This document shows, in pieces, positions 1 through 64,000 of a stretch of DNA of 64,000 nt. Source of the stretch: Squalus acanthias (lineage: Eukaryota); the NCBI GenBank assembly GCA_030390025.1, contig CM059432.1:97218001-97282000 (forward strand), in the 5' to 3' direction. The translations under genes and the position numbers were made by a program. How positions within the stretch are numbered: position 1 is the first letter of the stretch; the number at the start of each line of letters is the position of its first letter. The notes beneath the pieces were generated by a model. It saw nothing but the letters and a program-made list of their open reading frames with translations, searched no databases and had not been told where the DNA came from.

Positions 1-745
1 ACATTTTCCTTGCCAGGAAGACTTCTTTGAGTTCTACAGAACTGACACAGGAAGACTCTTCTTCGAGTTTTATCGAACCGGTGTGAGGGCACAGGAAGAC
101 TCTTTTTTGAGTAGAGTCGGAACTCCGAGGACAACACAGATCTTCATGACAGCAGACGTTCCAGCCTGCTAGCCGGAGCAGAAAGGAGTAAACAAGTGGG
201 GCCAGGAGACCCCCTGATCGACACGTGGGCGCTGCGGTGAAAAACATCCGATCAGAGTTTTCGGAATTCTCCGAGTTATCACGAGTGGTGAGCATGAGTC
301 TCGAATCCTACGAATCTAGCTTAGGACAGATATTGATAGGGGAGGGTTTCAAGTATTAAGGATAATTGTAATGTGTGCCCCCATTTACGATGTGTCGTTC
401 GTTCCTCGTTTCCCTGAAATTAGTTACATAACTGCATGTAAGATTGTACTGTCATTAATCTGTGCTTATGACATGTATTTCGTAATCTTAAGTATTATGC
501 AATAAAGATTTTCCATTTCGTACCATTCAACCGAGTCTACCTGAGTTTCATCTCCATTACTGCTCTCGCATCTAAGTCCAGTGTCTAGAACCGTAAGGGC
601 GAGTGGGTCGAACCACTCACAGGTGTGTCTAGTGCTCCCAGACTGGCTGGAGACCAGAACAGGCAACAAGGCCTAAACCCGCACTAGCACCCGGGCTGCA
701 CAGAGCCACACGAATCTCACAGGCTGAGAGACAAAAACCCTTACA
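1..745 (+). repeat. 5' LTR (partial, 3' portion)
   Basis: Near-identical to 11086-11830; ends ...CCCTTACA; followed by GAAAA and the PBS; AATAAA at 501-506. Confidence 0.95.
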
Positions 746-749
746 GAAA

Positions 750-2554
750 ATGGCGACCGCGGCAGGACACTGGCAGCGAGAGGGCAGTGTGTTAGACTTT
801 GGTGTGAATGTACGAAATGTTATGCAGGAAAAGATAGCAGATTATGTGTTCAGAAAGGTAAATCTAACTAAGAAATGGATAAGTGACCTGTTAGCGGATA
901 AGAGTCCACTAGAGGCAGCCGAGAGGTGGACAGATAGTAAGGAACATAAAATGACAGTCGAGAAAGCAGTCTGGTTAATGTGTTACAAAAGGCAGGTCCA
1001 GATTTCAAACCAGGTCATTACAGCGCAAACAGCTCGGATCAGGCATTTAGAGGAGGAAATGGATGAGAAAGTCTCTGGAGGGGAGTTGCTCATCAGGAAT
1101 TTAAGTGCGCTGCACCGAGAACGCCAGGAAATCACCAGTCACCACAAAGCAAAAATAGATTACCTCGAGTGTCAGGTCACTGAGGCAAAGTTAAGTGAGG
1201 GCAGACTAAAGGAACGATGTGCCCGCCAAGCTGCCCAAATAAGAGCCCAGGAAGAGAGCTTAACGGGGGTTAGGGCGGCATATAAGATGGCCCTTGAGGA
1301 TAAATTTCAGGGGGCCGATCATAGCGCCTGCCAAAAGGAGATAGAGCACCTTAAAAGGGCCGTGAACAAAGCGCACGGCATGGTGTGCCTTATCAGTCCG
1401 TCAGCACACCAGCCGCTAGTAGATGAGGAGTTTCAGAAATTCCCACCAAGTAAAGCAAAGGAAGTATTAGCCACTATGCCCTCCGCGCCACCCAGCTATT
1501 CGGAAACCTGGGTAAGGGAGGAAGTAGTAGAAGAAATGAAAGAGCCCACTGAGGGAGAAGTGGAAAAGGGACCGTTGTGTCCAGTTACGGGTATAAAAAG
1601 GGGCCCAAACGGGAACGGTGGGGAACCAGGGGATCTCCTCAACCAGCTTGTGTTGCCTCACAGCTCACACCAGCTGAGAGTTATGATAAATCACGTACGG
1701 AAGCTAACCGAGTCAGACGACCCTTCCGTACATTTCAGAGAAGTTGAGCAAACCGCAGCCATTAACGGCTGCGATGATGGGGAAACAGCAAAAATGCTAT
1801 TATTTTCGTTAGGCAGTTCAATCCTTCAGTGTCTCTCGGACGAGAGCAAGAGGGGAACCAAGACATATGAGGCATTAAAAAATGAGGTCCTAGAAGTGTT
1901 GGGGATGGACGATGAAGGTCCGTTTGCTAGAGTGGGACAGACAGTGCAGATGGAGGGAGCACCCCCGAAGGTTTTTGCCGACAGGCTGTGGCCAGTATAT
2001 CAGCGCAGCTGTCCAGGTGCGCCAGAGCGCGACGCTGTGGACGGCGTCGGTTTAACTCATTGGCTCAGGTGTATAGTAGCCAACAGTTTGCCAGCCGTCA
2101 GAGAGCAGGCAAAAGCGTGGTTTGATCCCACTGACACAACATTACGGAAGAGTCGGTCTTAAATCGACTCACGGTAGGATACCGCAATATAAGGGGTATG
2201 GGTACACGTCCCCTTAAGGGAAAAGTACATGAGGTACGACCCGCAGCCCCGGCTCAAAGGGAGTGGCATCAGGAGGGTAACCGCGCCCCGCAGGCAAGTA
2301 ATGCTTGTTACGGGTGTGGGAGGACAGGGCACTGGCGCAAGAACTGCAGGAACCCTTGGAAGGATTCCAGGGATAAAAATCCCGCAGCCCGAGCCCAGAT
2401 GCCTGTCTCGGTTAGGGAAGCTAGTGCACCCACCCCTCCCGACAACCTCGAAACAGTGTTGGGAGCCATGCGCAACTTCATGAGTGCACATGGAAAAGTG
2501 GCGGTTGCTACCGGCCCCGTAGGTGCCGCAGGCCCGTCTAACCATACCCAATGA
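750..2554 (+). pseudogene. gag: gag, split by a 1-nt frameshift near 2135-2140
   Basis: ORF 750-2162 (coiled-coil-like region, PSAPPSY, capsid-like helical region) continues in another frame (ITEESVLNRL...) into ORF 2198-2554 with zinc knuckle CYGCGRTGHWRKNC; ends at TGA 2552-2554. Confidence 0.88.
751..768 (+). promoter_or_regulatory. Primer binding site, complementary to 3' end of tRNA-Arg (TCG-type)
   Basis: TGGCGACCGCGGCAGGAC, 5 nt after the LTR; reverse complement GTCCTGCCGCGGTCGCCA matches the vertebrate tRNA-Arg(TCG) 3' end as I recall it (not searched). Confidence 0.85.
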
Positions 2555-5500
2555 CTAGAGCCCGCGCAGCCCGTCTACCTGTGTCCGCTCAGCTACGATG
2601 CGTGGAAGCGACCCCTGGTGGAAATGGAGGTAGAGAAACAGAAGGGTAGTTATTTGTTGGACACGGGAGCTTCTTGCACCGTGATTCATACAGATAGCCC
2701 TTTTGACTCACCGCTATCTACCAAGGTCCCAATCACATTAGCGAGGTTCATGGGAAAAGAACAGGCTGGCGCGTTCTCCCTTCCGCTATCCATTCGTTTG
2801 GGGGCACTCCACATCAAGTGGAAGTGCATATTGATGGAATGGCAGGAGGGGGGTGGAAGAGGTATCCTCGGGTCCGATCTCCTATCAGGACACGGGATCC
2901 TTGTGGACCTCAGAAATCATTGTCTCTGGGGGGCTAAGAGTGAAAAAGGCGAGGTAGTGGTAATTCCGGGGAGGAAGAAACAGGGGTCCTGTGTACCATG
3001 CAGCCATCCGGAGGCTACGACCTTGGGCTCATGGTCGCAGATGTCCCAACGGACATGCAAACGTACGTGTCAGATAATATGCACGCGTTTGCAACCCACA
3101 AGCACGATTGTGGGAGGGTTACCGGGTTTGAGGTCAGCGTAGATGGGGACCCCATGACCCGGCCCCAAAAACAGTATAACTTCCCCAAAGAAGCAGAACC
3201 CGATATGGAGACAGTAATGTCCTCCTTGGTGCAGCAGGGCGTGTTGAGGCCGATAGCCACGCACGTGAACTCCCCATTATGGCCGGTTAGGAAGCCGGAT
3301 AATTCGTGGAGGGCCACGGTGGACTACAGAGTCCTTAACAGTAACATTCCTGCCTGCGCGCCCACGGTAGCAGCAGTTGCTGACCTAATAGGGAGTATCC
3401 CAGCGTCCGCGACCACGTTCACGGTGCTGGATATCTCGAACGGTTTTTGGTCCATCCCGCTGCGGCGAGAGGACCAGTACAAGTTTGCCTTTACTTTCAA
3501 AGGACAACAGTACACGTGGAACTGTCTGCCACAGGGTTTCCACAATAGCCCCAGTATTTTCCATCAGTGTATGGCAGGAAGTTTAAAGGAGTTTAGTCAG
3601 CCCAATCAGATAGTGCAGTACGTGGATGATTTGCTCCTATTTACGGATTCAAGGGAGGAGCATGGACCACTGCTGGCCGAGTTGTTGGAGCTGCTAGCGA
3701 GAAAGGGTTTTAAAGTAAACCCTAAGAAAGCACGTATTGGTCAGCAGGAAGTAAAATTCCTGGGGCTGACCATTCGCGCTGGGGAAAGAGCCATAGATAA
3801 GGCTAGGAGAGAGTCGGTGCAAGAGTTACCGATTCCTAACAACATAAGGGGTGTGAGGTCCTTCTTGGGACTGACCGGTTACTGCAGGGATTTTATCGAA
3901 GACTATGCGGCCACAGCGGCGCCGCTCCTCCGACTCCTCCATAAGGGAGTGGAGTGGTCTTGGGATGAGGGCTGCCAAGCAGCCTTCGAGAAGTTAAAAA
4001 GGGATCTGCAGACCGCGCCAGCCTTAGGGGCCATAGATGGGGGGAAGGAGTTTTTCCTGGAGGTAGCTGCCAGCGGGGACAGCTTGAGCGCTGTGCTGCT
4101 CCAAGAGCGCCACGGCAAGCTGAGGCCGGTTGTCTATTCGTCCAGGGTGTTAACGGATGTGGAGAGGAGTTTCTCCAATTGCGAAAGGCACCTTTTAGCC
4201 ACGCATTGGGCTGTGAAAAGATCAGCGATCTTCACAGGGCTCTCTCCCATCACTCTCCTCACCCATCATACACCAACTAAGATGCTTTTAGATGGGAGGA
4301 TCAAAGATGGGACCGTAAGCAGCGTGCGTATTGCGCGCTGGACCCTTCTTCTTTCCCAGATGGATCTTAGAGTTAAAGGTCTTTGCGAGCCCAGGCTTGC
4401 GGCCAATTTGGTATACCCCGGTACAGCCCACCGGTGTTCGGTGGAAGGGGTGTGGGACGTCAACATAGGTTTGCGGGCCGGGATACATCCCACTGGGCGC
4501 GAGATTTATGTTGATGGTTCTAGCACAGTATCTGCTGGCGAACGACTCACAGGGTGTGGAGTTTATGACCCTGCGGCAAACCTTGCCCTGGCGATCAAGC
4601 TCCCTAGCACCATGAGCGCGCAGCAGGCTGAGCTGTCTGCCGTGGTGTACGTTGTCACCCACCCAGACATTTTCCCAACCCCATACACGATTTGCTCGGA
4701 CAGTATGTTCACATGCAATTCATGTACGGAATACCTGGCCATTTGGTCCCGCCGTGGATACACCTCCGCGGACGGGCGACCTTTAACGGTGAAGCCCTTG
4801 CTGGAAAAGATCCTAGCAGCAGTAAGGGAGGAAGGGGAGATTTCATCCATAAGGTGAAGGCTCACTCCTCCACAGAGCCCCGTGGGGAGGGCAACCAACA
4901 GGCGGATGCGCTAGCCAGGGAAGGTGCCCGCAACGGCATTTTCTGGGACCCCTATGGGACCAGACCCATGGCAGCGATCCAAGGCAGGGACGGGAATCCC
5001 GGGAACACCAGGGTAGCATTGCCCCTAGACCTTAAGACCGTCCAGAACCAGGATCCCGCCCTAAAAGCAGTCCTAAAAACCATTGCAGAGGGGAAGCAGG
5101 TAGAGGGTCTGTACAGTACGGCAACCCTCTCAGTTAAGGAAGGCATGCTGTTCCACGAGGAGCAGTGGGTTGTGCCACAGCAGCACAGGAGGGAATTCCT
5201 CCAGTTGGCTCACGAGGGACCAGGGGCAGGGCACCCCGGGCCCGAGGTTACCTGGCGACGGGTAGAGCAAGCGGGATGGTGGCCAGGGCTCAGGGAACAG
5301 GTCCGCGAGTTCTGTGCAAACTGTCTCGTGTGCGCTGCAAACAACCCAGACCCCCAGAAAAGGAAAGTGCCCATGGGGCACGTAAGAAGGGTAGAGGGAC
5401 CATGGCAGTTGATACAGATCAACTATATAGGGCCCCTGCCCACCACCCAGGGAGGCTATAAATACTGCCTCGTCTTGGTGGATGTGTTTTCCAAATGGGT

Positions 5501-7085
5501 GGAAGCCTTCCCCTGTCGAACAGCTACGGCACTGGGTACTGCAAAAATCTTGTTCAGGGAAGTGTTCTCGCGGTGGGGACTCCCCCGTTTTGTGGAGTCA
5601 GACCAAGGGAGTCATTTCACCGGCCAGGTGATGCAGAACACCCTCATGCTTTTGGGCATCGAAGGGAAGTGGCACGTAGCACACAATCCCCAGTCATCCG
5701 GGATTGTTGAACGCATGAACCGGACCCTGAAGGAGAAATTGAGGAAAGAGACTAGGAACTCGCCCCAAAAATGGGCGGAAGTTCTGCCTTTAGTCCTCAT
5801 GGGGGTCCGGGCCAGTCAGTCAAAAAGTACGGGGTACTCCCCGCACGAGGTGATGACGGGGAGGCTCATGCGAACCCCCACCCATGTGCTAGCGCCGGTG
5901 CTCACTGAGGGTCAGCTCCAAGAGATAAGCAGGGACAAGTTCGCCCAGACCCTCTTGGAGCGCCTGAAGCAGGTTTATGAGCAGGCGGCTGGGAACATGG
6001 GAAGGCAGCATCAGGGCAATCGCCTGTTGCTGGAACCCCGCAAAACGCGGGAATGGGAAGTAGGAGACCAGGTTATGGTCAGAAACTACGCAAGAGTTGG
6101 GAGTCTGGAACCACTGTATATGGGACCATACAATATTGTAGATAAGGCAAGTCCCATGGTTTACGCCGTAAAGGTACCTCGGCGCACTAAGTGGTTCCAC
6201 GTAAACCAGTGCAAATTGTACAAGCCAGGTGCACAAGGGAAAACCACAGGGGCAAAACCTGCGAGTGGGGACTCGCAGCCCCAGGTAGGACCACAAGGCA
6301 CACAGGCAGGCAAAGCAGCTTGCATCAGGGGAGGAGACATCCTGGAAAATTGTGAAACATTTTTGTGGGGTTGGGAGTCAGATGAGGGAGAGTTCCCGGA
6401 ACTCGAGTCAGATGAGGATAGTGATGAGGACAAGTGGGAATCGGGGAACGCAAGGGTCGCCCCCGATTCAGGTATAGGGAGGACAGGGGCTGCAGATAGA
6501 GATCCACACAGGGTGGACACCGAGGCTGCAGGTCCCGAACACAGGAGGGAGGAGCTAGGGGAGGCGGAGCCAGCCGCTGTGAGACCACAGGGCGTGACGG
6601 CGGAAACCTCAGAGCCCGAGCCGCCCGCCTTGAACGTCCTGCCCTCGAGGGAGGTAGGGATTGCGAGTGAAGGGCCGCCTGCTGGGCCGAGCAGGGCGGT
6701 GCCACAAGCTGCAAGTTCCAAGGTCAGGGAGGCGGAGTCAGGGGAGGCGGAGCCAGCGACTGTGGTGGGACCACAGGTCGTCCCGGCGAAAGTCTCGAAA
6801 CCCGGTCCGTCGGTCCTGGAATTCCTGCCCCCGACAACTCCTCGTAGGTCAAGTAGAGAACCCCAGCCCAGGAAGATGTGGTCATGGCCCCAGACTGCAC
6901 CAAGGCGTAGACTCAAGGTTAAGGCAGCCCAGGTAGGACCCGGTCCCATTGCAGCAGCAACAGGCTGCGGCAGATCAAAGGAAGGGGTCAGTGCCCTCCC
7001 ACCGTCGGGAAGAGCTCGCAGCAGCCTTCTCAGAATTTACAGGGGCCGCCCTGAGAACGGGCGGCGCTGTACAGTTATAGTTTAA
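2555..7085 (+). pseudogene. pol: pro-pol: aspartic protease, RT, tether, RNase H, integrase, C-terminal extension; frameshifts near 2970 and 4842
   Basis: LLDTGAS and GILGSD (PR); LDISNGF, LPQGF, YVDD (RT); VDGS, QQAEL, SDS, HKVKAH, GNQQAD (RNase H); H-H-CLVC, INYIGP, SDQG, VERMN, GPY (IN). Confidence 0.93.
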
Positions 7086-7335
7086 GTTTCTAAGTTTAAG
7101 GTTAAGTTTAAGGTTATAAGTTTATAGTTTTAAAATCGGGTTAAGTTTGTAGTTTAATTTTAACAGAAAATGGTAAAATGATGGGAGCTTTGGATAGGTT
7201 TAGTTAAAGTTTATTTAGTGAACATTGAAGTTTACGTGAGGCGAGGTCAGGGGACCCGCTCACCCTTCACCAAAAGCCAGAGACTCTTGCGAGGCTGGCT
7301 ACCTCATTCTATCTGATCACAGGAACCAAGGAAGG

Positions 7336-9687
7336 ATGGAACGAATTCTAGTATTGCTCGCGGCAATCGGATGTGGATTGGCCTATCGAGGCCGCACCAA
7401 GGATGTCGTGGTGTTTGGATGCTCTGGGGACACGGCCCCCATCGCGGTGGATGGGACCGGAAGACGGGAGGCTGAGGAGACCACCACCTATTTCCACAAG
7501 GGAAGGTGGCCAGGATGGCTGGGAACAAACTCAACGGAGTATTCTAGCACATCGGGGTTTGCCTACCAAGAGACTTCTTTAATGTGCCCCAAAGTAAGGA
7601 TCATCGCACCCAGAATCAGCGTCACCGTCGGCAAACGGATTTGTTTGACTTGTAGTGGGAATGTCCCATTGAGCCAATGGTGGTGGCTGCGAAAGCTGAG
7701 CAAAAACATGAGGAACTCTTCGGTCGAGTGGGAACGACTGGGTAATAATACCCATCGGACAATTACGGGGACAAACAGACAAGTGAGAGTCTGTTGGGAC
7801 AAATGGTGGGAACCGGATGAGGGAATTTATGTATGCATGTGGGGGTCAAAGTACGCTTGCCCCAAAGGCATCTCCATATTTTTCATTAACCAATGGCAGG
7901 ATAACGGACAGGGGATGAGGTGGGATGCGAGCACCAGGGGGTGCGGAGCCCCATACTTTTCGATCCCGGTAAATGCCACTGAGCTCATTACGCGCCCACG
8001 CAAAGCCCCGCCCACGATTCCGGTGGTTCTAGCTGAAGAGGAAGGGTGCCCTAAAACTAGTAAGGGACCCGGGAATGGTTTGGTACTGGTCCCCACAGAC
8101 CAGATACTATTTCAGGGGGTACATTACGTGGTGGCCTCGGTGATTTTAAATCTCACCGAGGTGCGGTTACCAGAGTGGTGCCCCAAAAAGACGGAACAGT
8201 TGTATCAGGTCCTGTTGACCAAGATGTTCAGACAATTTTACGAATTCGATTTCGCGGAAATTGATAAAACAAGTTTGTAAACCGCACCACATGAAGTTTT
8301 GGATCAAGTAGGGAGGCAAAGAAGGGGTGTAGTGAACGACGTGTTCACTGCTTTTAACACGGGTACATCTGTGGTCAACGCTCTAGACAGTGTGGAGCTG
8401 CAGACCCAGATTAATGGTTTAAAGACGCAATTAAAAGACATTCTAACAGATGAGAATAAAGTGGTTGGGTCGGGTTTACACGAGGACCAAGCCATGACTC
8501 TCCATTTAAAGGAAATTATAGCAGAGTTAGAGAAACATGCAAAGACGGTAAATGCCTTGATTTGGGAAGATCGGAATGCATCCGATCAAGCTGCGCAGAA
8601 CGAGGTGTGCGTGCTTTACGGGGCGTGGTTACTGGGCGAGGGCCGCAGTAATTTGGAGGATTTAAAACAAGGTTTGGTCCCGTCCTGGATAAGTAACAAA
8701 CACCTGCGGGCGCTCCACCCTTTTCAGAACGCATTAAGCCCGTGCCAGCTCAGGCTAGCTTCAGAAGCATACCCAGTCCCCGTGGACTGTGGACGATCAA
8801 ACCATGCTATTATGGGTATAGTATTACGTATGCCGGTTTTGGGCGACACAGCAAAGCCCGCCCCGGTGTATCGGGTAGAGAACATTGGTGTCATTCATGG
8901 GGGAGCCCACATTCGCTATGCAGCGGTTCCACCTTACGTCATCCGCTGGGAGCAAACGATGACAGGTACAGATCTCTCTGGTTGTCGTGGCAGGGGAGTA
9001 CACATAATACTGTGTCCCCAGCACTTGAATGCCTTTTTAACACCACAGTGCGGGTTCAGAACGGCTGGCGCCAAGTCCATGAATTGCACCATGGAGGCAA
9101 TGGCACAAGATCATGTGCCTCCGCAGGTAGCATACATCGGGGGTGGAACATATTGTGTTACCACTGCAGCGCAACACTACCAGCATGGAAACCGTAGCCG
9201 GTGTCCGGTGAGTGACAGCAGTTTCTGTTTCAAACCCAGGGCGGAAGTTCAAGTAGCACAACGGCGAATTGTCCCAATCCCTGAACCATCCACTGTTCAT
9301 CTAACAGTAAAAGAGAATTTCACCGACTTGCAGCGATTCGTCGCGCATTTTGGATACCTCATTCCCCCTCTCCCTGAACACCTCACCAAGCTTTTAAAAG
9401 CCGTCGCGGTGTCACAGAAACATTTTTACACATTAGAACAGAAAACTGTCGAAATAGGAACAGACATTCTGGATATAGTAATTCCACCGTGGTGGAATCT
9501 GTTCACCAATATTGAAGTGCCTTCATGGATCAGAATAGCCTCCCACATTTTAGTCGTATGCCAAGTTTTTATTGTAGTGTACCTATTGATCGTACATTGT
9601 AAAAGAGGCAAACGCCTCACCAAGCATGAAAACACGGGAGAGTGGCGAGAACGTTACGTGCGCGTGCACGATGAAAGCACCGTGTAA
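7336..9687 (+). pseudogene. env: env: signal peptide, Ig-like domain, F-like class I fusion glycoprotein; one in-frame TAA at 8278-8280
   Basis: ORFs 7336-8280 and 8299-9687 share a frame. Hydrophobic N-terminus, furin site RQRR (8314-8325), fusion-peptide/heptad region, Cys-rich core, PPWW, TM segment ILVVCQVFIVVYLLIV. Confidence 0.88.
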
Positions 9688-10123
9688 TCGGAAAATGGCA
9701 TCACTCACGCTTGCCACGTGCGCCGCGGAAGTTTGTACTCGTTTCATGATTTTCAAAGACTGTAAATACGTTTGGAACTCGACATGTGTTGAGAGTTGGT
9801 GTTGGTTATTTTGGTGATGGTGTTGTCGTTAAAAATGATTGTTTGGTTTTGGGTTTTGTTTTTCCTTTCCCTGAATAAAAGGATGAATATACAGGTGATA
9901 CGAGAGGCATCGGCCTGGTCACACCGGGAAGGAAAACAAGTGGTGTAAGTTTGAAGGCAAATGATGCCTACGGTGATATAAAGTGTAATTTTCTTGGGAA
10001 ATAAGGACGACGCAAAGACCCTAGATAGTTTAAGTTATGGGATTAATTTTCTGGATCTGGAGAAATCGAGATAATATTGCTCACCACAATATTTTTGATA
10101 CGATAAGCGGAGTTATTCGCATC

Positions 10124-10135
10124 AACAGGAGGGAC
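10124..10135 (+). promoter_or_regulatory. Short polypurine tract
   Basis: AACAGGAGGGAC immediately precedes TGTAG, the inferred 3' LTR start. Confidence 0.65.
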
Positions 10136-10711
10136 TGTAGCATTCGCAATATATCGCGATTTTATTAATAAGGAGAAAAACACATAGTTTCGTTCAAACA
10201 GCTTTTATTTCAGCAGAATGCTGTCAGGTTTTCAAAGTGGACACAAGCAGCTGTAAAATGGCCGCCGCACCTCGTGGCAGAACATTCTAGACTTTTCAAC
10301 AGGCAGACAAGATGGCGTTCCAGTAAACATTTTTGCAAGATCGATTAAGACTCAGCACATTGAAGATAATACACGAGACATCATGGGTTTACAGTATACA
10401 CATAAATACTGAAATCGGTCTCCCAGGTACGAATAAAAGCTATTGTACCAAGTAATCAAGAACCCATCCAAAGACATTAATATGTAGAATCCCAACGACT
10501 CTACGATGAGAGAGCCGTTAGCGGGTAGTTACAGAAAACACTTGGAAGCCCCAAAACCCCTCCGGGGAGAACACCGACCGATTAAACAATGGGAGAAATA
10601 TTAACAGGTACTCAGACATTTACGAGTAGCCCCAAAACCCATTAAAACGAAGATCACCCTATACAAGACATTTGAGCGCCAAACCCTAACAAAAGAAAAG
10701 ACATTAAGGTT

Positions 10712-10742
10712 GGGCGGGAAACGGAAGATTTTGCACTATAAT
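10712..10742 (+). promoter_or_regulatory. Candidate LTR core promoter (GC box, ETS-like CGGAAG, TATA)
   Basis: GGGCGGG 10712-10718, ACGGAAG, TATAAT 10737-10742. Confidence 0.55.
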
Positions 10743-11585
10743 TGCAAGCTCCAAACCGTCCATCTTTCTCTTATTCGGTTGACTCTTATCCTCGTGGCTG
10801 CTCCTGTGCTCTTGACTCGTCGTCTTGTTCCTGTTTGCCTCGTGTCTCTTTTCAAAAGACTGTTGAACTTTACGATCCGCTCGGATCTACCTCGTGTCGT
10901 GTCGCGAAGACCTGTGTAGAACTGGGCTCTGAAGCCTTGAAGCGGGCGCACCATCCCGATAAGTCGGTAAACGGTGTTGGAACCGAAGGCCCGAGATGAG
11001 ATGAGATGAGATGAGATGAGAAGAGAAGAAGACCATACTTATCGCCACGGTCAGTAAGCTCCGACCGCGCCTGTAGGTTGAATAGACATTTTCCTTGCCA
11101 GGAAGACTTCTTTGAGTTCTACAGAACTGACACAGGAAGACTCTTCTTCGAGTTTTATCGAACCGGTGTGAGGGCACAGGAAGACTCTTTTTTGAGTAGA
11201 GTCGGAACTCCGAGGACAACACAGATCTTCATGACAGCAGATGTTCCAGCCTGCTAGCCGGAGCAGAAACGAGTAAACAAGTGGGGCCAGGAGACCCCCT
11301 GATCGACACGTGGGCGCTGCGGTGAAAAACATCCGATCAGAGTTTTCGGAATTCTCCGAGTTATCACGAGTGGTGAGCATGAGTCTCGAATCCTACGAAT
11401 CTAGCTTAGGACAGATATTGATAGGGGAGGGTTTCAAGTATTAAGGATAATTGTAATGTGTGCCCCCATTTATGATGTGTCGTTCGTTCCTCGTTTCCCC
11501 GAAATTAGTTACATAACTGCATGTAAGATTGTACTGTCATTAATCTGTGCTTATGACATGTATTTCGTAATCTTAAGTATTATGC

Positions 11586-11591
11586 AATAAA
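11586..11591 (+). terminator. LTR polyadenylation signal
   Basis: AATAAA, also present at 501-506 in the 5' LTR. Confidence 0.6.
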
Positions 11592-12899
11592 GATTTTCCA
11601 TTTCGTACCATTCAACCGAGTCTACCTGAGTTTCATCTCCATTACTGCTCTCGCATCTAAGTCCAGTGTCTAGAACCGTAAGGGCGAGTGGGTCGAACCA
11701 CTCACAGGTGTGTCTAGTGCTCCCAGACTGGCTGGAGACCAGAACAGGCAACAAGGCCGAAACCCGCACTAGCACCCGGGCTGCACAGAGCCACACGAAT
11801 CTCACAGGCTGAGAGACAAAAACCCTTACAATTAAGAGAGAGAGAAAAAAAGAGACAAAAAGGAAAAGTTCAAACATTTTTTAAAAAGAACAAGCAGAAG
11901 AAGAGGACATTGTAACCCAATTTTCTTTAGGAATTGTTATATTGGCCCTTGAAAATTTAATAATGAATGGCAGGGTAGGTGTACAAAATGTACCAACCTT
12001 CTTGACACCTAAAGTATAGAACCAGCAACCCCATCCATCATGATCTGGATCAATGCAACTGCTTTCATAAGAACATAGGAATTTCTAGATGAATAAAAGA
12101 CTAAGGTCTACTTCGTCTTCTATCATCCTAGTAATCATATGATAATCGAGTTGTTGACTAATCATAGCAATCAATCTCTATCAATTAGTCTACAACAGAT
12201 CCAGACATGATACAAGGAAAACCCCAGTGGTGGAGAGATTTGGAAACCATAGGGCCTAAGCCACCCTTTTCCTCCAAAAGATACTACACTTACCACATCA
12301 TGTCTCAAATTACTTACATTATATCACAAAATTATTTTCTGAAAGCAATCTATCTAATTTGCATTTCTGAGTGTTGAAACAGGTTTGCATCCTGAGAATT
12401 ATTGCCTCCCGACACTAATAGGAATATGGATGGCAAGACTGGCACAAAAGTACTGCCAAGACAGATAAAAAGGTTAAAAATCCTACAGGAACAATTCACT
12501 ACCTGCCGGAGTGAGACTCCACAGCTTCATTGTTCCCACTCTGGTCCTCCAAGGTTCAGTGTCACGTCAGGGCCATAAATCACATCATTAACAAATTCTT
12601 TACTACATGAATTACCAGTCCTAAATGGCTGCGGTGAAATTAATTCGCATTAATGGTGTAAATTCAGCAATTTCTTGACACACAATTAATTTCAATGGAA
12701 GGCTCATGGCGAGGTGACAATTTTTATAGTTTTCTCGAGGCTAACGGCGAAGCAGTGCAACTCGTCCAGCAATTTGTGGAGAAACAGAACTCCTGGTGTA
12801 TCTCTTCTTCACAACAAATTATTGGATATTTTGTAAACTAATAATGGCGAGTGCTGTTAATTCATCATTATTTTTACACTGATTTCTGGGCCAATATCT

Positions 12900-13680
12900 T
12901 CGGCCCCCATCACCAATCCTTGGCACCGATTCCATTGCCCGCCCCAACCACTTTCTCAGGGTGAATGTGACTTTTGCAAACCTTTGTGTCCTATTTGATC
13001 CTGAGCTGAGCTTCTGGCCCCAGATCCTCTCCATCACAAAGATTGCAAACTTCCGTAGCATTGCCCGTCTCTGCCCCTGTCTTAGCCCATTTGCTGCTGA
13101 AACCCTCATTCATGCCTTTGTCACTTCCAGACTCGACCATTCCAATGCTCTCCAGACTGACTTCACAGCCTCCACTCTCCATAAACCTCAGCTCCTCCAA
13201 TACTCTGCTGTCCATATCCTATCCTGCATTAAATACCACTCCCAATCACCCATCACACCTGTGCTCGCTGACCTACATTGCCTGCCAATTCCCCTAAAGC
13301 ATTAGATTTAAACTTCTCATCCTTGTGTTTAAATCCCTTCATGGCCTTGCCCCTCCATAACCTTCTCCAATCCTACAATTCTCTGAGATCTCCCCATTCC
13401 TACCCCAAGCATTCCCTCCCACCCTCTTCCTTTCACCCCACCATTAGCGGCTGTGATGTCAGCCATCTAGTTCACAAATTATGGAATTCCCTCCCTAAGC
13501 CCCTCCATCTCCCCACCTCTCCTCCTTTGAGACCCTCCTTAAAACACACATCTTTGACCAAGTTTTTAGTCACCCCGCCTAATAACTCCTTCTTTGGCTC
13601 AACATCAATTTTTGTTTGATTATGCTACTGTGAAGCACCTTGAGATATTTTTCAACAGTAAAGGTAAGATACAAATGCTT
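12900..13680 (+). mobile_element. L2-type LINE 3' fragment (decayed)
   Basis: AAETLIHAFVTSRLDHSNAL, PITPVLADLH, LWNSLP; similar to copies at 57215 and 59270. Boundaries approximate. Confidence 0.8.
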
Positions 13681-13683
13681 GTT

Positions 13684-14600
13684 CAAAAGCAAAATACTGC
13701 AGATGCTGGAAATCTGAAATAAAAACAGAAAATGCTGGAAATTCTCAGCAGGTCAGGCAGAATCTGTGGAGAGAGAAACAGAGTTAACTTTTCAGGTCGA
13801 TGACTTTTCGTCAGAACTGGAAAAAGTTAGAGATCTAACAGATTTTAAGCAAGTGCTGGGACAGGGAAAGGAGGGAGGAGAGGAAAGAACAAAAGGAAAG
13901 GTCTGTGATAGGATGGAAGGCAGGAGAGATTAAATGACAACAGGTGTGATGGTACAAAGCAAAAGGAGATGGTAATGGGACAAGTAAAGAAACAAAAGAT
14001 GAGTCTAGAAGAGGTGTAAATGGGAATAGCAGAATCATCAAAAGCTGCCATCTGAAAAAATAGGGGCAGAGGTTATGGTCTGAAATTGTTGAACTCGATG
14101 TTGAGTCCAGAGGGCTGTAAAGTGCCTAATCAAAAGATGAGGTGCTGGTCCTCGAGCTTATGTTGTGCTTCGTTGGAACAGTATGGGAGGCCGAGGACAG
14201 AGAGGTCAGAGTGGGAGTGGAGCGGAGAATTAAAGTGACAAGGCATCCGGAAGCTCGGGCTCACGCTTATGGACTGAATGGAGGTGTTCCGCAAAGCGGT
14301 CACCCAATCTGTATTTGGTCTCCCCAATGTAGAGGAGACCGCATCGTGAGCAGCAAATACAGTATACTAAATTGCAAGAAGTACAAGTAAATCACTGGAA
14401 GGAGTGTTTGGGGCCCTGGACAGTGGAAAGGGAGGAGGTAACAGAGCAGGTGTTGCATTTCCTGTGCTTGCACGGGAAGGTGCAGTGGGAAGGGAGGAGG
14501 TGCTGGGGATGATTGAAGAGTGGACCAGGGTGTCGCAGAGGGAGCGGTCCCTTCAGAATGCTGAAAGGGGACTGGAGGGGAAGATATGTTTGGTGGTTGT
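13684..14600 (-). mobile_element. Penelope-like element fragment (GIY-YIG endonuclease + pLTR)
   Basis: Minus-strand HFNSPLHSHSDLSVLGL...LEDQHLIF; terminal region with hammerhead-like core; homologous to 31710-33612. Confidence 0.8.
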
Positions 14601-14692
14601 TGTTTTATGAGAAGTGGTACATAGAACTGAACAACTTACTTTTTGAGGGATTTAATGATTGAGAGGGAATACGATCTATTTCTGAAAATAAT

Positions 14693-15457
14693 GGCCTGGA
14701 ATTTGCGGTTGTAACAACGGCAAAACTGTCAGTGCTCGCTATCATTACTGTGTAAAACTGACCGCAACTTCTGGCACCTGCAGTAAAATGCGGAAATCCA
14801 TAAGTTGCTTTCAGTGATACCGTGTTCCTCCACAGGGTGCGCTGTTGCAGTCTTCGCAGATTCAATCAACACAGAATCAGTAATTTGATGTGAACTTCAA
14901 CTTTTTACGCACTTTTCTCACTGTAAAAATCATTGAAAATATTAAGCCTTGTTGAATGGTGTAGCTGAGTTTTTAATGGTGTACTAAGTTATAATTACTG
15001 TTGAGCAACCTCTATGGCCCTGAAAAACTAATTTTACAAGTGTGGTGTGTCATTCCCTCAGAATAACATTTTAAAATTCCATGATTTTTAAAATAATAAA
15101 AATTAATTTTTATTTTTTTAAAGTTTGTTTATGATATTTTAGCTTCTAACTTAATCCCATGTGTATGTCCCAATCCTTTTTTCTCTTTCTGTAAAATGAT
15201 TAAAAAGTGAATTATAATCTGTGCTTTTTACTTCCTGGTTTGCTCGCTGAGAATTCATCAATCGGATTGGCTGATCAGCTTGCTTGATGACTTCACTGTT
15301 GCTGGATGCCACAGATCCCCTATAGATGGCGCCAGATTTAAAGTCACATTGGTATAGAAGAAATCAATGCTCTGAGCCCGCTAAATCTTTGTGGGCAGCT
15401 TTTTCCGAGGTCAGCGGCGAGCGCCGTCCCTTTGCCTCTGACCACAAAATTCGGGCC
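14693..15457. mobile_element. MITE family A (PIF/Harbinger-like)
   Basis: TIRs GGCCTGGAATTTGCGGT / ACCACAAAATTCGGGCC; related copies near 28330-28915 and 60558-61265. Confidence 0.65.
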
Positions 15458-17269
15458 AATAAGAGCTATGAATAACATAGCTTTAAGAAAGTCATTTCAC
15501 TTGGGCTGTCCCTTGTTGAAAAACTTAAATTAGTGCTGTTGTAGCAGACCTCAGCCCCAAATTTCCTCAGGGGTTCCACCAGATTTCTGCCGTAACTCTG
15601 GCAGGAGTCTCGCAGAACCCACCCGAAAATGGTCGGGACCTGCTTGCAGAAAGCTAGCGTAAGTCCCATTGAGGCCTGGGGAGCGGTTAGATTTTTTTAA
15701 CTTTAAGGCACCCTTCAATGGGGAAAGGCATCAATCCTTTTAAATCTTTGGCTCCTGGGAGGTCCTCAAGCTCATCCTCGTGGAGGGTTTCTGGTCATTC
15801 CGCTGTCTGCTAGCTGATATGAACAAGTGCCACTGTCACGCCCCTGCAAGCTGCCTGCTCCAACTACACAGATCACCTTGTCTCCCTAAATTGAAATGGA
15901 GTCTAGCGCTTGGGGCCTGGGCTCAGTTACGGCTCGGTCCACTGCACTTCCATTGGCTGAGAGGGTGGCTTAAAATTTTGGGCCCTGACAGTTTAATAGC
16001 ACTAATCCAGAACAAATACTTTTGGCACTTTCCAATTAATTAGTGTGTTGGATTTCAGCTCAAACTCATACTACCTTGTAGGCATTCATTTATTTTTACT
16101 GCTCGGTCCTGGAATGTATCTTATTATGTATTTCTTCACCAGCCAGTAACAATGCAACTTCAGATAATTCTATTACTTTTCAATTCAAATCTTCTAATTT
16201 TGAATTAATATTAGAGATGAGTAAACCAATTAAAACTTGCTGAATCAAAGCTTAAAACCACTGGTATTGATATTTAAATGTCCTAAATAAACTAAGGGAG
16301 CTATTTTAGCCCTTTTTGGCCTTGAGGGAGTTTAGATAGTTATGTAATGGTAAGTACATAGAGCTGTCATCGATTTAAAAATATTGCAGGATTACAATTG
16401 TAACAAAGGCACCTTTATTGTTGTAATATTAAAATATGGGCACCAAATTAGTGGAGAAGCAAATACATTAAAGTAAATCGTAACAACTGGAAATCTAGCC
16501 AGTAATTGCACTGCAGATTTACAAAAATAATGATTATGGTGCTCTGACATATATTCCCATCTCAATCCTGCTTTGGGTAGCATGAGAGTGCCCAATTTTT
16601 ATTTTTGATGACATTTTATTCTTTTTCTCTCTCATGACATCAGATTGTGAATCCACTTTAATACATTCCACTTTGCTGTCAACACTTTTTTGTCAGTTAT
16701 TGTTATATGTACTGTGGTAGATTAATGTTATTATCGTTTATTCATATTGCTTGATATTATGCTTGATATCCTTGTCAGAGAAGATTACTGCACATAACCG
16801 TAATTTGTCACAAAATGTACATGAACCATATATTGATTTACTTTCTTGCTATTTGCTGTCTGTATGAATCTGCCTATCATATTTTTTATTTAAAATGATA
16901 TTCCTATGGAAATGGGGATGGGGTCACTTGGTGTGTAGCAGCATCATGAATGAAAGAAATATTGGTATTTGTATAGTACTTTATCACATCTCTCAGAAAC
17001 ATTCCAAAGCACTTATATATAATGAATACTTCTGAGATGGAGTGACTGTTCATATGCATTCATGTGTCAGCCAATTTGCAAATAGCCAGATTCAACAAAC
17101 AGCAATTGAACGAATGAACAGAGGAGGACAGGAGGTGGAAAACTAGGGTAGAGGAAAGGAAGGGGTGAAGGGGGCAGGGGAGAAAGCGTGGGAGAGTAGG
17201 GGCAGGGGTACCATGGGAGGGGAGAAGGGAGAGGAGAGGAAGAGGGGAGAAGGGGGATAGAACTAGAAC

Positions 17270-17565
17270 TAGGGGCCATAGTCTCAGGATAAGGGGTCAG
17301 CTTTTTAAGACTGAGATGAGGAGGAATTTCTTCACTCAGAGGGTTGTGAATCTTTGGAATTCTCTGCCCCAGAGGGCTGTGGATGCTCAGTCATTGAGTA
17401 TATTCAAGGCTGAGATAGATAGATTTTTGGACTCTAGGGGAATCAAGGGATGTAGGGATAGGACAGGAAAGTGGAGTTGAGGTCAATGATCAGCCATAAT
17501 CTTTTTGAACGGCGGACCAGGCTCGAGGGGCCGTATGGCCTACTTCTTCTCCTTATGTTCTTATG
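17270..17565 (+). mobile_element. CR1 LINE 3' end
   Basis: Encodes the RRNFFTQRVVNLWNSLP-type C-terminus followed by the CR1 3' UTR/tail. Confidence 0.75.
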
Positions 17566-18937
17566 AGAGGGTTACAGGGAGTACCGGGGACAAGGCAACC
17601 ATGGAAGTGGCCTCGAATGGGCCGACAGTGGCCCACATTTATTTTGTGGACCCAGCAGGAGCCTGCTCTCCCTGACTCCACCAAATAAAATGAAACATTT
17701 GCTGGGCCATTTTGATAGTGGCTGAAATGGATGGAGTGTGCATGGCGCACGCTCTGCCCATTTGTACCTTGAAATTGCAATCGGGGTCCTATGTACATCA
17801 TAGGACCCTGATCTGCATACTCTAATGGGCTCCTGCCGGCTTCAGGCAGCTTCCTGGGCCACCCTTGATGAGGCCCCCGGAAAAATGGCGACAGGTGAGA
17901 TTGAAGCAGGCATGAGGCTCTAAGTGCTGAACTATAATTTAATGACCCCGACTGCCCAATTCCAGCCTAGCTGACCAAGTTAAGATCAGCCCTAATGTCT
18001 CTATGCTATTGAATACAGCCGTTACAACATTTCTAACAACATTTGAATTTCCACTTTCAGTCTGCTGCCGCCTGTGAAGAGAAAAATCAAAGTTACATGA
18101 CAGGAATGAAATGAAGACAACTGCTTTCTATGATGCAGCATTGACTGACAGTGGTTATTTCTCTTCACAGCTGGCAGCCAGCTGAGAATATAAAATCAAA
18201 ATGTCTTTTTTGCTGATGAAAATGGATGAAGCCACTGATTGCTGTAATCACTAAAATAGTAATAATCAGAGAATTCACAATTAATGTGCAAGGGATTGGC
18301 TGCATTCAAATTAGATGTGTAATATCGGAGTTGCATACATCAGCTGAAATATGTAATAAGGGTATTTTAAATGAGTCAGATGGTGAAAAAGACTTAATTT
18401 ATCTATGTTCCATTAATTCAAACTATATCATATAACTGTATATCATATAATAGGGTTAGGGTTAGCTGAAGTTTCTGCTCACATTTAACAGAAAAAGCTC
18501 ATTAATAAAAAGAGTAGCTGTTGTTTCTATACTGTATTGCTAGTAAAGCACATTCAAGTTGGCCAGAAAAGCAAATATACTCAGATTTATTTGCTTGAAC
18601 CAAACTGAGCCAAATCTAAATCTCTACTGTTTAGACCTGGAGATATATATATATATATGACATACTGTCAGTTTCCCAACCCCCCCACTCCAACCCATGG
18701 AACTGCACACAGAGGGGGTGGGGGTGCATTTGGCTCAATATCAATAATGCAAAACAGATTGATAGCAAATTGGTAATCCGTTTTACATTGTGCCAGAATT
18801 TCTTTTCTATTTAAGTCAATAGAAAAAAAAATCAGCTCATGTAACATGAGTTGCCGATCCTCTATCAACCCATCTTGCGCTACTGGCATTGGCCAATTTC
18901 ACCCCAGGGAGTCCAAGTGCGCTCACTAAGTACAGTA

Positions 18938-20760
18938 ACATAGGAACAGAAACAAAGGAACATAGGAACATAGGAAAAGGAGTAGGCCATTTAGCCCTTC
19001 GAACCTGTTCCCGCGATTCAATGAGATCATGGCTGATCTGCGACCTAACTCCATATACCCGCTTTTGGCCCATATCCCTTAATACCTTTGGTTAACAAAA
19101 AGCTATCAATCTCAGGTTTAAAATTAACAATTGACCTAGCATCAATTGCCATTTGCAGAAGAGAGTTCCAAACTTCGACCACCCTTTGTGTGTAGAAGTG
19201 TTTCCTAATTTCACTTCTTTTAGGTCTGGCTCTAATTTATAGACTATGCCCCTAGTCCTAGACTCCCCAATCAATGGAAATAGTTTCTATCTACCCTATC
19301 TGTTCCCCTTAATATCTTGAATATTTCGATCAAGTCGCCCCTTAACCTTCTAAATTCCAAGGAATACAACACTAGTTTGTGTAATCTCTCCTCATAATTT
19401 AACCCTGGGAGTCCAGGTATTATTCTGGAAAATCTGCACTCCCTCCAAGGCCAATATATCCTTCCGAAGGTGTGGTACCCAGAACTGCTCATAGTACAGT
19501 ACTCCAGGTGTGGTCTAGCCAGGGCTTTGTACACCTGTAACATAACTTCTGCCCTCTTGTATTCTAGTCCTCCAGATATAAAGGCTAGCATTCCATTAGC
19601 CTTTTTAATTATTCTCTGTACCTGTTCATAACATTTTAATGATTTATGTACCTGGACCCCCCCAAGTCTCTTTGGACCTCCACTGTTTTTAGCTTTTCAT
19701 CATTTAGAAAGTACCCTGTTCTATCCTTTTTAGGTCCAAAGTGGGTGACTTCACATTTGCCTACATTGAAATTAATTTGCCACAGTTTTACCCATTCACT
19801 TAATCTATCAATATCTCTTTGTAATTTTATTCTTCTATCTACACTGCCTACAATGCCGCCTATCTTTGTGTCTTCAGCAAACTTGGATATGTGACTTTCT
19901 ATCCCATCATCTAAGTCATGAATAAATATGGTAAATAGTTGAGGCCTCAACACAGATCCCTGCGGGACACCACTAGGCACATGCTGCCAATTAGAGCTCC
20001 TACCCATTATCCCTACTCTCTGTCTCCTGCCACTCAGCCAATCTCCTAACCAGGTCAATAGTTTGTTTTCAATTCCATGAGCTTCAACTTTAGTTAACAG
20101 TCTCTTACGAGGGACTTTATCAAATCCCTTCTGGAAGTCCATATAAATAACATCCATAGACATTCCCCTGCCCACTACTTTAGTCACTTCTTCAAAAAAA
20201 TCAGTCAGGTTCGTCAGGCATGACATAACTTTGACAAATCCATGCTGGCTTTCTCTGATCAGCTGAAAATTTCAAGGTGCTCAGTCACCCTATCCTTAAT
20301 TAAAGACTCTAGTAATTTCCAGACAACAGATGTTAGGCTAACTGGTCTTTAATTCCCTGATTTCCCTCTCTCACCCTTCTTGGGCCATTCAGCCCTTCAA
20401 GCCTGTTCCGCTATTCAGTGAGATCATAACTGATTTGTATCTCAACTCCATCTATCTGCCTTGGCTCCATATCCTTTTATATCTGGTCAAGCAAAAATCT
20501 ATTGATCTCAGATTTAAAATTATTAATTGAGCTGGCAACTATTGCTTTTTATGGGAGAGAGTTCCACACTTCTACTACTCTTTCATAAAGAAATGCTTCC
20601 TAACTACTCTTCTGAATGGCCTGGTTCTGATTTTAAGGTTATGTTCCCTTGTCATAGACTCTCCCACCAGCGGAAAAAGTTTATCTCTATCTACCCTTTC
20701 AATTCCTATCAAATTCCTAAAAACCTCAATCAAATCACCCCTTAACCTTCTACATTCCTC
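18938..20760 (-). mobile_element. CR1 LINE fragments (RT to 3' tail, plus a second 3' fragment from about 20372)
   Basis: SCLTNL, DFQKGFDKVP, PQGSVL, RPHLEYC; (ACATAGGA)n tail at 18938-18975. Confidence 0.85.
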
Positions 20761-21527
20761 TGAGACTTACCATGTGCAAGATTGGATCCTTCACACCACT
20801 TCTGCAGCTCCCATCAATCCAGAAACATTACAGCAGACTCACAACATGCCACACTTACCTGGCGTGGTGTCCGGATGTCGGGAAACACGAGCCAGAAGCG
20901 GCAAAATTCAAAAATAGGCTGTCAACTACTGGCAACTACCTGTTAATAGGCAGGTAATTGCCTTTAATCATCTTCCCGCCGCTAGGTGTCGGGTCCATTT
21001 GCAAATCGGGGACCCGACACTTGGGAAAATTATTTGGAGGCGGGTTGACAGCGGGATCGCAACCCGCCGTCAATCAAAACGACTTTAACCTTTGACCCGC
21101 CTCCAAACCTGCCCTCTGAGCACCAGCAAAATCGTAGCCTCTCTATCTCCTCTATCAAAACCTTTCATAATTTTAAAGACCTCTATTAGGTCACCCCTCA
21201 GCCTTCTCTTTTCAAGAGAAAAGAGACCAGCCTGTTCAGCCTTTCCTGATAGGTATACCCTTGCACTTCTGGTATCATCCTTGTAAATCTTTTTTGCACC
21301 CTCTCCCGTGTCTCTATATCCTTCTTATGGCGACCAGAACTGTATGCAGTTCATCAAGTGTGGTCCAACCAAGGTTTGATACAATTCTACTTTTCAATTA
21401 TTTCCCTTTAGAAATAAACCCGAGTAACATAGAAACATAGAAACATAGAAGATAGGAGCAGGAGTAGGCCATTCGGCTCCTCGAGCCTGCTCTGCCATTC
21501 GATGAGATCATGGCTGATCATCCAAAC

Positions 21528-24326
21528 TCAGTACCCTGTACCTGCCTTCTCCCCATATCCCTTGATACCTTTAGCTTTAAGAAATATATTTAGCTCATCC
21601 TTGAATATATTTAATGACTTCGCCTCAACTACCTTCTGTGGTAGAGAATTCCACAGGTTCACCACTCTCTGGGTGAAGAAATCCTTCCTCATTTCTGTCC
21701 TAAATGGTTTACCCGTTATCCGTAGATTATGACCGCTGGTTCTGGACTCTCCGACCATCGGGAACATTCTTCCTGCATCTAGTTTGTCCAGACCTGTCAG
21801 AATTTTATATGTTTCGATGAGATCCCCTCTCATTCTTCTATACTCCAGTGAGTATAAGCCCAATCGACCCAATCTCTCCTCATATGTCATTCCTGCCATC
21901 CCAGGTATCAGCCTTGTGAATCTTCGCTGAACTCCTTCCATGGCAAGAACATCCTTCCTCAGATAAGGCGACCAAAACTACACACAGTACTCAAGGTGTG
22001 GTCTCACCAAGGCCCTGTACAACTGCAGCAGGACATCCCTGTTCCTATACTCAAACACTTTCGCTATGAAGGCCAACATACCATTTGCCTTCTTCACCAC
22101 CTGCTGCACCTGCATGCTTACTTTCAGCGACTGGTGCACAAGGACACCCAGGTCTCGTTGCACTTCCCCTTCTCCCAATCTATTGCCATTCAGATAATAG
22201 TCTGCCTTTCTTTTTTTGACACCAAAGTGGATAACCTCGCACTTATCCACGTTATATTGCATCTGCCACGCTTCTGCCCACTCACCCAACCTGTCCAGAT
22301 CATCCTGGAGTTTCTCGGTATCCTCCTCGCAGCACACACTCCCGCCCAGCTTTGTGTCATCTGTAAACTTGGAGATATTACATTTAATTCACTTATCTAG
22401 ATCATTAATGTATATTGTGAATAGCTGGGGTCCAAGGACCGATTCCTGCGGTACCCCACTAGTCACTGCTTGCCACTCGGAAAAAGACCCATTAATTCCT
22501 ACTCTCTGCTTTCTGTCCGCCAACCAGTTCTCTATCCAAGTCAATACCTTGCCCCCAATCCCATGTGCCTTAACTTTACCCGCTAATCTCTTATGCGGGA
22601 CCTTATCGAAAGCCTTTTGAAAGTCCAAATACACCACATCTACAGGTTCTCCCTTATCTATTTTCCCAGTTACATCCTCAAAAAATTCCAGTAGATTAGT
22701 CAAGCACGATTTACCTTTTGTAAATCCATGTTGACTTTGTCCGATCCTGTCACTGTTTTTCAAATGCTCAGCTATTACATCCTTTATAATGGACTCGAGC
22801 ATTTTCCCCACTACCGATGTCAGGCTGACCGGTCTGTAATTCCCCGCTTTCTCTCTACCACCCTTTTTGAATAGTGGGGTAACATTAGCTGCTCTCCAAT
22901 CCATGGGTACAGTTCCAGATTCCATCGAATGTTGGAAGATGATCAGCAATGCATCTACTATTTCTAGGGCCACTTCCTTAAGTACCCTAGGATGTAGATT
23001 ATCAGGCCCTGGGTATTTATCGGCCTTCAATACCGTCAATTTCCCGAACACCATTTCCCTGCAAATACTGATTTCTTTCAGTTCCTCCCTTTCATCAGAC
23101 CGTATGTTCTCCAACATCTCTGGGAGGTTATTTGTGTCCTCCTTTGTGAAGACAGAACCAAAATATGCATTTAATTGGGCTGCCATTTCTTTGTTCCCCA
23201 TTATAACTTCCCCCGCTTCTGACTGCAAGGGACCTACACTTGATTTCACTAATCTTTTTCTCTTCACATATCTATAAAAGCTCTTACAGTCAGTTTTTAT
23301 GTTCCCAGCAAGCTTACTTTCATATTCTATTTTTCCCTTCTTAATTAATCCCTTTGTCCTCCTTTGTTGAATCCTAAACTGCTCCCAATCCTCAGGGCCA
23401 CCGCTTTTTCTGGCCAATTTATATGCCCTCTCCTTGTATCTTATGCTATCCCTAATTTCCCTTGTTAGCCACGGTTGAGTCACCCTTTTTGTTTTATTCT
23501 TATGCCACACTGGGATGTACAAATTCTGTAGTTCATCCATGCAGTCTTTGAATGTTTGCCATTGCCTATCCACCATCAACCCCTTGAGTGACATTCCCCA
23601 ATCAATCCTACCCAATTCGCGCCTCATACCATCGTAGTTTCCTTTATTTAAATTCAGGACCCTAGTCTCTGATTCAACTACTTCACTCTCCATCCTAATG
23701 AAGAATGCTATCATATTATGATCACTCTGACCCAAGGGGCCTCGTACAACAAGATTGCTAATTAATCCTTTCTCGCTACATAATACCCAGTCTAAGATGG
23801 CCTGATCTCTGGTTGGTTCCTCGACATATTGTTCCAGAAAACCATCTCGTAAACATTCTAGGAATTCCTCCTCCACAGTATTTTTACTAATTTGGTTAGC
23901 CCAATCTATTTGTAAATTAAAGTCACCCATGATGACTGCTGTGCCCTTACTGCATGCTTCTCTAATATCCCTTTTAATGCCATCCCAAACCTCCGTATTA
24001 CTGTTTGGAGGTCTATATACCACTCCCACTAACGTTTTCTGCCCCTTATTATTTCTCAGTTCTACCCATACAGATTCCGCATCATCAGAGCTAATATCCT
24101 TCCTTTCAATTGTGTTAATCCCCTCTTTAACCAGCAATGCTACCCCACCTCCCTTTCTTTTTTGCCTATCTTTCCTAAATATTGAATAACCCTGGATGTT
24201 GAGTTCCCAGCCTTGGCCACCCTGGAGCCATGTTTCTGTAATCTCAATCAAATCGTATTCATTTACCTCTATTTGCGCAGCTAATTCATCCACCTTGTTC
24301 CGAATGCTCCTTGCATTAAGACACAA
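21528..24326 (-). pseudogene. CR1 ORF2 (APE endonuclease + RT), one stop and a frameshift
   Basis: NARSI, ITETWL, YRPP, GDFN, SDH; NYRPVSLTS, QHGF, DFQKAFDKVPH, PQESVLGP; TGA at 22389-22391 then FTDDTK. Confidence 0.92.
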
Positions 24327-24686
24327 AGGGGGAAAAATTAGGTTGCGCCCCGTTTGGGGCGCAAATATCGTCTGGACGCAAAAATTAGCACCTGGCGCTA
24401 ATTATCGCCACTGACTGGAAACTTCACTTTTACCGCCCCGGGAGGTGAGTGGAGCGCTAAATCAGGCGCTGCACACCTGTCTTAAGGTGCAAAGGCCGAG
24501 CAGTGAGGCGCTAACTCAGCGCGCGAGCGCAGCGCAGGTGCTGCCAGTTAGCGAGGGAACACAGACACACTGGCGCCGGCCAGTTCGTAAAGGGCGGGGG
24601 GGGCAACTTGCTCCCCAGCCACACCCTGCTCATTGCAGCCTTGAATCTCGGCCTGAGAGACCTGTGAATCCATTTTGCTGCCAAGG

Positions 24687-25370
24687 ATGGAGAGGGTGAG
24701 AGAACGAGCTCAGCGCTTCACCGAGCGGGCCTTGGATGCTCTGGTTGGCGCGGTGGAGCGCAGAAAATCTATACTCTTCCCTGAGAGTGGCAGGAGGCCT
24801 TTGCGACGCGAGTACAGAAGAGTGTGGAGGGAGGTGGCTCAGAGCGTCTCCTCCAGGAGCATGGTGCCCAGGACCCATGTTCAATGCTGCAAAAAGTTCA
24901 ACGACCTCACTCGGGTCGTCAGGGTGAGTGGCTTTTTCTCAATACCTCTCCATCCCTCCATCTTAACCTCACTCTATGGCCAGAGGGTCTTAAAACCCCA
25001 ATGCACAACACTCATCCAACACCTATGGCCCTTTCATGAAACACACATACACATTCTACACTTTGCATAGAGTAAGGGCTATTCACCTATGGGAGGCACA
25101 TCAGGCAAGACCATGGCTGCATACAGTAAGGGCTATTCACCTATGGGAGGCACATCAGGCAAGACCATGGCTGTATATTTACTCAGATGCTGTCCTTTTT
25201 CTTGCAGGCCAAGCTGGCACATAATAGGAGACAGCAGCAACGGACAGGTGGAGGGCGGCCTCAGCTGCAACCCCTCAGCCATCTTGAGGAGCGCGTCCAC
25301 AGGATTGTGGCAAGCCGGCTGATCGGTCCCATCGCCACTGGAGACGCCGACCCCGTTCTGGACAGCAATG
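24687..25370 (+). CDS. Harbinger-type Myb/SANT-like DNA-binding protein, exons 24687-24923 and 25208-25370 (3' exons missing)
   Basis: RAQRFTERALDALV...WREVAQSVS...RTHVQCCKKFNDL / AKLAHNRRQQQRTGGG; phase-0 GTGAGT...TTGCAG intron; next donor GTAAGG at 25371. Confidence 0.8.
25071..25178. repeat. 54-bp tandem duplication in Myb gene intron
   Basis: AGTAAGGGCTATTCACCTATGGGAGGCACATCAGGCAAGACCATGGCTG at 25071 and 25125. Confidence 0.9.
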
Positions 25371-25439
25371 GTAAGGTCATCACCTTTTTGTCCTCTGTCC
25401 TTCCACTTGTCCCTCACAACACCAGCCTTTGACACTTTC

Positions 25440-26192
25440 AATCCAACTAGCACGTGGCACTGGTAGCAATCCTGATATTACTACCTTTGAGGTCCTCTTT
25501 TTTAATTTACCTCCTAACTCCCTATATTCTGCTTTTAGTACCTCATCCCGTTTTTTACCTATATCGTTGATGCCTATGTGCACCACGACAACTGGCTGTT
25601 CGCCCTCCCCCTCCAAAGTGTTCTGTAGCCGCTCCGAGTCATCCTTGACCCTTGCACCAGGGAGGCAACACACCATCCTGGAGTCTCGATTGCGGCCGCA
25701 GAAACGCCTATCTATTCCCCTTACAATTGAATCCCCTACCACTATAGCTCTTCCACACTTTTTCCTCCCAGCCTGTGCAGCAGAGCCACCCATGGTGCCA
25801 GGAAGTTGGCTGCTGCCGCCTTCCCCTGATAAGTCATCCCCCCCAACAGCATCCAAAGTGGTATATCTGTTTGAGAGGGGGATGGCCACAGGGGACCCCT
25901 GCACTACCTGCCTGCACCTCTTACTCTGCCTGGTGGTCACCCATTCACTTCCTGCCTGTACACCCTTTACCTGCGGTGTGACCAACTCGCTAAACGTGTT
26001 ATTCACGACGTTCTCAGCGTCACGAACTCTCCAATATGCATCCATCCGCAGCTCCAGCGCCGCAATGCGGTCCGTCAGTAGCTGCAGCTGGATACATTTC
26101 CCACACACATGGTCGTCAGGGACACAGGAAGTGTCCCTGATTTCCCACATATAGCAGGAGGAGCATATCACGGCGCCGAGCTCTGCTGCCAT
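25440..26192 (-). pseudogene. CR1 ORF1 (zinc finger/leucine zipper + SGNH esterase-like), C-terminus lost
   Basis: CSSC...CGKC, LSNRYTTL, IVVGDSIVRGID, CLPGARV, VHIGIND. Confidence 0.88.
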
Positions 26193-26464
26193 GACTTACC
26201 CTTTAATTAATTAATTAAAATTAAACTAATTGAATCCCACCAATTTCACTTCAATTAAATGATATACTCAAGGGCCCTTGCTTAACAGCAGTCCCCGCTA
26301 CAACACAGAGACTCTAGAAACTATAAACCACAGAATTTAAGTGTGGGAAAAAAGGAGAAAAGAGAAATACTCACCAACCAATCACTTACCTGCTTTCTGG
26401 TGACGTCACACTTTGATTATTTTCTACTTCTCTCTCTCCCGCTCTCGGGGCTCAGATTGGTAAG

Positions 26465-26838
26465 CCTGCCTGTTCGCCTCCGCCTTTTCTCAGCTCCACC
26501 TCGCTGCTGCCGCTCCACCCAGGTCCACCGCCTCTGTGGGCCTACCTGGTCGCCGCCGCAACTTTTACAGCCGCCGCCTCACAGCTGCCGCTCCACCCAG
26601 GTCCGCCGCCTCTGTGGGCCTACCTGTTCATCGCCGCCTTTTATCAGCTCCGCCTCGCCGCAGCCGCTCCACCCAGGTCGCTGCCTCTGTGGGCCTACCT
26701 GTTCGCCGCCTCTTTTATGGCCGCCGCCTCGCCGCAGCCGCTCCACCCACGTCCGCTGCCTCTGTGGGCCTACCTGGTCGCCGCCGCCTTTTCTCAGCTC
26801 CGCCTCGCCGCAGCCGCTCCACCCAGGTCCGCTGCCTC
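26465..26838. repeat. GC-rich tandem array in putative CR1 5' region
   Basis: Recurring CCGCTCCACCCAGGTCCGCYGCCTCTGTGGGCCTACCTG units, about 5 copies, 70-80 bp period. Confidence 0.8.
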
Positions 26839-26839
26839 T

Positions 26840-28225
26840 AGTGATTGGTTTGCATTTGTAATGGCCTTATTGACCTGTGTCACTACTTTTAGTGATTTGT
26901 GTAGTTATACTCCGAGATCCCTTTGTTCATCTATCCTATTTAGATTCTTATTTTCCAAGTAATATGTGACCTCCCTATTTTTCTTACCAAAATGTAATAT
27001 CTCACATTTATCTGTGTTGAAATTCATTTGCCAATTATATGCCCGTTCTGCAAGTTTATTGATGTCTTCTTGTAATTTGTTGCAATCCTCCTCAGTATTG
27101 ACTCTCCACCCAATTTTGTGTAGTCTGCAAATTTAGAAATTGTGTTTTTGATTCCAAAGTCTAAATCGTTAATATAAATTGTGACCAACAGTGGTCCCAG
27201 CACTGATCCTTGTGGAACACCACTTCCCACTTTCTGCCACTCTGAATAGCTACCCTTTACCCCTACTCTCTGATTTCTGTCTTAAAGCCAGCGAGCTATC
27301 CGTTCTACTACTTGTCCCCTGACACCACATTCTCTGACCTTATTCATTAGTCAATTATGTTGTACCATATTGAAGGCCTTTTGAAAAACTGGATAAATTA
27401 CATCTACTATGTATTCAATGAGATTGGTCAAGCAAGACTTTCCCTTTTGAAATCCATGCTGTCTATTCACTATTACATTTTTGGTTACTAGATGTTCTAC
27501 TTTCTCCTTTAGTAGGGATTCCCTTATTTTTCCTACCACTGATATTAAGCTGACTGGTCTATCGTTCCCTGGATATTTTCTATCTCCCTTCTTAAATATG
27601 GATATTACATTAGCTATCCGCCAGTCCTCTGGAACTACACCTTTTTCTAACAAATTATTAAATATGTGTAGTAGTGCCTCTACTATCTGTTCCCTAGATT
27701 CTTTCAAAATGCGCAGATGTAATCCGTCCGGACCAGGGGTTTTATCCTTTTTGAGTTCGATTAATTTTTAAAATATTTTTCCTCTTTTTATTTTAAATGC
27801 GGTTATCTCATTTCTAATCTCATAATTCAATGTCGTGTCCATCTGATCTGTCTCCCTGGTAAATACAGAAGCAAAGTAATTATTTTATATTTCTGCCATT
27901 TCACTATCGCTGCCTGTGATTTTATCCTGTCTATCCCTTAGTGGCCCTATTCCCATCCCGGCTTTCCTTTTTTAATTTATGTGCCTGTAGAATATTTTAC
28001 TATTTAGTTTAATGTTCCTTGATAATTTAATTTCATAGTTCCTCTTTGCCTTCCTAATTGTTTTTTTGACTTCTCTCCTAATCTCTTTATATTCTCCCTT
28101 GTCATGCACTCCCCTGCTGACCATATACTTAATGTATGCCATTTTCCTTACCTTTATGTCTTTATTCATCCATTGTACCTCATCAGTGTTTATTTTGTTC
28201 TTGTTTTTTAGTGGAATATATTTGA
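26840..28225 (-). mobile_element. Older CR1 ORF2 fragment
   Basis: [38 protein letters not shown] with stops and frameshifts. Confidence 0.85.
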
Positions 28226-28329
28226 TAGGCGGATAAATGACCCATGATCATAGCTGAAGTATTATAGTGATGAAAGGGTGAGGATGAAAAAAGGAATGGT
28301 TGAAGAACCTTTAGATAACAATGATGGAC

Positions 28330-28915
28330 CGCAAATGAAATCTCTCAAATCATGGAAACTGACGAAAACTTCACCTCTTCCGCAGTAATTACCCTGTTAA
28401 ATTCCCCATTAAAAGTTAGACCTTTTTGGATTAGGTGTAACTGGAGTTTTAACAGCGTATTGACTGCTAACCAAAAGTTATGGCCCTGGAAAACTAATTT
28501 TAATTTTGTGCAGTGTCAAATTTATTCATTTTAATAAAAATTAACATTTAAGAAACTTTAAAGAATTTTTTTTAAGCTATTGTTCATCTTTATTTCAGGT
28601 TTGCCTTTTCCCCATGTGAGAGCCCCAATCTTTGGTTTGTTCTATCTAATATTTTTAAAAAGTTAGAATTTTAGGAGCTTACCCACTTTCTGGTTTGCGG
28701 TCTGTGAGAATTCTGCATTTTGATTGGCTGCTTAGAAAGCTTGTTGATGTCACAGCAACTCGCACAAGGGGATCCCCATTAACTTCTGTTGATTTGAATT
28801 ACGCGTTGGAAAACCCAAAATTCTCGACATAGACATTGTGAGATCTTTGTGTGAAGCTTACTTCTGGGCCAGTGGGGAACGCCTTTGCTTCACCACTGAC
28901 TGCAAATTCCAGGCC
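28330..28915. mobile_element. MITE family A, partial copy
   Basis: Shares TGGCCCTG(G)AAAACTAATTTT and the GCAAATTCCAGGCC end with 14693-15457. Confidence 0.55.
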
Positions 28916-29595
28916 AATTTGTCTACTTCAGAGCTCATCTGGACAGATGGGATGTTTCTTGACAATAAATATTTTGAATATTACAGAGCCTTGTAGTCCA
29001 TTCCCATTAATGTTGCCGATTGAACAGCACTGATCTCTGACAGAAGAAGCACTGAAGGCTTAGCTTTTCTCAGGTTCCTTTTCCAGTTAGCTTGCAAAAT
29101 TACTGCAACACAGTAACATTTTAACGACCTTTAAAAACATTTCTGACTGTTTCTGGAAGAGTGCAGCAATGAAGATTTTCCACCACTTCAAGCTGTGCCA
29201 TTCTTGTACGTCCCATTTATTCATTTTGTTTGTAGAAAGTAAACACAATAGCAATAGCTGGGTCACCCTACACTTTTGGTTCTTCAGCGATGATTGCAAA
29301 ATGTTCACAGCTTTCACTAATTCTTTAATGTAAGCAACATCATCTTTGAAAATACCAGTGCGACACTTTTCATAAATCCAAGTACACTTGATCAGACTTC
29401 CAGCACCTAATGTGCTTATCCAGATAATTCACCGATTGAACAATATTAATGCCAGATTGCACTGTTGCTCAAGCAAACTCGTGAGCGACTTTGGTTTCTG
29501 TTTCCTTTATTCTTAAAAAACAAGTCATGTCCAAAACCGTTCCAAGTACCATGCCTTCAAAGTGTATGTCACAGTGTCTGTCATACTTCTCATTG

Positions 29596-30755
29596 AATCA
29601 TAGAATCATACAGCACAGAAGGAGGCCATCCGGCTCAACATGCCTGTGCCGGCTCTCTGAAAGAGCTACCAATTAGTCCCACTCCCCTGCTCTTTCCTCA
29701 TTGCTCTGCAATTTTTTTCCTTTTTAAGTAGAGATCCAATTCCCTTTTGAAAGTTACTATTGAATCTGTTTCCACCTGTTCAGGCAGTGCATTCAAGATC
29801 ATAATGACCCGTATTTTCCGATGCCTATAGGTGTGTACACACCCGTAGGGACATCGGAAATTCCGGTTTCAGGCATGTGAAGCGCATGCGCTGAAAACCG
29901 ACATTTCCGATCTTGACAGATCGGACGCCTGCCCTGGGAAAGGGCCTCTGCAGGGGGAGAGTTCCGCTTTCTGCAGAACCTCTGCCCGCAGAAAACCCTT
30001 AGAAATCTTACGCCTGGTAAAAGCAGGCGTAAGGCCTGCTTTTACCAGCATAAGAGTTGAAAAAAGAGTTTTTCACACATTTATAATTTAAAAATACTTT
30101 TAAAAAATGGTAAGTTTTTTTTAGCCCCGTAAAAAACTTTAATTATTTTTTTCAAAAAATTAAATCTTTGTTTAAAAGATTTAATTTATTGTAATTTTAA
30201 CTCATTTTAAAAACAATATGTTTTTTAAAAAATGTATTTAATGTTTTACTATGTTTTTGAGGTGATCTCCATTCATACTTTTGACGGATCTATCTGTCAA
30301 AAGTATGAAGGGAGATTCCCTTCTCCTGTTGGCTGGCCTGGCCCACGTGATCCCAGGGACGCTTGCGAACTGCATGGGCCCTGCGCATTTCGACTTTGGA
30401 GAGGCCCAGGATCGGAAGTGTCCGGACCTCGGGAGTCCCTCAGGTAAGTTCGTAGATTTTTTTTTCCAATAGGAGGCTTCCGCACACAGGAAACCTCCTA
30501 TTGAAAATTATGGGCCAATGACTCGCTGAGCAAACAAAAATTCTCCTCATCGCCACCAGCTTTTTTGCAAATTATCTTATTTGTGTCCTCTGGTTACTGA
30601 CCTTCCTGCCAGTTGAAACAGTTTCTCCCTATTTACTCTATCAAAACCCCTCATAATTTTGAACACCTCTATTAAATCTCCCCTTAACCGTCTCAGTTCT
30701 AAGGAGAACAATCCCAGCTTCTCTAGTCTCTCCAGATAACTTAAACCCCTCATAC
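29596..30755 (-). mobile_element. CR1 3' fragment split by an unrelated insertion of about 700 bp (about 29808-30516)
   Basis: AATCATAG tail and 3' UTR at 29596-29805; CR1 sequence resumes near 30518; insertion ends in a TIR-like AATTATGGGCC. Confidence 0.55.
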
Positions 30756-31709
30756 TTGCTTGATTGGCTCACACATCATATTCATAAAATAAAAAAATAA
30801 AATCACTGTTAATTCAATAATTCTGATTGCCTGAAAAATTACTGAATAGATAAGAAAGCAGTTTTGAAACCAGCACCGAACAAACAGAAAATAGATAGAA
30901 AAACTCAATACAAATACAGCAAACAATTATCAATAAACAATGAACAAAGAGCAGAAGGAGAACCAATTAAATTGTCAAAATATTTTTTCAAGATATTCTC
31001 AGCCACTATCTTACTTTCCCAATAATCCAAAGATATGGATCTAAAATTAAAAGTAATATTTCTAACTTAATAAGCACATAAACAATGTAACAATTCACGA
31101 CAAAAATCATTAAACTCACCCAGAGTTGCCTTGTCTATGTTTTAAATCTCTGGAACAATCTTTCTTTCTCTAGGCCTTATCCTTTTTCTGGCACTTGCGG
31201 TGTTGAATTCTGAGACATATCCGGAGCTTGCATCTCATTTCTTCTGATACAGAGGGTCAACCAGGTCATAGATAACAGCTTCCATTTTGCACCAGTGTAA
31301 GTGTGTGGTTGCTCTGAAAAAAACTCAAAGAATGCCACTTCAAATGCTACCTTCTGCTAACATTGGGGGGTGAGGACAGGGCTTGATTTCGTTATTTAAA
31401 GGCACACTCCAGTCTACTGATTTGACAAACAAGAATATTTTTTTTTCATATGTAGCATTCTAATTGGAAACCATATCCAGGGGAAAAAAAAGTTAATAGT
31501 TACCCGGAACAAAACTATAAGTTATCCCTGCTTCTTTCAGGTTCCAATGGTTTTAATTCTGTATTCTGCTCCCTGCCCTTTCCATTCACCACCCCTCCTC
31601 AAAAGAGGACCATCTTAAACATCATAACCCCAGATCAGTCAATAATTATCTTAATAACTTCATGCATTACATTTCCATAAAAGATTACAGCACTATTAAC
31701 TGATTTATT

Positions 31710-33612
31710 AAATAAAAACTGAAAATGCTGGAAATACACAGCAGGTCAGACAGCATATGTGGACAGAGAAACAGAGATAATGGGGGTGATTTTGCCAATG
31801 GGGACGTGATGGAGGCAGGACTGCTGCTTGTCGGGTTTTAGTCCCACCTCCATCGACATCCGGCCAACCCAGGCTATTTTCCCTTGATTGACCTTGTTAA
31901 GTCCACCCAGCGGGCTCAGCAGGCCAATTAAGGGAAAGCCAGTGACAGAGAACGTCAGCGTATGACGTTTCATCGGTCAAAAATTTTTGACAGATGAATT
32001 GTCATCATTTGACAGCTTTGAGAAGCTGTCAAACACTGACATTCTCTGTTGTTTGGCGAGTTCTTATATTCAAGACTCACCAAACCTATTTCCAGAGCAG
32101 AAAGCAGATGGCTGTTGCATCGGAGAATGCAGCAGCCATTCTGTCATCTCTGCCGTGGAGATGCCGGAGCCTCCGGATCCCCAACGATTGAAGCCTGCAG
32201 GAAGAAACAAAGGTAAGGAAACTTTTTCTAACACTTTTTACTCACCTCATATACTTACCTCTCCACACTTGTACCCATCACTCACCTCCACAGCGCACTT
32301 TTCGACCCCTCTCACCCCCGCAGACCCACTGCTCGCCTCGCTGACCCTGGCGGGGTTTCCCGACGTCGGGAAGCCCGCACTCCTGTTGGAAAAATGGGGA
32401 TAATCCTCTTAACTGCCTGTTAACTACCTGTTAACAGGCAGTGAAGTGGCTGTAATCCCTTCCCGCCACGAGGAGACGGGACCCGGCGCGGGTCGGGTAC
32501 CCGCCTCCTGGGAAGATGGCACGGAGGCGGGTTGGGGCGGGATGGGTACCCGCTCCCAGATTCTGCCATTTTCCCAGCAGTTCCACTTCCAAACCCGCCT
32601 CCCCAGGGCTGGCAAAATTGCCCCCAACATTTCAGGTTGATGACCTTTCATCAGAACTGGAAGCAGTTAAGAGATATAACAGTTTTTAAGCAAGTACAGA
32701 GGCAGGGAAAGGGGGGAGGGGAGGAAAGAACAAAAGGGAAGGTCTAAGATAGGGTGGAAGGCAGGAGTGATTTAAATGACAAAAGGTATGATGGTGCAAG
32801 GAAAAAGGGGATGGTAATGGGACAAGTAAAGGAACAAAAGGCGAGTCTGGAGGAGGTGCATATGGCAACAGCAGAACTATTACCAGCACCTGCTGTTCGG
32901 AAAAATGGTAGCAGTGGTTATAATCTGAAATTGTTGAAGTCGATGTTAAGTCCAGAAGGTTGTAAAGTGACTCATTGAAAGATGAGGTGCTGTTCCTCGA
33001 GCTTCTGTTGAGCTTCATTAGAACAGTGTAGGAGGCTGAGGTCAGAGTGGGAGTGAGACGGAGAATTAAAATGGCAAGCGAATGGAAACTCAGGAATATG
33101 TTTGCGGACTGAACGGAGGTGTTCAGCAAAGTGATCACCCGATCTGCATTTTGTCTCCTCAATGTAGAGGAGACCACATTGTGAGCAGCGAATGCAGTAC
33201 ATTAAATTGAAAGAAGTACAAGTAAATCGCTGGACGGAGTGTTTAGGGTGCTGGAAGGTGGGAAGTGAGGAGGTGAAAGAACAGGTTCTGCATCTCCTGC
33301 GCTTGCGCGGGAAGGTGCTGTGGGAAGGGGAGCAGGTGTTGCCTGCACCATCATCCCTTTTGTCATCTAATCTCTCCTGCCTTCCTCCATATCACAAAAC
33401 TTTCCTTTTGTCTTTTCCTCCCCTCCCCCCTTTACCCTGCCTCTGTACTTGCTTAAAAACTGTTACATCCCTAACTTCTCCAGTTCTGACAAAAGGCTAT
33501 TGACCTGAAACGTTAACTATGTTACTTTCTCCACAGATGCTGCCTGACCTGCTGAGTATTTCCGGCATTTTTTGTTTTTATTTCAGATTTCCAGCATCCA
33601 CAATATTTTGCA
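31710..33612 (-). mobile_element. Penelope-like element with inverted pLTR, interrupted by a MITE
   Basis: YCIRCSQCGLLYIEETK...FAEHLRSV...HFNSPSHS (GIY-YIG); 33345-33612 is an inverted copy of the terminal region. Confidence 0.85.
31782..32625. mobile_element. MITE family B (Harbinger-like), copy 1
   Basis: TIRs GGGGGTGATTTTGCCA / TGGCAAAATTGCCCCC; 3-bp TSD AAT/AAC; homologous to 46663-47497. Confidence 0.85.
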
Positions 33613-34156
33613 ACTGATTTATTAAGTTGGGCATTTACATGTGAACACTATAGAAGAGCAGACATAAGCATTTTAATCAGCCAGTAAAAATGTCAGGTAC
33701 AACTACAATTATTTGGCTGTCTAGAAGCATCACTTGCAATAAGAAAACTGATGAAAAGCCTTACCTCTACGAAGAATATATCAGCGTTTCAATAATTCCC
33801 TGGCTCTGAGGGAAAGACAGAACCTCAAGCCTCACAGTAAACCTTTAACTTACATCCTCAAGAATATTGAGAAATTGCCAGGTCTATCGTTGACCTCTGT
33901 GACTTTGGCTTTTAGCCCTTACTTTCATGGCCAGAGCTCCTGTGTTTCATTTTCATTTGAACATAATTCTCCTCCTGAATCTTTTGTTGCTCAATTGCAG
34001 TTCACGGATTTTGTGCAAATTTCCTCCTGGTTTGCGTGGTCTCCTGGTTGTTGTTCTCCACATTTCCAGAATGTGTTGTGAAAGGCCAGCTGAAGTAACA
34101 CATGAAGAGGCAAGATGAAATGTTTAACTTCAGCTGGGCTGCAGCTACACAATACA

Positions 34157-37012
34157 ACATAAGAACATAAGAAACAGGAGCAGGAGTAGGCTAATTGGCC
34201 CCTCGAGCCTGCTCCGCCATTCAATAAGATCATGGTTTATCCAATCTTGTCCTCAACACCACTTTCCCACTCCCTCCCCATACCCCTTGACTCCCTTGTA
34301 GTTCAAATGTCTGTCAATCTCCGCCTTGAATATATTTAATCAATGGATCAGATCAAAGTTCTGCAGTCCTGCCACATCCAGTCGTGAATGGTGGTGGACC
34401 ATAAAACAACTAACAGGAGGAGGAGGCTCCAAGAATATCCCCATCCTCAATGATGGTGGAGCCCAGCACATGAGTGCAAAAGACAAGGCTGAAGCATTTC
34501 CAACCATCTTCAGCCAGAAGTGCTGGGTGGATGATCCATATCGGCCTACTCCCGAGGTCCCCACCATCACAGAAGACAGTCTTCAGCCAATTCGATTCAC
34601 TCCACGTGATATCAAGAAACGGCTGAGCGCACTGGATACAGCAAAGGCTATGGGCCCCGACAACATCCCGGCTATCGTGCTGAAGACTTGTGCTCCAGAA
34701 CTAGCCACGCCTCTAGCCAAGCTGTTCCAGTACAGCTACAACACTGGCATCTATCCGACAATGTGGAAAACTGCCCAGGTATGTCCTGTCCACAAAAAGC
34801 AGGACAAATCCAATCCGGCCAATTACTGCCCCATCAGTCCACTCTCAATCATCAGCAAAGTGATGGAAGGTGTCATCGACAGTGCTATCAAGCGGCACTT
34901 ACTCACCAATAACCTGCTCACTGATGCCCAGTTTGGGTTCCGCCAAGACCACTGGGCACCCGACCTCATTACAGCCTTGGTCCAAACATGGACAAAGGAG
35001 CTGAATTCCAGAGGTGAGGTGAGAGTGACTGCCCTTGACATCAAGGGAGCATTTGACCGAGTCTGGCATCAAGGAGCCCGAGTAAAACTGAAGTCAATGG
35101 TAATCAAGGGGAAAACGCTCCACTGGCTGGAGGCATACCTAGCACAAAGGAAGATGGTTGTGGTGTTTGAAGGTCAATCATCACAGCCCCAGGACATCGC
35201 TGCAGGAGTTCCTCAGGGCAGTGTCCTAGGCCCAACCATCTTCAGCTGCTTCATCAGTGACCTTCCCTCCAACATAAGGTCAGAAATGGGGATGTTCGCT
35301 GATGACTGCACAGTGTTCAGCGCCATTCATAACTCCTCAGAAAATGAAGCATTCCATGCCCGCATGCAGCAAGACCTGGACGACGTTCAGGCTTGGGCTG
35401 ATAAGTGGCAGGTAACATTCGCGCCACAGAGGTGCCAGACAATGATTAACTCCAACAAGCGAGAATCTGGTCTGACCACCTCCCCTTGACATTCAATGGC
35501 ATTACCATTGCCGAATCCCCCACTTTCAACATCCTGGGGGTCACCATTAACCAGAAACTTAACTGGACCAGCCATATAAATACTGTGGCAACAAGAGCAA
35601 GTCAGAGGCTAGGTATTCTGTGGTGAGTGTCTCACCTCCTGACTCCCCAAAGCCTTTCCACCATCTACAAGGCACAAGTAAGGAGTGTGATGGAATATTC
35701 TCCACTTGCCTGGATGAGTGCAGCTCCAACAACACTCAGGAAGCTCGACACCATCCAGGACAAAGCAGCCCGCTTGATTGGCACCCCATCCACCACCTTA
35801 AACATTCACTCCCTCCACCACCGGCGTAACGTGGCTGCAGTGTGTACCATCTACAAGATGCACTGCAGCAACTCGCCAATGTTTCCTCGGCAGCACCTCC
35901 CAAACCCGCGACCTCTTCCACCTAGAAGGACAAGGGCAGCAGGCGCTTGGGAACACCACCACCTCCAAGTTCCCTCCAAGTCACACACCATCCTGACTTG
36001 GAAGTATATCGCCGATCCTTCATCATCACTGGGTCAAAATCCTGGAACTCCCTACCTAACAGCACTGTGGGAATACCATCACCACACGGACTGCAGCAGT
36101 TCAAGAAGGCAGCTCACCACCACCTTCTCAAGGGCAACTAGGGATGGGCAATAAATGCTGGCCTTGCCAGCGACACCCAGATCCCATAAACGAATTTTTA
36201 AAAAGTGACACCGCCTCCACAGCTCTCCGGGGTAGAGAATTCCAAAGATTCACAACCCTCTGAGAGAAGAAATTCCTTCTCATCTCCATCTTAAATGGGC
36301 GACCCCTTACTCTGAAACTATGCCCCCTAGTTCTAGATACCCCCACTAGGGGAAACATCCTCTCAGCATCCATCCTGTCAATCCCCCTCAGAATCTTATA
36401 TGTTTCAATAAGATCACCTCTCATTCTTCTAAACTCCAATGAGTATAGGCCCAACCTGCTCAACCTTTCGTCATACGTCAACCCCTTCATCCCAGGAATC
36501 AACATAGTGAACCTTCTCTGTACTGCCTCCAATGCAAGTATATCCTTCCTTAAATATGGACGCAGTACTCCAGGTGCGGTCTCACCAGCGCCCTGTAAAG
36601 TTGCATTAAAACTTCCCTACTTTTATACTCCATACCCCTTGCAATAAAGCCTAACATTCCATTAGCCTTCCTAATTACTTGCTGTACCTACATGCTAAAT
36701 TTTTGTGTTTCATGTACTATGACCCCCAGATCCCTTTCTACCGCAGCATTTTGTAGTCTCACTCCATTTAAATAATAATTTGCTTCTTCATTCTTCCTTC
36801 CAAAGTGGATAACCTCACATTTTCCCACATTATACTGCATCTGCCAAATTTTTGCCCACTCACTTAACCTATCTATATCCCTTTGCAGACTCTTTCTGCT
36901 CTCCTCACAACTTGCTAACCCACCTATCTTTGTATCATCAGCAAATTTGGCTATAGTATACTCGGTCCCTTCATCCAAGTCATTAATATAGATTTAAATA
37001 GTTGAGGCCCCA
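34157..37012 (-). mobile_element. CR1 3' portion interrupted by a + strand LINE
   Basis: Tail at 34157-34337; RT C-terminus at 36205-37012 (KFADDTK, QRRFT, WNSLP). Confidence 0.85.
34338..36205 (+). mobile_element. 5'-truncated CR1/L2-group (Crack-like) LINE, RT domain to 3' end
   Basis: [47 protein letters not shown]; 3' UTR with AATAAA. Confidence 0.85.
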
Positions 37013-37699
37013 ACTGTGACTATTATGGGTATGTAGTTTCATTGCTCCTGGAGTGTTTGTTTTGCCAGGTTATATAGGCACCCACTTTTACAAGCTTATG
37101 ATTTTGATTGAATTTTCAGTGGTACGGAGTTGCATTTGGGTAGTTAGGTATTCAGTATTGTATAATATGTTGGAGACAGTTCAATAAAGAGTGAAAAAGA
37201 TGATTCTGGGACTTAGAGCTGTTTGGAGACAGGCTCACAGAGATAAATTTATTTATATTGGAGAAAAGATTGAGAGGAGACATTATGCAAGTGTTTAAAA
37301 CGCTGAGAGGCACAAATAATGTGGATACAGTAAGCAGATTATTTAAATTGGACTGTAAACACGGATAGAGCATAAAAAGTGTAAAATTAACAAGCCTCAA
37401 ACAAGCCTGGGGAGAATAAGGATGGTGGAATAGATTCCCAATATGAACAGTTAAAGCTGTGTCAATTCCAGTTTTAAAAGAGAAATAACAGATAGAGCAG
37501 CCTTAAACTTGGAAATGTTGGGCCAAGGAAAGCAACCAGCGAGGGATGAGTATTGTAGGAGATACTTTGCAGTAAAATCTACCTTTGGAGGGATTAGAAA
37601 GGAACTTTGCAGAAACTTTCCTCAGAAAAGGCAATGGTGGATCTTTAATCCCCAAGGTGAGGCAGGTGGAGATTAAAAATAAAAATTGAGAAACCCACC

Positions 37700-39760
37700 T
37701 CCAAAGTGCCACTTCATTTTTTAACAGAGGCGGGTTCGGGCGTAGGCAACTAACCTGCTCTCCGGAGGTGGGTCGGTCATTAAAATATTTTAAAGAGGCT
37801 GGGTGCCTAAGATTTTGGGCTGAATTTTAACTCCTAAAAATGGGTGGTTGGGATTGAGTCAGAGGTCAAACTTCAAAAAATCTGAAACCGGAACCGAACC
37901 CGCCCACTTCCGGTTTTAAGGGAGGCGGGATGAGGGGCAGGTGACCAAGCTGTTCGCGGGAGGTGGGTTGGTCATTTAAATATTCTTATGAGGTTGTCTG
38001 CCTTCATTTTAACAGTCATTCTATTTTTAACCACAGTCGGCCGGGCATCCTGGGCCTCGGGAGATCCGGCAGATGAAAGGAGGCAAGATGGACTGAATCC
38101 ATGAGGTAGGTGCCTTTGTAGCATTGCTTGTGGACCAGGAGGAACAGGCGTGTTTCCTCTAGGCCCAATAAGCTACCCAGTAAAGCCCCTCACCACGATA
38201 TTTCTGCTCCATCATCGGAACCCCCTCCCCCAACCACCATCCGCTGCCCATCCCACCATTTGACCACTTGACCACGATCTGTTCCGCCCACCCCACCATC
38301 AGACACCCCCGGACCATCTTCTGTTCCCCCCCCACGATCGGAACCCCGACCACCATCAGAACACCCCCCCCCCGCCACACGATCGGAAACCCCCACTGCA
38401 ACCAGAACCCCCACGCGATCGGGACCCCAACACGATCGGGACCACCACAATCTCTCCCACCCCCCACTAGACATACCTTCTTCTCCTCAGCTGCGGCCTT
38501 GTGCAGTAGGCTTCCCTGCCCGACAGGCCTCCAGCCTGTTACTCAGGCTGGTTGTGGGCAGGAAACCTTACAGAAAAAACTTTAAAGGAGTCCTGCAGTT
38601 AAAAACAGCAGGAGGTTCGCAAAACCTGTTCTTCGGGATTGAACGCTGACCGGCCGAGTTTCCCGGGCCTTGGGAAACCCGGCATCTGAAGGGAGGTGAG
38701 AACGGCTTAATGGAACAGGTGAGGGCCTTTCCAGCACTTCTTGTGGGCCAGGAGGAGCAGGATTGCTTCACCTTGGCCCACCAAGCTTACCTGCTTCCAT
38801 CCCCATGACTGGATACCCAACCCCCTGATTGGACTCTCCCGCGATCAGAATGCCCCACATGTCCGACTCCCCCCCCCGGCGTCCGACTCCCCCGCAGTTG
38901 TCCGACCCTCAGCTGCGGCCTGCTGCCTTAGGCCAACTTGCCCGACAGCCAGCCCGCCTCTCAATCTGGGAGATGGATTCAAAAAAATGTAAAAGAGATC
39001 ATGCCGTTAAATTCGGCAGGACCACCTGAAAATCTATACTTCCAGGTTCAAAGGCCTCAATTGCTACTCCTGAGCAGTAACGCAGCAAAGCAAGCAGCGT
39101 GCCCATCTGGGAGTGGCAGCAGGCAGGCTCGGCTGATTTTAATGGTCAGGCCTCATCTGCATGTTGTTTGTCGACTTCTTACCAAAACCACCGTAAAGTC
39201 GGCAGGAAGCAGCTGCCTGGCCATTAAAATTGTGCCGGTTGGAGGATGTGCTGGGAACCAGAGGTATCAATCCCCAACAGTAAGGTCAGTGGATGGCAGG
39301 GGGGGATTCATGGTCAGTGGGGGTTAAATGGGGGTGGTGGGGAATCACAGTCAATGGTGGTGGGGGGGGGGGGGGGAAATCCCGGAGCAGGAGAGGCCCA
39401 AGCTTTCCTTATGGGGCCCAGAGGAGCACTGTTCCTCATGGCCCACAAGGAAACTAAAAACAAATAACTTACCTTAATTGACCTCTTCAGGCCCTGGCTT
39501 CTGTTTCCAGCAGGTTTGGCCTGGCGGGGAAGCCATCACGGCTCCTCCACTCAAGTCTCAGGTTAAAACTGCAGATTGGGCCTGAACGGCACCACCAGAG
39601 CCCGATCGGCATCTTTAAAGAGGACCCTGTCAACTTAGGGGTGTGTCCTTGCCACCTACAATTTAAAATTGTAGTTGGTCAGATCAGGGCGGGAAGGGAG
39701 TGGTAAGTCCCCCACCCCATTTTAACTGCTGCCCTGCCTGGTTTCCGCCAATCTTCACTT
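37700..39760. repeat. Cluster of degenerate GC-rich nonautonomous DNA transposon fragments with a CCCCACGATCGG-type microarray
   Basis: TIR-like GGGCTGAATTTT at 37817; recurring TGTGGGCCAGGAGGAGCAGG blocks; CACGATC repeats 38190-38450; related to 17590-17990. Confidence 0.45.
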
Positions 39761-40884
39761 CATGCTTTTGTATTTAATATTGTTTTCACTCTCACTGGCA
39801 GAGTTTTTTTTTGTACATTATGTTTGCCAGAGCCTTCTTTTTCAGTCTGTGTTCTCTTCAAACCTTTGTCCCTTTGATACCCTTTTCCAGCCTCCAAAAA
39901 GAAGAAGGTGGAATGCTTTATCTGGCATAACAGTCTAATGCCTAAAAATTGGGGATTGCTGGAAACCTGCCAGTAACATTGGCGGCCAAGGATAATGGCC
40001 GCCGGCTGAGAGAGCGGCGGCAGTACCGGCATTTTGGTACTGCCTGCTCATTATCAACAGTGTGGCGGTGATTTGCTCCTGCAACACTCTCTTTGCAGCA
40101 CTAATCTCAGAAGGAGGCCAAAGGTCGCCTCTGTCTCCCGCTCGCAGTGTAGGGGAGCAGGGAAGAAAGGAGCGACCCAAACAGTTGCCATATGGGCTCT
40201 AAAAATATTAGCTGCTATCTGATGTTTAGCGATTTTTTTGTTTGATTATGACATGAATGCAGATCAATGAGATTTTATCACGGATTATTTTCAATCATTG
40301 CAATGGAGTTCACCCATTGATTTACTGACCCACAAACTGTAGGCCTCACGGAAAGCTGCCAGAAAATATATCTCCCGCCCCCCGCTACTGATGGGCAAAA
40401 AATGAAAGTTTAAAAGAAGAACCTTGGCAAAGAAGGCGTTTGACGTTCCGGCATCCATCCTCATAATTCCTGCCAGACTCCTCATGGCCGTTAACACTGC
40501 TGAATGTGATAGAAAATACTGATGTGATTTAGTGCGGGCGGCAATGTGAGCGGAGAACTCCATAATGGATGAGCTGGCATCAACTCAGTGTTGCACGTCG
40601 ATTGATGTCACACTCCACCTCATTAAAATACTCTTGCTGATAGCAGTTAACGGCAGCGCTGACGACCTGCCGAAAATGGCGGCCACCGCAGTACCTGCCA
40701 CCAGCTGGTGGGAGAGCGCCGGTCGCCATTTTCTCACCATTACTTGGCACTAACAGGTGACACAAACCACCCGAATTTCTAGGCCTAAATACTTGAAGAG
40801 AGGCACTTACCAGTTGCTGCTAGGTCCTTTATGTTCTGGAAATTTCCACTTGTATTTCATTATATATAATTATACAATAATCCT

Positions 40885-41112
40885 ACCAATGGCCTTTTAG
40901 GTGGATGCAAAAGATCCCATGGCTCTAATCAAAGAAGAACAAGGGCGTTCTCCTGGTCTCGTGGCCAGTATTTATCCTTCAACCAAGATCACTAAAATAG
41001 ATTATCTGGTCATTTATCTCATTTCTATTTGTGGAACCTTGCTATGCACAAATTGACTGCTGCATTTTCATTGGCTGCAAAATTCTTTGAGATGTCCTGA
41101 AAGGTGCCATAT
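40885..41112 (+). mobile_element. Deu-domain SINE fragment (AmnSINE1/SacSINE1-like)
   Basis: AAAAGATCCCATGGC...GAAGAACAAGGGCGTTCTCC core shared with copies at 48530 and 56290. Confidence 0.65.
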
Positions 41113-41116
41113 ATGG

Positions 41117-41344
41117 TGACGTAAGAAAACTACTAGGCACTTGGTCTAAGCGTTAAACAAAGCTTTAATCAACTGTTTTTCAACATGGAGATCGAGTTGT
41201 GTCCTCACTAGTTCCTGTCAAAGAATTTCCTGAGCAAGCTGGGCCCATGCCCGAGTATTTATACTCTCCCTGGACAGCGCCACCAGCAGGCCGCCCAGTA
41301 TTATTTCATAAGTCATTTCCACATGAATGACACGATTCATGTCA
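41117..41344 (-). repeat. Gypsy 3' LTR
   Basis: TGAC...GTCA termini; about 11 substitutions and 2 indels vs 46388-46617 (hand count). Confidence 0.92.
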
Positions 41345-43070
41345 TTCTTCCAGCCTGAAAGATTGGAAGTCCGGCGGCTTCCTTCTATCGAATTAATCGG
41401 ACTAAGAATAGACGCAGTCGTTTGGATTTCCGTTGGAGGCCGGAAGGCACATCTCCTCGGACCGTGTTTTGGTCCCTGGGTCGCTTGGTTCGTACCGGCA
41501 GGCGGGCAGAGTCCGTGTCGCCTTGATCGACCTGAGGGGGACTGGGGAGATCGTGGCTCCAGGTGCGGGCCCCCACCGGCGCAGAGCTGGCTTCACCCTG
41601 CTCAGTAGTCGGTGACTGACTGGCGTCCTGGCTTTGGGTGGCCATCCCGCGGGGAGCGCTCTGTTCCCCGGGTTGATCCAGCAGAGTAGCTGGCAGATCC
41701 ATTGATGTCCCGGGTAGGGCGTCATCCTCGGAGGAGCGCGGATTATCAGCGTCGTTAATACGGATCTCTCTATCGATTGGGTCCGTGGGACCAGTTGGGC
41801 AGGGAGCCAGATCCCGAAGTGAAACTGTTGACTCCCGGCCATCAGGGTACCGCACGTACGCATATGTAGGATTGACATCTGTTAGTTCCACCTCGTCGAC
41901 GAGGGGATCACTCTTGGCGGATCGGACGAATCTTCGGAGCAGCATGGAGCCAGGAACTGACAACTATGATAGTAGGGACGTCCCATGAGTGGAGCGACGC
42001 TGGAACCCGAAGAATTGTTCGTGAGGAGTAACATTGGTGGATGTAGAAAGAAGAGACCTGATGGAATGCAACGCGTCAGGGAGCATAGTTTCCCACTGCT
42101 GGTCTGGTAGATTGTGTGACCTCAGTGCAAGATGAAGAGCGTTCCAAATGATAGCGTTGTATCTCTCAACCTGTCCATTTTCAATAGGATGATACGGTGT
42201 CATTTTACTTGTGGCGATTCCCCGTTGGGAAAAATAACTTTTGAGTTCGCTTGACATGCAGGAGGGACCCCGATCAGAGTGGATGAAATTGGCCATACTG
42301 CAAAGGGAAAAGACCTGATCGAGGCATTTGATCACTGTGGAAGTAAGCATATTGGGACAGGGGACAGCAAAGGGAAAGCGTGAATATTCGTCCACCATAG
42401 TAAGCAAGTAGGTGTTTCGCGTTGAGGAAGGCAATGGCCCTTTAAAGTCAATGCTGAGTCGCTGCATAGGCTGTGTAGCGTGTATGAGCGAGCCATCCGA
42501 CGGACGGAAGTATTGTGGTTTTAATTCCACGCAAATTCTACAAGTGCAGCATGTTCTTTTCATGTCTTCCATAGAAAATGGGAGATTTTTAGATCGCACA
42601 AAGTGCAACATACGGGTAATGCCAGGATGGCATAAGTCAGTATGAAGATCCGCAAGAGTCGAAGTTGACATGGAAGAGCAGAATGCACGCGTGAGGGTAT
42701 CCTGGACCACATTCTCCTTGCCGGGTCAATACTGTATGGTATAGCCAAAGGCGGCCAATTCCATCCTCCAGAGCTGTATTTTGTTATTATTGATTTTAGT
42801 GCATTTCCGGTTATCCAGCATAAAGGCATCAGAGCGCTGATCGGTTATGAGCGTGAAATGGCGACGAGCGAGAAAATGACTCCATTTACATACTGCTTCG
42901 ATGATAGCCATAGCCTCCTTCTCGACAGGAGGATAATGGAGCTTGCTACCCTGCAAAGTCTGGACAAAAATGCAACGGGTCGACCGCCTTGATTCAAGGT
43001 AGCCGAGATCGCCACCTCCGATGCATCACACTCGACCACGAAAGGGAGATTTTCATCGATGGAATGAAGC

Positions 43071-43328
43071 TGTGTGGAATGACTGTCTGTGTGGAGTTTG
43101 CACATTCTCCCCGTGTCTGCATGGCTTTCCTCCAGGTGCTCCGGTTTCCTCCCACAGTCCAAAGATGTGCGGGTTAGGTTGATTTGGCTATGATAAATTG
43201 ACCCTTAGTGTTAGGGGGATTAAATACGTGGGGTTACGGGGATAGGGTGGGATATGTGTCGGTGCAGGCTCGATGGGCCGAAATGGCCTCTATCTGCACT
43301 GTGGGGATTCTGTGATTCTGTGATTCTG
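43071..43328 (+). mobile_element. 5'-truncated V-SINE (HE1-like) inserted in Gypsy pol
   Basis: V core GTGGAGTTTGCACATTCTCCCCGTG...CTCCGGTTTCCTCCCACA; (GATTCTGT)3 tail; TSD TGAAGC. Confidence 0.88.
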
Positions 43329-45315
43329 TGAAGCGTGGCTTTTTCCAGTTGTTGCTTGAGGAGGTCGAAAGCTGAAATAGCCCTCGCCTCCAACGGAAAT
43401 GACTTTGCGTGAAGCAGGTGCTGGATCTTGTCGGAAAAGTGAGGTATCCACTTTGCATAATAGGCGAACATGCCGAGGGCCCGACGAAGAGAGCTGAGAT
43501 TCGTAGGAGGAGGGAGCTCCTGAAACGGACAAAGTCACTCCAGATCCAGTTTGATAACACCATTGCCCACCCAGTAGCCAAGGATGTTGACTGATGTTAC
43601 TGATTTCACAGATTTGGACTCATTTAAGGTTAAGTTGCGACGACGGAGAACGTCAAGAAATTTCTGGGGGCTGGCATCATGCTCCTTCTGGTCATGACCA
43701 GCAATGGTGATATTATCCAGATATGGAAAAGTGTCCGTTAAGTTCTCCTGTTTGACTAGGCTATCCATTGCCCGTTGAAAGACGGCCACCCCATTGGTGA
43801 CCCCGAATGGAAGGCGACGAAACTGGTAAAGCCGACCATTGGCCTCAAAAGCCGTATACTTTTTGTCAGAGTCCTTTAACGGTACTTGATGGTATACGCT
43901 CTTTAAGTCAAAAGTTGAAAATACCTTGTAGTTAGCAAGGTTATTGACCATGTCATCGATGCGTGGTATTGGGTAGGCATCCAGGTCGGTATTCTGGTTA
44001 ATAATTTGCGAGTAATCGATGCAAAGACGTTTCTTGTGTTGCTTCAGAGGATTTTTAATAACGACGACTTGAGCCCGCCAGGAAGATGAACATGGCTCAA
44101 TTATACCGTCAGCTAAAAGGCGAGAGATCTCTGCCTAGATAAAGGATAGGTCATCTTGGCTGAAACGTCGTGATTTAGTGGCTATGGGCTTACATCGGGG
44201 GGAAAGATTGGCAAACAAGGAGGGCTCGTCGAGCGAAGCTGCCAAAAGTGCACAAAACGGTACTTTGGAAATAGTAAGCTCCAGCTTTGATCCTCCAAAC
44301 TTGAAAGTGAGTCTTTTGTGTTGTTTCTGGAAATCCTGTCCCAGGAGCACATCACTGCATAGGTTTTTGAGCACCCCGAGCCGGGTAGAGAAAAAAGTGC
44401 GGCCATTGAGAATAAGTTCGACAAGACAAAAGCCGGAAGAGTTGGTGGTCAGTGTCGTCAGAGCCATTGCAATTTCCCTGCCTGAGGGGTAAATACGCAG
44501 TTTTAACTTACTGACAGCCTGCTCACTGATGAAGCTGTCAGAGCTGCATGAGTCGATTAATGCACTGAAAATGTGTTCATTTACCGAAACCTTCGTGGCT
44601 GCATGGGACAGGCTTTGGGGAAAAACAGCTGTGATGGGAGGAGGGGCAGTTTTATCCTTGACAGCTGTAACATTAGTAGTGGCTCTTGGGGGGGAGCAGT
44701 TTTATAGATAGCAGCTGTAACCCTAGAAGAGGCTCTTGACTGACATACTTTCGAGAAGTGGCCTTTCTTACTGCAATGATTGCAGGTTGCATTACGAGCA
44801 GGACAAAATTTCCTATAATGAAATGCACCTCCACAGAAGAAACACTTCCTTTTAGATTGCCAAGATGCCACTAGGGTAGGGTCATCATCAGCTAGGATAG
44901 AGTCGTCATCAGTGAGGGCTTCCGCCTGAGGCTTATCGGAGGAGTCACTAAAAGTGATAGCAGCAGTCCGTGCACGTGGTAAAAGATAGGCATCTGCATT
45001 TTCTTTTGCCAAGTCCAGAGAATATGCCTGGTCATAGGCAGTTTGTAACTCGAGGGTTTTATTCTTCAACAGACGCTGGCGTATGAAGGGAGACGCAATT
45101 CCATTAATAAAAGAATCACGAATTAAATCCTCCTGGTACTGCTCAGCTGAGACAGCCTTGAGATTACAATCTTTGCTGAGCCTGCGAAGCTTTTGAAGGA
45201 ATTCATCAAGTGATATCCCGGGTTGTTGTCGAGTTGTGGCTAATAGATGCTGAGCAAAATTTTCATTTGGGGCCTTAACATATAGTTGCTGTAGTATTCG
45301 GATAGCGGAGTCATA

Positions 45316-45762
45316 GGGCTGGATTTTAAATGACCCATGGAGTCGGGTTTGGAGGCATGTGGGGGGTTAAATTTGTGGGGTCGGGGTTTCCGACCCCATC
45401 CCGACTCCATCCCGCCTCCACGCAATTTTGACATAATCAGTCGCGGGGTTCCCGACTCCGTCCCGCCTTCAAGAGGCGGGAGAGGCCATTAAAGCCCATA
45501 ACAAGCTCTAAATTGGCTCTGTAATGCCATTTTCAAACGCTGTAGCTCGTTTAACCCTCTTCTGATGTGAAGCACGCCTGGTGTGAAACACTCCAGTGAA
45601 ACCTGGCGGGAGCACAAGTGGATAGCTGACTATCAGCTGCAGGTCCACTATTACAACGGAGATGTGATGAAGGTGGTAGTAGTATTGGGTCTGAACGTCG
45701 CCTCTGGTGCTGCTGCATTGAATGTCTTCAGAGACTGCCTGGGAGGATTTGTTTGGCAAAAA

Positions 45763-45831
<69 letters not shown>

Positions 45832-46089
45832 CCATTTTTTGCATCCAGGCCCACTCACATCAAAAGCCAGGCAGGTCCTCTCTCACCAACAGTCTCTGAG
45901 ACTAGGCAGTCAGCAGAGGCGACTTTCAGACTCAAAACACTAATTAGTTCATGGGTTCCCACACGCTCCAACTCAATTGCCCAATTAAGTGAAAATTGCA
46001 TCAGACAGCCACATTAATCTGGAGTCGGGGGGGAAACACGAAATGCGGATTACACGACCCCAACCCGACCCCAAGACAAAATCCAGCCC
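45316..46089. mobile_element. MITE family C (Harbinger-like), copy 1, inside Gypsy gag
   Basis: Perfect TIR GGGCTGGATTTT / AAAATCCAGCCC; TSD ATA; internal (CT)n. Confidence 0.9.
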
Positions 46090-46387
46090 ATAGTCTACAC
46101 AGTCTTCGATATAGTCAAACACATAAGGGGATACATAATTGGCAAGTATCTTTATCTTATTAGGAACATTCTCACCACACGCCCTGAGGTAGTTGCTGAA
46201 GGTACGATACCAGTGTTTCCATACCTTAGCAGTTGTCGGTGAATTCGGGTCCAGGTCAAGATGGGTGGGTCAGAGTAGTTTCTCCATGATGGATTGATTA
46301 CTACATCTGGTTCCCTTCTACCGTTTGAGTCGTAGCCGTCTGTTCCCAAAACCACTCAGAGCGTGGAGCAGGTCCAGTTGATTAAAT

Positions 46388-46617
46388 TGACATAAGAAAA
46401 CTACTAGGCACTTGGTCTAAGCATTAAACAAAGCTTTAATCAACTGTTTTACAACATGGAGATCTAGTTGTGTCCTTCACTAGTTCACTGTTAAAGAATG
46501 TACTGAGCAAGCTGGGCCCATGCCCAAGTATTTATACTTTCCCTGGACAACGCCACCAGCAGGCCGCCCAGTATTATTTCATAAGTCATTTCCACATGAA
46601 TGACAAGATTCATGTCA
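46388..46617 (-). repeat. Gypsy 5' LTR
   Basis: Direct repeat of 41117-41344; minus-strand TATAAATA and ATTAAA. Confidence 0.92.
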
Positions 46618-46662
46618 TAGGGTATTTTTACTACTTCCAAAAGGGTTCTCTTATATCTCAGT

Positions 46663-47497
46663 GGGGGCGATTTTGTGACTGGGGGCGCGTTGGAGGCGGG
46701 ACTGCTGCTAATCGGGTCGATGTCCCGCCTCCATCGATTTGTGGCCAACCCACGCTATTTTCCCCTGATTGACCTTGTTAAGCCCGCCCAGCGGGTTTAG
46801 CTGGCCAATCAAGGGAAAGCCGGTTGCAGAGAACGTCAACGTATGACGTTTCATCTGTCAAAAATTTTTGACAGATGAATTGTCATCATTTGACAGCTCT
46901 GTGAAGCTGTCAAACAGTGACATTCTCTGCAGTTTGATGAGGTCTTGCATACAAGACCTCATCAACCTTCTTTCTTTTACAGAAATGAGATGGTTGTTGC
47001 ATCTGAGAATGCAATGGCCATCTCTCATCTGCACCGCGGAGGTCCGAGAGTCTCCGCATACACACCAACTGAAGCCTGCAGGAAGAAACAAAGGTAAGTA
47101 CACTTTTAAAAACACTTTGCACTTACCTCAGATACTCACCTCTACACTCTTGCACCCATCACTTACCTTCACACCACACTTTTGCACCCCCGTAGACCCA
47201 GTACTCGCCTCGCTGAGCTAATTGGTTTCGGAGCCTTTGGGAAGCCCACACTTGTGAGGGCAAAAAGGGGATAATCCTATTTTCTGCCTGTTAACTACCT
47301 TTTAACAGGCAGTTAATAGGCTTTAATCCCTTCCCGCCTCCAAGGAGATGGGACCCGGCACGGGACGACTACCCGCCTCCTGGGAAGATGGCATGGAGGC
47401 GGGTTGGGGGCGGGTTGGGCACCTGCCCCAAAATTCTGCCATTTTCCCGTCAGTCCCGCCTCCATACCCGCCTCCCCAGGGCTGGCAAAATTGCCCC
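46663..47497. mobile_element. MITE family B, copy 2
   Basis: TIRs GGGGCGATTTTG / CAAAATTGCCCC; TSD AGT; colinear with 31782-32625. Confidence 0.85.
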
Positions 47498-48529
47498 AGT
47501 ATCTCAGTTACCTGCCTTACCGTTCTTAAAATGTGATGCTTGACAGTGTGTGTTCTCTATTAGGTTGTCATTTCTACTATCTTTCACACATTTATTGCCT
47601 TCCCAACCTCTACTCTGAAGGCCCAATACATCATCATGAAGTTCATAAAATGATCAAACTGATTAATTTCAGATTGCTTCTTATTAAATTACAAAAATTT
47701 CTACCACCAATTTTGCCATAAAACCAGAAATGATGACTGGATCTTAGTGCAAGGGTGGCAACTCACTGCATTTATCACCAGGATCATCCTTGATTTGACA
47801 AAAGGTGAAAATCTTTTACTAACCATACTACTTTTGAAGGTAAATGTCGATACGATGCATTTAAATACCAGTAGGTGCCACTGTTACTCTATAAACGTAT
47901 CACCGGAAATGCCAGAATAAAGAGAACAGATATCACTAGACATTAAAGCTGTTATATAAATCTGATTAACACATAAATGATATACCGTGACTCATTGTTT
48001 TTCTTCCAATACCTAAAGGAGGAATAAAGCAAGGAGAAATGGACATGTCTGTATTTAAGTGGGCAGGGATGTGCGTGTGTGTGTGAGAGAGAGGCAGTAA
48101 GTTTAGTTATGCCCTTACTGTGAGAAAGTATTTTCATGTACAGAGGAATGCTGCTGGGTTTTGCTTTGTTTTGATTCTTCATTATCTTTAGCATTATTAG
48201 AGCAATTTTTTCAGTTAGTTTTTGAGTCAGCTTTGATTTTAAGTACCATTTTCCTTTCTTAGATCCCACAATGTAAGGAGCATAAGACAGCGAACAAAAC
48301 AGAAGAGGAATGATATTGACAATTTATTTAAAGGAATATTTCCAATATGATTTCAATGGTTGAAATGAAATGCAATGAAGTTAGAATATCATATTATAGG
48401 GTAACTCTACCCATTGTATGTTTTCTCTGATTACGTGACATTGTTACAGTGTGACAGCAAGTGAGTCTCACAGACTGGCTTGGTTTGTGGGTGATCCCCA
48501 CGGGTTATCTCTGAGAGCAGTGTCAGTGT

Positions 48530-48965
48530 CAAAATGTCAGCTTGGCTTAATTGATAGTATTCTCACGTAAGTCAGAAAGTTATGGGTTCAAGTCCAAGTC
48601 CACGACTTGAGTACATGAAACTAGGCTAAGAGTCTAGTGGATTACAGAGGTGTTGCATTGTCAACGGTGCAGTCATTGAAATGAGATGTTAAACCAAGGC
48701 TCCATGTACCTGTTCCTGTAATTTGGTGTATGTTAACGATCCCATGGCATTATTTGAGGAAGAACAGGGAATTCACCTGATACCTTGGCCAACCTTGTTT
48801 CTTGAAACAAAAACTATTTAAAAAATAGGTGCGCTGACCATTCATTTTATCCCTGTTTGTGGGACATTGCTCAGGGTAAAATGGCTGCCATGTTTATTTA
48901 AGTAACAACAGTATAAAGCACATCTGAGATATGTGATAAAGTGTTGTATAAATGAAAGGCTTTTT
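48530..48965 (+). mobile_element. Degenerate tRNA-headed Deu-domain SINE
   Basis: B-box-like GGGTTCAAGTCC, GATCCCATGGCA core, L2-like 3' end. Confidence 0.6.
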
Positions 48966-50409
48966 TTCCCACAGATTTATTGCCCGCTGGGCTTAGCTTT
49001 ATACATTTGGCTGGAATGAGGTGCTTACGTTAGTTTGAGGTTTCGCTGATTTTTCAGTCAGTTATGGCTGAAAGCTAGGAATGCAGAGCGTTTTCTAGAA
49101 AAAAATCTCACGATCCAGCCTCAAAGAGTACATGATTTTCTCAGTCTGGACTACTTTCTGAAGTGCCTCAACCTACCTTGCCCCACCCTACTCTATTTAA
49201 TTTAATAGTGTTTTACAGTAAAGTACAGAGCATAAACCAGCCATACTGATATCAGTGTATACTTTTGAACATTAAGGGAATCAAGGGATATGGGGATAGT
49301 GCAGGAAAGTGGAGATGAGGTAGAAGATCAGCCATGATCTTATTGAATGACGGAGCAGGCTCGAAGGGCCAAATGGCCTACTCCTGCTCTGATCTCTTAT
49401 TGTCTTACTTTCCGTTTGCAGAGCTAAAACAGCAGGACTGGAGTGAGGTAAGTGTAATGTTCGATGATTTCTACCATACCAAACTTTTGGGATTGTTCAT
49501 GTTGGCTCTAATTAAACATTTATTGTGAGCTCCTAGCTTATATTGGGCCTAATGCTGAGAGCACACCAAAGTGTGTTTGTCAGTAGGGCTGCTACTAAAA
49601 CTTAAAGGTAAATGACCACATATAGTAAAAATTGCTTCAGCTGTTATGTATCACTTACCTGTTTGATACATTTGTGGGCAGCACATGGCTGACACTGCAG
49701 ATGATCTATATGCTAGCCTGGAAAGAGGTAGAGGCACAAATGTTGAGGGAGAGGGTGACCTTGGCTCTCAATATCAGTACCACCCTTATGATTCCAGGCA
49801 TCCTTGTAGCAGATGGCACAGAACTACAACTGACTTCATGCTGACCCACATCCTGCAGAGCTAATTCCCCACTGCCATTGCTAGGCAGGTGTGCCAGGCC
49901 CTGAAGATATGGTTGGTGGTATAATGGCAGGTGCAGGCATTCCGGATCTGTTGGCCTCCCTATCAGGCCTTCTTTTATCTTGTACCAAAATCAGCCATCC
50001 TAGATTATATTGGCGATGCTGCAAAATTAACCCCTGCTCATTAATTTTAACTTAATTTTTCCAACTGCCATGAACTCTTAGCTGACTAGTCATTACCTAA
50101 TCTCCCATGAAAGTTCACATTGTAAATGTCCTAATTGCATGTTCCTTTTTTGTACGTTTGTCCTGTTCTTCAGAAGCCAAATAATTATTCACCAGTGCTT
50201 TACTCACAAGTAGAAAAAGTAATTGCAATGCTTTTATACACCTGTCAAACAGATACAAATTGCAAGTACCAATGAGAGAGAGTGAGAGAGAAAAGCAGAG
50301 TGTCTTTTCTCATACTAATTTCATTCTTTTAAAACAAAATCAAGTAAATTGGATTTTGAAAGCCTCTGAGGGAAACAGATAGGAAATAAAGATAGGAAGG
50401 AGAGACAAA

Positions 50410-51130
50410 GGGCTGGATTTTGTCTTGGGGTCGGGTTGGGGTCGTGTGATCCGCATTTCGTGTTGCCCCCCCGACTCCAGATTAATGTGGATGAATGATG
50501 CAATTTTAACCTAATTGGGCAATTGAGTTCCAGCATGTGGGAACCCATGAACCATTTAGTGGTTTCAGTCTGAAAGTCGTCTCTGATGATGTCATCATTG
50601 CTGAGACTGCCTTGTCTCAGAGACTGCCTGGCCTTTGCTGTGAGAGGACCTGGATGCAGAGGAGAGAGAGAGAGAGAGAGAGAATGAAAGAATGAATTTT
50701 TTTCCATCCAGGTCCTCTCACAGCAAGGCCAGGCAGTCTCAGACATTCAATGCAGCAGCATCAGCGGCGACTTTCAGACCTAATACTACTACTACCTTCA
50801 TCACATCTCCGTTGTAAAAGTGGACCTGCAGCTGATAGTCAGCTATCCACTTGTGCTCCCGCCAGGTTTCACTGGAGTGTTTCACATCAGGCATGCTTCA
50901 CGTCGGAAAAGGGTTAAACTAGCTAAAACATTTCAAAATGGCATTACAGAGCCAATTTAGGGCTTGTTAAGGGCTTTAATGGCCTCTCCCGCCTCTTGGA
51001 GGTGGGACGGAGTTGGGAACCCCGTGACTGATTTTGTCAAAATTGCGTGGGGTCGGGACCCCCGAATCTGCAACTTTAACCCCCCACACGCCTCCAAACC
51101 CGACTCCATGGGTCATTGAAAATCCAGCCC
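50410..51130. mobile_element. MITE family C, copy 2 (inverted)
   Basis: GGGCTGGATTTT...AAAATCCAGCCC; TSD AAA; reverse complement of 45316-46089. Confidence 0.9.
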
Positions 51131-51611
51131 AAAGCCTCTCACCATCTGTTTTAGGGGAAGCAATCAAGAGTGGGGGTCAGTGGTTAGAGGGCTAAAGGTG
51201 AAGTGAGTGTCAGCAGAGTAAGGGGAGGGGTGGATACAGAGGTTGAGTGGGTAGTTCAAAGGGAAGGCAATGGGAATGAGGCATGAGTGATGAGGGAAAG
51301 CAATTTGAAGCAAGCTGCTGAGGGCCGCATTTTTCATCCAACCCAATGCCAAATGCAGCCTGCAGCCTTTGGTGGCTACTTTCCCCGCCACACCATGCCA
51401 TGTTACCTATCACTGCCACTCAACAGGAAAAAAGAAAAGAAAAGCAAAAGAGACAGATAGAAGCAGGAGGGCAGAATGAAGCAAAATACAGTTAGGGAGA
51501 GAGAAGCAGAAAAGTAGAGAAAGAGACAGACAAAAGCAGAAAGGCAAACAGAGAAACCGCAACTCAAAGACAGTGGAGAATGGTAAGAAAGCCCATATTC
51601 TTTGACTTACA

Positions 51612-53711
51612 GGCCTAGAAATTCGGTACCACTAAAAAACGGACACAGGCGCCACGATGCGAGATATGCCCGCGCCCGTTCAAAGAGAGCAGGCAGCACA
51701 CCAACTAATTATAATGATTGCAGCACACAGCCTAGTGCTGAACGCGCTGCTGACAGGCTGTGCGCTCAGCAGGGGGCTGAAGTTCCTGAGGTTTGAGCGA
51801 GGCTAGCCTTACTTAAAGCTAACCTGCTCTTCTGAAAGGTACTGTACACCTGTTAAAGGTGAGCTGCCCTCTGCTGATCAAAAATTTAAAAAGTACTTCA
51901 GCACTAACCCAAACAGGCCAGGGGAAGGGCACCCAGGCTCTTGGAAGCAGCACTTGAGGTTTGTGCAGGGGCTCAACACTGGAAGAGAGGTCCTTTATCC
52001 ACAGGGGGCCAGGAGACTCTGCAGAAAGAAGGATGTGGGACCAGATCGCCGAGGTGGTCACTGCAGCAGTGTCGCACCCAGGACCTGGCTCCAGTGACCT
52101 CAGACCAGTGGTCAAGGTCAGTGAATGCATCTTCAAAAGCCGTCTCCTACCAACTGCACCACTAGCCTCACACACTGCTCAATGCACAACCTCTCCCTCC
52201 CCATCACTCAGCCACCAACAATCTCTACGAAACACGAGGCACAGGCACACCTCCCATTCCTAGCTTCACCTCAGCCCCTTGGAGGAGACAATGCTGGCCA
52301 TTCTTGGCAGGGGCATGGCTGAGCCCTTGGCCAACTGCAGGGCTGAAAGCAAACAAGATGCTGCTATCCTCATATGTTATCCTCCTTCTCACATCCCACT
52401 TCCCCCTCATCCCACAATCTCTTCTGATTTACAAGCGGAGCGGCACATGGTGTAAGCATGCAGCTCTTGCTTTACCCCCCTCCCCTCACAACAACCCTAC
52501 CATTGTGCCTTCCTCCTTTCAGACACCCAAGCAATCCAGCCTGCCCAGCTAGTGGTTGACCAAGAAAGGGAGAGGAGAGTGAAGAAGAAAAAACATCTTC
52601 ACTCGATTTCACACTCCCAGCCACCAGCTCTTTGAAATCATCCTGCAAGGCCATCTGCAGTGACCCACTGAAAGTCAGTAGCCTTCCACCAGCCATGCGG
52701 CAGCCACTGGGGTAGCACTGCATACGAGTATTAGGATAGGCAAAGACACATGCAAGACACTTACTAAGGGAATGCACAAGTGTGATTAGTTGATTTTTTG
52801 ATGTAATAATGGATGCATATATGGATAAGGTTGGATTGGAAAGTTTGCTTTGTGGTGGCTTTTATTTCAGCATTGTGGCCAAGAGGACGCTGTGATGGTC
52901 ACTAACAGAGGGAAGGTAAGGAGTGGGACAAAAGTTGAAAGGGGAATTGAGCTTGTGGTCACTGGGACCGCAGGCGGATGATTCAATCCCGTATATCCTG
53001 GGCAGAAAGGAACTGTCTGAGTTGCCTCCTTCCTTCCACTTCCTCCTCTTCTGCTTCTTCCTCTTCTGCTTCTTCCTCTTTCTCCTCCTCCTTTTCCTCC
53101 TCCTCCTCCCTCTGCGAGCAGTTTGTCCTCTTTGCTGCCTCTGCTCCATCTCCATGTCATGCTGCAGCCCAAGGGGGACTGCAACTAGAGCCCCCAGGAC
53201 TGGGAGCAAGAGGTGTTCTCAGAGGCTTTCCTTTAAGAGCCAAAACCTTGCAAACGTCCAGCAGTACTCCCTGCACTCCCTTCACACTTTAACAACTTCT
53301 TAAATATATTACACCAAGCCACTACTCCAATAAAATGGAAAGAAACCAGTCCAAAAACAAAATTCTAAACTTACCTGAAAGTTGTGTGTGTCCCTTTAAG
53401 AAGTGCTGGTAGGGGGTCCGCTGCACTGTTGCATGCATGTTCTGCTGTGCGTGCTTTGGAGAGTGCGTTAAAAGGAGTGGTGACGTCCAAAATAGCAGAT
53501 TGTGCTTAAATCCAGAGTTGCACGCCGATTGACGTCATGATCTGGCTCATCTAAAGATCTGAAGCGAGCACAGGCAACGGCAGCGCTGCCGGCCTGCCCA
53601 AGATGCCGGCTGCCGTGTTCCGCGCCAGAAGTGGGCGGAAGTGAGGCGGCTGCCATTTTTTCTTCCAAATCGGCCTTAACGGCTGGCGCAAACAGGTCCA
53701 ATTTCCCGGCC
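51612..53711 (+). mobile_element. Decayed Harbinger element with Myb/SANT remnant
   Basis: TIR-like GGCCTAGAAATT / AATTTCCCGGCC; RRMWDQIAEVVTAAV remnant; similar terminal sequence ends at 40785. Confidence 0.6.
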
Positions 53712-54239
53712 ACAGTGTGTATTGCCACATGAAATTGCCGAGTATATCTAGATACTTGAGACATGTCTGTCATGCTTTAGGCCTCCCAGGATCACCTTGA
53801 CTATTCCAGGGCAATGTAAAAGGGAATGAGATGTGGATCACTGCGACTAAACCTCATTTGTTCTGACCTTTGCCCCAAGGCATTCCTCAGGAGCAAAGGT
53901 CTGGAAAATGGAGCTCCTGTTCTCTATGTGCAATACCAATATTCACTAGACTTAATAAAAATTGATTAAACTTTAGCAATGTACTTGGCAATGTACCTAA
54001 CAAGTATAGTTATTAATCATATTGCACTTACTTTTATTAAAATAAATTGCATTTAGCTCTTTCTATCTTGTTTGCCATAAGTTTTCCAAAACTGTTGTTT
54101 ATATTATCAGTGAGGGGAGTCAGGTTTGCTGAATCACTCCAACGTATTTATTAAAACAGTCTTTATATGGACGAACAAAGTCTAATGCTTCACTTGGAAA
54201 TGCTGTATAATTTCTGGCTTCTATAAAGCAGAAGGGGAG

Positions 54240-54612
54240 TTTTTTTAATATTCATCCTCAGGATGTGGGTGTCATTGGCAAGGATGGCATTGATTGCCCA
54301 TACCTAGTTGCCCTGATTTGATACAACTGAGTGGCCACTTCAGAGCACATGTAAGATTCAACCACATTGGTGTGGAACTGGAGTCACATATGGAACAGAC
54401 TGGGTAAGAACAGCAGGTTTTCTTCCCTAAAGGGCATTAATGAACCGGCTGGGTTTTTATGACAGCTTCATTTATACAGATACCAGATTATCATTTTTTC
54501 AACTGAATTCATAATTCTCAAAGTGGGATTTGAACTCAGGTTTTATGCTGGATTATTATTCCAGTCCTTTGGATTACTAGTCCAGTAACATAACCACTAC
54601 ACTACCGTACCC
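54240..54612 (-). mobile_element. tRNA-derived SINE with a Crack-like LINE tail
   Basis: Minus-strand head GGTAGTGTAGTGGTTATGTTACTGGACTAGTAATCC...GAGTTCAAATCCCAC; tail similar to 36130-36190. Confidence 0.7.
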
Positions 54613-56289
54613 TGAGTTTTCAACTGCAACACTACTCAGTATGTAGTTGGAAGAAGACTGTTGCAAACCATCTTTTTTAAATCAGAAATTATAAAGTGGA
54701 TTCAAAAAATAAGGTTACTAATGCAGAAAAGGGGAGGAAAACAGTTTTGTTTTTGTCTTAAAAAGTCTAGCGTTGTTCATAGTTAAAGTACTGTTGCTTT
54801 TAAATATCCATTACAATTATAATCTTAATCTATTATTATTGTTGTCTGAGTCAAAACAACCACAAAGTAGCAAGAAAGCCGTCTGGGAAAATTGAATTTA
54901 ATTGTAATGGACAAAACAGGTGCAGATTCATTAGTGCAGCAGGAGTCAGCTAAAGAACAGTTCCTTCAGGAAGAATAACACTTCTGATTACTTGCATGAT
55001 CACTTCAAATAAATTAAAGTGAATTGACTCACTTGGTTTTGCAGGGCTTTATGGGAAGATGTTCTGCGTCTGTGCTGGTCTCGAGGTAACTTGCCTTCCA
55101 TCAGAATGTATCAGAAACTCCCGATGTGTTATCAGTGATTTTCCATTACATGCTGAAGTCCCTCACTGCTGCTACAAATTCGCAACATTTAGGCTTATAT
55201 TCAATTTAAATGAATGTAAATAATTAGGTGAGTAAATTCATTTGTTTGTTAGATATGTTATCATGAAGTCGGCTGTATTATTTCCCAGTGATTAACGATG
55301 GACCATCACTCATTAATTCTTCAGTGTAGATGGCATCACATACCAACTATAATGGCTTGGTTGTTGACGGCCATCATGGCATTCATCACCAATGAAAGAA
55401 AAAATGGACCAAAAATGGTATAGAGCTGTCCAAGCATCTCCATGACATATAAGGGCTGATTCCACAAATTGCATCAACCAGCTGCACAAATCAGGGCACC
55501 AGGGGCACATCACCCTCAATTTCCCAATATGAATCCTGATGGGTGAAGCTCCATGCTGGCAGCAGTTATTTGTTTAATAGCCCCTTTATTCTTAATCAGC
55601 TCTGTAGTCTTAAAAGAAACAAATACAGATACATTGGAGTCATTCCAAGCCTGTAATCTTATTGTAGAGTTCAGATGTCAGCTATAAAGCATCTGAGATT
55701 CACACTCAAGGTTTATGTCAGATCTGAACCATTTGATTAATTAATTATCCCTGAATGCCATGGGACATTAGCATGCAAACAATTTGTGCTTTTGTCTGAA
55801 ATTCCTCCCTCTGCTATTTTAATGGAGGCATTAACCCATTTATTTTAAAAAGATTAGCACCTCTGCCAAAATAAACAATTGCCAAGTGCTGAATTTGCGG
55901 TACTTACAAAATCTGTGAATCTGCAGTAAGATTAACTTAGGCTTTGAAATTGATAAGGTTTCAGAGCATCCAGTATTTATATCCTCTGAAATCAAACCCA
56001 AAATTCAAATTTTAAAGTTGTGGTATCAGCATAGAATTTGAAAATAGCATTGGTTGTTACCCACAACCTCCAGATATCAGAGAATCATTGAATAATACAG
56101 GGCAGAAAGAGATCATTCGGCCCATAGTGCCTGTGCCGGCTCTTTGAAAGAGCTATGCAATTAGTCCCACTCCCCAGCTCTTACTCCATAGCCCTGTGAA
56201 TTTTTCCTTTTCAAGTTTATATCTAATTTCTGTTTTGAAAATCATTATTGAATCTGTTTCCACCATCCTTTCAGGCAGTGCATTCCAGA

Positions 56290-56615
56290 TAAAGAAAGAA
56301 AGACTTGCATTTCTATAGCGCCTTTCATGACCACCGGACATCCCAAAGCGCTTTACAGCCAATGAAATACTTTTGAAGTGTAGTCACTGTTGTAATGTAG
56401 GAAATGCGGCAGCCAATTTGCACACAGCATGGTCCCACAAACAGCAATGTGATAATGACCAGATCACCTGATTTTTAGTGATGTTGGTTGAGGGATTGGC
56501 CCCAGGACACCGGGGATAACTCCCCTGCTCTTCTTTGAAATAGTGCCATGGGATCTTTTACGTCCACCTGTGGGAGCAGATGGGGCCTCGGTTTAACGTC
56601 TCATCCGAAAGATGG
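56290..56615 (-). mobile_element. Deu-domain SINE inserted in a CR1 3' fragment (about 56080-56680)
   Basis: (AAAG)n tail and Deu core (TGCCATGGGATCTTTTACGTCCACC); CR1 sequence on both sides. Confidence 0.75.
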
Positions 56616-57214
56616 GAAAGATCACAACAACCCACTGCGTAGAAACAATTCTCCTCGTCTCCACTTTGGTTCTTTTGCCATATTGATAATATCCCAGATG
56701 ATCTGATAAAATGAGAACAAATTTAAATGACCAGAGTTCACCAAGATCTGCAGAGGCATATGGGAAACAGGGGACTGGCCAGAAGAATTAGTGGTGTACC
56801 AATATCCAAGAGAGAAGATAGAGAAAGATTCACAAACTCCAAAACCATAACATTCATCACACATGCAACAAGATGTTAATAGAAGTAATCAGGAACAGAA
56901 CTACATACAAAAAAGGAATTGTTTGCAAGTAAACCAGATACACAGCAAGATTGGGAACTCATGACTAAAACTGGATTTGAAGAAAGCCTAGCAATTCAAC
57001 TGCACATTAAAGGATTGGTTTTACGAATATACCTTTTTGGAGTGGAGCTTGGCACATGGGAGCCCATATCCTTGTCACCAAGATTGAGACTATCTGTTCA
57101 GCTGCCTCTGCCATTTCTCTGCCTTCCCCTAGCTCACCAAGCCAAACTTCCCCTAAGACTCCCTCATGCCCTAGCCCTGAACTTGCATTTTTCTCTACTT
57201 TCTCTCCTATCTCT

Positions 57215-58850
57215 CTGAGCTCATCCAGTTCATGAGACCCACCTCCAGCTCCCTCAGCACTATTCCCACTAAACTGCAAACAACCCAACTTCCCTTCCTG
57301 GCCTCCATGTTAGCTGATATTGATAATGGTTCCTTCTCCTCAGGTACTGTCCCCCTCTCCTTCAAATCGGCAGTCATCACCCCTCTCCTCAAAATAAAAC
57401 ACCCTTGAACCCCTCTGTCCTTCCAAACTACCACCTCATATCCAATCTCCCTTTCCTCTCCAAAGTCCTTGAGCATGTTGTCGCCTCCCAAATCCATGCC
57501 CATATTTCCCGCACTCCATGTTTGAATCACTCCAATCAGGTTTCTGCCCCTGCCACAGCACTGAAACGGCCTTTATCAAAGTCATAAATGACATCCTATG
57601 TGACTGAGACCATGGTAAACTATCCCTCCTCATCCTTCTTGACCTGCCTACAGTCTTTGACACGATTGGCCACAGCATCCTCCTACAACGCCTCTGCTCC
57701 ATTGTCCAGCTGGATGGGACGGCCCTTGCCTAGTTCCATTCCTATCTACCTAGTCACAGACAGAGAATCAGTTGCAATGGCTTCTCTTCCTGTTCCCGCA
57801 CCGTTACCTCTGGTGTCCCCCAAGGATCTATCATTGGCCCTCTTCTATTTCTCATCTGCATGCTGCCCCTTGGTGGCATCATCTGAAAACACTGTGTCAG
57901 TTTCCACATGTACGCTGACAACACCCAGCTCTACCTCACCACCACCTCTCTCGAACCCTTCACTGTCTCTAAATTATCAGACTGCTTGTCCGACATCCAG
58001 TACTGGATGAGCAGAAATTTCTCCAATTAAATATTGGAAAGACCGAAGTCATTGTCTTCGGTCCCCGCCACAAACTCTGTTCCCTAGCCATAGACTCCAT
58101 CCCTCTCCCCGGCAACTGTCTAAGGCTGAACCAGACTGTTCGCAACTTTGGTATCGTATTTGATCCTGAAATGAGCTTCCGACCACATATCCACGCCATC
58201 ACTAAAACTGCCTATTTCCACCTCTGAATATTGCCCGACTACGCCCGCCTCAGCTCATCTGCTGCTGAAACCCTCATCCATCCCTTTATTACCTTTGACT
58301 ATTCCAATACACTCCTGGCCAGCCTCCCATGTTCTACCCTCGGTAAACTTGAGGTCATCCAAAACTCTGCTGCCCGTGTCCTAATTCGCACCAAGTCCCG
58401 TTCACCCATCACCCTTGTGATCGCTGACCAACATTGGCTCCCGGTTAAGCAACGCCTCGATTTTAAAATTCTCATCCTTGTTTTCAAATCCCTCCATGGC
58501 CTCGCCCTTCCCTATTTCTGTAAGCCCCACAACCCTCCGAGATGTCTGCGCTCCTCTAATTCTAGCCTCTTGAGGTTCCCCGATTTTAATCACTCATCTA
58601 TTGGTGGCCGTGCCTTCAGATGCCTAGGCCCTAAGTTCTGGAATTAGATCCCTAAACTTCTCCACCTCTCTACCTCTTTTTTCTCCTTTAAGACGCTCCT
58701 TAAAACCTACCTCATTGATCAACCTTTTGGTGACCTGCTCTAATATGTCCTGAAATGGCTCGTTGTCAAATTTTGTTTTATAGCGCTTCTGTTAAGTGCC
58801 TTGGGATGTTTTATTACGTTAAAGGCACTATATAAATATTAGTTGTTGTA
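57215..58850 (+). mobile_element. L2 LINE, decayed RT to 3' end
   Basis: NYHLISNLPFLSKVLE, QSGF, HSTETA, GVPQGS, YADN, IQNSAAR, HWLPV; (GTT)n tail. Confidence 0.88.
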
Positions 58851-59269
58851 TATGGTGGAAATTTAATGCAGATGAAAACCCCAAGGAAAACCAATATTAG
58901 CAGTGGTTCAGATGATTTGTATTTTGAAGAAAACATAAAAAACGAGGGAAAGTATGAACTCTTCAACTTTTTCTAAAGGAAATTTGAAAGTAAACACGGT
59001 ACACTATGGCTCAGATTTTGAAACTGTCAGCTTGCCCGATGCCCACCAGAATGGCAAGAAACGCCAGGTAGGTCTAACAGAATTTCAGCACTCATGTGCC
59101 AGTGGGTATTTTGTATTCCTGCAAATTTTCAGAAAGACATGTAGACAAACCTAAAATACTACAAACCATTTTGGATGCTCACGAATATCTTAAGATGGAT
59201 CACCTTAGTTTAGCAATAATTTTAAATGCCAGCAACGACCTCGCGCTATTTCAAGAATGCAGATAAATG

Positions 59270-60232
59270 GGAGACACACAGCTCACTGACATCATCCAAA
59301 AAGACTACGTTAGGTTCCACATGTATGCTGACGACACCCAGCTCTACCTCAGCACCACCTCTCTTGACCCCTCCACATGCTCCTGATTTGTCAATCTGCT
59401 TGTCCAACATCCAGTATTGGGTGAGCAGAAGTTTCCTCCAAATATTGGGAAGACTGAAACCATTGTTTTCATTCCCTGCCAGAAACTCCATTCCCTAGCC
59501 ACCAACTCCATCCCTCTTCCTGGCCACTCTCTGAGGCTGAACCAGACTGTCCACAACCTTGGCATTCTATTTGACCCTGAGATGAGCTTCCAACCCCATA
59601 TCCTATCCATCACCAAAATCACCTACTTCCACCACCGTAACATCACATGTCTCCACCCCTGCCTCGGCTCATCTGCTACAGAGACCCTCCTCCATACCTT
59701 TGTTACCTCTAGACTTGGCTATTCCAATGCTCTCTTGGCCGGCCTCCCACCTTGCACCCTCCGTAAACTTGAGCTCATCCAAAACTCTGCTGCCCGTATC
59801 CTAACTCGCACCAAGTCCCGTTCACCCATCAACCCTGTGATCACTTCAATTTTAAAATTGTCATGCTTGTTTTCAAATTCCTCTATGGCCTCATCCCTCC
59901 CTATCTCTGTAACTTCCTCCAGCCCTACAACTCTTCAAGATCTCTGTGCTCCTGCAATTATGGCCTTTTGTGCATTCCTAATTTGGCGGCAGTGCCTTCA
60001 GCTTCCTAGGTCCTAAGCTCTGGAATTCCCTCCATAAACCTTTCTGCCTCTCTACATGTGTCTCCTCCTTTAAGATACTCCTTAAAACCTATCTTTTTGA
60101 CCAAGCTATTTGTCCAAATTGTCCTTATGTGGCTCGGTGTCAAATTTTGTTTGATAATCACTCCTGTGAAGCGCCTTGGGATGTTTTACTCCTTTAATGG
60201 CACTATATAACTGCAAGTTGTTGTTGTTGTTA
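59270..60232 (+). mobile_element. L2 LINE 3' fragment
   Basis: YADDTQLY, FVTSRLGYSNALLAGLP, IQNSAAR; (GTT)5 tail. Confidence 0.88.
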
Positions 60233-60557
60233 AGAAGGTCCATGCTGAGGGTGTGAATCTGGAAAATCTACTCTTCTATTTCTGCATTTAATATGAGGAA
60301 CAGCTCTGTCTCTTGAGAGTAGGTTTTATTTTATTCAGAACTTTATTTCAAACTTGAATAATGGTATATAGTCCTTGAAGTTTATAGCTTTTTGAGTAAA
60401 CAAATTTTAAAAACCAGTTGTGGTAATTATTTAGGACACGTTATAAAGTACAAAGAGCAGCTCTGAGTTGTTCCCACCCAAGTACTTCCAACTTGTCAGT
60501 TCTCTTCTCAGCTGTATTTGTGTCGGGCTTATTGTGGGAAGTCTGCTAGTATACAAT

Positions 60558-61268
60558 GGCCTGGAATTTGCAGTCAGCGGTGAAGCGACGGGGCTCAATG
60601 CTGACTTCGAAGAAAGCTACCCACAAAGATCTAGCGATCTCTGTGGCATGAATTTCATCTCTCCCGACCTTTGTTTGAATCTGGTGCCAAATCAAGTGAA
60701 ATCTCCAGTGTCCAGCAACAGTGATGTCATCCAGCAGGCTAAGCAGCCAATCACATTGCAAAATTCTCACAGGCAGCAAACCAGGAAGTAAAATGCACAG
60801 ATTATAATTTACTTTTTATAAATGTTAGAGACAACAAAATAAAAATTGGGACATACACATAGGATTAAGGTAGAAGCTGAAATATCATAAAAAACTATTA
60901 AAAAAATTATATTAATAACCATGTAATTCTTAATGATATTAGTAGAAAAATTTGACATTCCACAAACATAAAATTAGTTTTTCAGGGCCAGTCTGATTGT
61001 TTAGCAGTTAATATGCTGTTAAAAACCCAGTAACACCTCTGCCAACAAGGCTTTTTCGGGGAAGGAGGGTTTAACAGCGATTTTCAAGTGTAATCGGGGA
61101 AGTTTTCACCAGGAACTGCGATTAGAATTGATTGCCGGCTCTGGGGAGTTCCACAGTGCCTGTGGAGGAGCAGGGAATGACTGACAGCAACTTTTGGTTA
61201 TTCGCGTTCATTTGTGCATGCGCTGATTCCAGAAGTTGCTGTCACTTTCAGAGAAGTAATGATGGTGA
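60558..61268. mobile_element. MITE family A copy (inverted, partial)
   Basis: Begins GGCCTGGAATTTGC; AAAATTAGTTTTTCAGGGCCA is the reverse complement of the family core. Confidence 0.6.
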
Positions 61269-61269
61269 A

Positions 61270-61866
61270 CATGGGAAATGGAATATAATGTGGAGAAATG
61301 TGAAGTTATCCACTTTGGTAGGAAAATTAGAAAAGCAGAGTATTTTTTACATGGTGAGAGATTGGGAAATGTTGTTGTTCAGAGGGGCCTGGGTGTCCTT
61401 GTACATGAATCACTGAAAGTTAACATGCAGGTACAGCAAGCAATTAGGAAAGCAAATGGTATGTTGGCCTTTATTACAAGAGGATTTGAGTATAAGAGTA
61501 AAGATGTCTTACTGCAATTATATGGGGCCCAGGTGAGACCACACCTGGCGTATTGTGTACAGTTTTGGTCTCCTTACCAAAGGAAGAAAATGAGAAGTCG
61601 CACAACACCAGGTTATAGTCCAACAGTTTTATTAGAAAGGAAGGATATACTTGCCATAGAGGGAGAGCAACAAAGGTTCACCAGACTGGTTCCTGGGATG
61701 GGGCGATTGTCCTATGAGGAGAGATTGAGTTGACTAGGTCTATATTCTCTAGAGTTTTGAAGAATGAGAGGTGATCTCATTCAAACATACAAAATTCTTA
61801 CAGGGCTTGACATTGTAGATGCAGGGAGGATATTTTCCCTGGCTGGGGAGTCTAGAACCAGGGGTC
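61270..61866 (+). mobile_element. CR1 ORF2 C-terminal fragment
   Basis: YNVEKCEVIHFG, KANGMLAFI, RPHLAYCVQFWSP, QRFTRL. Confidence 0.85.
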
Positions 61867-62822
61867 AGCAATGTGGTTGACTCCTAACTGCCCTCTGAAA
61901 TGGACTACTAAGTCACTCAGTTGTAACTAACCACTACAAAACACAATAATAAGAATGAAACCGGACTGACCACCCGGCATTGACCTCAGCTACGGACACG
62001 GCAATGGCACACCCAGCCCAGTTGACCCTGCAAAGTCCTCCTCACCAACATCTGGGAACTTGGGCCAAAATTGGGAGAGCTGTCCCACAGACCAGTCAAG
62101 CAACAGCCTGACATAGTCATACTCACAGAATCATAACTTTCAGCCAATGTCCCAAACTCCTCAATCACCATCCCTGGGTATGTCCTGTCCCACCGGCAGG
62201 ACAGACCCACTAGGGGTGGTGGCACAGTGGTATACAGTCGGGAATGAGTGGCCCTGGGATTCCTCAACATTGACTCCAGACCCCATGAAGTCAAGCATGG
62301 GCAAGGAAACCTCCTGCTGATTGCCACCTACCACCCTCCCTCAGCTGATGAATCAGTACTCCTCCATGCTGAACACCACTTCGAAGAAGCACTGAGAGAA
62401 GAAAGGGCACCGAATGCACGCTGGATGGGGGACTTCAATGTCCATCACCAAGAGTGGCTCGGTAGCACCACTACTGACCAAGCTGGCTGAGTCCTGAAGG
62501 ACATAACTGCCAGTCTGGGCCTGAGACAGGTGGTGAGAGAACCAAGGGAAAAACCTACTTGACCTCGTCCTCACCAATCTACCTGTCGCAGATGCATCTG
62601 TCCATGACAGTATTGGTAGCAGTGACCACCGCACAGTCCTTGTGGAGACGAAGTCCCGTCTTCACACTGAGGATACCCTCCATCGTGTTGTGTGGCACTA
62701 CCACTGTGCTAAATGGGATAGATTCAGAACAGATCAAGCAGCTCAAAACTAGGCATTCATGAGGCGCAGTGGGCCATCAGCAGCAGAAGAATTGTATTCC
62801 ACCACAATCTGTAACCTCATGG
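61867..62822 (+). mobile_element. Crack-like LINE endonuclease region, decayed
   Basis: PDIVILTES, GGGT, YHPPS, GDFNVHHQEWLGS, GSSDH. Confidence 0.75.
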
Positions 62823-64000
62823 TGTGAAGGAATAAGCCATATAATCTATTCAGAAAAATGCACCATTCTATGAAAGAATTCTGGCCTTATTAAAACATGA
62901 CAAACTGGGTCTGGAAATCTAGAAACCTAACTGAAAAAGCTGTGATAGCATTCTGGCTATTGAGATAAGATAGTTGTTGACACTGAATCAATAACCTTAT
63001 TGAAACAGAAGGTTAAAGGCTCCTGACAGACTGACCTTTGGGAACAAGACAATAGTTCACCCTGGTTAAGGTGTTCTAATTTACACTTCGTAAAGAAGCA
63101 CAAACATCTGCCTTCGTAAAAATGACATCAAGTAAAAAACGCACCTGCTGTTACACCGTTTCTTATGGTAAACTTAGAACACCTAGAGATGAGACACAAT
63201 TCTGTAATGCTACCAGCTGAGGTGACTGTAAGAATTGCAGGGGTCAGCAGAAAAATGACTAGAGATAATTAGCTTACATCAGCAGAAAACCTTAAAGGAA
63301 ATACCACTGGAAAAGGGTATAAATATTGAACTCTCAAATGGGATAGTAGACTCACTGTAAAGGTGCAAAGCGATTCTCAGCTTCAGAGGCATCTCTGTAA
63401 GTCTACAACTCTTTGTACCTTGGGGATCAAAGGTACTGTATTTGATTTTGGTGGATATCCTGAATAAACTTTAAGAACTGTAAAACTGTAGCAAAGTTAA
63501 GATTTGAGAGTAACGATCTCTGATAATAAGATTGTAAAGCTTTCACTTTTTGGAACTGTTAATGTTGTGATTGACTCACCAACTGTAAATTACATTTCGG
63601 TTCGTTAATAAATCTATATATTTTTAGAATTGTCTCACATAATACTTCTGTATCAAACTCGCAAACTCAATCTCTATACACTCTTTGGTGAGGAGTTGCA
63701 GAATTCTGGGGGAGTTTTCCGGACCCTCATAATATCCGGAATGTTACAGTCTAGCTAAACTTATTAAAAGTGCTATCTGGAGGACGGTAACATTTTCAGG
63801 TTGTTCCTTTCTTTTAGGGAGAGATAGTCCGGACCTTTAGACCCAATTAAGCATCTTTAGGATTCAGCTACCTCAAACTTTAGTTGAAAGTGAACGTCTG
63901 AGGAATACGCTTGATCCGGGGTAGTCCTAAAGGGGCTAGGACTAGTAATTATCCCATCAATGGCCAGGCATATCCTTCACTGTACCATTACCATCAAGCA
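62823..64000 (+). mobile_element. Probable 5' LTR (62823-63680) and leader of another LTR element running off the window
   Basis: LINE sequence breaks at TGTGA; TATAAAA near 63318; AATAAA at 63463 and 63607; ends TATACA; PBS-like TGGTGAGG at 63686. Partner LTR not visible. Confidence 0.55.

Follow-up and report, generated by a model that had tools for sequence, protein, structure and literature searches.

An immunoglobulin-like domain in the head of an F-type retroviral Env from Squalus acanthias, a candidate attachment module

How do fusogens of the paramyxovirus F fold find their cells when they have no partner attachment protein? Paramyxovirus and pneumovirus F proteins work beside a separate attachment protein. 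An endogenous retrovirus of Squalus acanthias brings up this question, as its env places a head with an immunoglobulin (Ig)-like domain ahead of an F-like core and so offers a discrete, small candidate binding domain.

The provirus and its F-type Env

Positions 1-11830 of the window (the whole 64-kb stretch of DNA that was analyzed) hold one provirus with an LTR, gag, pro-pol (RT, tether, RNase H, integrase), env, and a second LTR. The features are as follows:

1-745, + strand: 3' part of the 5' LTR, differing from the 3' LTR at 5 of 745 nt; the LTR starts ~940 bases to the left of the window
750-2554, + strand: gag, in two frames in this copy (frame change at ~2135-2162), ending in TGA
~2303-2350, + strand: CCHC zinc knuckle of gag (sequence and Pfam)
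2555-7085, + strand: pro-pol with protease, RT, tether, RNase H, and integrase (Pfam)
7336-9687, + strand: env ORF, with its start ATG at 7336, divided into the seven parts below
7336-7383, + strand: signal peptide, aa 1-16 (from the sequence, boundary set by eye)
7384-7587, + strand: N-subdomain of the head, aa 17-84, of no known fold, with invariant Cys29 and Cys84
7588-7863, + strand: Ig-like domain of V/I type, aa 85-176, with a Cys106-Trp117-Cys167 core plus Cys103, Cys153, and Cys175
7864-7986, + strand: post-Ig segment, aa 177-217, with Cys203 invariant in 20 of 20 sister loci
7987-8046, + strand: Pro-rich linker, aa 218-237 (from the sequence; pLDDT <50)
8047-8325, + strand: F2-like segment, aa 238-330, ending at the furin site RQRR (8314-8325, aa 327-330)
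8326-9687, + strand: F1-like subunit with the fusion-peptide position, long helices, Cys-rich beta domains, a transmembrane helix (~9523-9609, aa ~730-758), and a short tail
~10124-10135, + strand: purine-rich tract, directly ahead of the 3' LTR
10136-11830, + strand: 3' LTR, TG...CA, 1,695 bp (LTR comparison)

The insertion is young: over 1,683 aligned bases the whole LTRs show 14 mismatches and, in addition, a single ~10-nt gap (~99% alike), and a 4 bp target duplication, ATTA, brackets the pair. This copy is defective: gag and pol have frame changes, and an in-frame TAA at 8278-8280 interrupts the F2-like segment of env. Its pro-pol lies in three frames, with changes near 2970-3020 and 4770-4840; the same parts lie within one protein in a 90%-identical relative (P0069). 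The interval between env and the 3' LTR has no + strand frame of 80 codons, so there is no further gene there. When env 79-221 was compared with the 3.7-Gb genome, we obtained 5,683 first-look candidates; the 150 that were scored, the window copy included, were 96-100% identical to the query, and 81 of them had an open frame of at least 815 codons and were stop-free across the match. The provirus family is thus a young, high-copy, major recent invader of the S. acanthias genome. Contigs from four sequencing runs covered 30 of 30 bins of 400-10100, and none of the contigs listed for them held a joint between the 5' leader and env, which has no bearing on expression; the run listing comprised 14 rows from 7 studies, with no RNA holder among them.

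To what does the Env core belong? The core was modeled with an X at the stop from 39 aligned sequences (pLDDT 62 overall, mostly 70-95 over residues 240-650). Foldseek matched the model to hPIV3 F at E 2.5e-11 and gave 238 matches at E<=0.001, and VIA matched it to Langya F with Z 12.2 over 337 residues, both in agreement with the F-type call of the first-pass annotation of this locus. The core also shows the signal peptide, furin site, fusion-peptide position, heptad helices, and transmembrane helix; the fusion peptide is mildly hydrophobic (19-residue mean 0.88). By sequence, the F part had no significant match to Pfam (PF00523) or to the solved F proteins in the PDB, and its profile matches to fusion proteins reached E 1.8-3.3 at best. 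Modeling strongly supports placing the Env core among class I fusogens with the paramyxovirus F fold. The VIA alignments start at env 243-245, opposite residues 23-38 of the paramyxovirus and pneumovirus F chains; the head is therefore an addition ahead of the start of a paramyxovirus F2.

Retroviral relatives of the core were also recovered. In BFVD, the core model matched baculovirus F and also the predicted structures of the walleye epsilonretrovirus Envs (WDSV and WEHV-1; E 9.9e-12 and 2e-10); by the latter, the F fold has a broad distribution in canonical retroviruses. The epsilonretrovirus Envs differ in being much longer, 1,159-1,317 aa, and we know of no Ig head on any of them. Feline foamy Env matched weakly (E 1e-4, rank 48), no foamy Env structure was among the Foldseek and VIA matches listed for the core, and the window Env scores higher against paramyxovirus F than against foamy Env. 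Foamy Env has a long leader peptide and a receptor-binding domain (RBD) that lies inside SU and is not of Ig fold, and foamy Gag has no zinc knuckle; the window provirus has a short Env signal peptide and a CCHC knuckle in gag. On these two features and the BFVD rank, a foamy virus identity was rejected. The likeness lies in having a retroviral Env related to paramyxovirus and pneumovirus F with an RBD of its own (PMC11468914; PMC13064090); the available text of both papers has 0 occurrences of "Ig-like".

The first-pass annotation had placed the Env among those of lokiretroviruses, and the likeness is considerable. As described in the available part of PMC7947760, Loki Envs are F-like, with a signal peptide, an RxKR site, heptad helices, and a transmembrane helix, and Loki pol has a tether plus RNase H, as here; their core start, GP..G[IL]VL, is similar by eye to that of the window Env. 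However, 22 of the 23 Loki Env consensus proteins there run, by eye, from the signal peptide directly into the core with no N-terminal module, and one is N-truncated. The word "immunoglobulin" has 0 occurrences in the main text and supplement of that paper as available, which records lokiretroviruses in 0 of 6 cartilaginous-fish genomes and in which Wang and Han regard the F-like Env as peculiar to lokiretroviruses.

The RT speaks against the Loki frame. The window RT reads LPQGFHNSPSIF / QYVDD, whereas Loki RTs in the available part of PMC7947760 read [CT]PFGYxNSPAEF / IYVDD. The window RT fell into a 24-row clade (100/99) with P0085, apart from the two Loki-motif RTs and a Gypsy RT, in a tree of 27 rows only whose Loki stand-ins (P0084 and P0089) were recognized by eye against sequences from that paper. 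An AU test rejected joining the window RT to the Loki pair (p-AU 0.0245). P0085, which matches the published snakehead retrovirus (SnRV) RT by eye, is 43.5% identical to the window RT and shares its motifs; the fork that holds the two is poorly settled in the tree. Frog and coelacanth proteins are the nearest RTs (50-53% identity), the best PDB matches of the RT are MLV (230 bits), foamy virus (212), and Ty3 (146), and the nearest Pol matches are labeled "NYNRIN-like" by their source databases. The dual RNase H (tether plus RH) is present as well, a trait common to all retroviruses and not diagnostic of Loki. Judged by its sequence, the provirus is a canonical, non-Loki retrovirus, probably a snakehead-retrovirus-like one.

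SnRV-like class III ERVs, among them CmiERV lineage I of the elephant shark (PMC4422223) and XtERV-S (PMC8278194), resemble it in RT motifs and in the Gag zinc knuckle. XtERV-S differs in its gamma-type Env (PMC8278194), and the available parts of these two papers describe no F-type or Ig-bearing Env for class III ERVs. A second F-type env lineage occurs in the S. acanthias genome; an RT lay upstream in 8 of the 10 loci fetched (out of 38 matches), with the same motifs as the window RT where the aligned pieces show them. An F-fold Env with a non-Loki RT in two lineages of one genome, together with the foamy and epsilonretroviral structural kin, favors the view that the F fold spread early and widely among retroviruses.

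Signature, fold, and age of the Ig-like domain

The sequence elements listed in the first-pass annotation are all in place. Cys106 (7651) and Cys167 (7834) are 61 codons apart, Trp117 lies at +11 from Cys106 within Trp115-117, the F-strand motif D-x-G-x-Y-x-C reads D161-E-G163-I-Y165-V-C167, and RPRKAPPTIP occupies env 220-229 (7993-8022) inside the Pro-rich linker. The domain thereby carries the V/I-set signature of a B-strand Cys, a C-strand Trp, and an F-strand D/E-x-G-x-Y-x-C with the Cys ~55-75 residues apart. When env 1-314 was shuffled 200,000 times, 48 of the shuffles matched the pattern C-x(7-17)-W-x(28-60)-D-x-G-x-Y-x-C and 100 matched a second variant, or ~1 in 2,000-4,000; the pattern was devised with the sequence already known, and these figures somewhat understate chance. 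Across the six frames of the window it occurs once.

The surroundings of the domain are less simple than had been described. It was said to follow the signal peptide and to be followed by the Pro-rich linker. The N-terminal location stands, but ~68 residues (17-84) intervene before the domain; the order of domain and linker stands too, but ~40 residues (177-217) lie between them. The head module thus spans env 17-237. Neither env 17-84 nor 177-217 gave a family match or a confident fold. In the N-subdomain, all 20 sister loci retain Cys29 and Cys84, dN/dS is 0.12-0.34, and pLDDT is <50; this subdomain may close the head module together with the post-Ig segment. Cys84, Cys103, Cys153, and Cys175 are further cysteines in or flanking the Ig-like domain. 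Their register would allow a second disulfide between Cys103 in the B strand and Cys153 in the E strand, and the pairs Cys84-Cys175 and Cys29-Cys203 could nest the Ig-like domain inside a discontinuous subdomain.

The fold was then judged by several methods, which are concordant and individually weak. Pfam Ig_3 matched the Ig part at E 0.011 and 16.7 bits, below the curated cut-off of 30, and matched 10 of 10 aligned members, at best with E 1.1e-4. In a PDB sequence search, all 24 weak matches were Ig-domain proteins, JAM-A (E 0.21) among them, at E 0.11-1.5 and none significant. The top PDB match of a ten-member profile was to an ArfGAP zinc finger (E 0.01), followed by the CRTAM V domain (E 0.07 over 93 positions), and 7 of the 13 matches were Ig-type. 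A profile from an alignment that held P0009 returned zinc-finger matches only, caused by the zinc fingers of P0009, and was discarded. In the ESM Atlas (recognition 2785), the best 10 of 10 family matches fell in one Ig clan, with scores of 0.92-0.94.

An AlphaFold2 model of the head from a 9-sequence alignment reached a pLDDT of 45-63 for the Ig part and 43 as a whole, with strands at env 102-107, 115-120, 131-134, 141-145, 149-154, and 164-169 that match the Ig topology. All 48 rows listed by Foldseek for this model were antibody-containing entries, with V-domain or scFv-length chains (prob 0.98-1.0; the lowest E was 2e-3, above 0.001). VIA aligned model residues 69-156 (env 85-172) with Ig chains, at best with Z 5.0 and rmsd 2.8 over 82 residues; a Z of 5 is modest and in a range common for unrelated folds. 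Taken with the conserved signature residues, the agreement of these methods makes it very probable that env 85-176 has the Ig fold, probably to be graded only as V/I type.

Could a virus-made beta-sandwich have come to resemble Ig by convergence, with no host origin? The sequence scores all lie under curated cut-offs (16.7 bits against 30), the E strand is unusually Trp-rich, and a CxxC can mislead profiles. Against this, the B-, C-, and F-strand signature residues stand in Ig register over 80-90 residues by several independent methods, and these are the residues that are conserved. We regard convergence as very improbable.

Conservation was followed in 20 sister loci drawn from 150 matches so as to span subfamilies, with a stop-free match; they form about four groups and are not independent. 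Across the head they are 48-60% identical to the window. Cys29, Cys84, Gly99, Cys103, Cys106, Trp115-117, Trp132, Cys153, Trp154, Trp157, Gly163, and Cys203 are kept in all 20, and Tyr165, Cys167, and Cys175 in 19; Asp161 is replaced by Glu in 19 of 20. For the Ig part, dN was 0.23-0.36, and dS was 2.2-5.2 in 8 pairs (dN/dS 0.05-0.11) and saturated in the other 12. The check proposed in the first-pass annotation thus came out in favor of a real domain, with its Cys, Trp, and Tyr retained in 19-20 of 20 copies and its Asp mostly Glu. The named close relatives of this Env, from skate, sawshark, and whale shark, have the Ig-like domain in common; the skate protein is identical at 65 of 92 Ig residues, compared with 63 of 77 in the F2 part. 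The word-indexed searches of proteins recovered no more than 2 relatives in one case and 1 in the other. The substitution pattern shows that the viral protein has long carried the Ig-like domain and that purifying selection maintains it. Any host capture was ancient, because comparisons between subfamilies show synonymous change at or close to saturation.

The domain had been called a captured host Ig. That it is Ig-like holds up; capture from a host gene gains no such backing, as no host Ig-superfamily (IgSF) protein was among the 51 matches at E<=0.001 of a full-length query against 1.84 billion representatives, and the best Ig matches in the PDB were non-significant (E 0.07-0.11). An Ig exon taken recently from the host by this one family and carried as a passenger has a precedent in CrocERV31, which captured a nectin3 mRNA ~76% identical to the host protein (PMC4299795, in the part available). 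For the present domain, such a recent capture is largely refuted and barely credible: the 51 matches hold no close host match, and the domain, which purifying selection maintains in four or more diverged subfamilies, is also present in skate, sawshark, and whale shark. CrocERV31 is still the nearest parallel, as an ERV with IgSF sequence, purifying selection, and a proposed aid to infection, but there a whole three-Ig host mRNA replaces env (PMC4299795, same part). The window Env, in contrast, has one Ig domain, unrecognizably old, fused ahead of a complete fusogen. On general grounds, the domain most likely came long ago from a host Ig-superfamily gene, the identity of which is now lost.

Foamy Env is already known as an F-related retroviral fusogen that has an RBD, and CrocERV31 as a case of IgSF capture by an ERV. 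The combination seen here had been thought undescribed, and searches of an open-access library (subscription papers and Repbase notes lie outside this scope) turned up no account of an Ig domain within an F-type retroviral Env. None was found in the available parts of PMC13524379, PMC12440569, PMC9040795, PMC4977317, PMC13709493, or PMC11521997, nor was an Ig-bearing F-type Env in those of PMC12690878, bioRxiv 2021.11.23.469661, or bioRxiv 2021.11.05.467493. Env38 is gamma-type, and the "Ig-like" mentions in the available text of its paper refer to CD4 (PMC10072453). One relative, P0014, is already labeled "Ig-like" in UniRef.

The slot ahead of F2 in related Envs

Distant matches to the core (~20-30% identity) vary in the sequence before the conserved C-P...G[LI]V core start. 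In P0014 (Chiloscyllium), the head matched a Pfam Ig family at E 0.13, and the UniRef name is "Ig-like domain-containing". The heads of P0020 and P0049, from frogs, had no Pfam match; in the Atlas, the scores were 0.87-0.89, with 10 of 10 Ig families for P0020, which we treat as a lead only. The head of P0035 matched V-set at E 0.002 with the canonical Cys pair absent; SLAMF5 and CEACAMs are among its weak matches (E 0.36-0.8). An identity of P0035 with SnRV Env was rejected, as the latter has a 136-residue tail (PMC12193657, in the part available). P0013, P0024, and P0032 (Mustelus-type) have a Cys-rich head with no family match, and in P0050, P0053, and P0038 the signal peptide runs straight into the core with no head. 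P0051 (5,014 aa, E 4e-4) was dropped as a relative; it looks like a repetitive bacterial protein and a chance match.

We then asked whether the heads are related to one another. Profile-profile comparison (hhalign) of five head types gave probabilities of 0.1-2.9%, and global alignments were uninformative. Shuffle tests of 34 comparisons gave a weak signal for T1-P0020 (1/500), T1-P0014 (4/500), and T2-P0020 (0/500) only. By these alignments, the signals do not exceed what the shared Ig pattern would give, and one origin looks the same as several. The Mustelus-type module has a CxxC and then a YVC at like spacing, and we considered whether it might be a decayed Ig; 36-114 of 500 shuffles did as well, lending no support. 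A Mustelus-type query had no match in the S. acanthias genome at E<=1e-60. In a 17-row tree of the core (midpoint-rooted, with three long branches and with five rows less than half filled), the window type grouped (100/100) with the Cys-rich type, apart from the other Ig types. Given this grouping and heads that cannot be aligned, either the modules were exchanged or they diverged past the point of recognition.

We tentatively suggest, as a possibility we would not favor, that the slot in shark, skate, and frog F-type Envs, as those of a widespread canonical-retrovirus lineage, has been filled repeatedly with different host IgSF domains as exchangeable receptor-binding heads on one conserved fusogen. 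On this reading, four or more Ig-like types that cannot be aligned with one another would be involved, including a Cys-less V domain like those of CD2, SLAM, and CEACAM. If true, it would give a modular natural route from a fusion-only F protein to a self-sufficient retroviral envelope.

Candidate roles of the head

What might the head do? Judging from its place and makeup, we hold it as a candidate, believed about as readily as doubted, for a built-in attachment head of the F-type Env. After furin cleavage, the head module would remain on the surface subunit, where the Pro-rich linker would tether a disulfide-rich head of ~200 residues with the V/I-type Ig domain at its center. The head would bind a host cell-surface molecule, either an Ig-family partner or a glycan, and would supply the attachment, and possibly the trigger, that paramyxoviruses take from a separate HN, H, or G protein. 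It would then act like the RBD plus Pro-rich region of a gamma-type Env, or like the foamy Env RBD. The position on the surface subunit, the flexible Pro-rich tether, and lineage-variable heads on a constant fusogen are consistent with this role, and the provirus offers no other gene for attachment. The module is not necessarily at the apex, because the N-terminus of F2 in paramyxovirus F is low on the head, near the stalk.

Two observations weigh against attachment. Headless F-type Envs exist (published Loki Envs, P0050, and P0053), so for some the head is dispensable. The argument that an F protein needs a separate attachment protein, and hence the Ig, is weakened because 22 of 23 Loki Envs are headless and foamy Env has its own RBD. 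Furthermore, receptor-binding surfaces often vary fast, and the strong conservation equally fits a structural or shielding role. The head might instead be a cap or shield on the F head that stabilizes the prefusion form or hides it from shark IgM and IgNAR, with the core doing the attaching. Such a shield fits the eight Trp in and near the domain and the eight Cys there that are invariant or almost so, the four N-glycosylation sequons in aa 65-213, and the existence of relatives without a head. However, a flexible Pro-rich linker (pLDDT <50) speaks for a mobile domain and not a fixed clamp, and turnover among unrelated modules better suits binding than a fitted structure; we consider this reading unlikely, though one to be weighed seriously.

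Another role would place the Ig domain outside entry altogether, as an immune-modulating mimic (CD2/SLAM-, CRTAM/nectin-, or JAM-like) that damps lymphocytes meeting Env-bearing cells. Large DNA viruses use captured IgSF domains as immune mimics. The weak nearest matches of the window domain are the CRTAM V domain and JAM-A (E 0.07 and 0.21), and the P0035 module, without its Cys pair, has its weak matches in SLAMF5 and CEACAMs. These matches are all non-significant, though, the recognizable host similarity that is usual in mimicry did not turn up among the 51 matches of the full-length query, and a location within the fusogen favors an entry role, all of which leaves the mimic rather improbable.

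The attachment head, if it is one, would have parallels in other viruses. A gamma-type Env has an N-terminal RBD, a proline-rich region as a hinge, and then the fusion machinery. The Ig fold is itself used by viruses for receptor binding in herpesvirus gD (a V-type Ig core) and poxvirus A56; gD and A56 are separate proteins, and the gamma-type Env, gD, and A56 systems use different fusogen folds.

Landmarks of the provirus

The 3' LTR of the provirus (window 10136-11830) is 1,695 bp long, and the target duplication is 4 bp. The target duplications listed as typical in the literature are 5 bp for ERV3/ERV4 and 4 bp for ERV1 (PMC4299795).

We also marked the following features in the window:

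746-770, first in-frame gag ATG (750) and likely primer-binding site; the ATG overlaps the TGG that opens this site
2552-2558, gag stop and pro junction; the TGA stands directly before CTAG, and the protease frame carries on in phase beyond the stop
about 6230-7230, extension of the integrase frame and the spacer after it; the extension has ~280 codons rich in Pro/Ala/Glu
19636-26195 (-), 34302-36154 (+) and 41215-46618 (-), disrupted endonuclease/RT frames of LINE type, plus a decayed LTR element; by-eye call

The likely primer-binding site, which begins with TGG, lies directly after the LTR end at 745. At the other end of gag, UGA-CUAG is a known read-through context; judging from this context, Gag-Pol of the provirus may be made via UGA suppression. 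The integrase extension is followed on its 3' side by a GT/AT-rich spacer and then by a splice-acceptor-like stretch at about 7305-7322. Downstream of the provirus, the LINE-type and LTR element calls were made by eye, in part from repeat D13; the decayed LTR element retains pieces of gag, protease, RT and integrase.

Charge of the Ig part of Env

The Ig part of the window env (7588-7863) is basic, with 15 K/R versus 6 D/E, as is that of the skate protein, whereas those of other subfamilies are less so (13-18 versus 9-11). Glycosaminoglycan binding by this part is a possibility.

Other F-type Env lineages and env pieces in gene models

The Squalus acanthias genome also carries a second F-type env lineage (L021-L030), 34-78% identical to P0014, a Chiloscyllium Env with another Ig-like head. 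RT was present upstream of env in eight of the ten loci examined, and the aligned pieces from those eight contained LPQGFHN in six and QYVDD in six. Heads of this lineage follow the pattern G-x-x-V-x-L-x-C ... LNWP..RH.G, and some lack the F-strand Cys. Another Ig-like head belongs to a young family in the frog Mantella aurantiaca, the P0049 cluster, which comprises 16 near-identical Env proteins, mostly of 677 aa, across many chromosomes.

In BFVD, the F-fold model matched walleye epsilonretrovirus Envs, lispivirus glycoproteins, an abalone herpesvirus protein and a fish filovirus glycoprotein (E 1.9e-12 for the last). Pieces of the window env also occur in four database gene models (P0004, P0009, P0012 and P0039), joined to Niban, C2H2 zinc finger, cadherin and F-box domains, and reflect either exonisation or annotation error.

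Follow-up and report, generated by a model that had tools for sequence, protein, structure and literature searches.

A young endogenous retrovirus of Squalus acanthias with a predicted F-type envelope protein and a probable Ig-like N-terminal arm

Introduction

Endogenous retroviruses (ERVs) related to snakehead retrovirus (SnRV; clade Huo or class III, including CmiERV lineage I of the elephant shark) have been described in shark, frog and coelacanth, according to the accessible portions of the reports (PMC4422223, PMC6001957, PMC4977317, PMC4131045). Envelope proteins (Env) that resemble the fusion glycoprotein F are described in lokiretroviruses (PMC7947760), in foamy viruses, where they are assigned to class Ib (PMC11468914), and in errantiviruses, whose F-type Env is regarded as old and for which a vertebrate survey was announced for later (bioRxiv 2023.10.26.564294), in the parts of these papers that were available. 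No paper that calls the SnRV-type Env F-like was found in the searchable literature, which excludes most subscription papers. As to the origin of Env, the available text of Wang and Han leaves four scenarios open, with independent gains in lokiretroviruses and canonical retroviruses favored later.

The locus described here lies in a window of 64,000 nucleotides, the whole stretch of DNA analyzed, from Squalus acanthias (GenBank assembly GCA_030390025.1, contig CM059432.1, positions 97,218,001 to 97,282,000, forward strand). A preliminary description of this DNA had proposed a young, lokiretrovirus-like element in which a Mononegavirales F-like fusogen is combined with a retrovirus-type pol. 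The evidence presented below makes it probable that the locus is an inactive member of a young ERV family with many copies, from an unnamed lineage that likely diverged near SnRV, basal within the canonical retroviruses, and that its Env is predicted to be F-type (class Ib) with a probable Ig-like attachment arm.

Results and Discussion

Provirus structure

The env span is contained in a two-LTR provirus that is complete in extent, with the following features (window coordinates):

1..745, plus strand: 3' part of the 5' LTR, 99.3% identical to 11086-11830, ending ...TTACA
751..767, plus strand: primer-binding site for tRNA-Arg(UCG), 5 nt past the LTR, pairing with the 3' terminus encoded by host tRNA-Arg(tcg) genes once CCA is added
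822..2554, plus strand: gag, with a putative start codon, a coiled-coil-like N-terminal region, a capsid region and one CCHC knuckle
2555..7085, plus strand: pro-pol, encoding protease, RT (about 3160-3966), tether, RNase H, integrase (5163-6224) and a long acidic, Pro-rich tail
7336..9687, plus strand: env, 783 codons from ATG 7336, interrupted by one stop in the window copy
10124..10135, plus strand: polypurine tract, recognized by sequence
10136..11830, plus strand: 3' LTR of 1695 nt, TGTA...TACA, with AATAAA at 11586
11831..11834, no strand: 4-bp target-site duplication ATTA, with a second ATTA left of the 5' LTR

The 5' LTR starts 940 nt before the window, and its upstream part is in sequence L013. 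The LTR pair differs by 14 substitutions in 1685 columns and one 10-nt indel (0.8%). The primer-site pattern has four matches in the genome, two of which are in genes called tRNA-Arg by ARAGORN. Pfam matches in the provirus comprise the zinc knuckle, RVP, RVT_1, RT_RNaseH, RNase_H, Integrase_H2C2 and rve; pol thus contains a dual RNase H (tether and RNase H), which, to our knowledge, is common to all retroviruses. The gag gene is frameshifted near 2135-2162 and pro-pol near 2950-3140 and 4630-4860, and with these three frameshifts gag and pol are spread across five frames in the window copy. In a second copy, which was read for its layout, gag is one frame and pol is one frame. The TGA at the end of gag is in frame with pro-pol. 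Reverse transcription would be primed by tRNA-Arg at the site listed above, Gag-Pol may be produced by read-through of the in-frame TGA, as the layout suggests, and Env would be translated from a spliced RNA.

Several of these features resemble SnRV. In both, gag and pol share one frame across a stop, the LTR ends in TTACA, and a coiled-coil Gag N-terminus is combined with one knuckle; the primer site is also of the Arg type in both, as we take the SnRV primer to be. The two differ in the gag stop, which is TGA here and TAG in SnRV, and in the 1.7-kb LTR of the window element. An Odin retrotransposon was rejected as a candidate since env is present and Odin is defined by a dual RNase H without env (Odin RT is absent from the trees below).

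Additional observations concern the pol tail, the LTR and neighboring sequence. The acidic, Pro-rich tail that follows the integrase (6225-7085) holds a 73-nt repeat (6509/6692, 73%), and two minus-strand AATAAA near the 5' end of the LTR and an (AGATG)n run within it are seen at 10136-10210 and 10994-11030. Elsewhere the window contains LINE pieces on the minus strand (19636-26195: a 670-codon frame for endonuclease and RT, a separate RT piece and a frame resembling GDSL esterase), an RT frame of 395 codons on the plus strand (34302-35489), and a second, broken LTR-type element with RT and integrase pieces on the minus strand (41385-45366).

The env gene

The env reading frame can be divided as follows:

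7597..7836, plus strand: part of the N-terminal arm that is probably Ig-like, by Pfam, PDB and Atlas matches
8044..8325, plus strand: F2-like segment, with the furin site RQRR at its end (8314-8325, Env residues 327-330)
8278..8280, plus strand: in-frame stop TAA, 12 codons ahead of the furin site
8326..9600, plus strand: F1-like subunit, with a fusion-peptide region, heptads, Cys-rich beta domains, a membrane-proximal helix and a TM segment (about 9535-9600)

The furin site, the stretch GVVNDVFTAFNTGTSVVNAL directly after it, the heptads and the Cys-rich ectodomain are all present as the preliminary description had them. The single TM segment (hydropathy peak of 2.56 from residue 734) lies about 405-425 residues past the cleavage site, in agreement with the earlier estimate of about 420. 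A CX6CC motif is absent, again as described before. The Env-like ORF of Ovex1 likewise lacks this motif, according to the available part of its report (PMC2717909). A gamma-type orthoretroviral Env was rejected on the grounds that neither CX6CC nor a class Ia layout is found.

The short F2/long F1 module that had been proposed is retained in its F1-like and F2-like parts, but not in its extent. The gene starts at ATG 7336, so that the F2-like part is preceded by a signal peptide and by an N-terminal arm some 235 residues long, and the subunit before the cleavage site has about 310 residues. Besides this start and the three gag/pol frameshifts, the earlier reading had overlooked the TAA at 8278-8280, inside its own span. 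Among the 30 env copies examined, the TAA occurs only in the window copy. Because it precedes the furin site, the window copy cannot make the fusion subunit, and together with the three frameshifts it renders this copy inactive. Furin would cut Env at RQRR, and Env would be expected to trimerize.

Predicted fold of Env

Sequence-based searches from Env fail to reach F, and Pfam PF00523 gives no direct match. An AlphaFold model of Env was built on a 39-row alignment of relatives (pLDDT 72, pTM 0.56), and shows long helices past the cleavage site (H98-138 and H147-208). The best PDB matches of this model in Foldseek are hPIV3 F (1ztm, E 1.7e-12) and RSV F (3rki, E 7.7e-11), followed by Langya and Newcastle F. 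The resemblance exceeds chance expectation: at E<=0.001, the model has 47 BFVD and 254 PDB matches, and the top matches listed are fusion or envelope glycoproteins throughout, unnamed rows aside. The BFVD matches include mononegaviral glycoproteins, baculovirus F at rank 5, respirovirus F at rank 9, the Env of Walleye epidermal hyperplasia virus 1 (Q9WHI8) at rank 20 (E 1.4e-7, TMq 0.33) and feline foamy Env at rank 45. Among Atlas clusters, Gypsy/Baculo_F lead at 0.95, with Fusion_gly at 0.94. The TM-scores of the model to F are modest (0.24-0.44, rmsd >13 Å).

The Foldseek and BFVD matches to F and the dual RNase H of pol uphold the earlier claim of an F-type fusogen on a retrovirus-type pol. 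The attribution to Mononegavirales is too narrow in view of the rank of baculovirus F and the leading Atlas clusters. Env is therefore predicted from the model to be F-type, with class Ib taken as broadly as in PMC11468914 and without a special tie to Mononegavirales. It shares with paramyxo- and pneumovirus F, baculovirus F and the errantivirus F-type Env the predicted fold, a furin site, heptads and Cys-rich beta domains. It differs from them in sequence (9-16% identity) and in being carried by a vertebrate retrovirus, with a putative attachment domain of its own. If the model is correct, Env would refold like paramyxovirus F and thereby fuse membranes. The match to Q9WHI8 suggests that the epsilonretrovirus Env may also be F-type. 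Since the Envs of SnRV, foamy viruses and the walleye virus match as well, the F fold is no marker of lokiretroviruses.

At the sequence level, an Env profile aligned with the SnRV Env by HHalign with a probability of 85.6 and an E of 5.6e-6 over 279 collinear columns, with the furin site and cysteines in register, which supports homology of the two Envs and makes a collinear F-like Env module a further likeness to SnRV. HMMER gave 15.6 bits for the same pair, against a maximum of 1.8 among the 125 of 200 shuffles listed; plain BLASTP of Env with the SnRV Env was not significant (E 3.5). Some foamy Envs equal the SnRV Env in HMMER (18.9 and 16.9 bits) over fewer columns, and the profile match to a foamy Env is weak (prob 29). 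None of the ORFs from gamma records is among the top 15 profile matches. The window and SnRV genes differ in length, with 783 codons here and a 1134-codon frame in SnRV.

N-terminal arm of Env

Residues 88-167 of Env probably form an Ig-like domain. The arm matches Pfam Ig_3 with an E of 0.1, has 58 weak matches in the PDB (best E 0.06), those listed being all Ig-superfamily chains, and reaches 0.90-0.92 with Ig clusters of the Atlas; the Env relative P0032 matches Ig_3 with an E of 0.0085. The Ig scores are all under curated cut-offs, and the fold model of the arm is uninformative. The Ig-like arm is likely a receptor-binding module, by prediction, through which Env would bind its receptor.

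The foamy Env, as presented in the accessible text (PMC11468914), similarly has an F-like core of class Ib to which a receptor-binding module is added; there, the module is inserted, whereas the predicted module here is N-terminal and Ig-like, and a leader TM is lacking. An Ig-like domain at the Env N-terminus is also a feature of gamma-type Env and Env-Dbi, in the available portion of the report by Hotzel (bioRxiv 2024.03.17.585361), but on a class Ia orthoretroviral Env instead of a predicted F-type core. The lokiretrovirus Env has the same order of motifs as the window Env by eye, and differs in lacking the arm, which is found in none of the 14 lokiretrovirus Env N-termini compared; an F2-like part next to the signal peptide is taken as characteristic of a lokiretrovirus Env. 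As a separate observation, the N-terminal part of the SnRV Env frame (L030:6131-7600) is long and rich in Cys and Trp, and contains motifs that look Ig-like by eye.

Placement of the reverse transcriptase

References for RT were IMG/VR records labeled by motif, with genus labels that are in part our assumption, and loci with lokiretrovirus motifs and their relatives, several of which share the compared motifs with lokiretrovirus rows. By eye, L030 corresponds to the SnRV entry in the accessible supplement of PMC7947760. Trees were calculated for the RT core (57 rows) and RT with tether (40 rows), with rows chosen from larger sets and near-duplicates and short pieces dropped; one gypsy row is absent from the second tree. 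ERV-L/S, fish FLERV, Odin and CmiERV sequences are outside the scope of both trees, and the foamy rows are of the mammalian type.

The preliminary description had proposed an RT phylogeny. Run with lokiretroviruses, foamy viruses and other retroviruses, it places the window inside the canonical retroviruses and not with lokiretroviruses: in both trees, the window RT and its kin from frog (Xenopus), coelacanth (Latimeria) and unnamed sources are on the canonical side of a branch with a support of 100/99. The window RT is excluded from the lokiretrovirus clade (97/98 and 100/99), the foamy clade (100/100) and class I/II. The window clade is the earliest canonical branch in the maximum-likelihood trees, with weak support (34/80 and 61/91). 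The window RT and the SnRV RT are 37% identical and fall in the same basal canonical grade, and the branch joining them is unsupported. A forced union of the window, its kin, SnRV and P0012 costs 1.5 log units and is not rejected (p 0.47), while one of the window, its kin and lokiretroviruses costs 27 and 33 log units and is weakly rejected (AU p 0.051 for the RT core, 0.035 for RT with tether). The window RT carries the motifs LPQGFHNSP and QYVDDLL and lacks the CPFG-type motif of lokiretroviruses. An errantivirus or Ty3-gypsy element was rejected, with the RT not inside Metaviridae and the RNase H dual rather than single.

Foamy viruses express Pol apart from Gag and are not known to have a zinc knuckle. 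The zinc knuckle, in-frame gag-pol and tRNA-Arg primer site of the window element, and the position of its RT outside the foamy clade (of mammalian-type rows, fish FLERVs not being sampled), make it highly improbable that the element is a foamy-like ERV (clade Tu), despite its 1.7-kb LTR, 4-bp target-site duplication, YVDD motif and F-like Env with a weak profile match. Its short signal peptide also contrasts with the membrane-spanning leader of the foamy Env, as the latter is portrayed in the available text (PMC11468914).

RNase H, integrase and Gag

The nearest RNase H sequences are those of the kin and SnRV, the latter being the closest named, and lokiretroviruses are furthest, with BLASTP scores of 53.5 bits for SnRV, at most 43.5 for gamma, at most 42.7 for foamy and at most 33.9 for lokiretrovirus sequences (a ranking only, not a tree). 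The Gag N-terminus weakly matches SnRV Gag (E 4e-6), the match being partly coiled-coil. The integrase differs from SnRV in being lokiretrovirus-like: it scores 228-259 bits, with 35-38% identity, to full-length lokiretrovirus rows and 133 bits to SnRV. In a 33-row integrase tree, CGIN1 not included, a group with a support of 96/93 unites the window, lokiretroviruses, the kin, L027 and one long gypsy row, with the window outside the lokiretrovirus clade proper (100/100). A union of the window and SnRV integrases is rejected (AU p 0.003). Integrase trees are known for their instability. The lineage either kept an ancestral integrase in common with lokiretroviruses or swapped one long ago.

The integrase grouping and the Env layout are what remains of the earlier assignment to lokiretroviruses; RT, the trait that defines the group, is outside it in both trees. 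In the accessible table of PMC7947760, none of the four chondrichthyan genomes looked up is marked positive. A divergent lokiretrovirus or a sister of lokiretroviruses, the first from cartilaginous fish, would account for the F-type Env with its order of motifs, the dual RNase H, the integrase and the borderline AU p of 0.051 on the RT core. This interpretation is very unlikely given the 100/99 branch that parts the window from lokiretroviruses in both RT trees, the AU p of 0.035 on RT with tether, the different RT motifs, the distant RNase H, the absence of the arm in the 14 lokiretrovirus Env N-termini compared and, by eye, a less hydrophobic fusion peptide in the window.

The opposite affinities of RT and RNase H on the one hand and integrase on the other, with integrase and env adjoining, could also reflect recombination between an SnRV-like gag-RT-RNase H front half and a lokiretrovirus-derived integrase and env; repeated domain swaps are reported by Wang and Han, in the part of their work available. 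Such an origin is improbable. The integrase is outside the lokiretrovirus clade, the same type occurs in the frog and coelacanth kin, so that any swap must be ancient, and Env matches SnRV's own Env, so that no lokiretrovirus donor is needed. A lineage likely near SnRV, with a predicted F-type Env, remains the preferred reading.

Copies, age and selection

A protein search of the 3.7-Gb genome returned 11,382 candidates at first look, and 91 of them were scored; these numbers are biased to the best scorers and are not copy numbers. All 91 scored matches are 97-100% identical, which, with LTRs 0.8% apart, supports the young age proposed earlier. The LTR divergence corresponds to about 2 My at a mammalian rate or about 19 My at a shark rate, both rates being assumed, the latter after the accessible part of PMC4422223. 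The data support a young and abundant family. In 67 of the 91 scored matches, a sample biased to the best scorers, 783 codons or more are open without a stop, and env has neither stop nor frameshift in 18 of 30 DNA-ranked copies. In these 30 copies, the pN/pS of env is 0.14 overall, 0.18 in the arm and 0.11 in the F1-like part, with the caveat that CpG transitions can inflate pS, and of the shared env variants 13 are N and 64 are S, where the corresponding ratio of sites is 3.2. These values show that env stayed under purifying selection while the family expanded. Such selection implies a requirement for Env during the spread of the family, which likely occurred by Env-dependent infection or reinfection.

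The five nearest Env relatives come from Pristiophorus and Rhinoraja. Ten farther relatives were examined out of 50 matches, and the eight named ones are from Mustelus, Chiloscyllium, Heterodontus (2), Pelodytes, Xenopus, Mantella and Latimeria. The named relatives are thus sharks, a skate, frogs and the coelacanth, which in itself makes a cartilaginous fish the likely host. The P0069 cluster of the frog Mantella, with 16 near-identical members (mostly 677 aa) of a distant Env relative, is a second young expansion of the lineage. Three host gene models, P0006, P0030 and P0061 (Niban-1-like, fbxo15 and one unnamed zinc-finger protein), are fused to Env-family pieces and are either annotation chimeras or exonized env. 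Near-identical env DNA was also seen in sequencing runs with five organism codes from six studies (shares 0.39-0.47), and four runs from two studies contain contigs that are 90-99+% alike.

Implications

These results suggest a greater age and a wider distribution of F-type Env in retroviruses than the literature found reports, and an F-like Env should be dropped as a marker of lokiretroviruses. That a basal lineage of canonical retroviruses carries an F-type Env, and one that matches the SnRV Env, favors a single ancestral F-type Env, and trees of Env and integrase would make the question of Env origin testable. It is conceivable, if still somewhat doubtful, that the lineage represents a surviving link from lokiretroviruses to canonical retroviruses, with canonical RT and RNase H, a lokiretrovirus-type integrase and an F-type Env; given F-like Envs in SnRV, foamy viruses and a walleye epsilonretrovirus as well, the ancestral retroviral Env would then have been F-type, the SU/TM Env of gamma-, beta- and lentiviruses a later replacement, and the F core would here have gained an Ig-like attachment domain. 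Because it is young and abundant, with env under selection, the family documents in nature how a retrovirus has recently spread in a cartilaginous fish.
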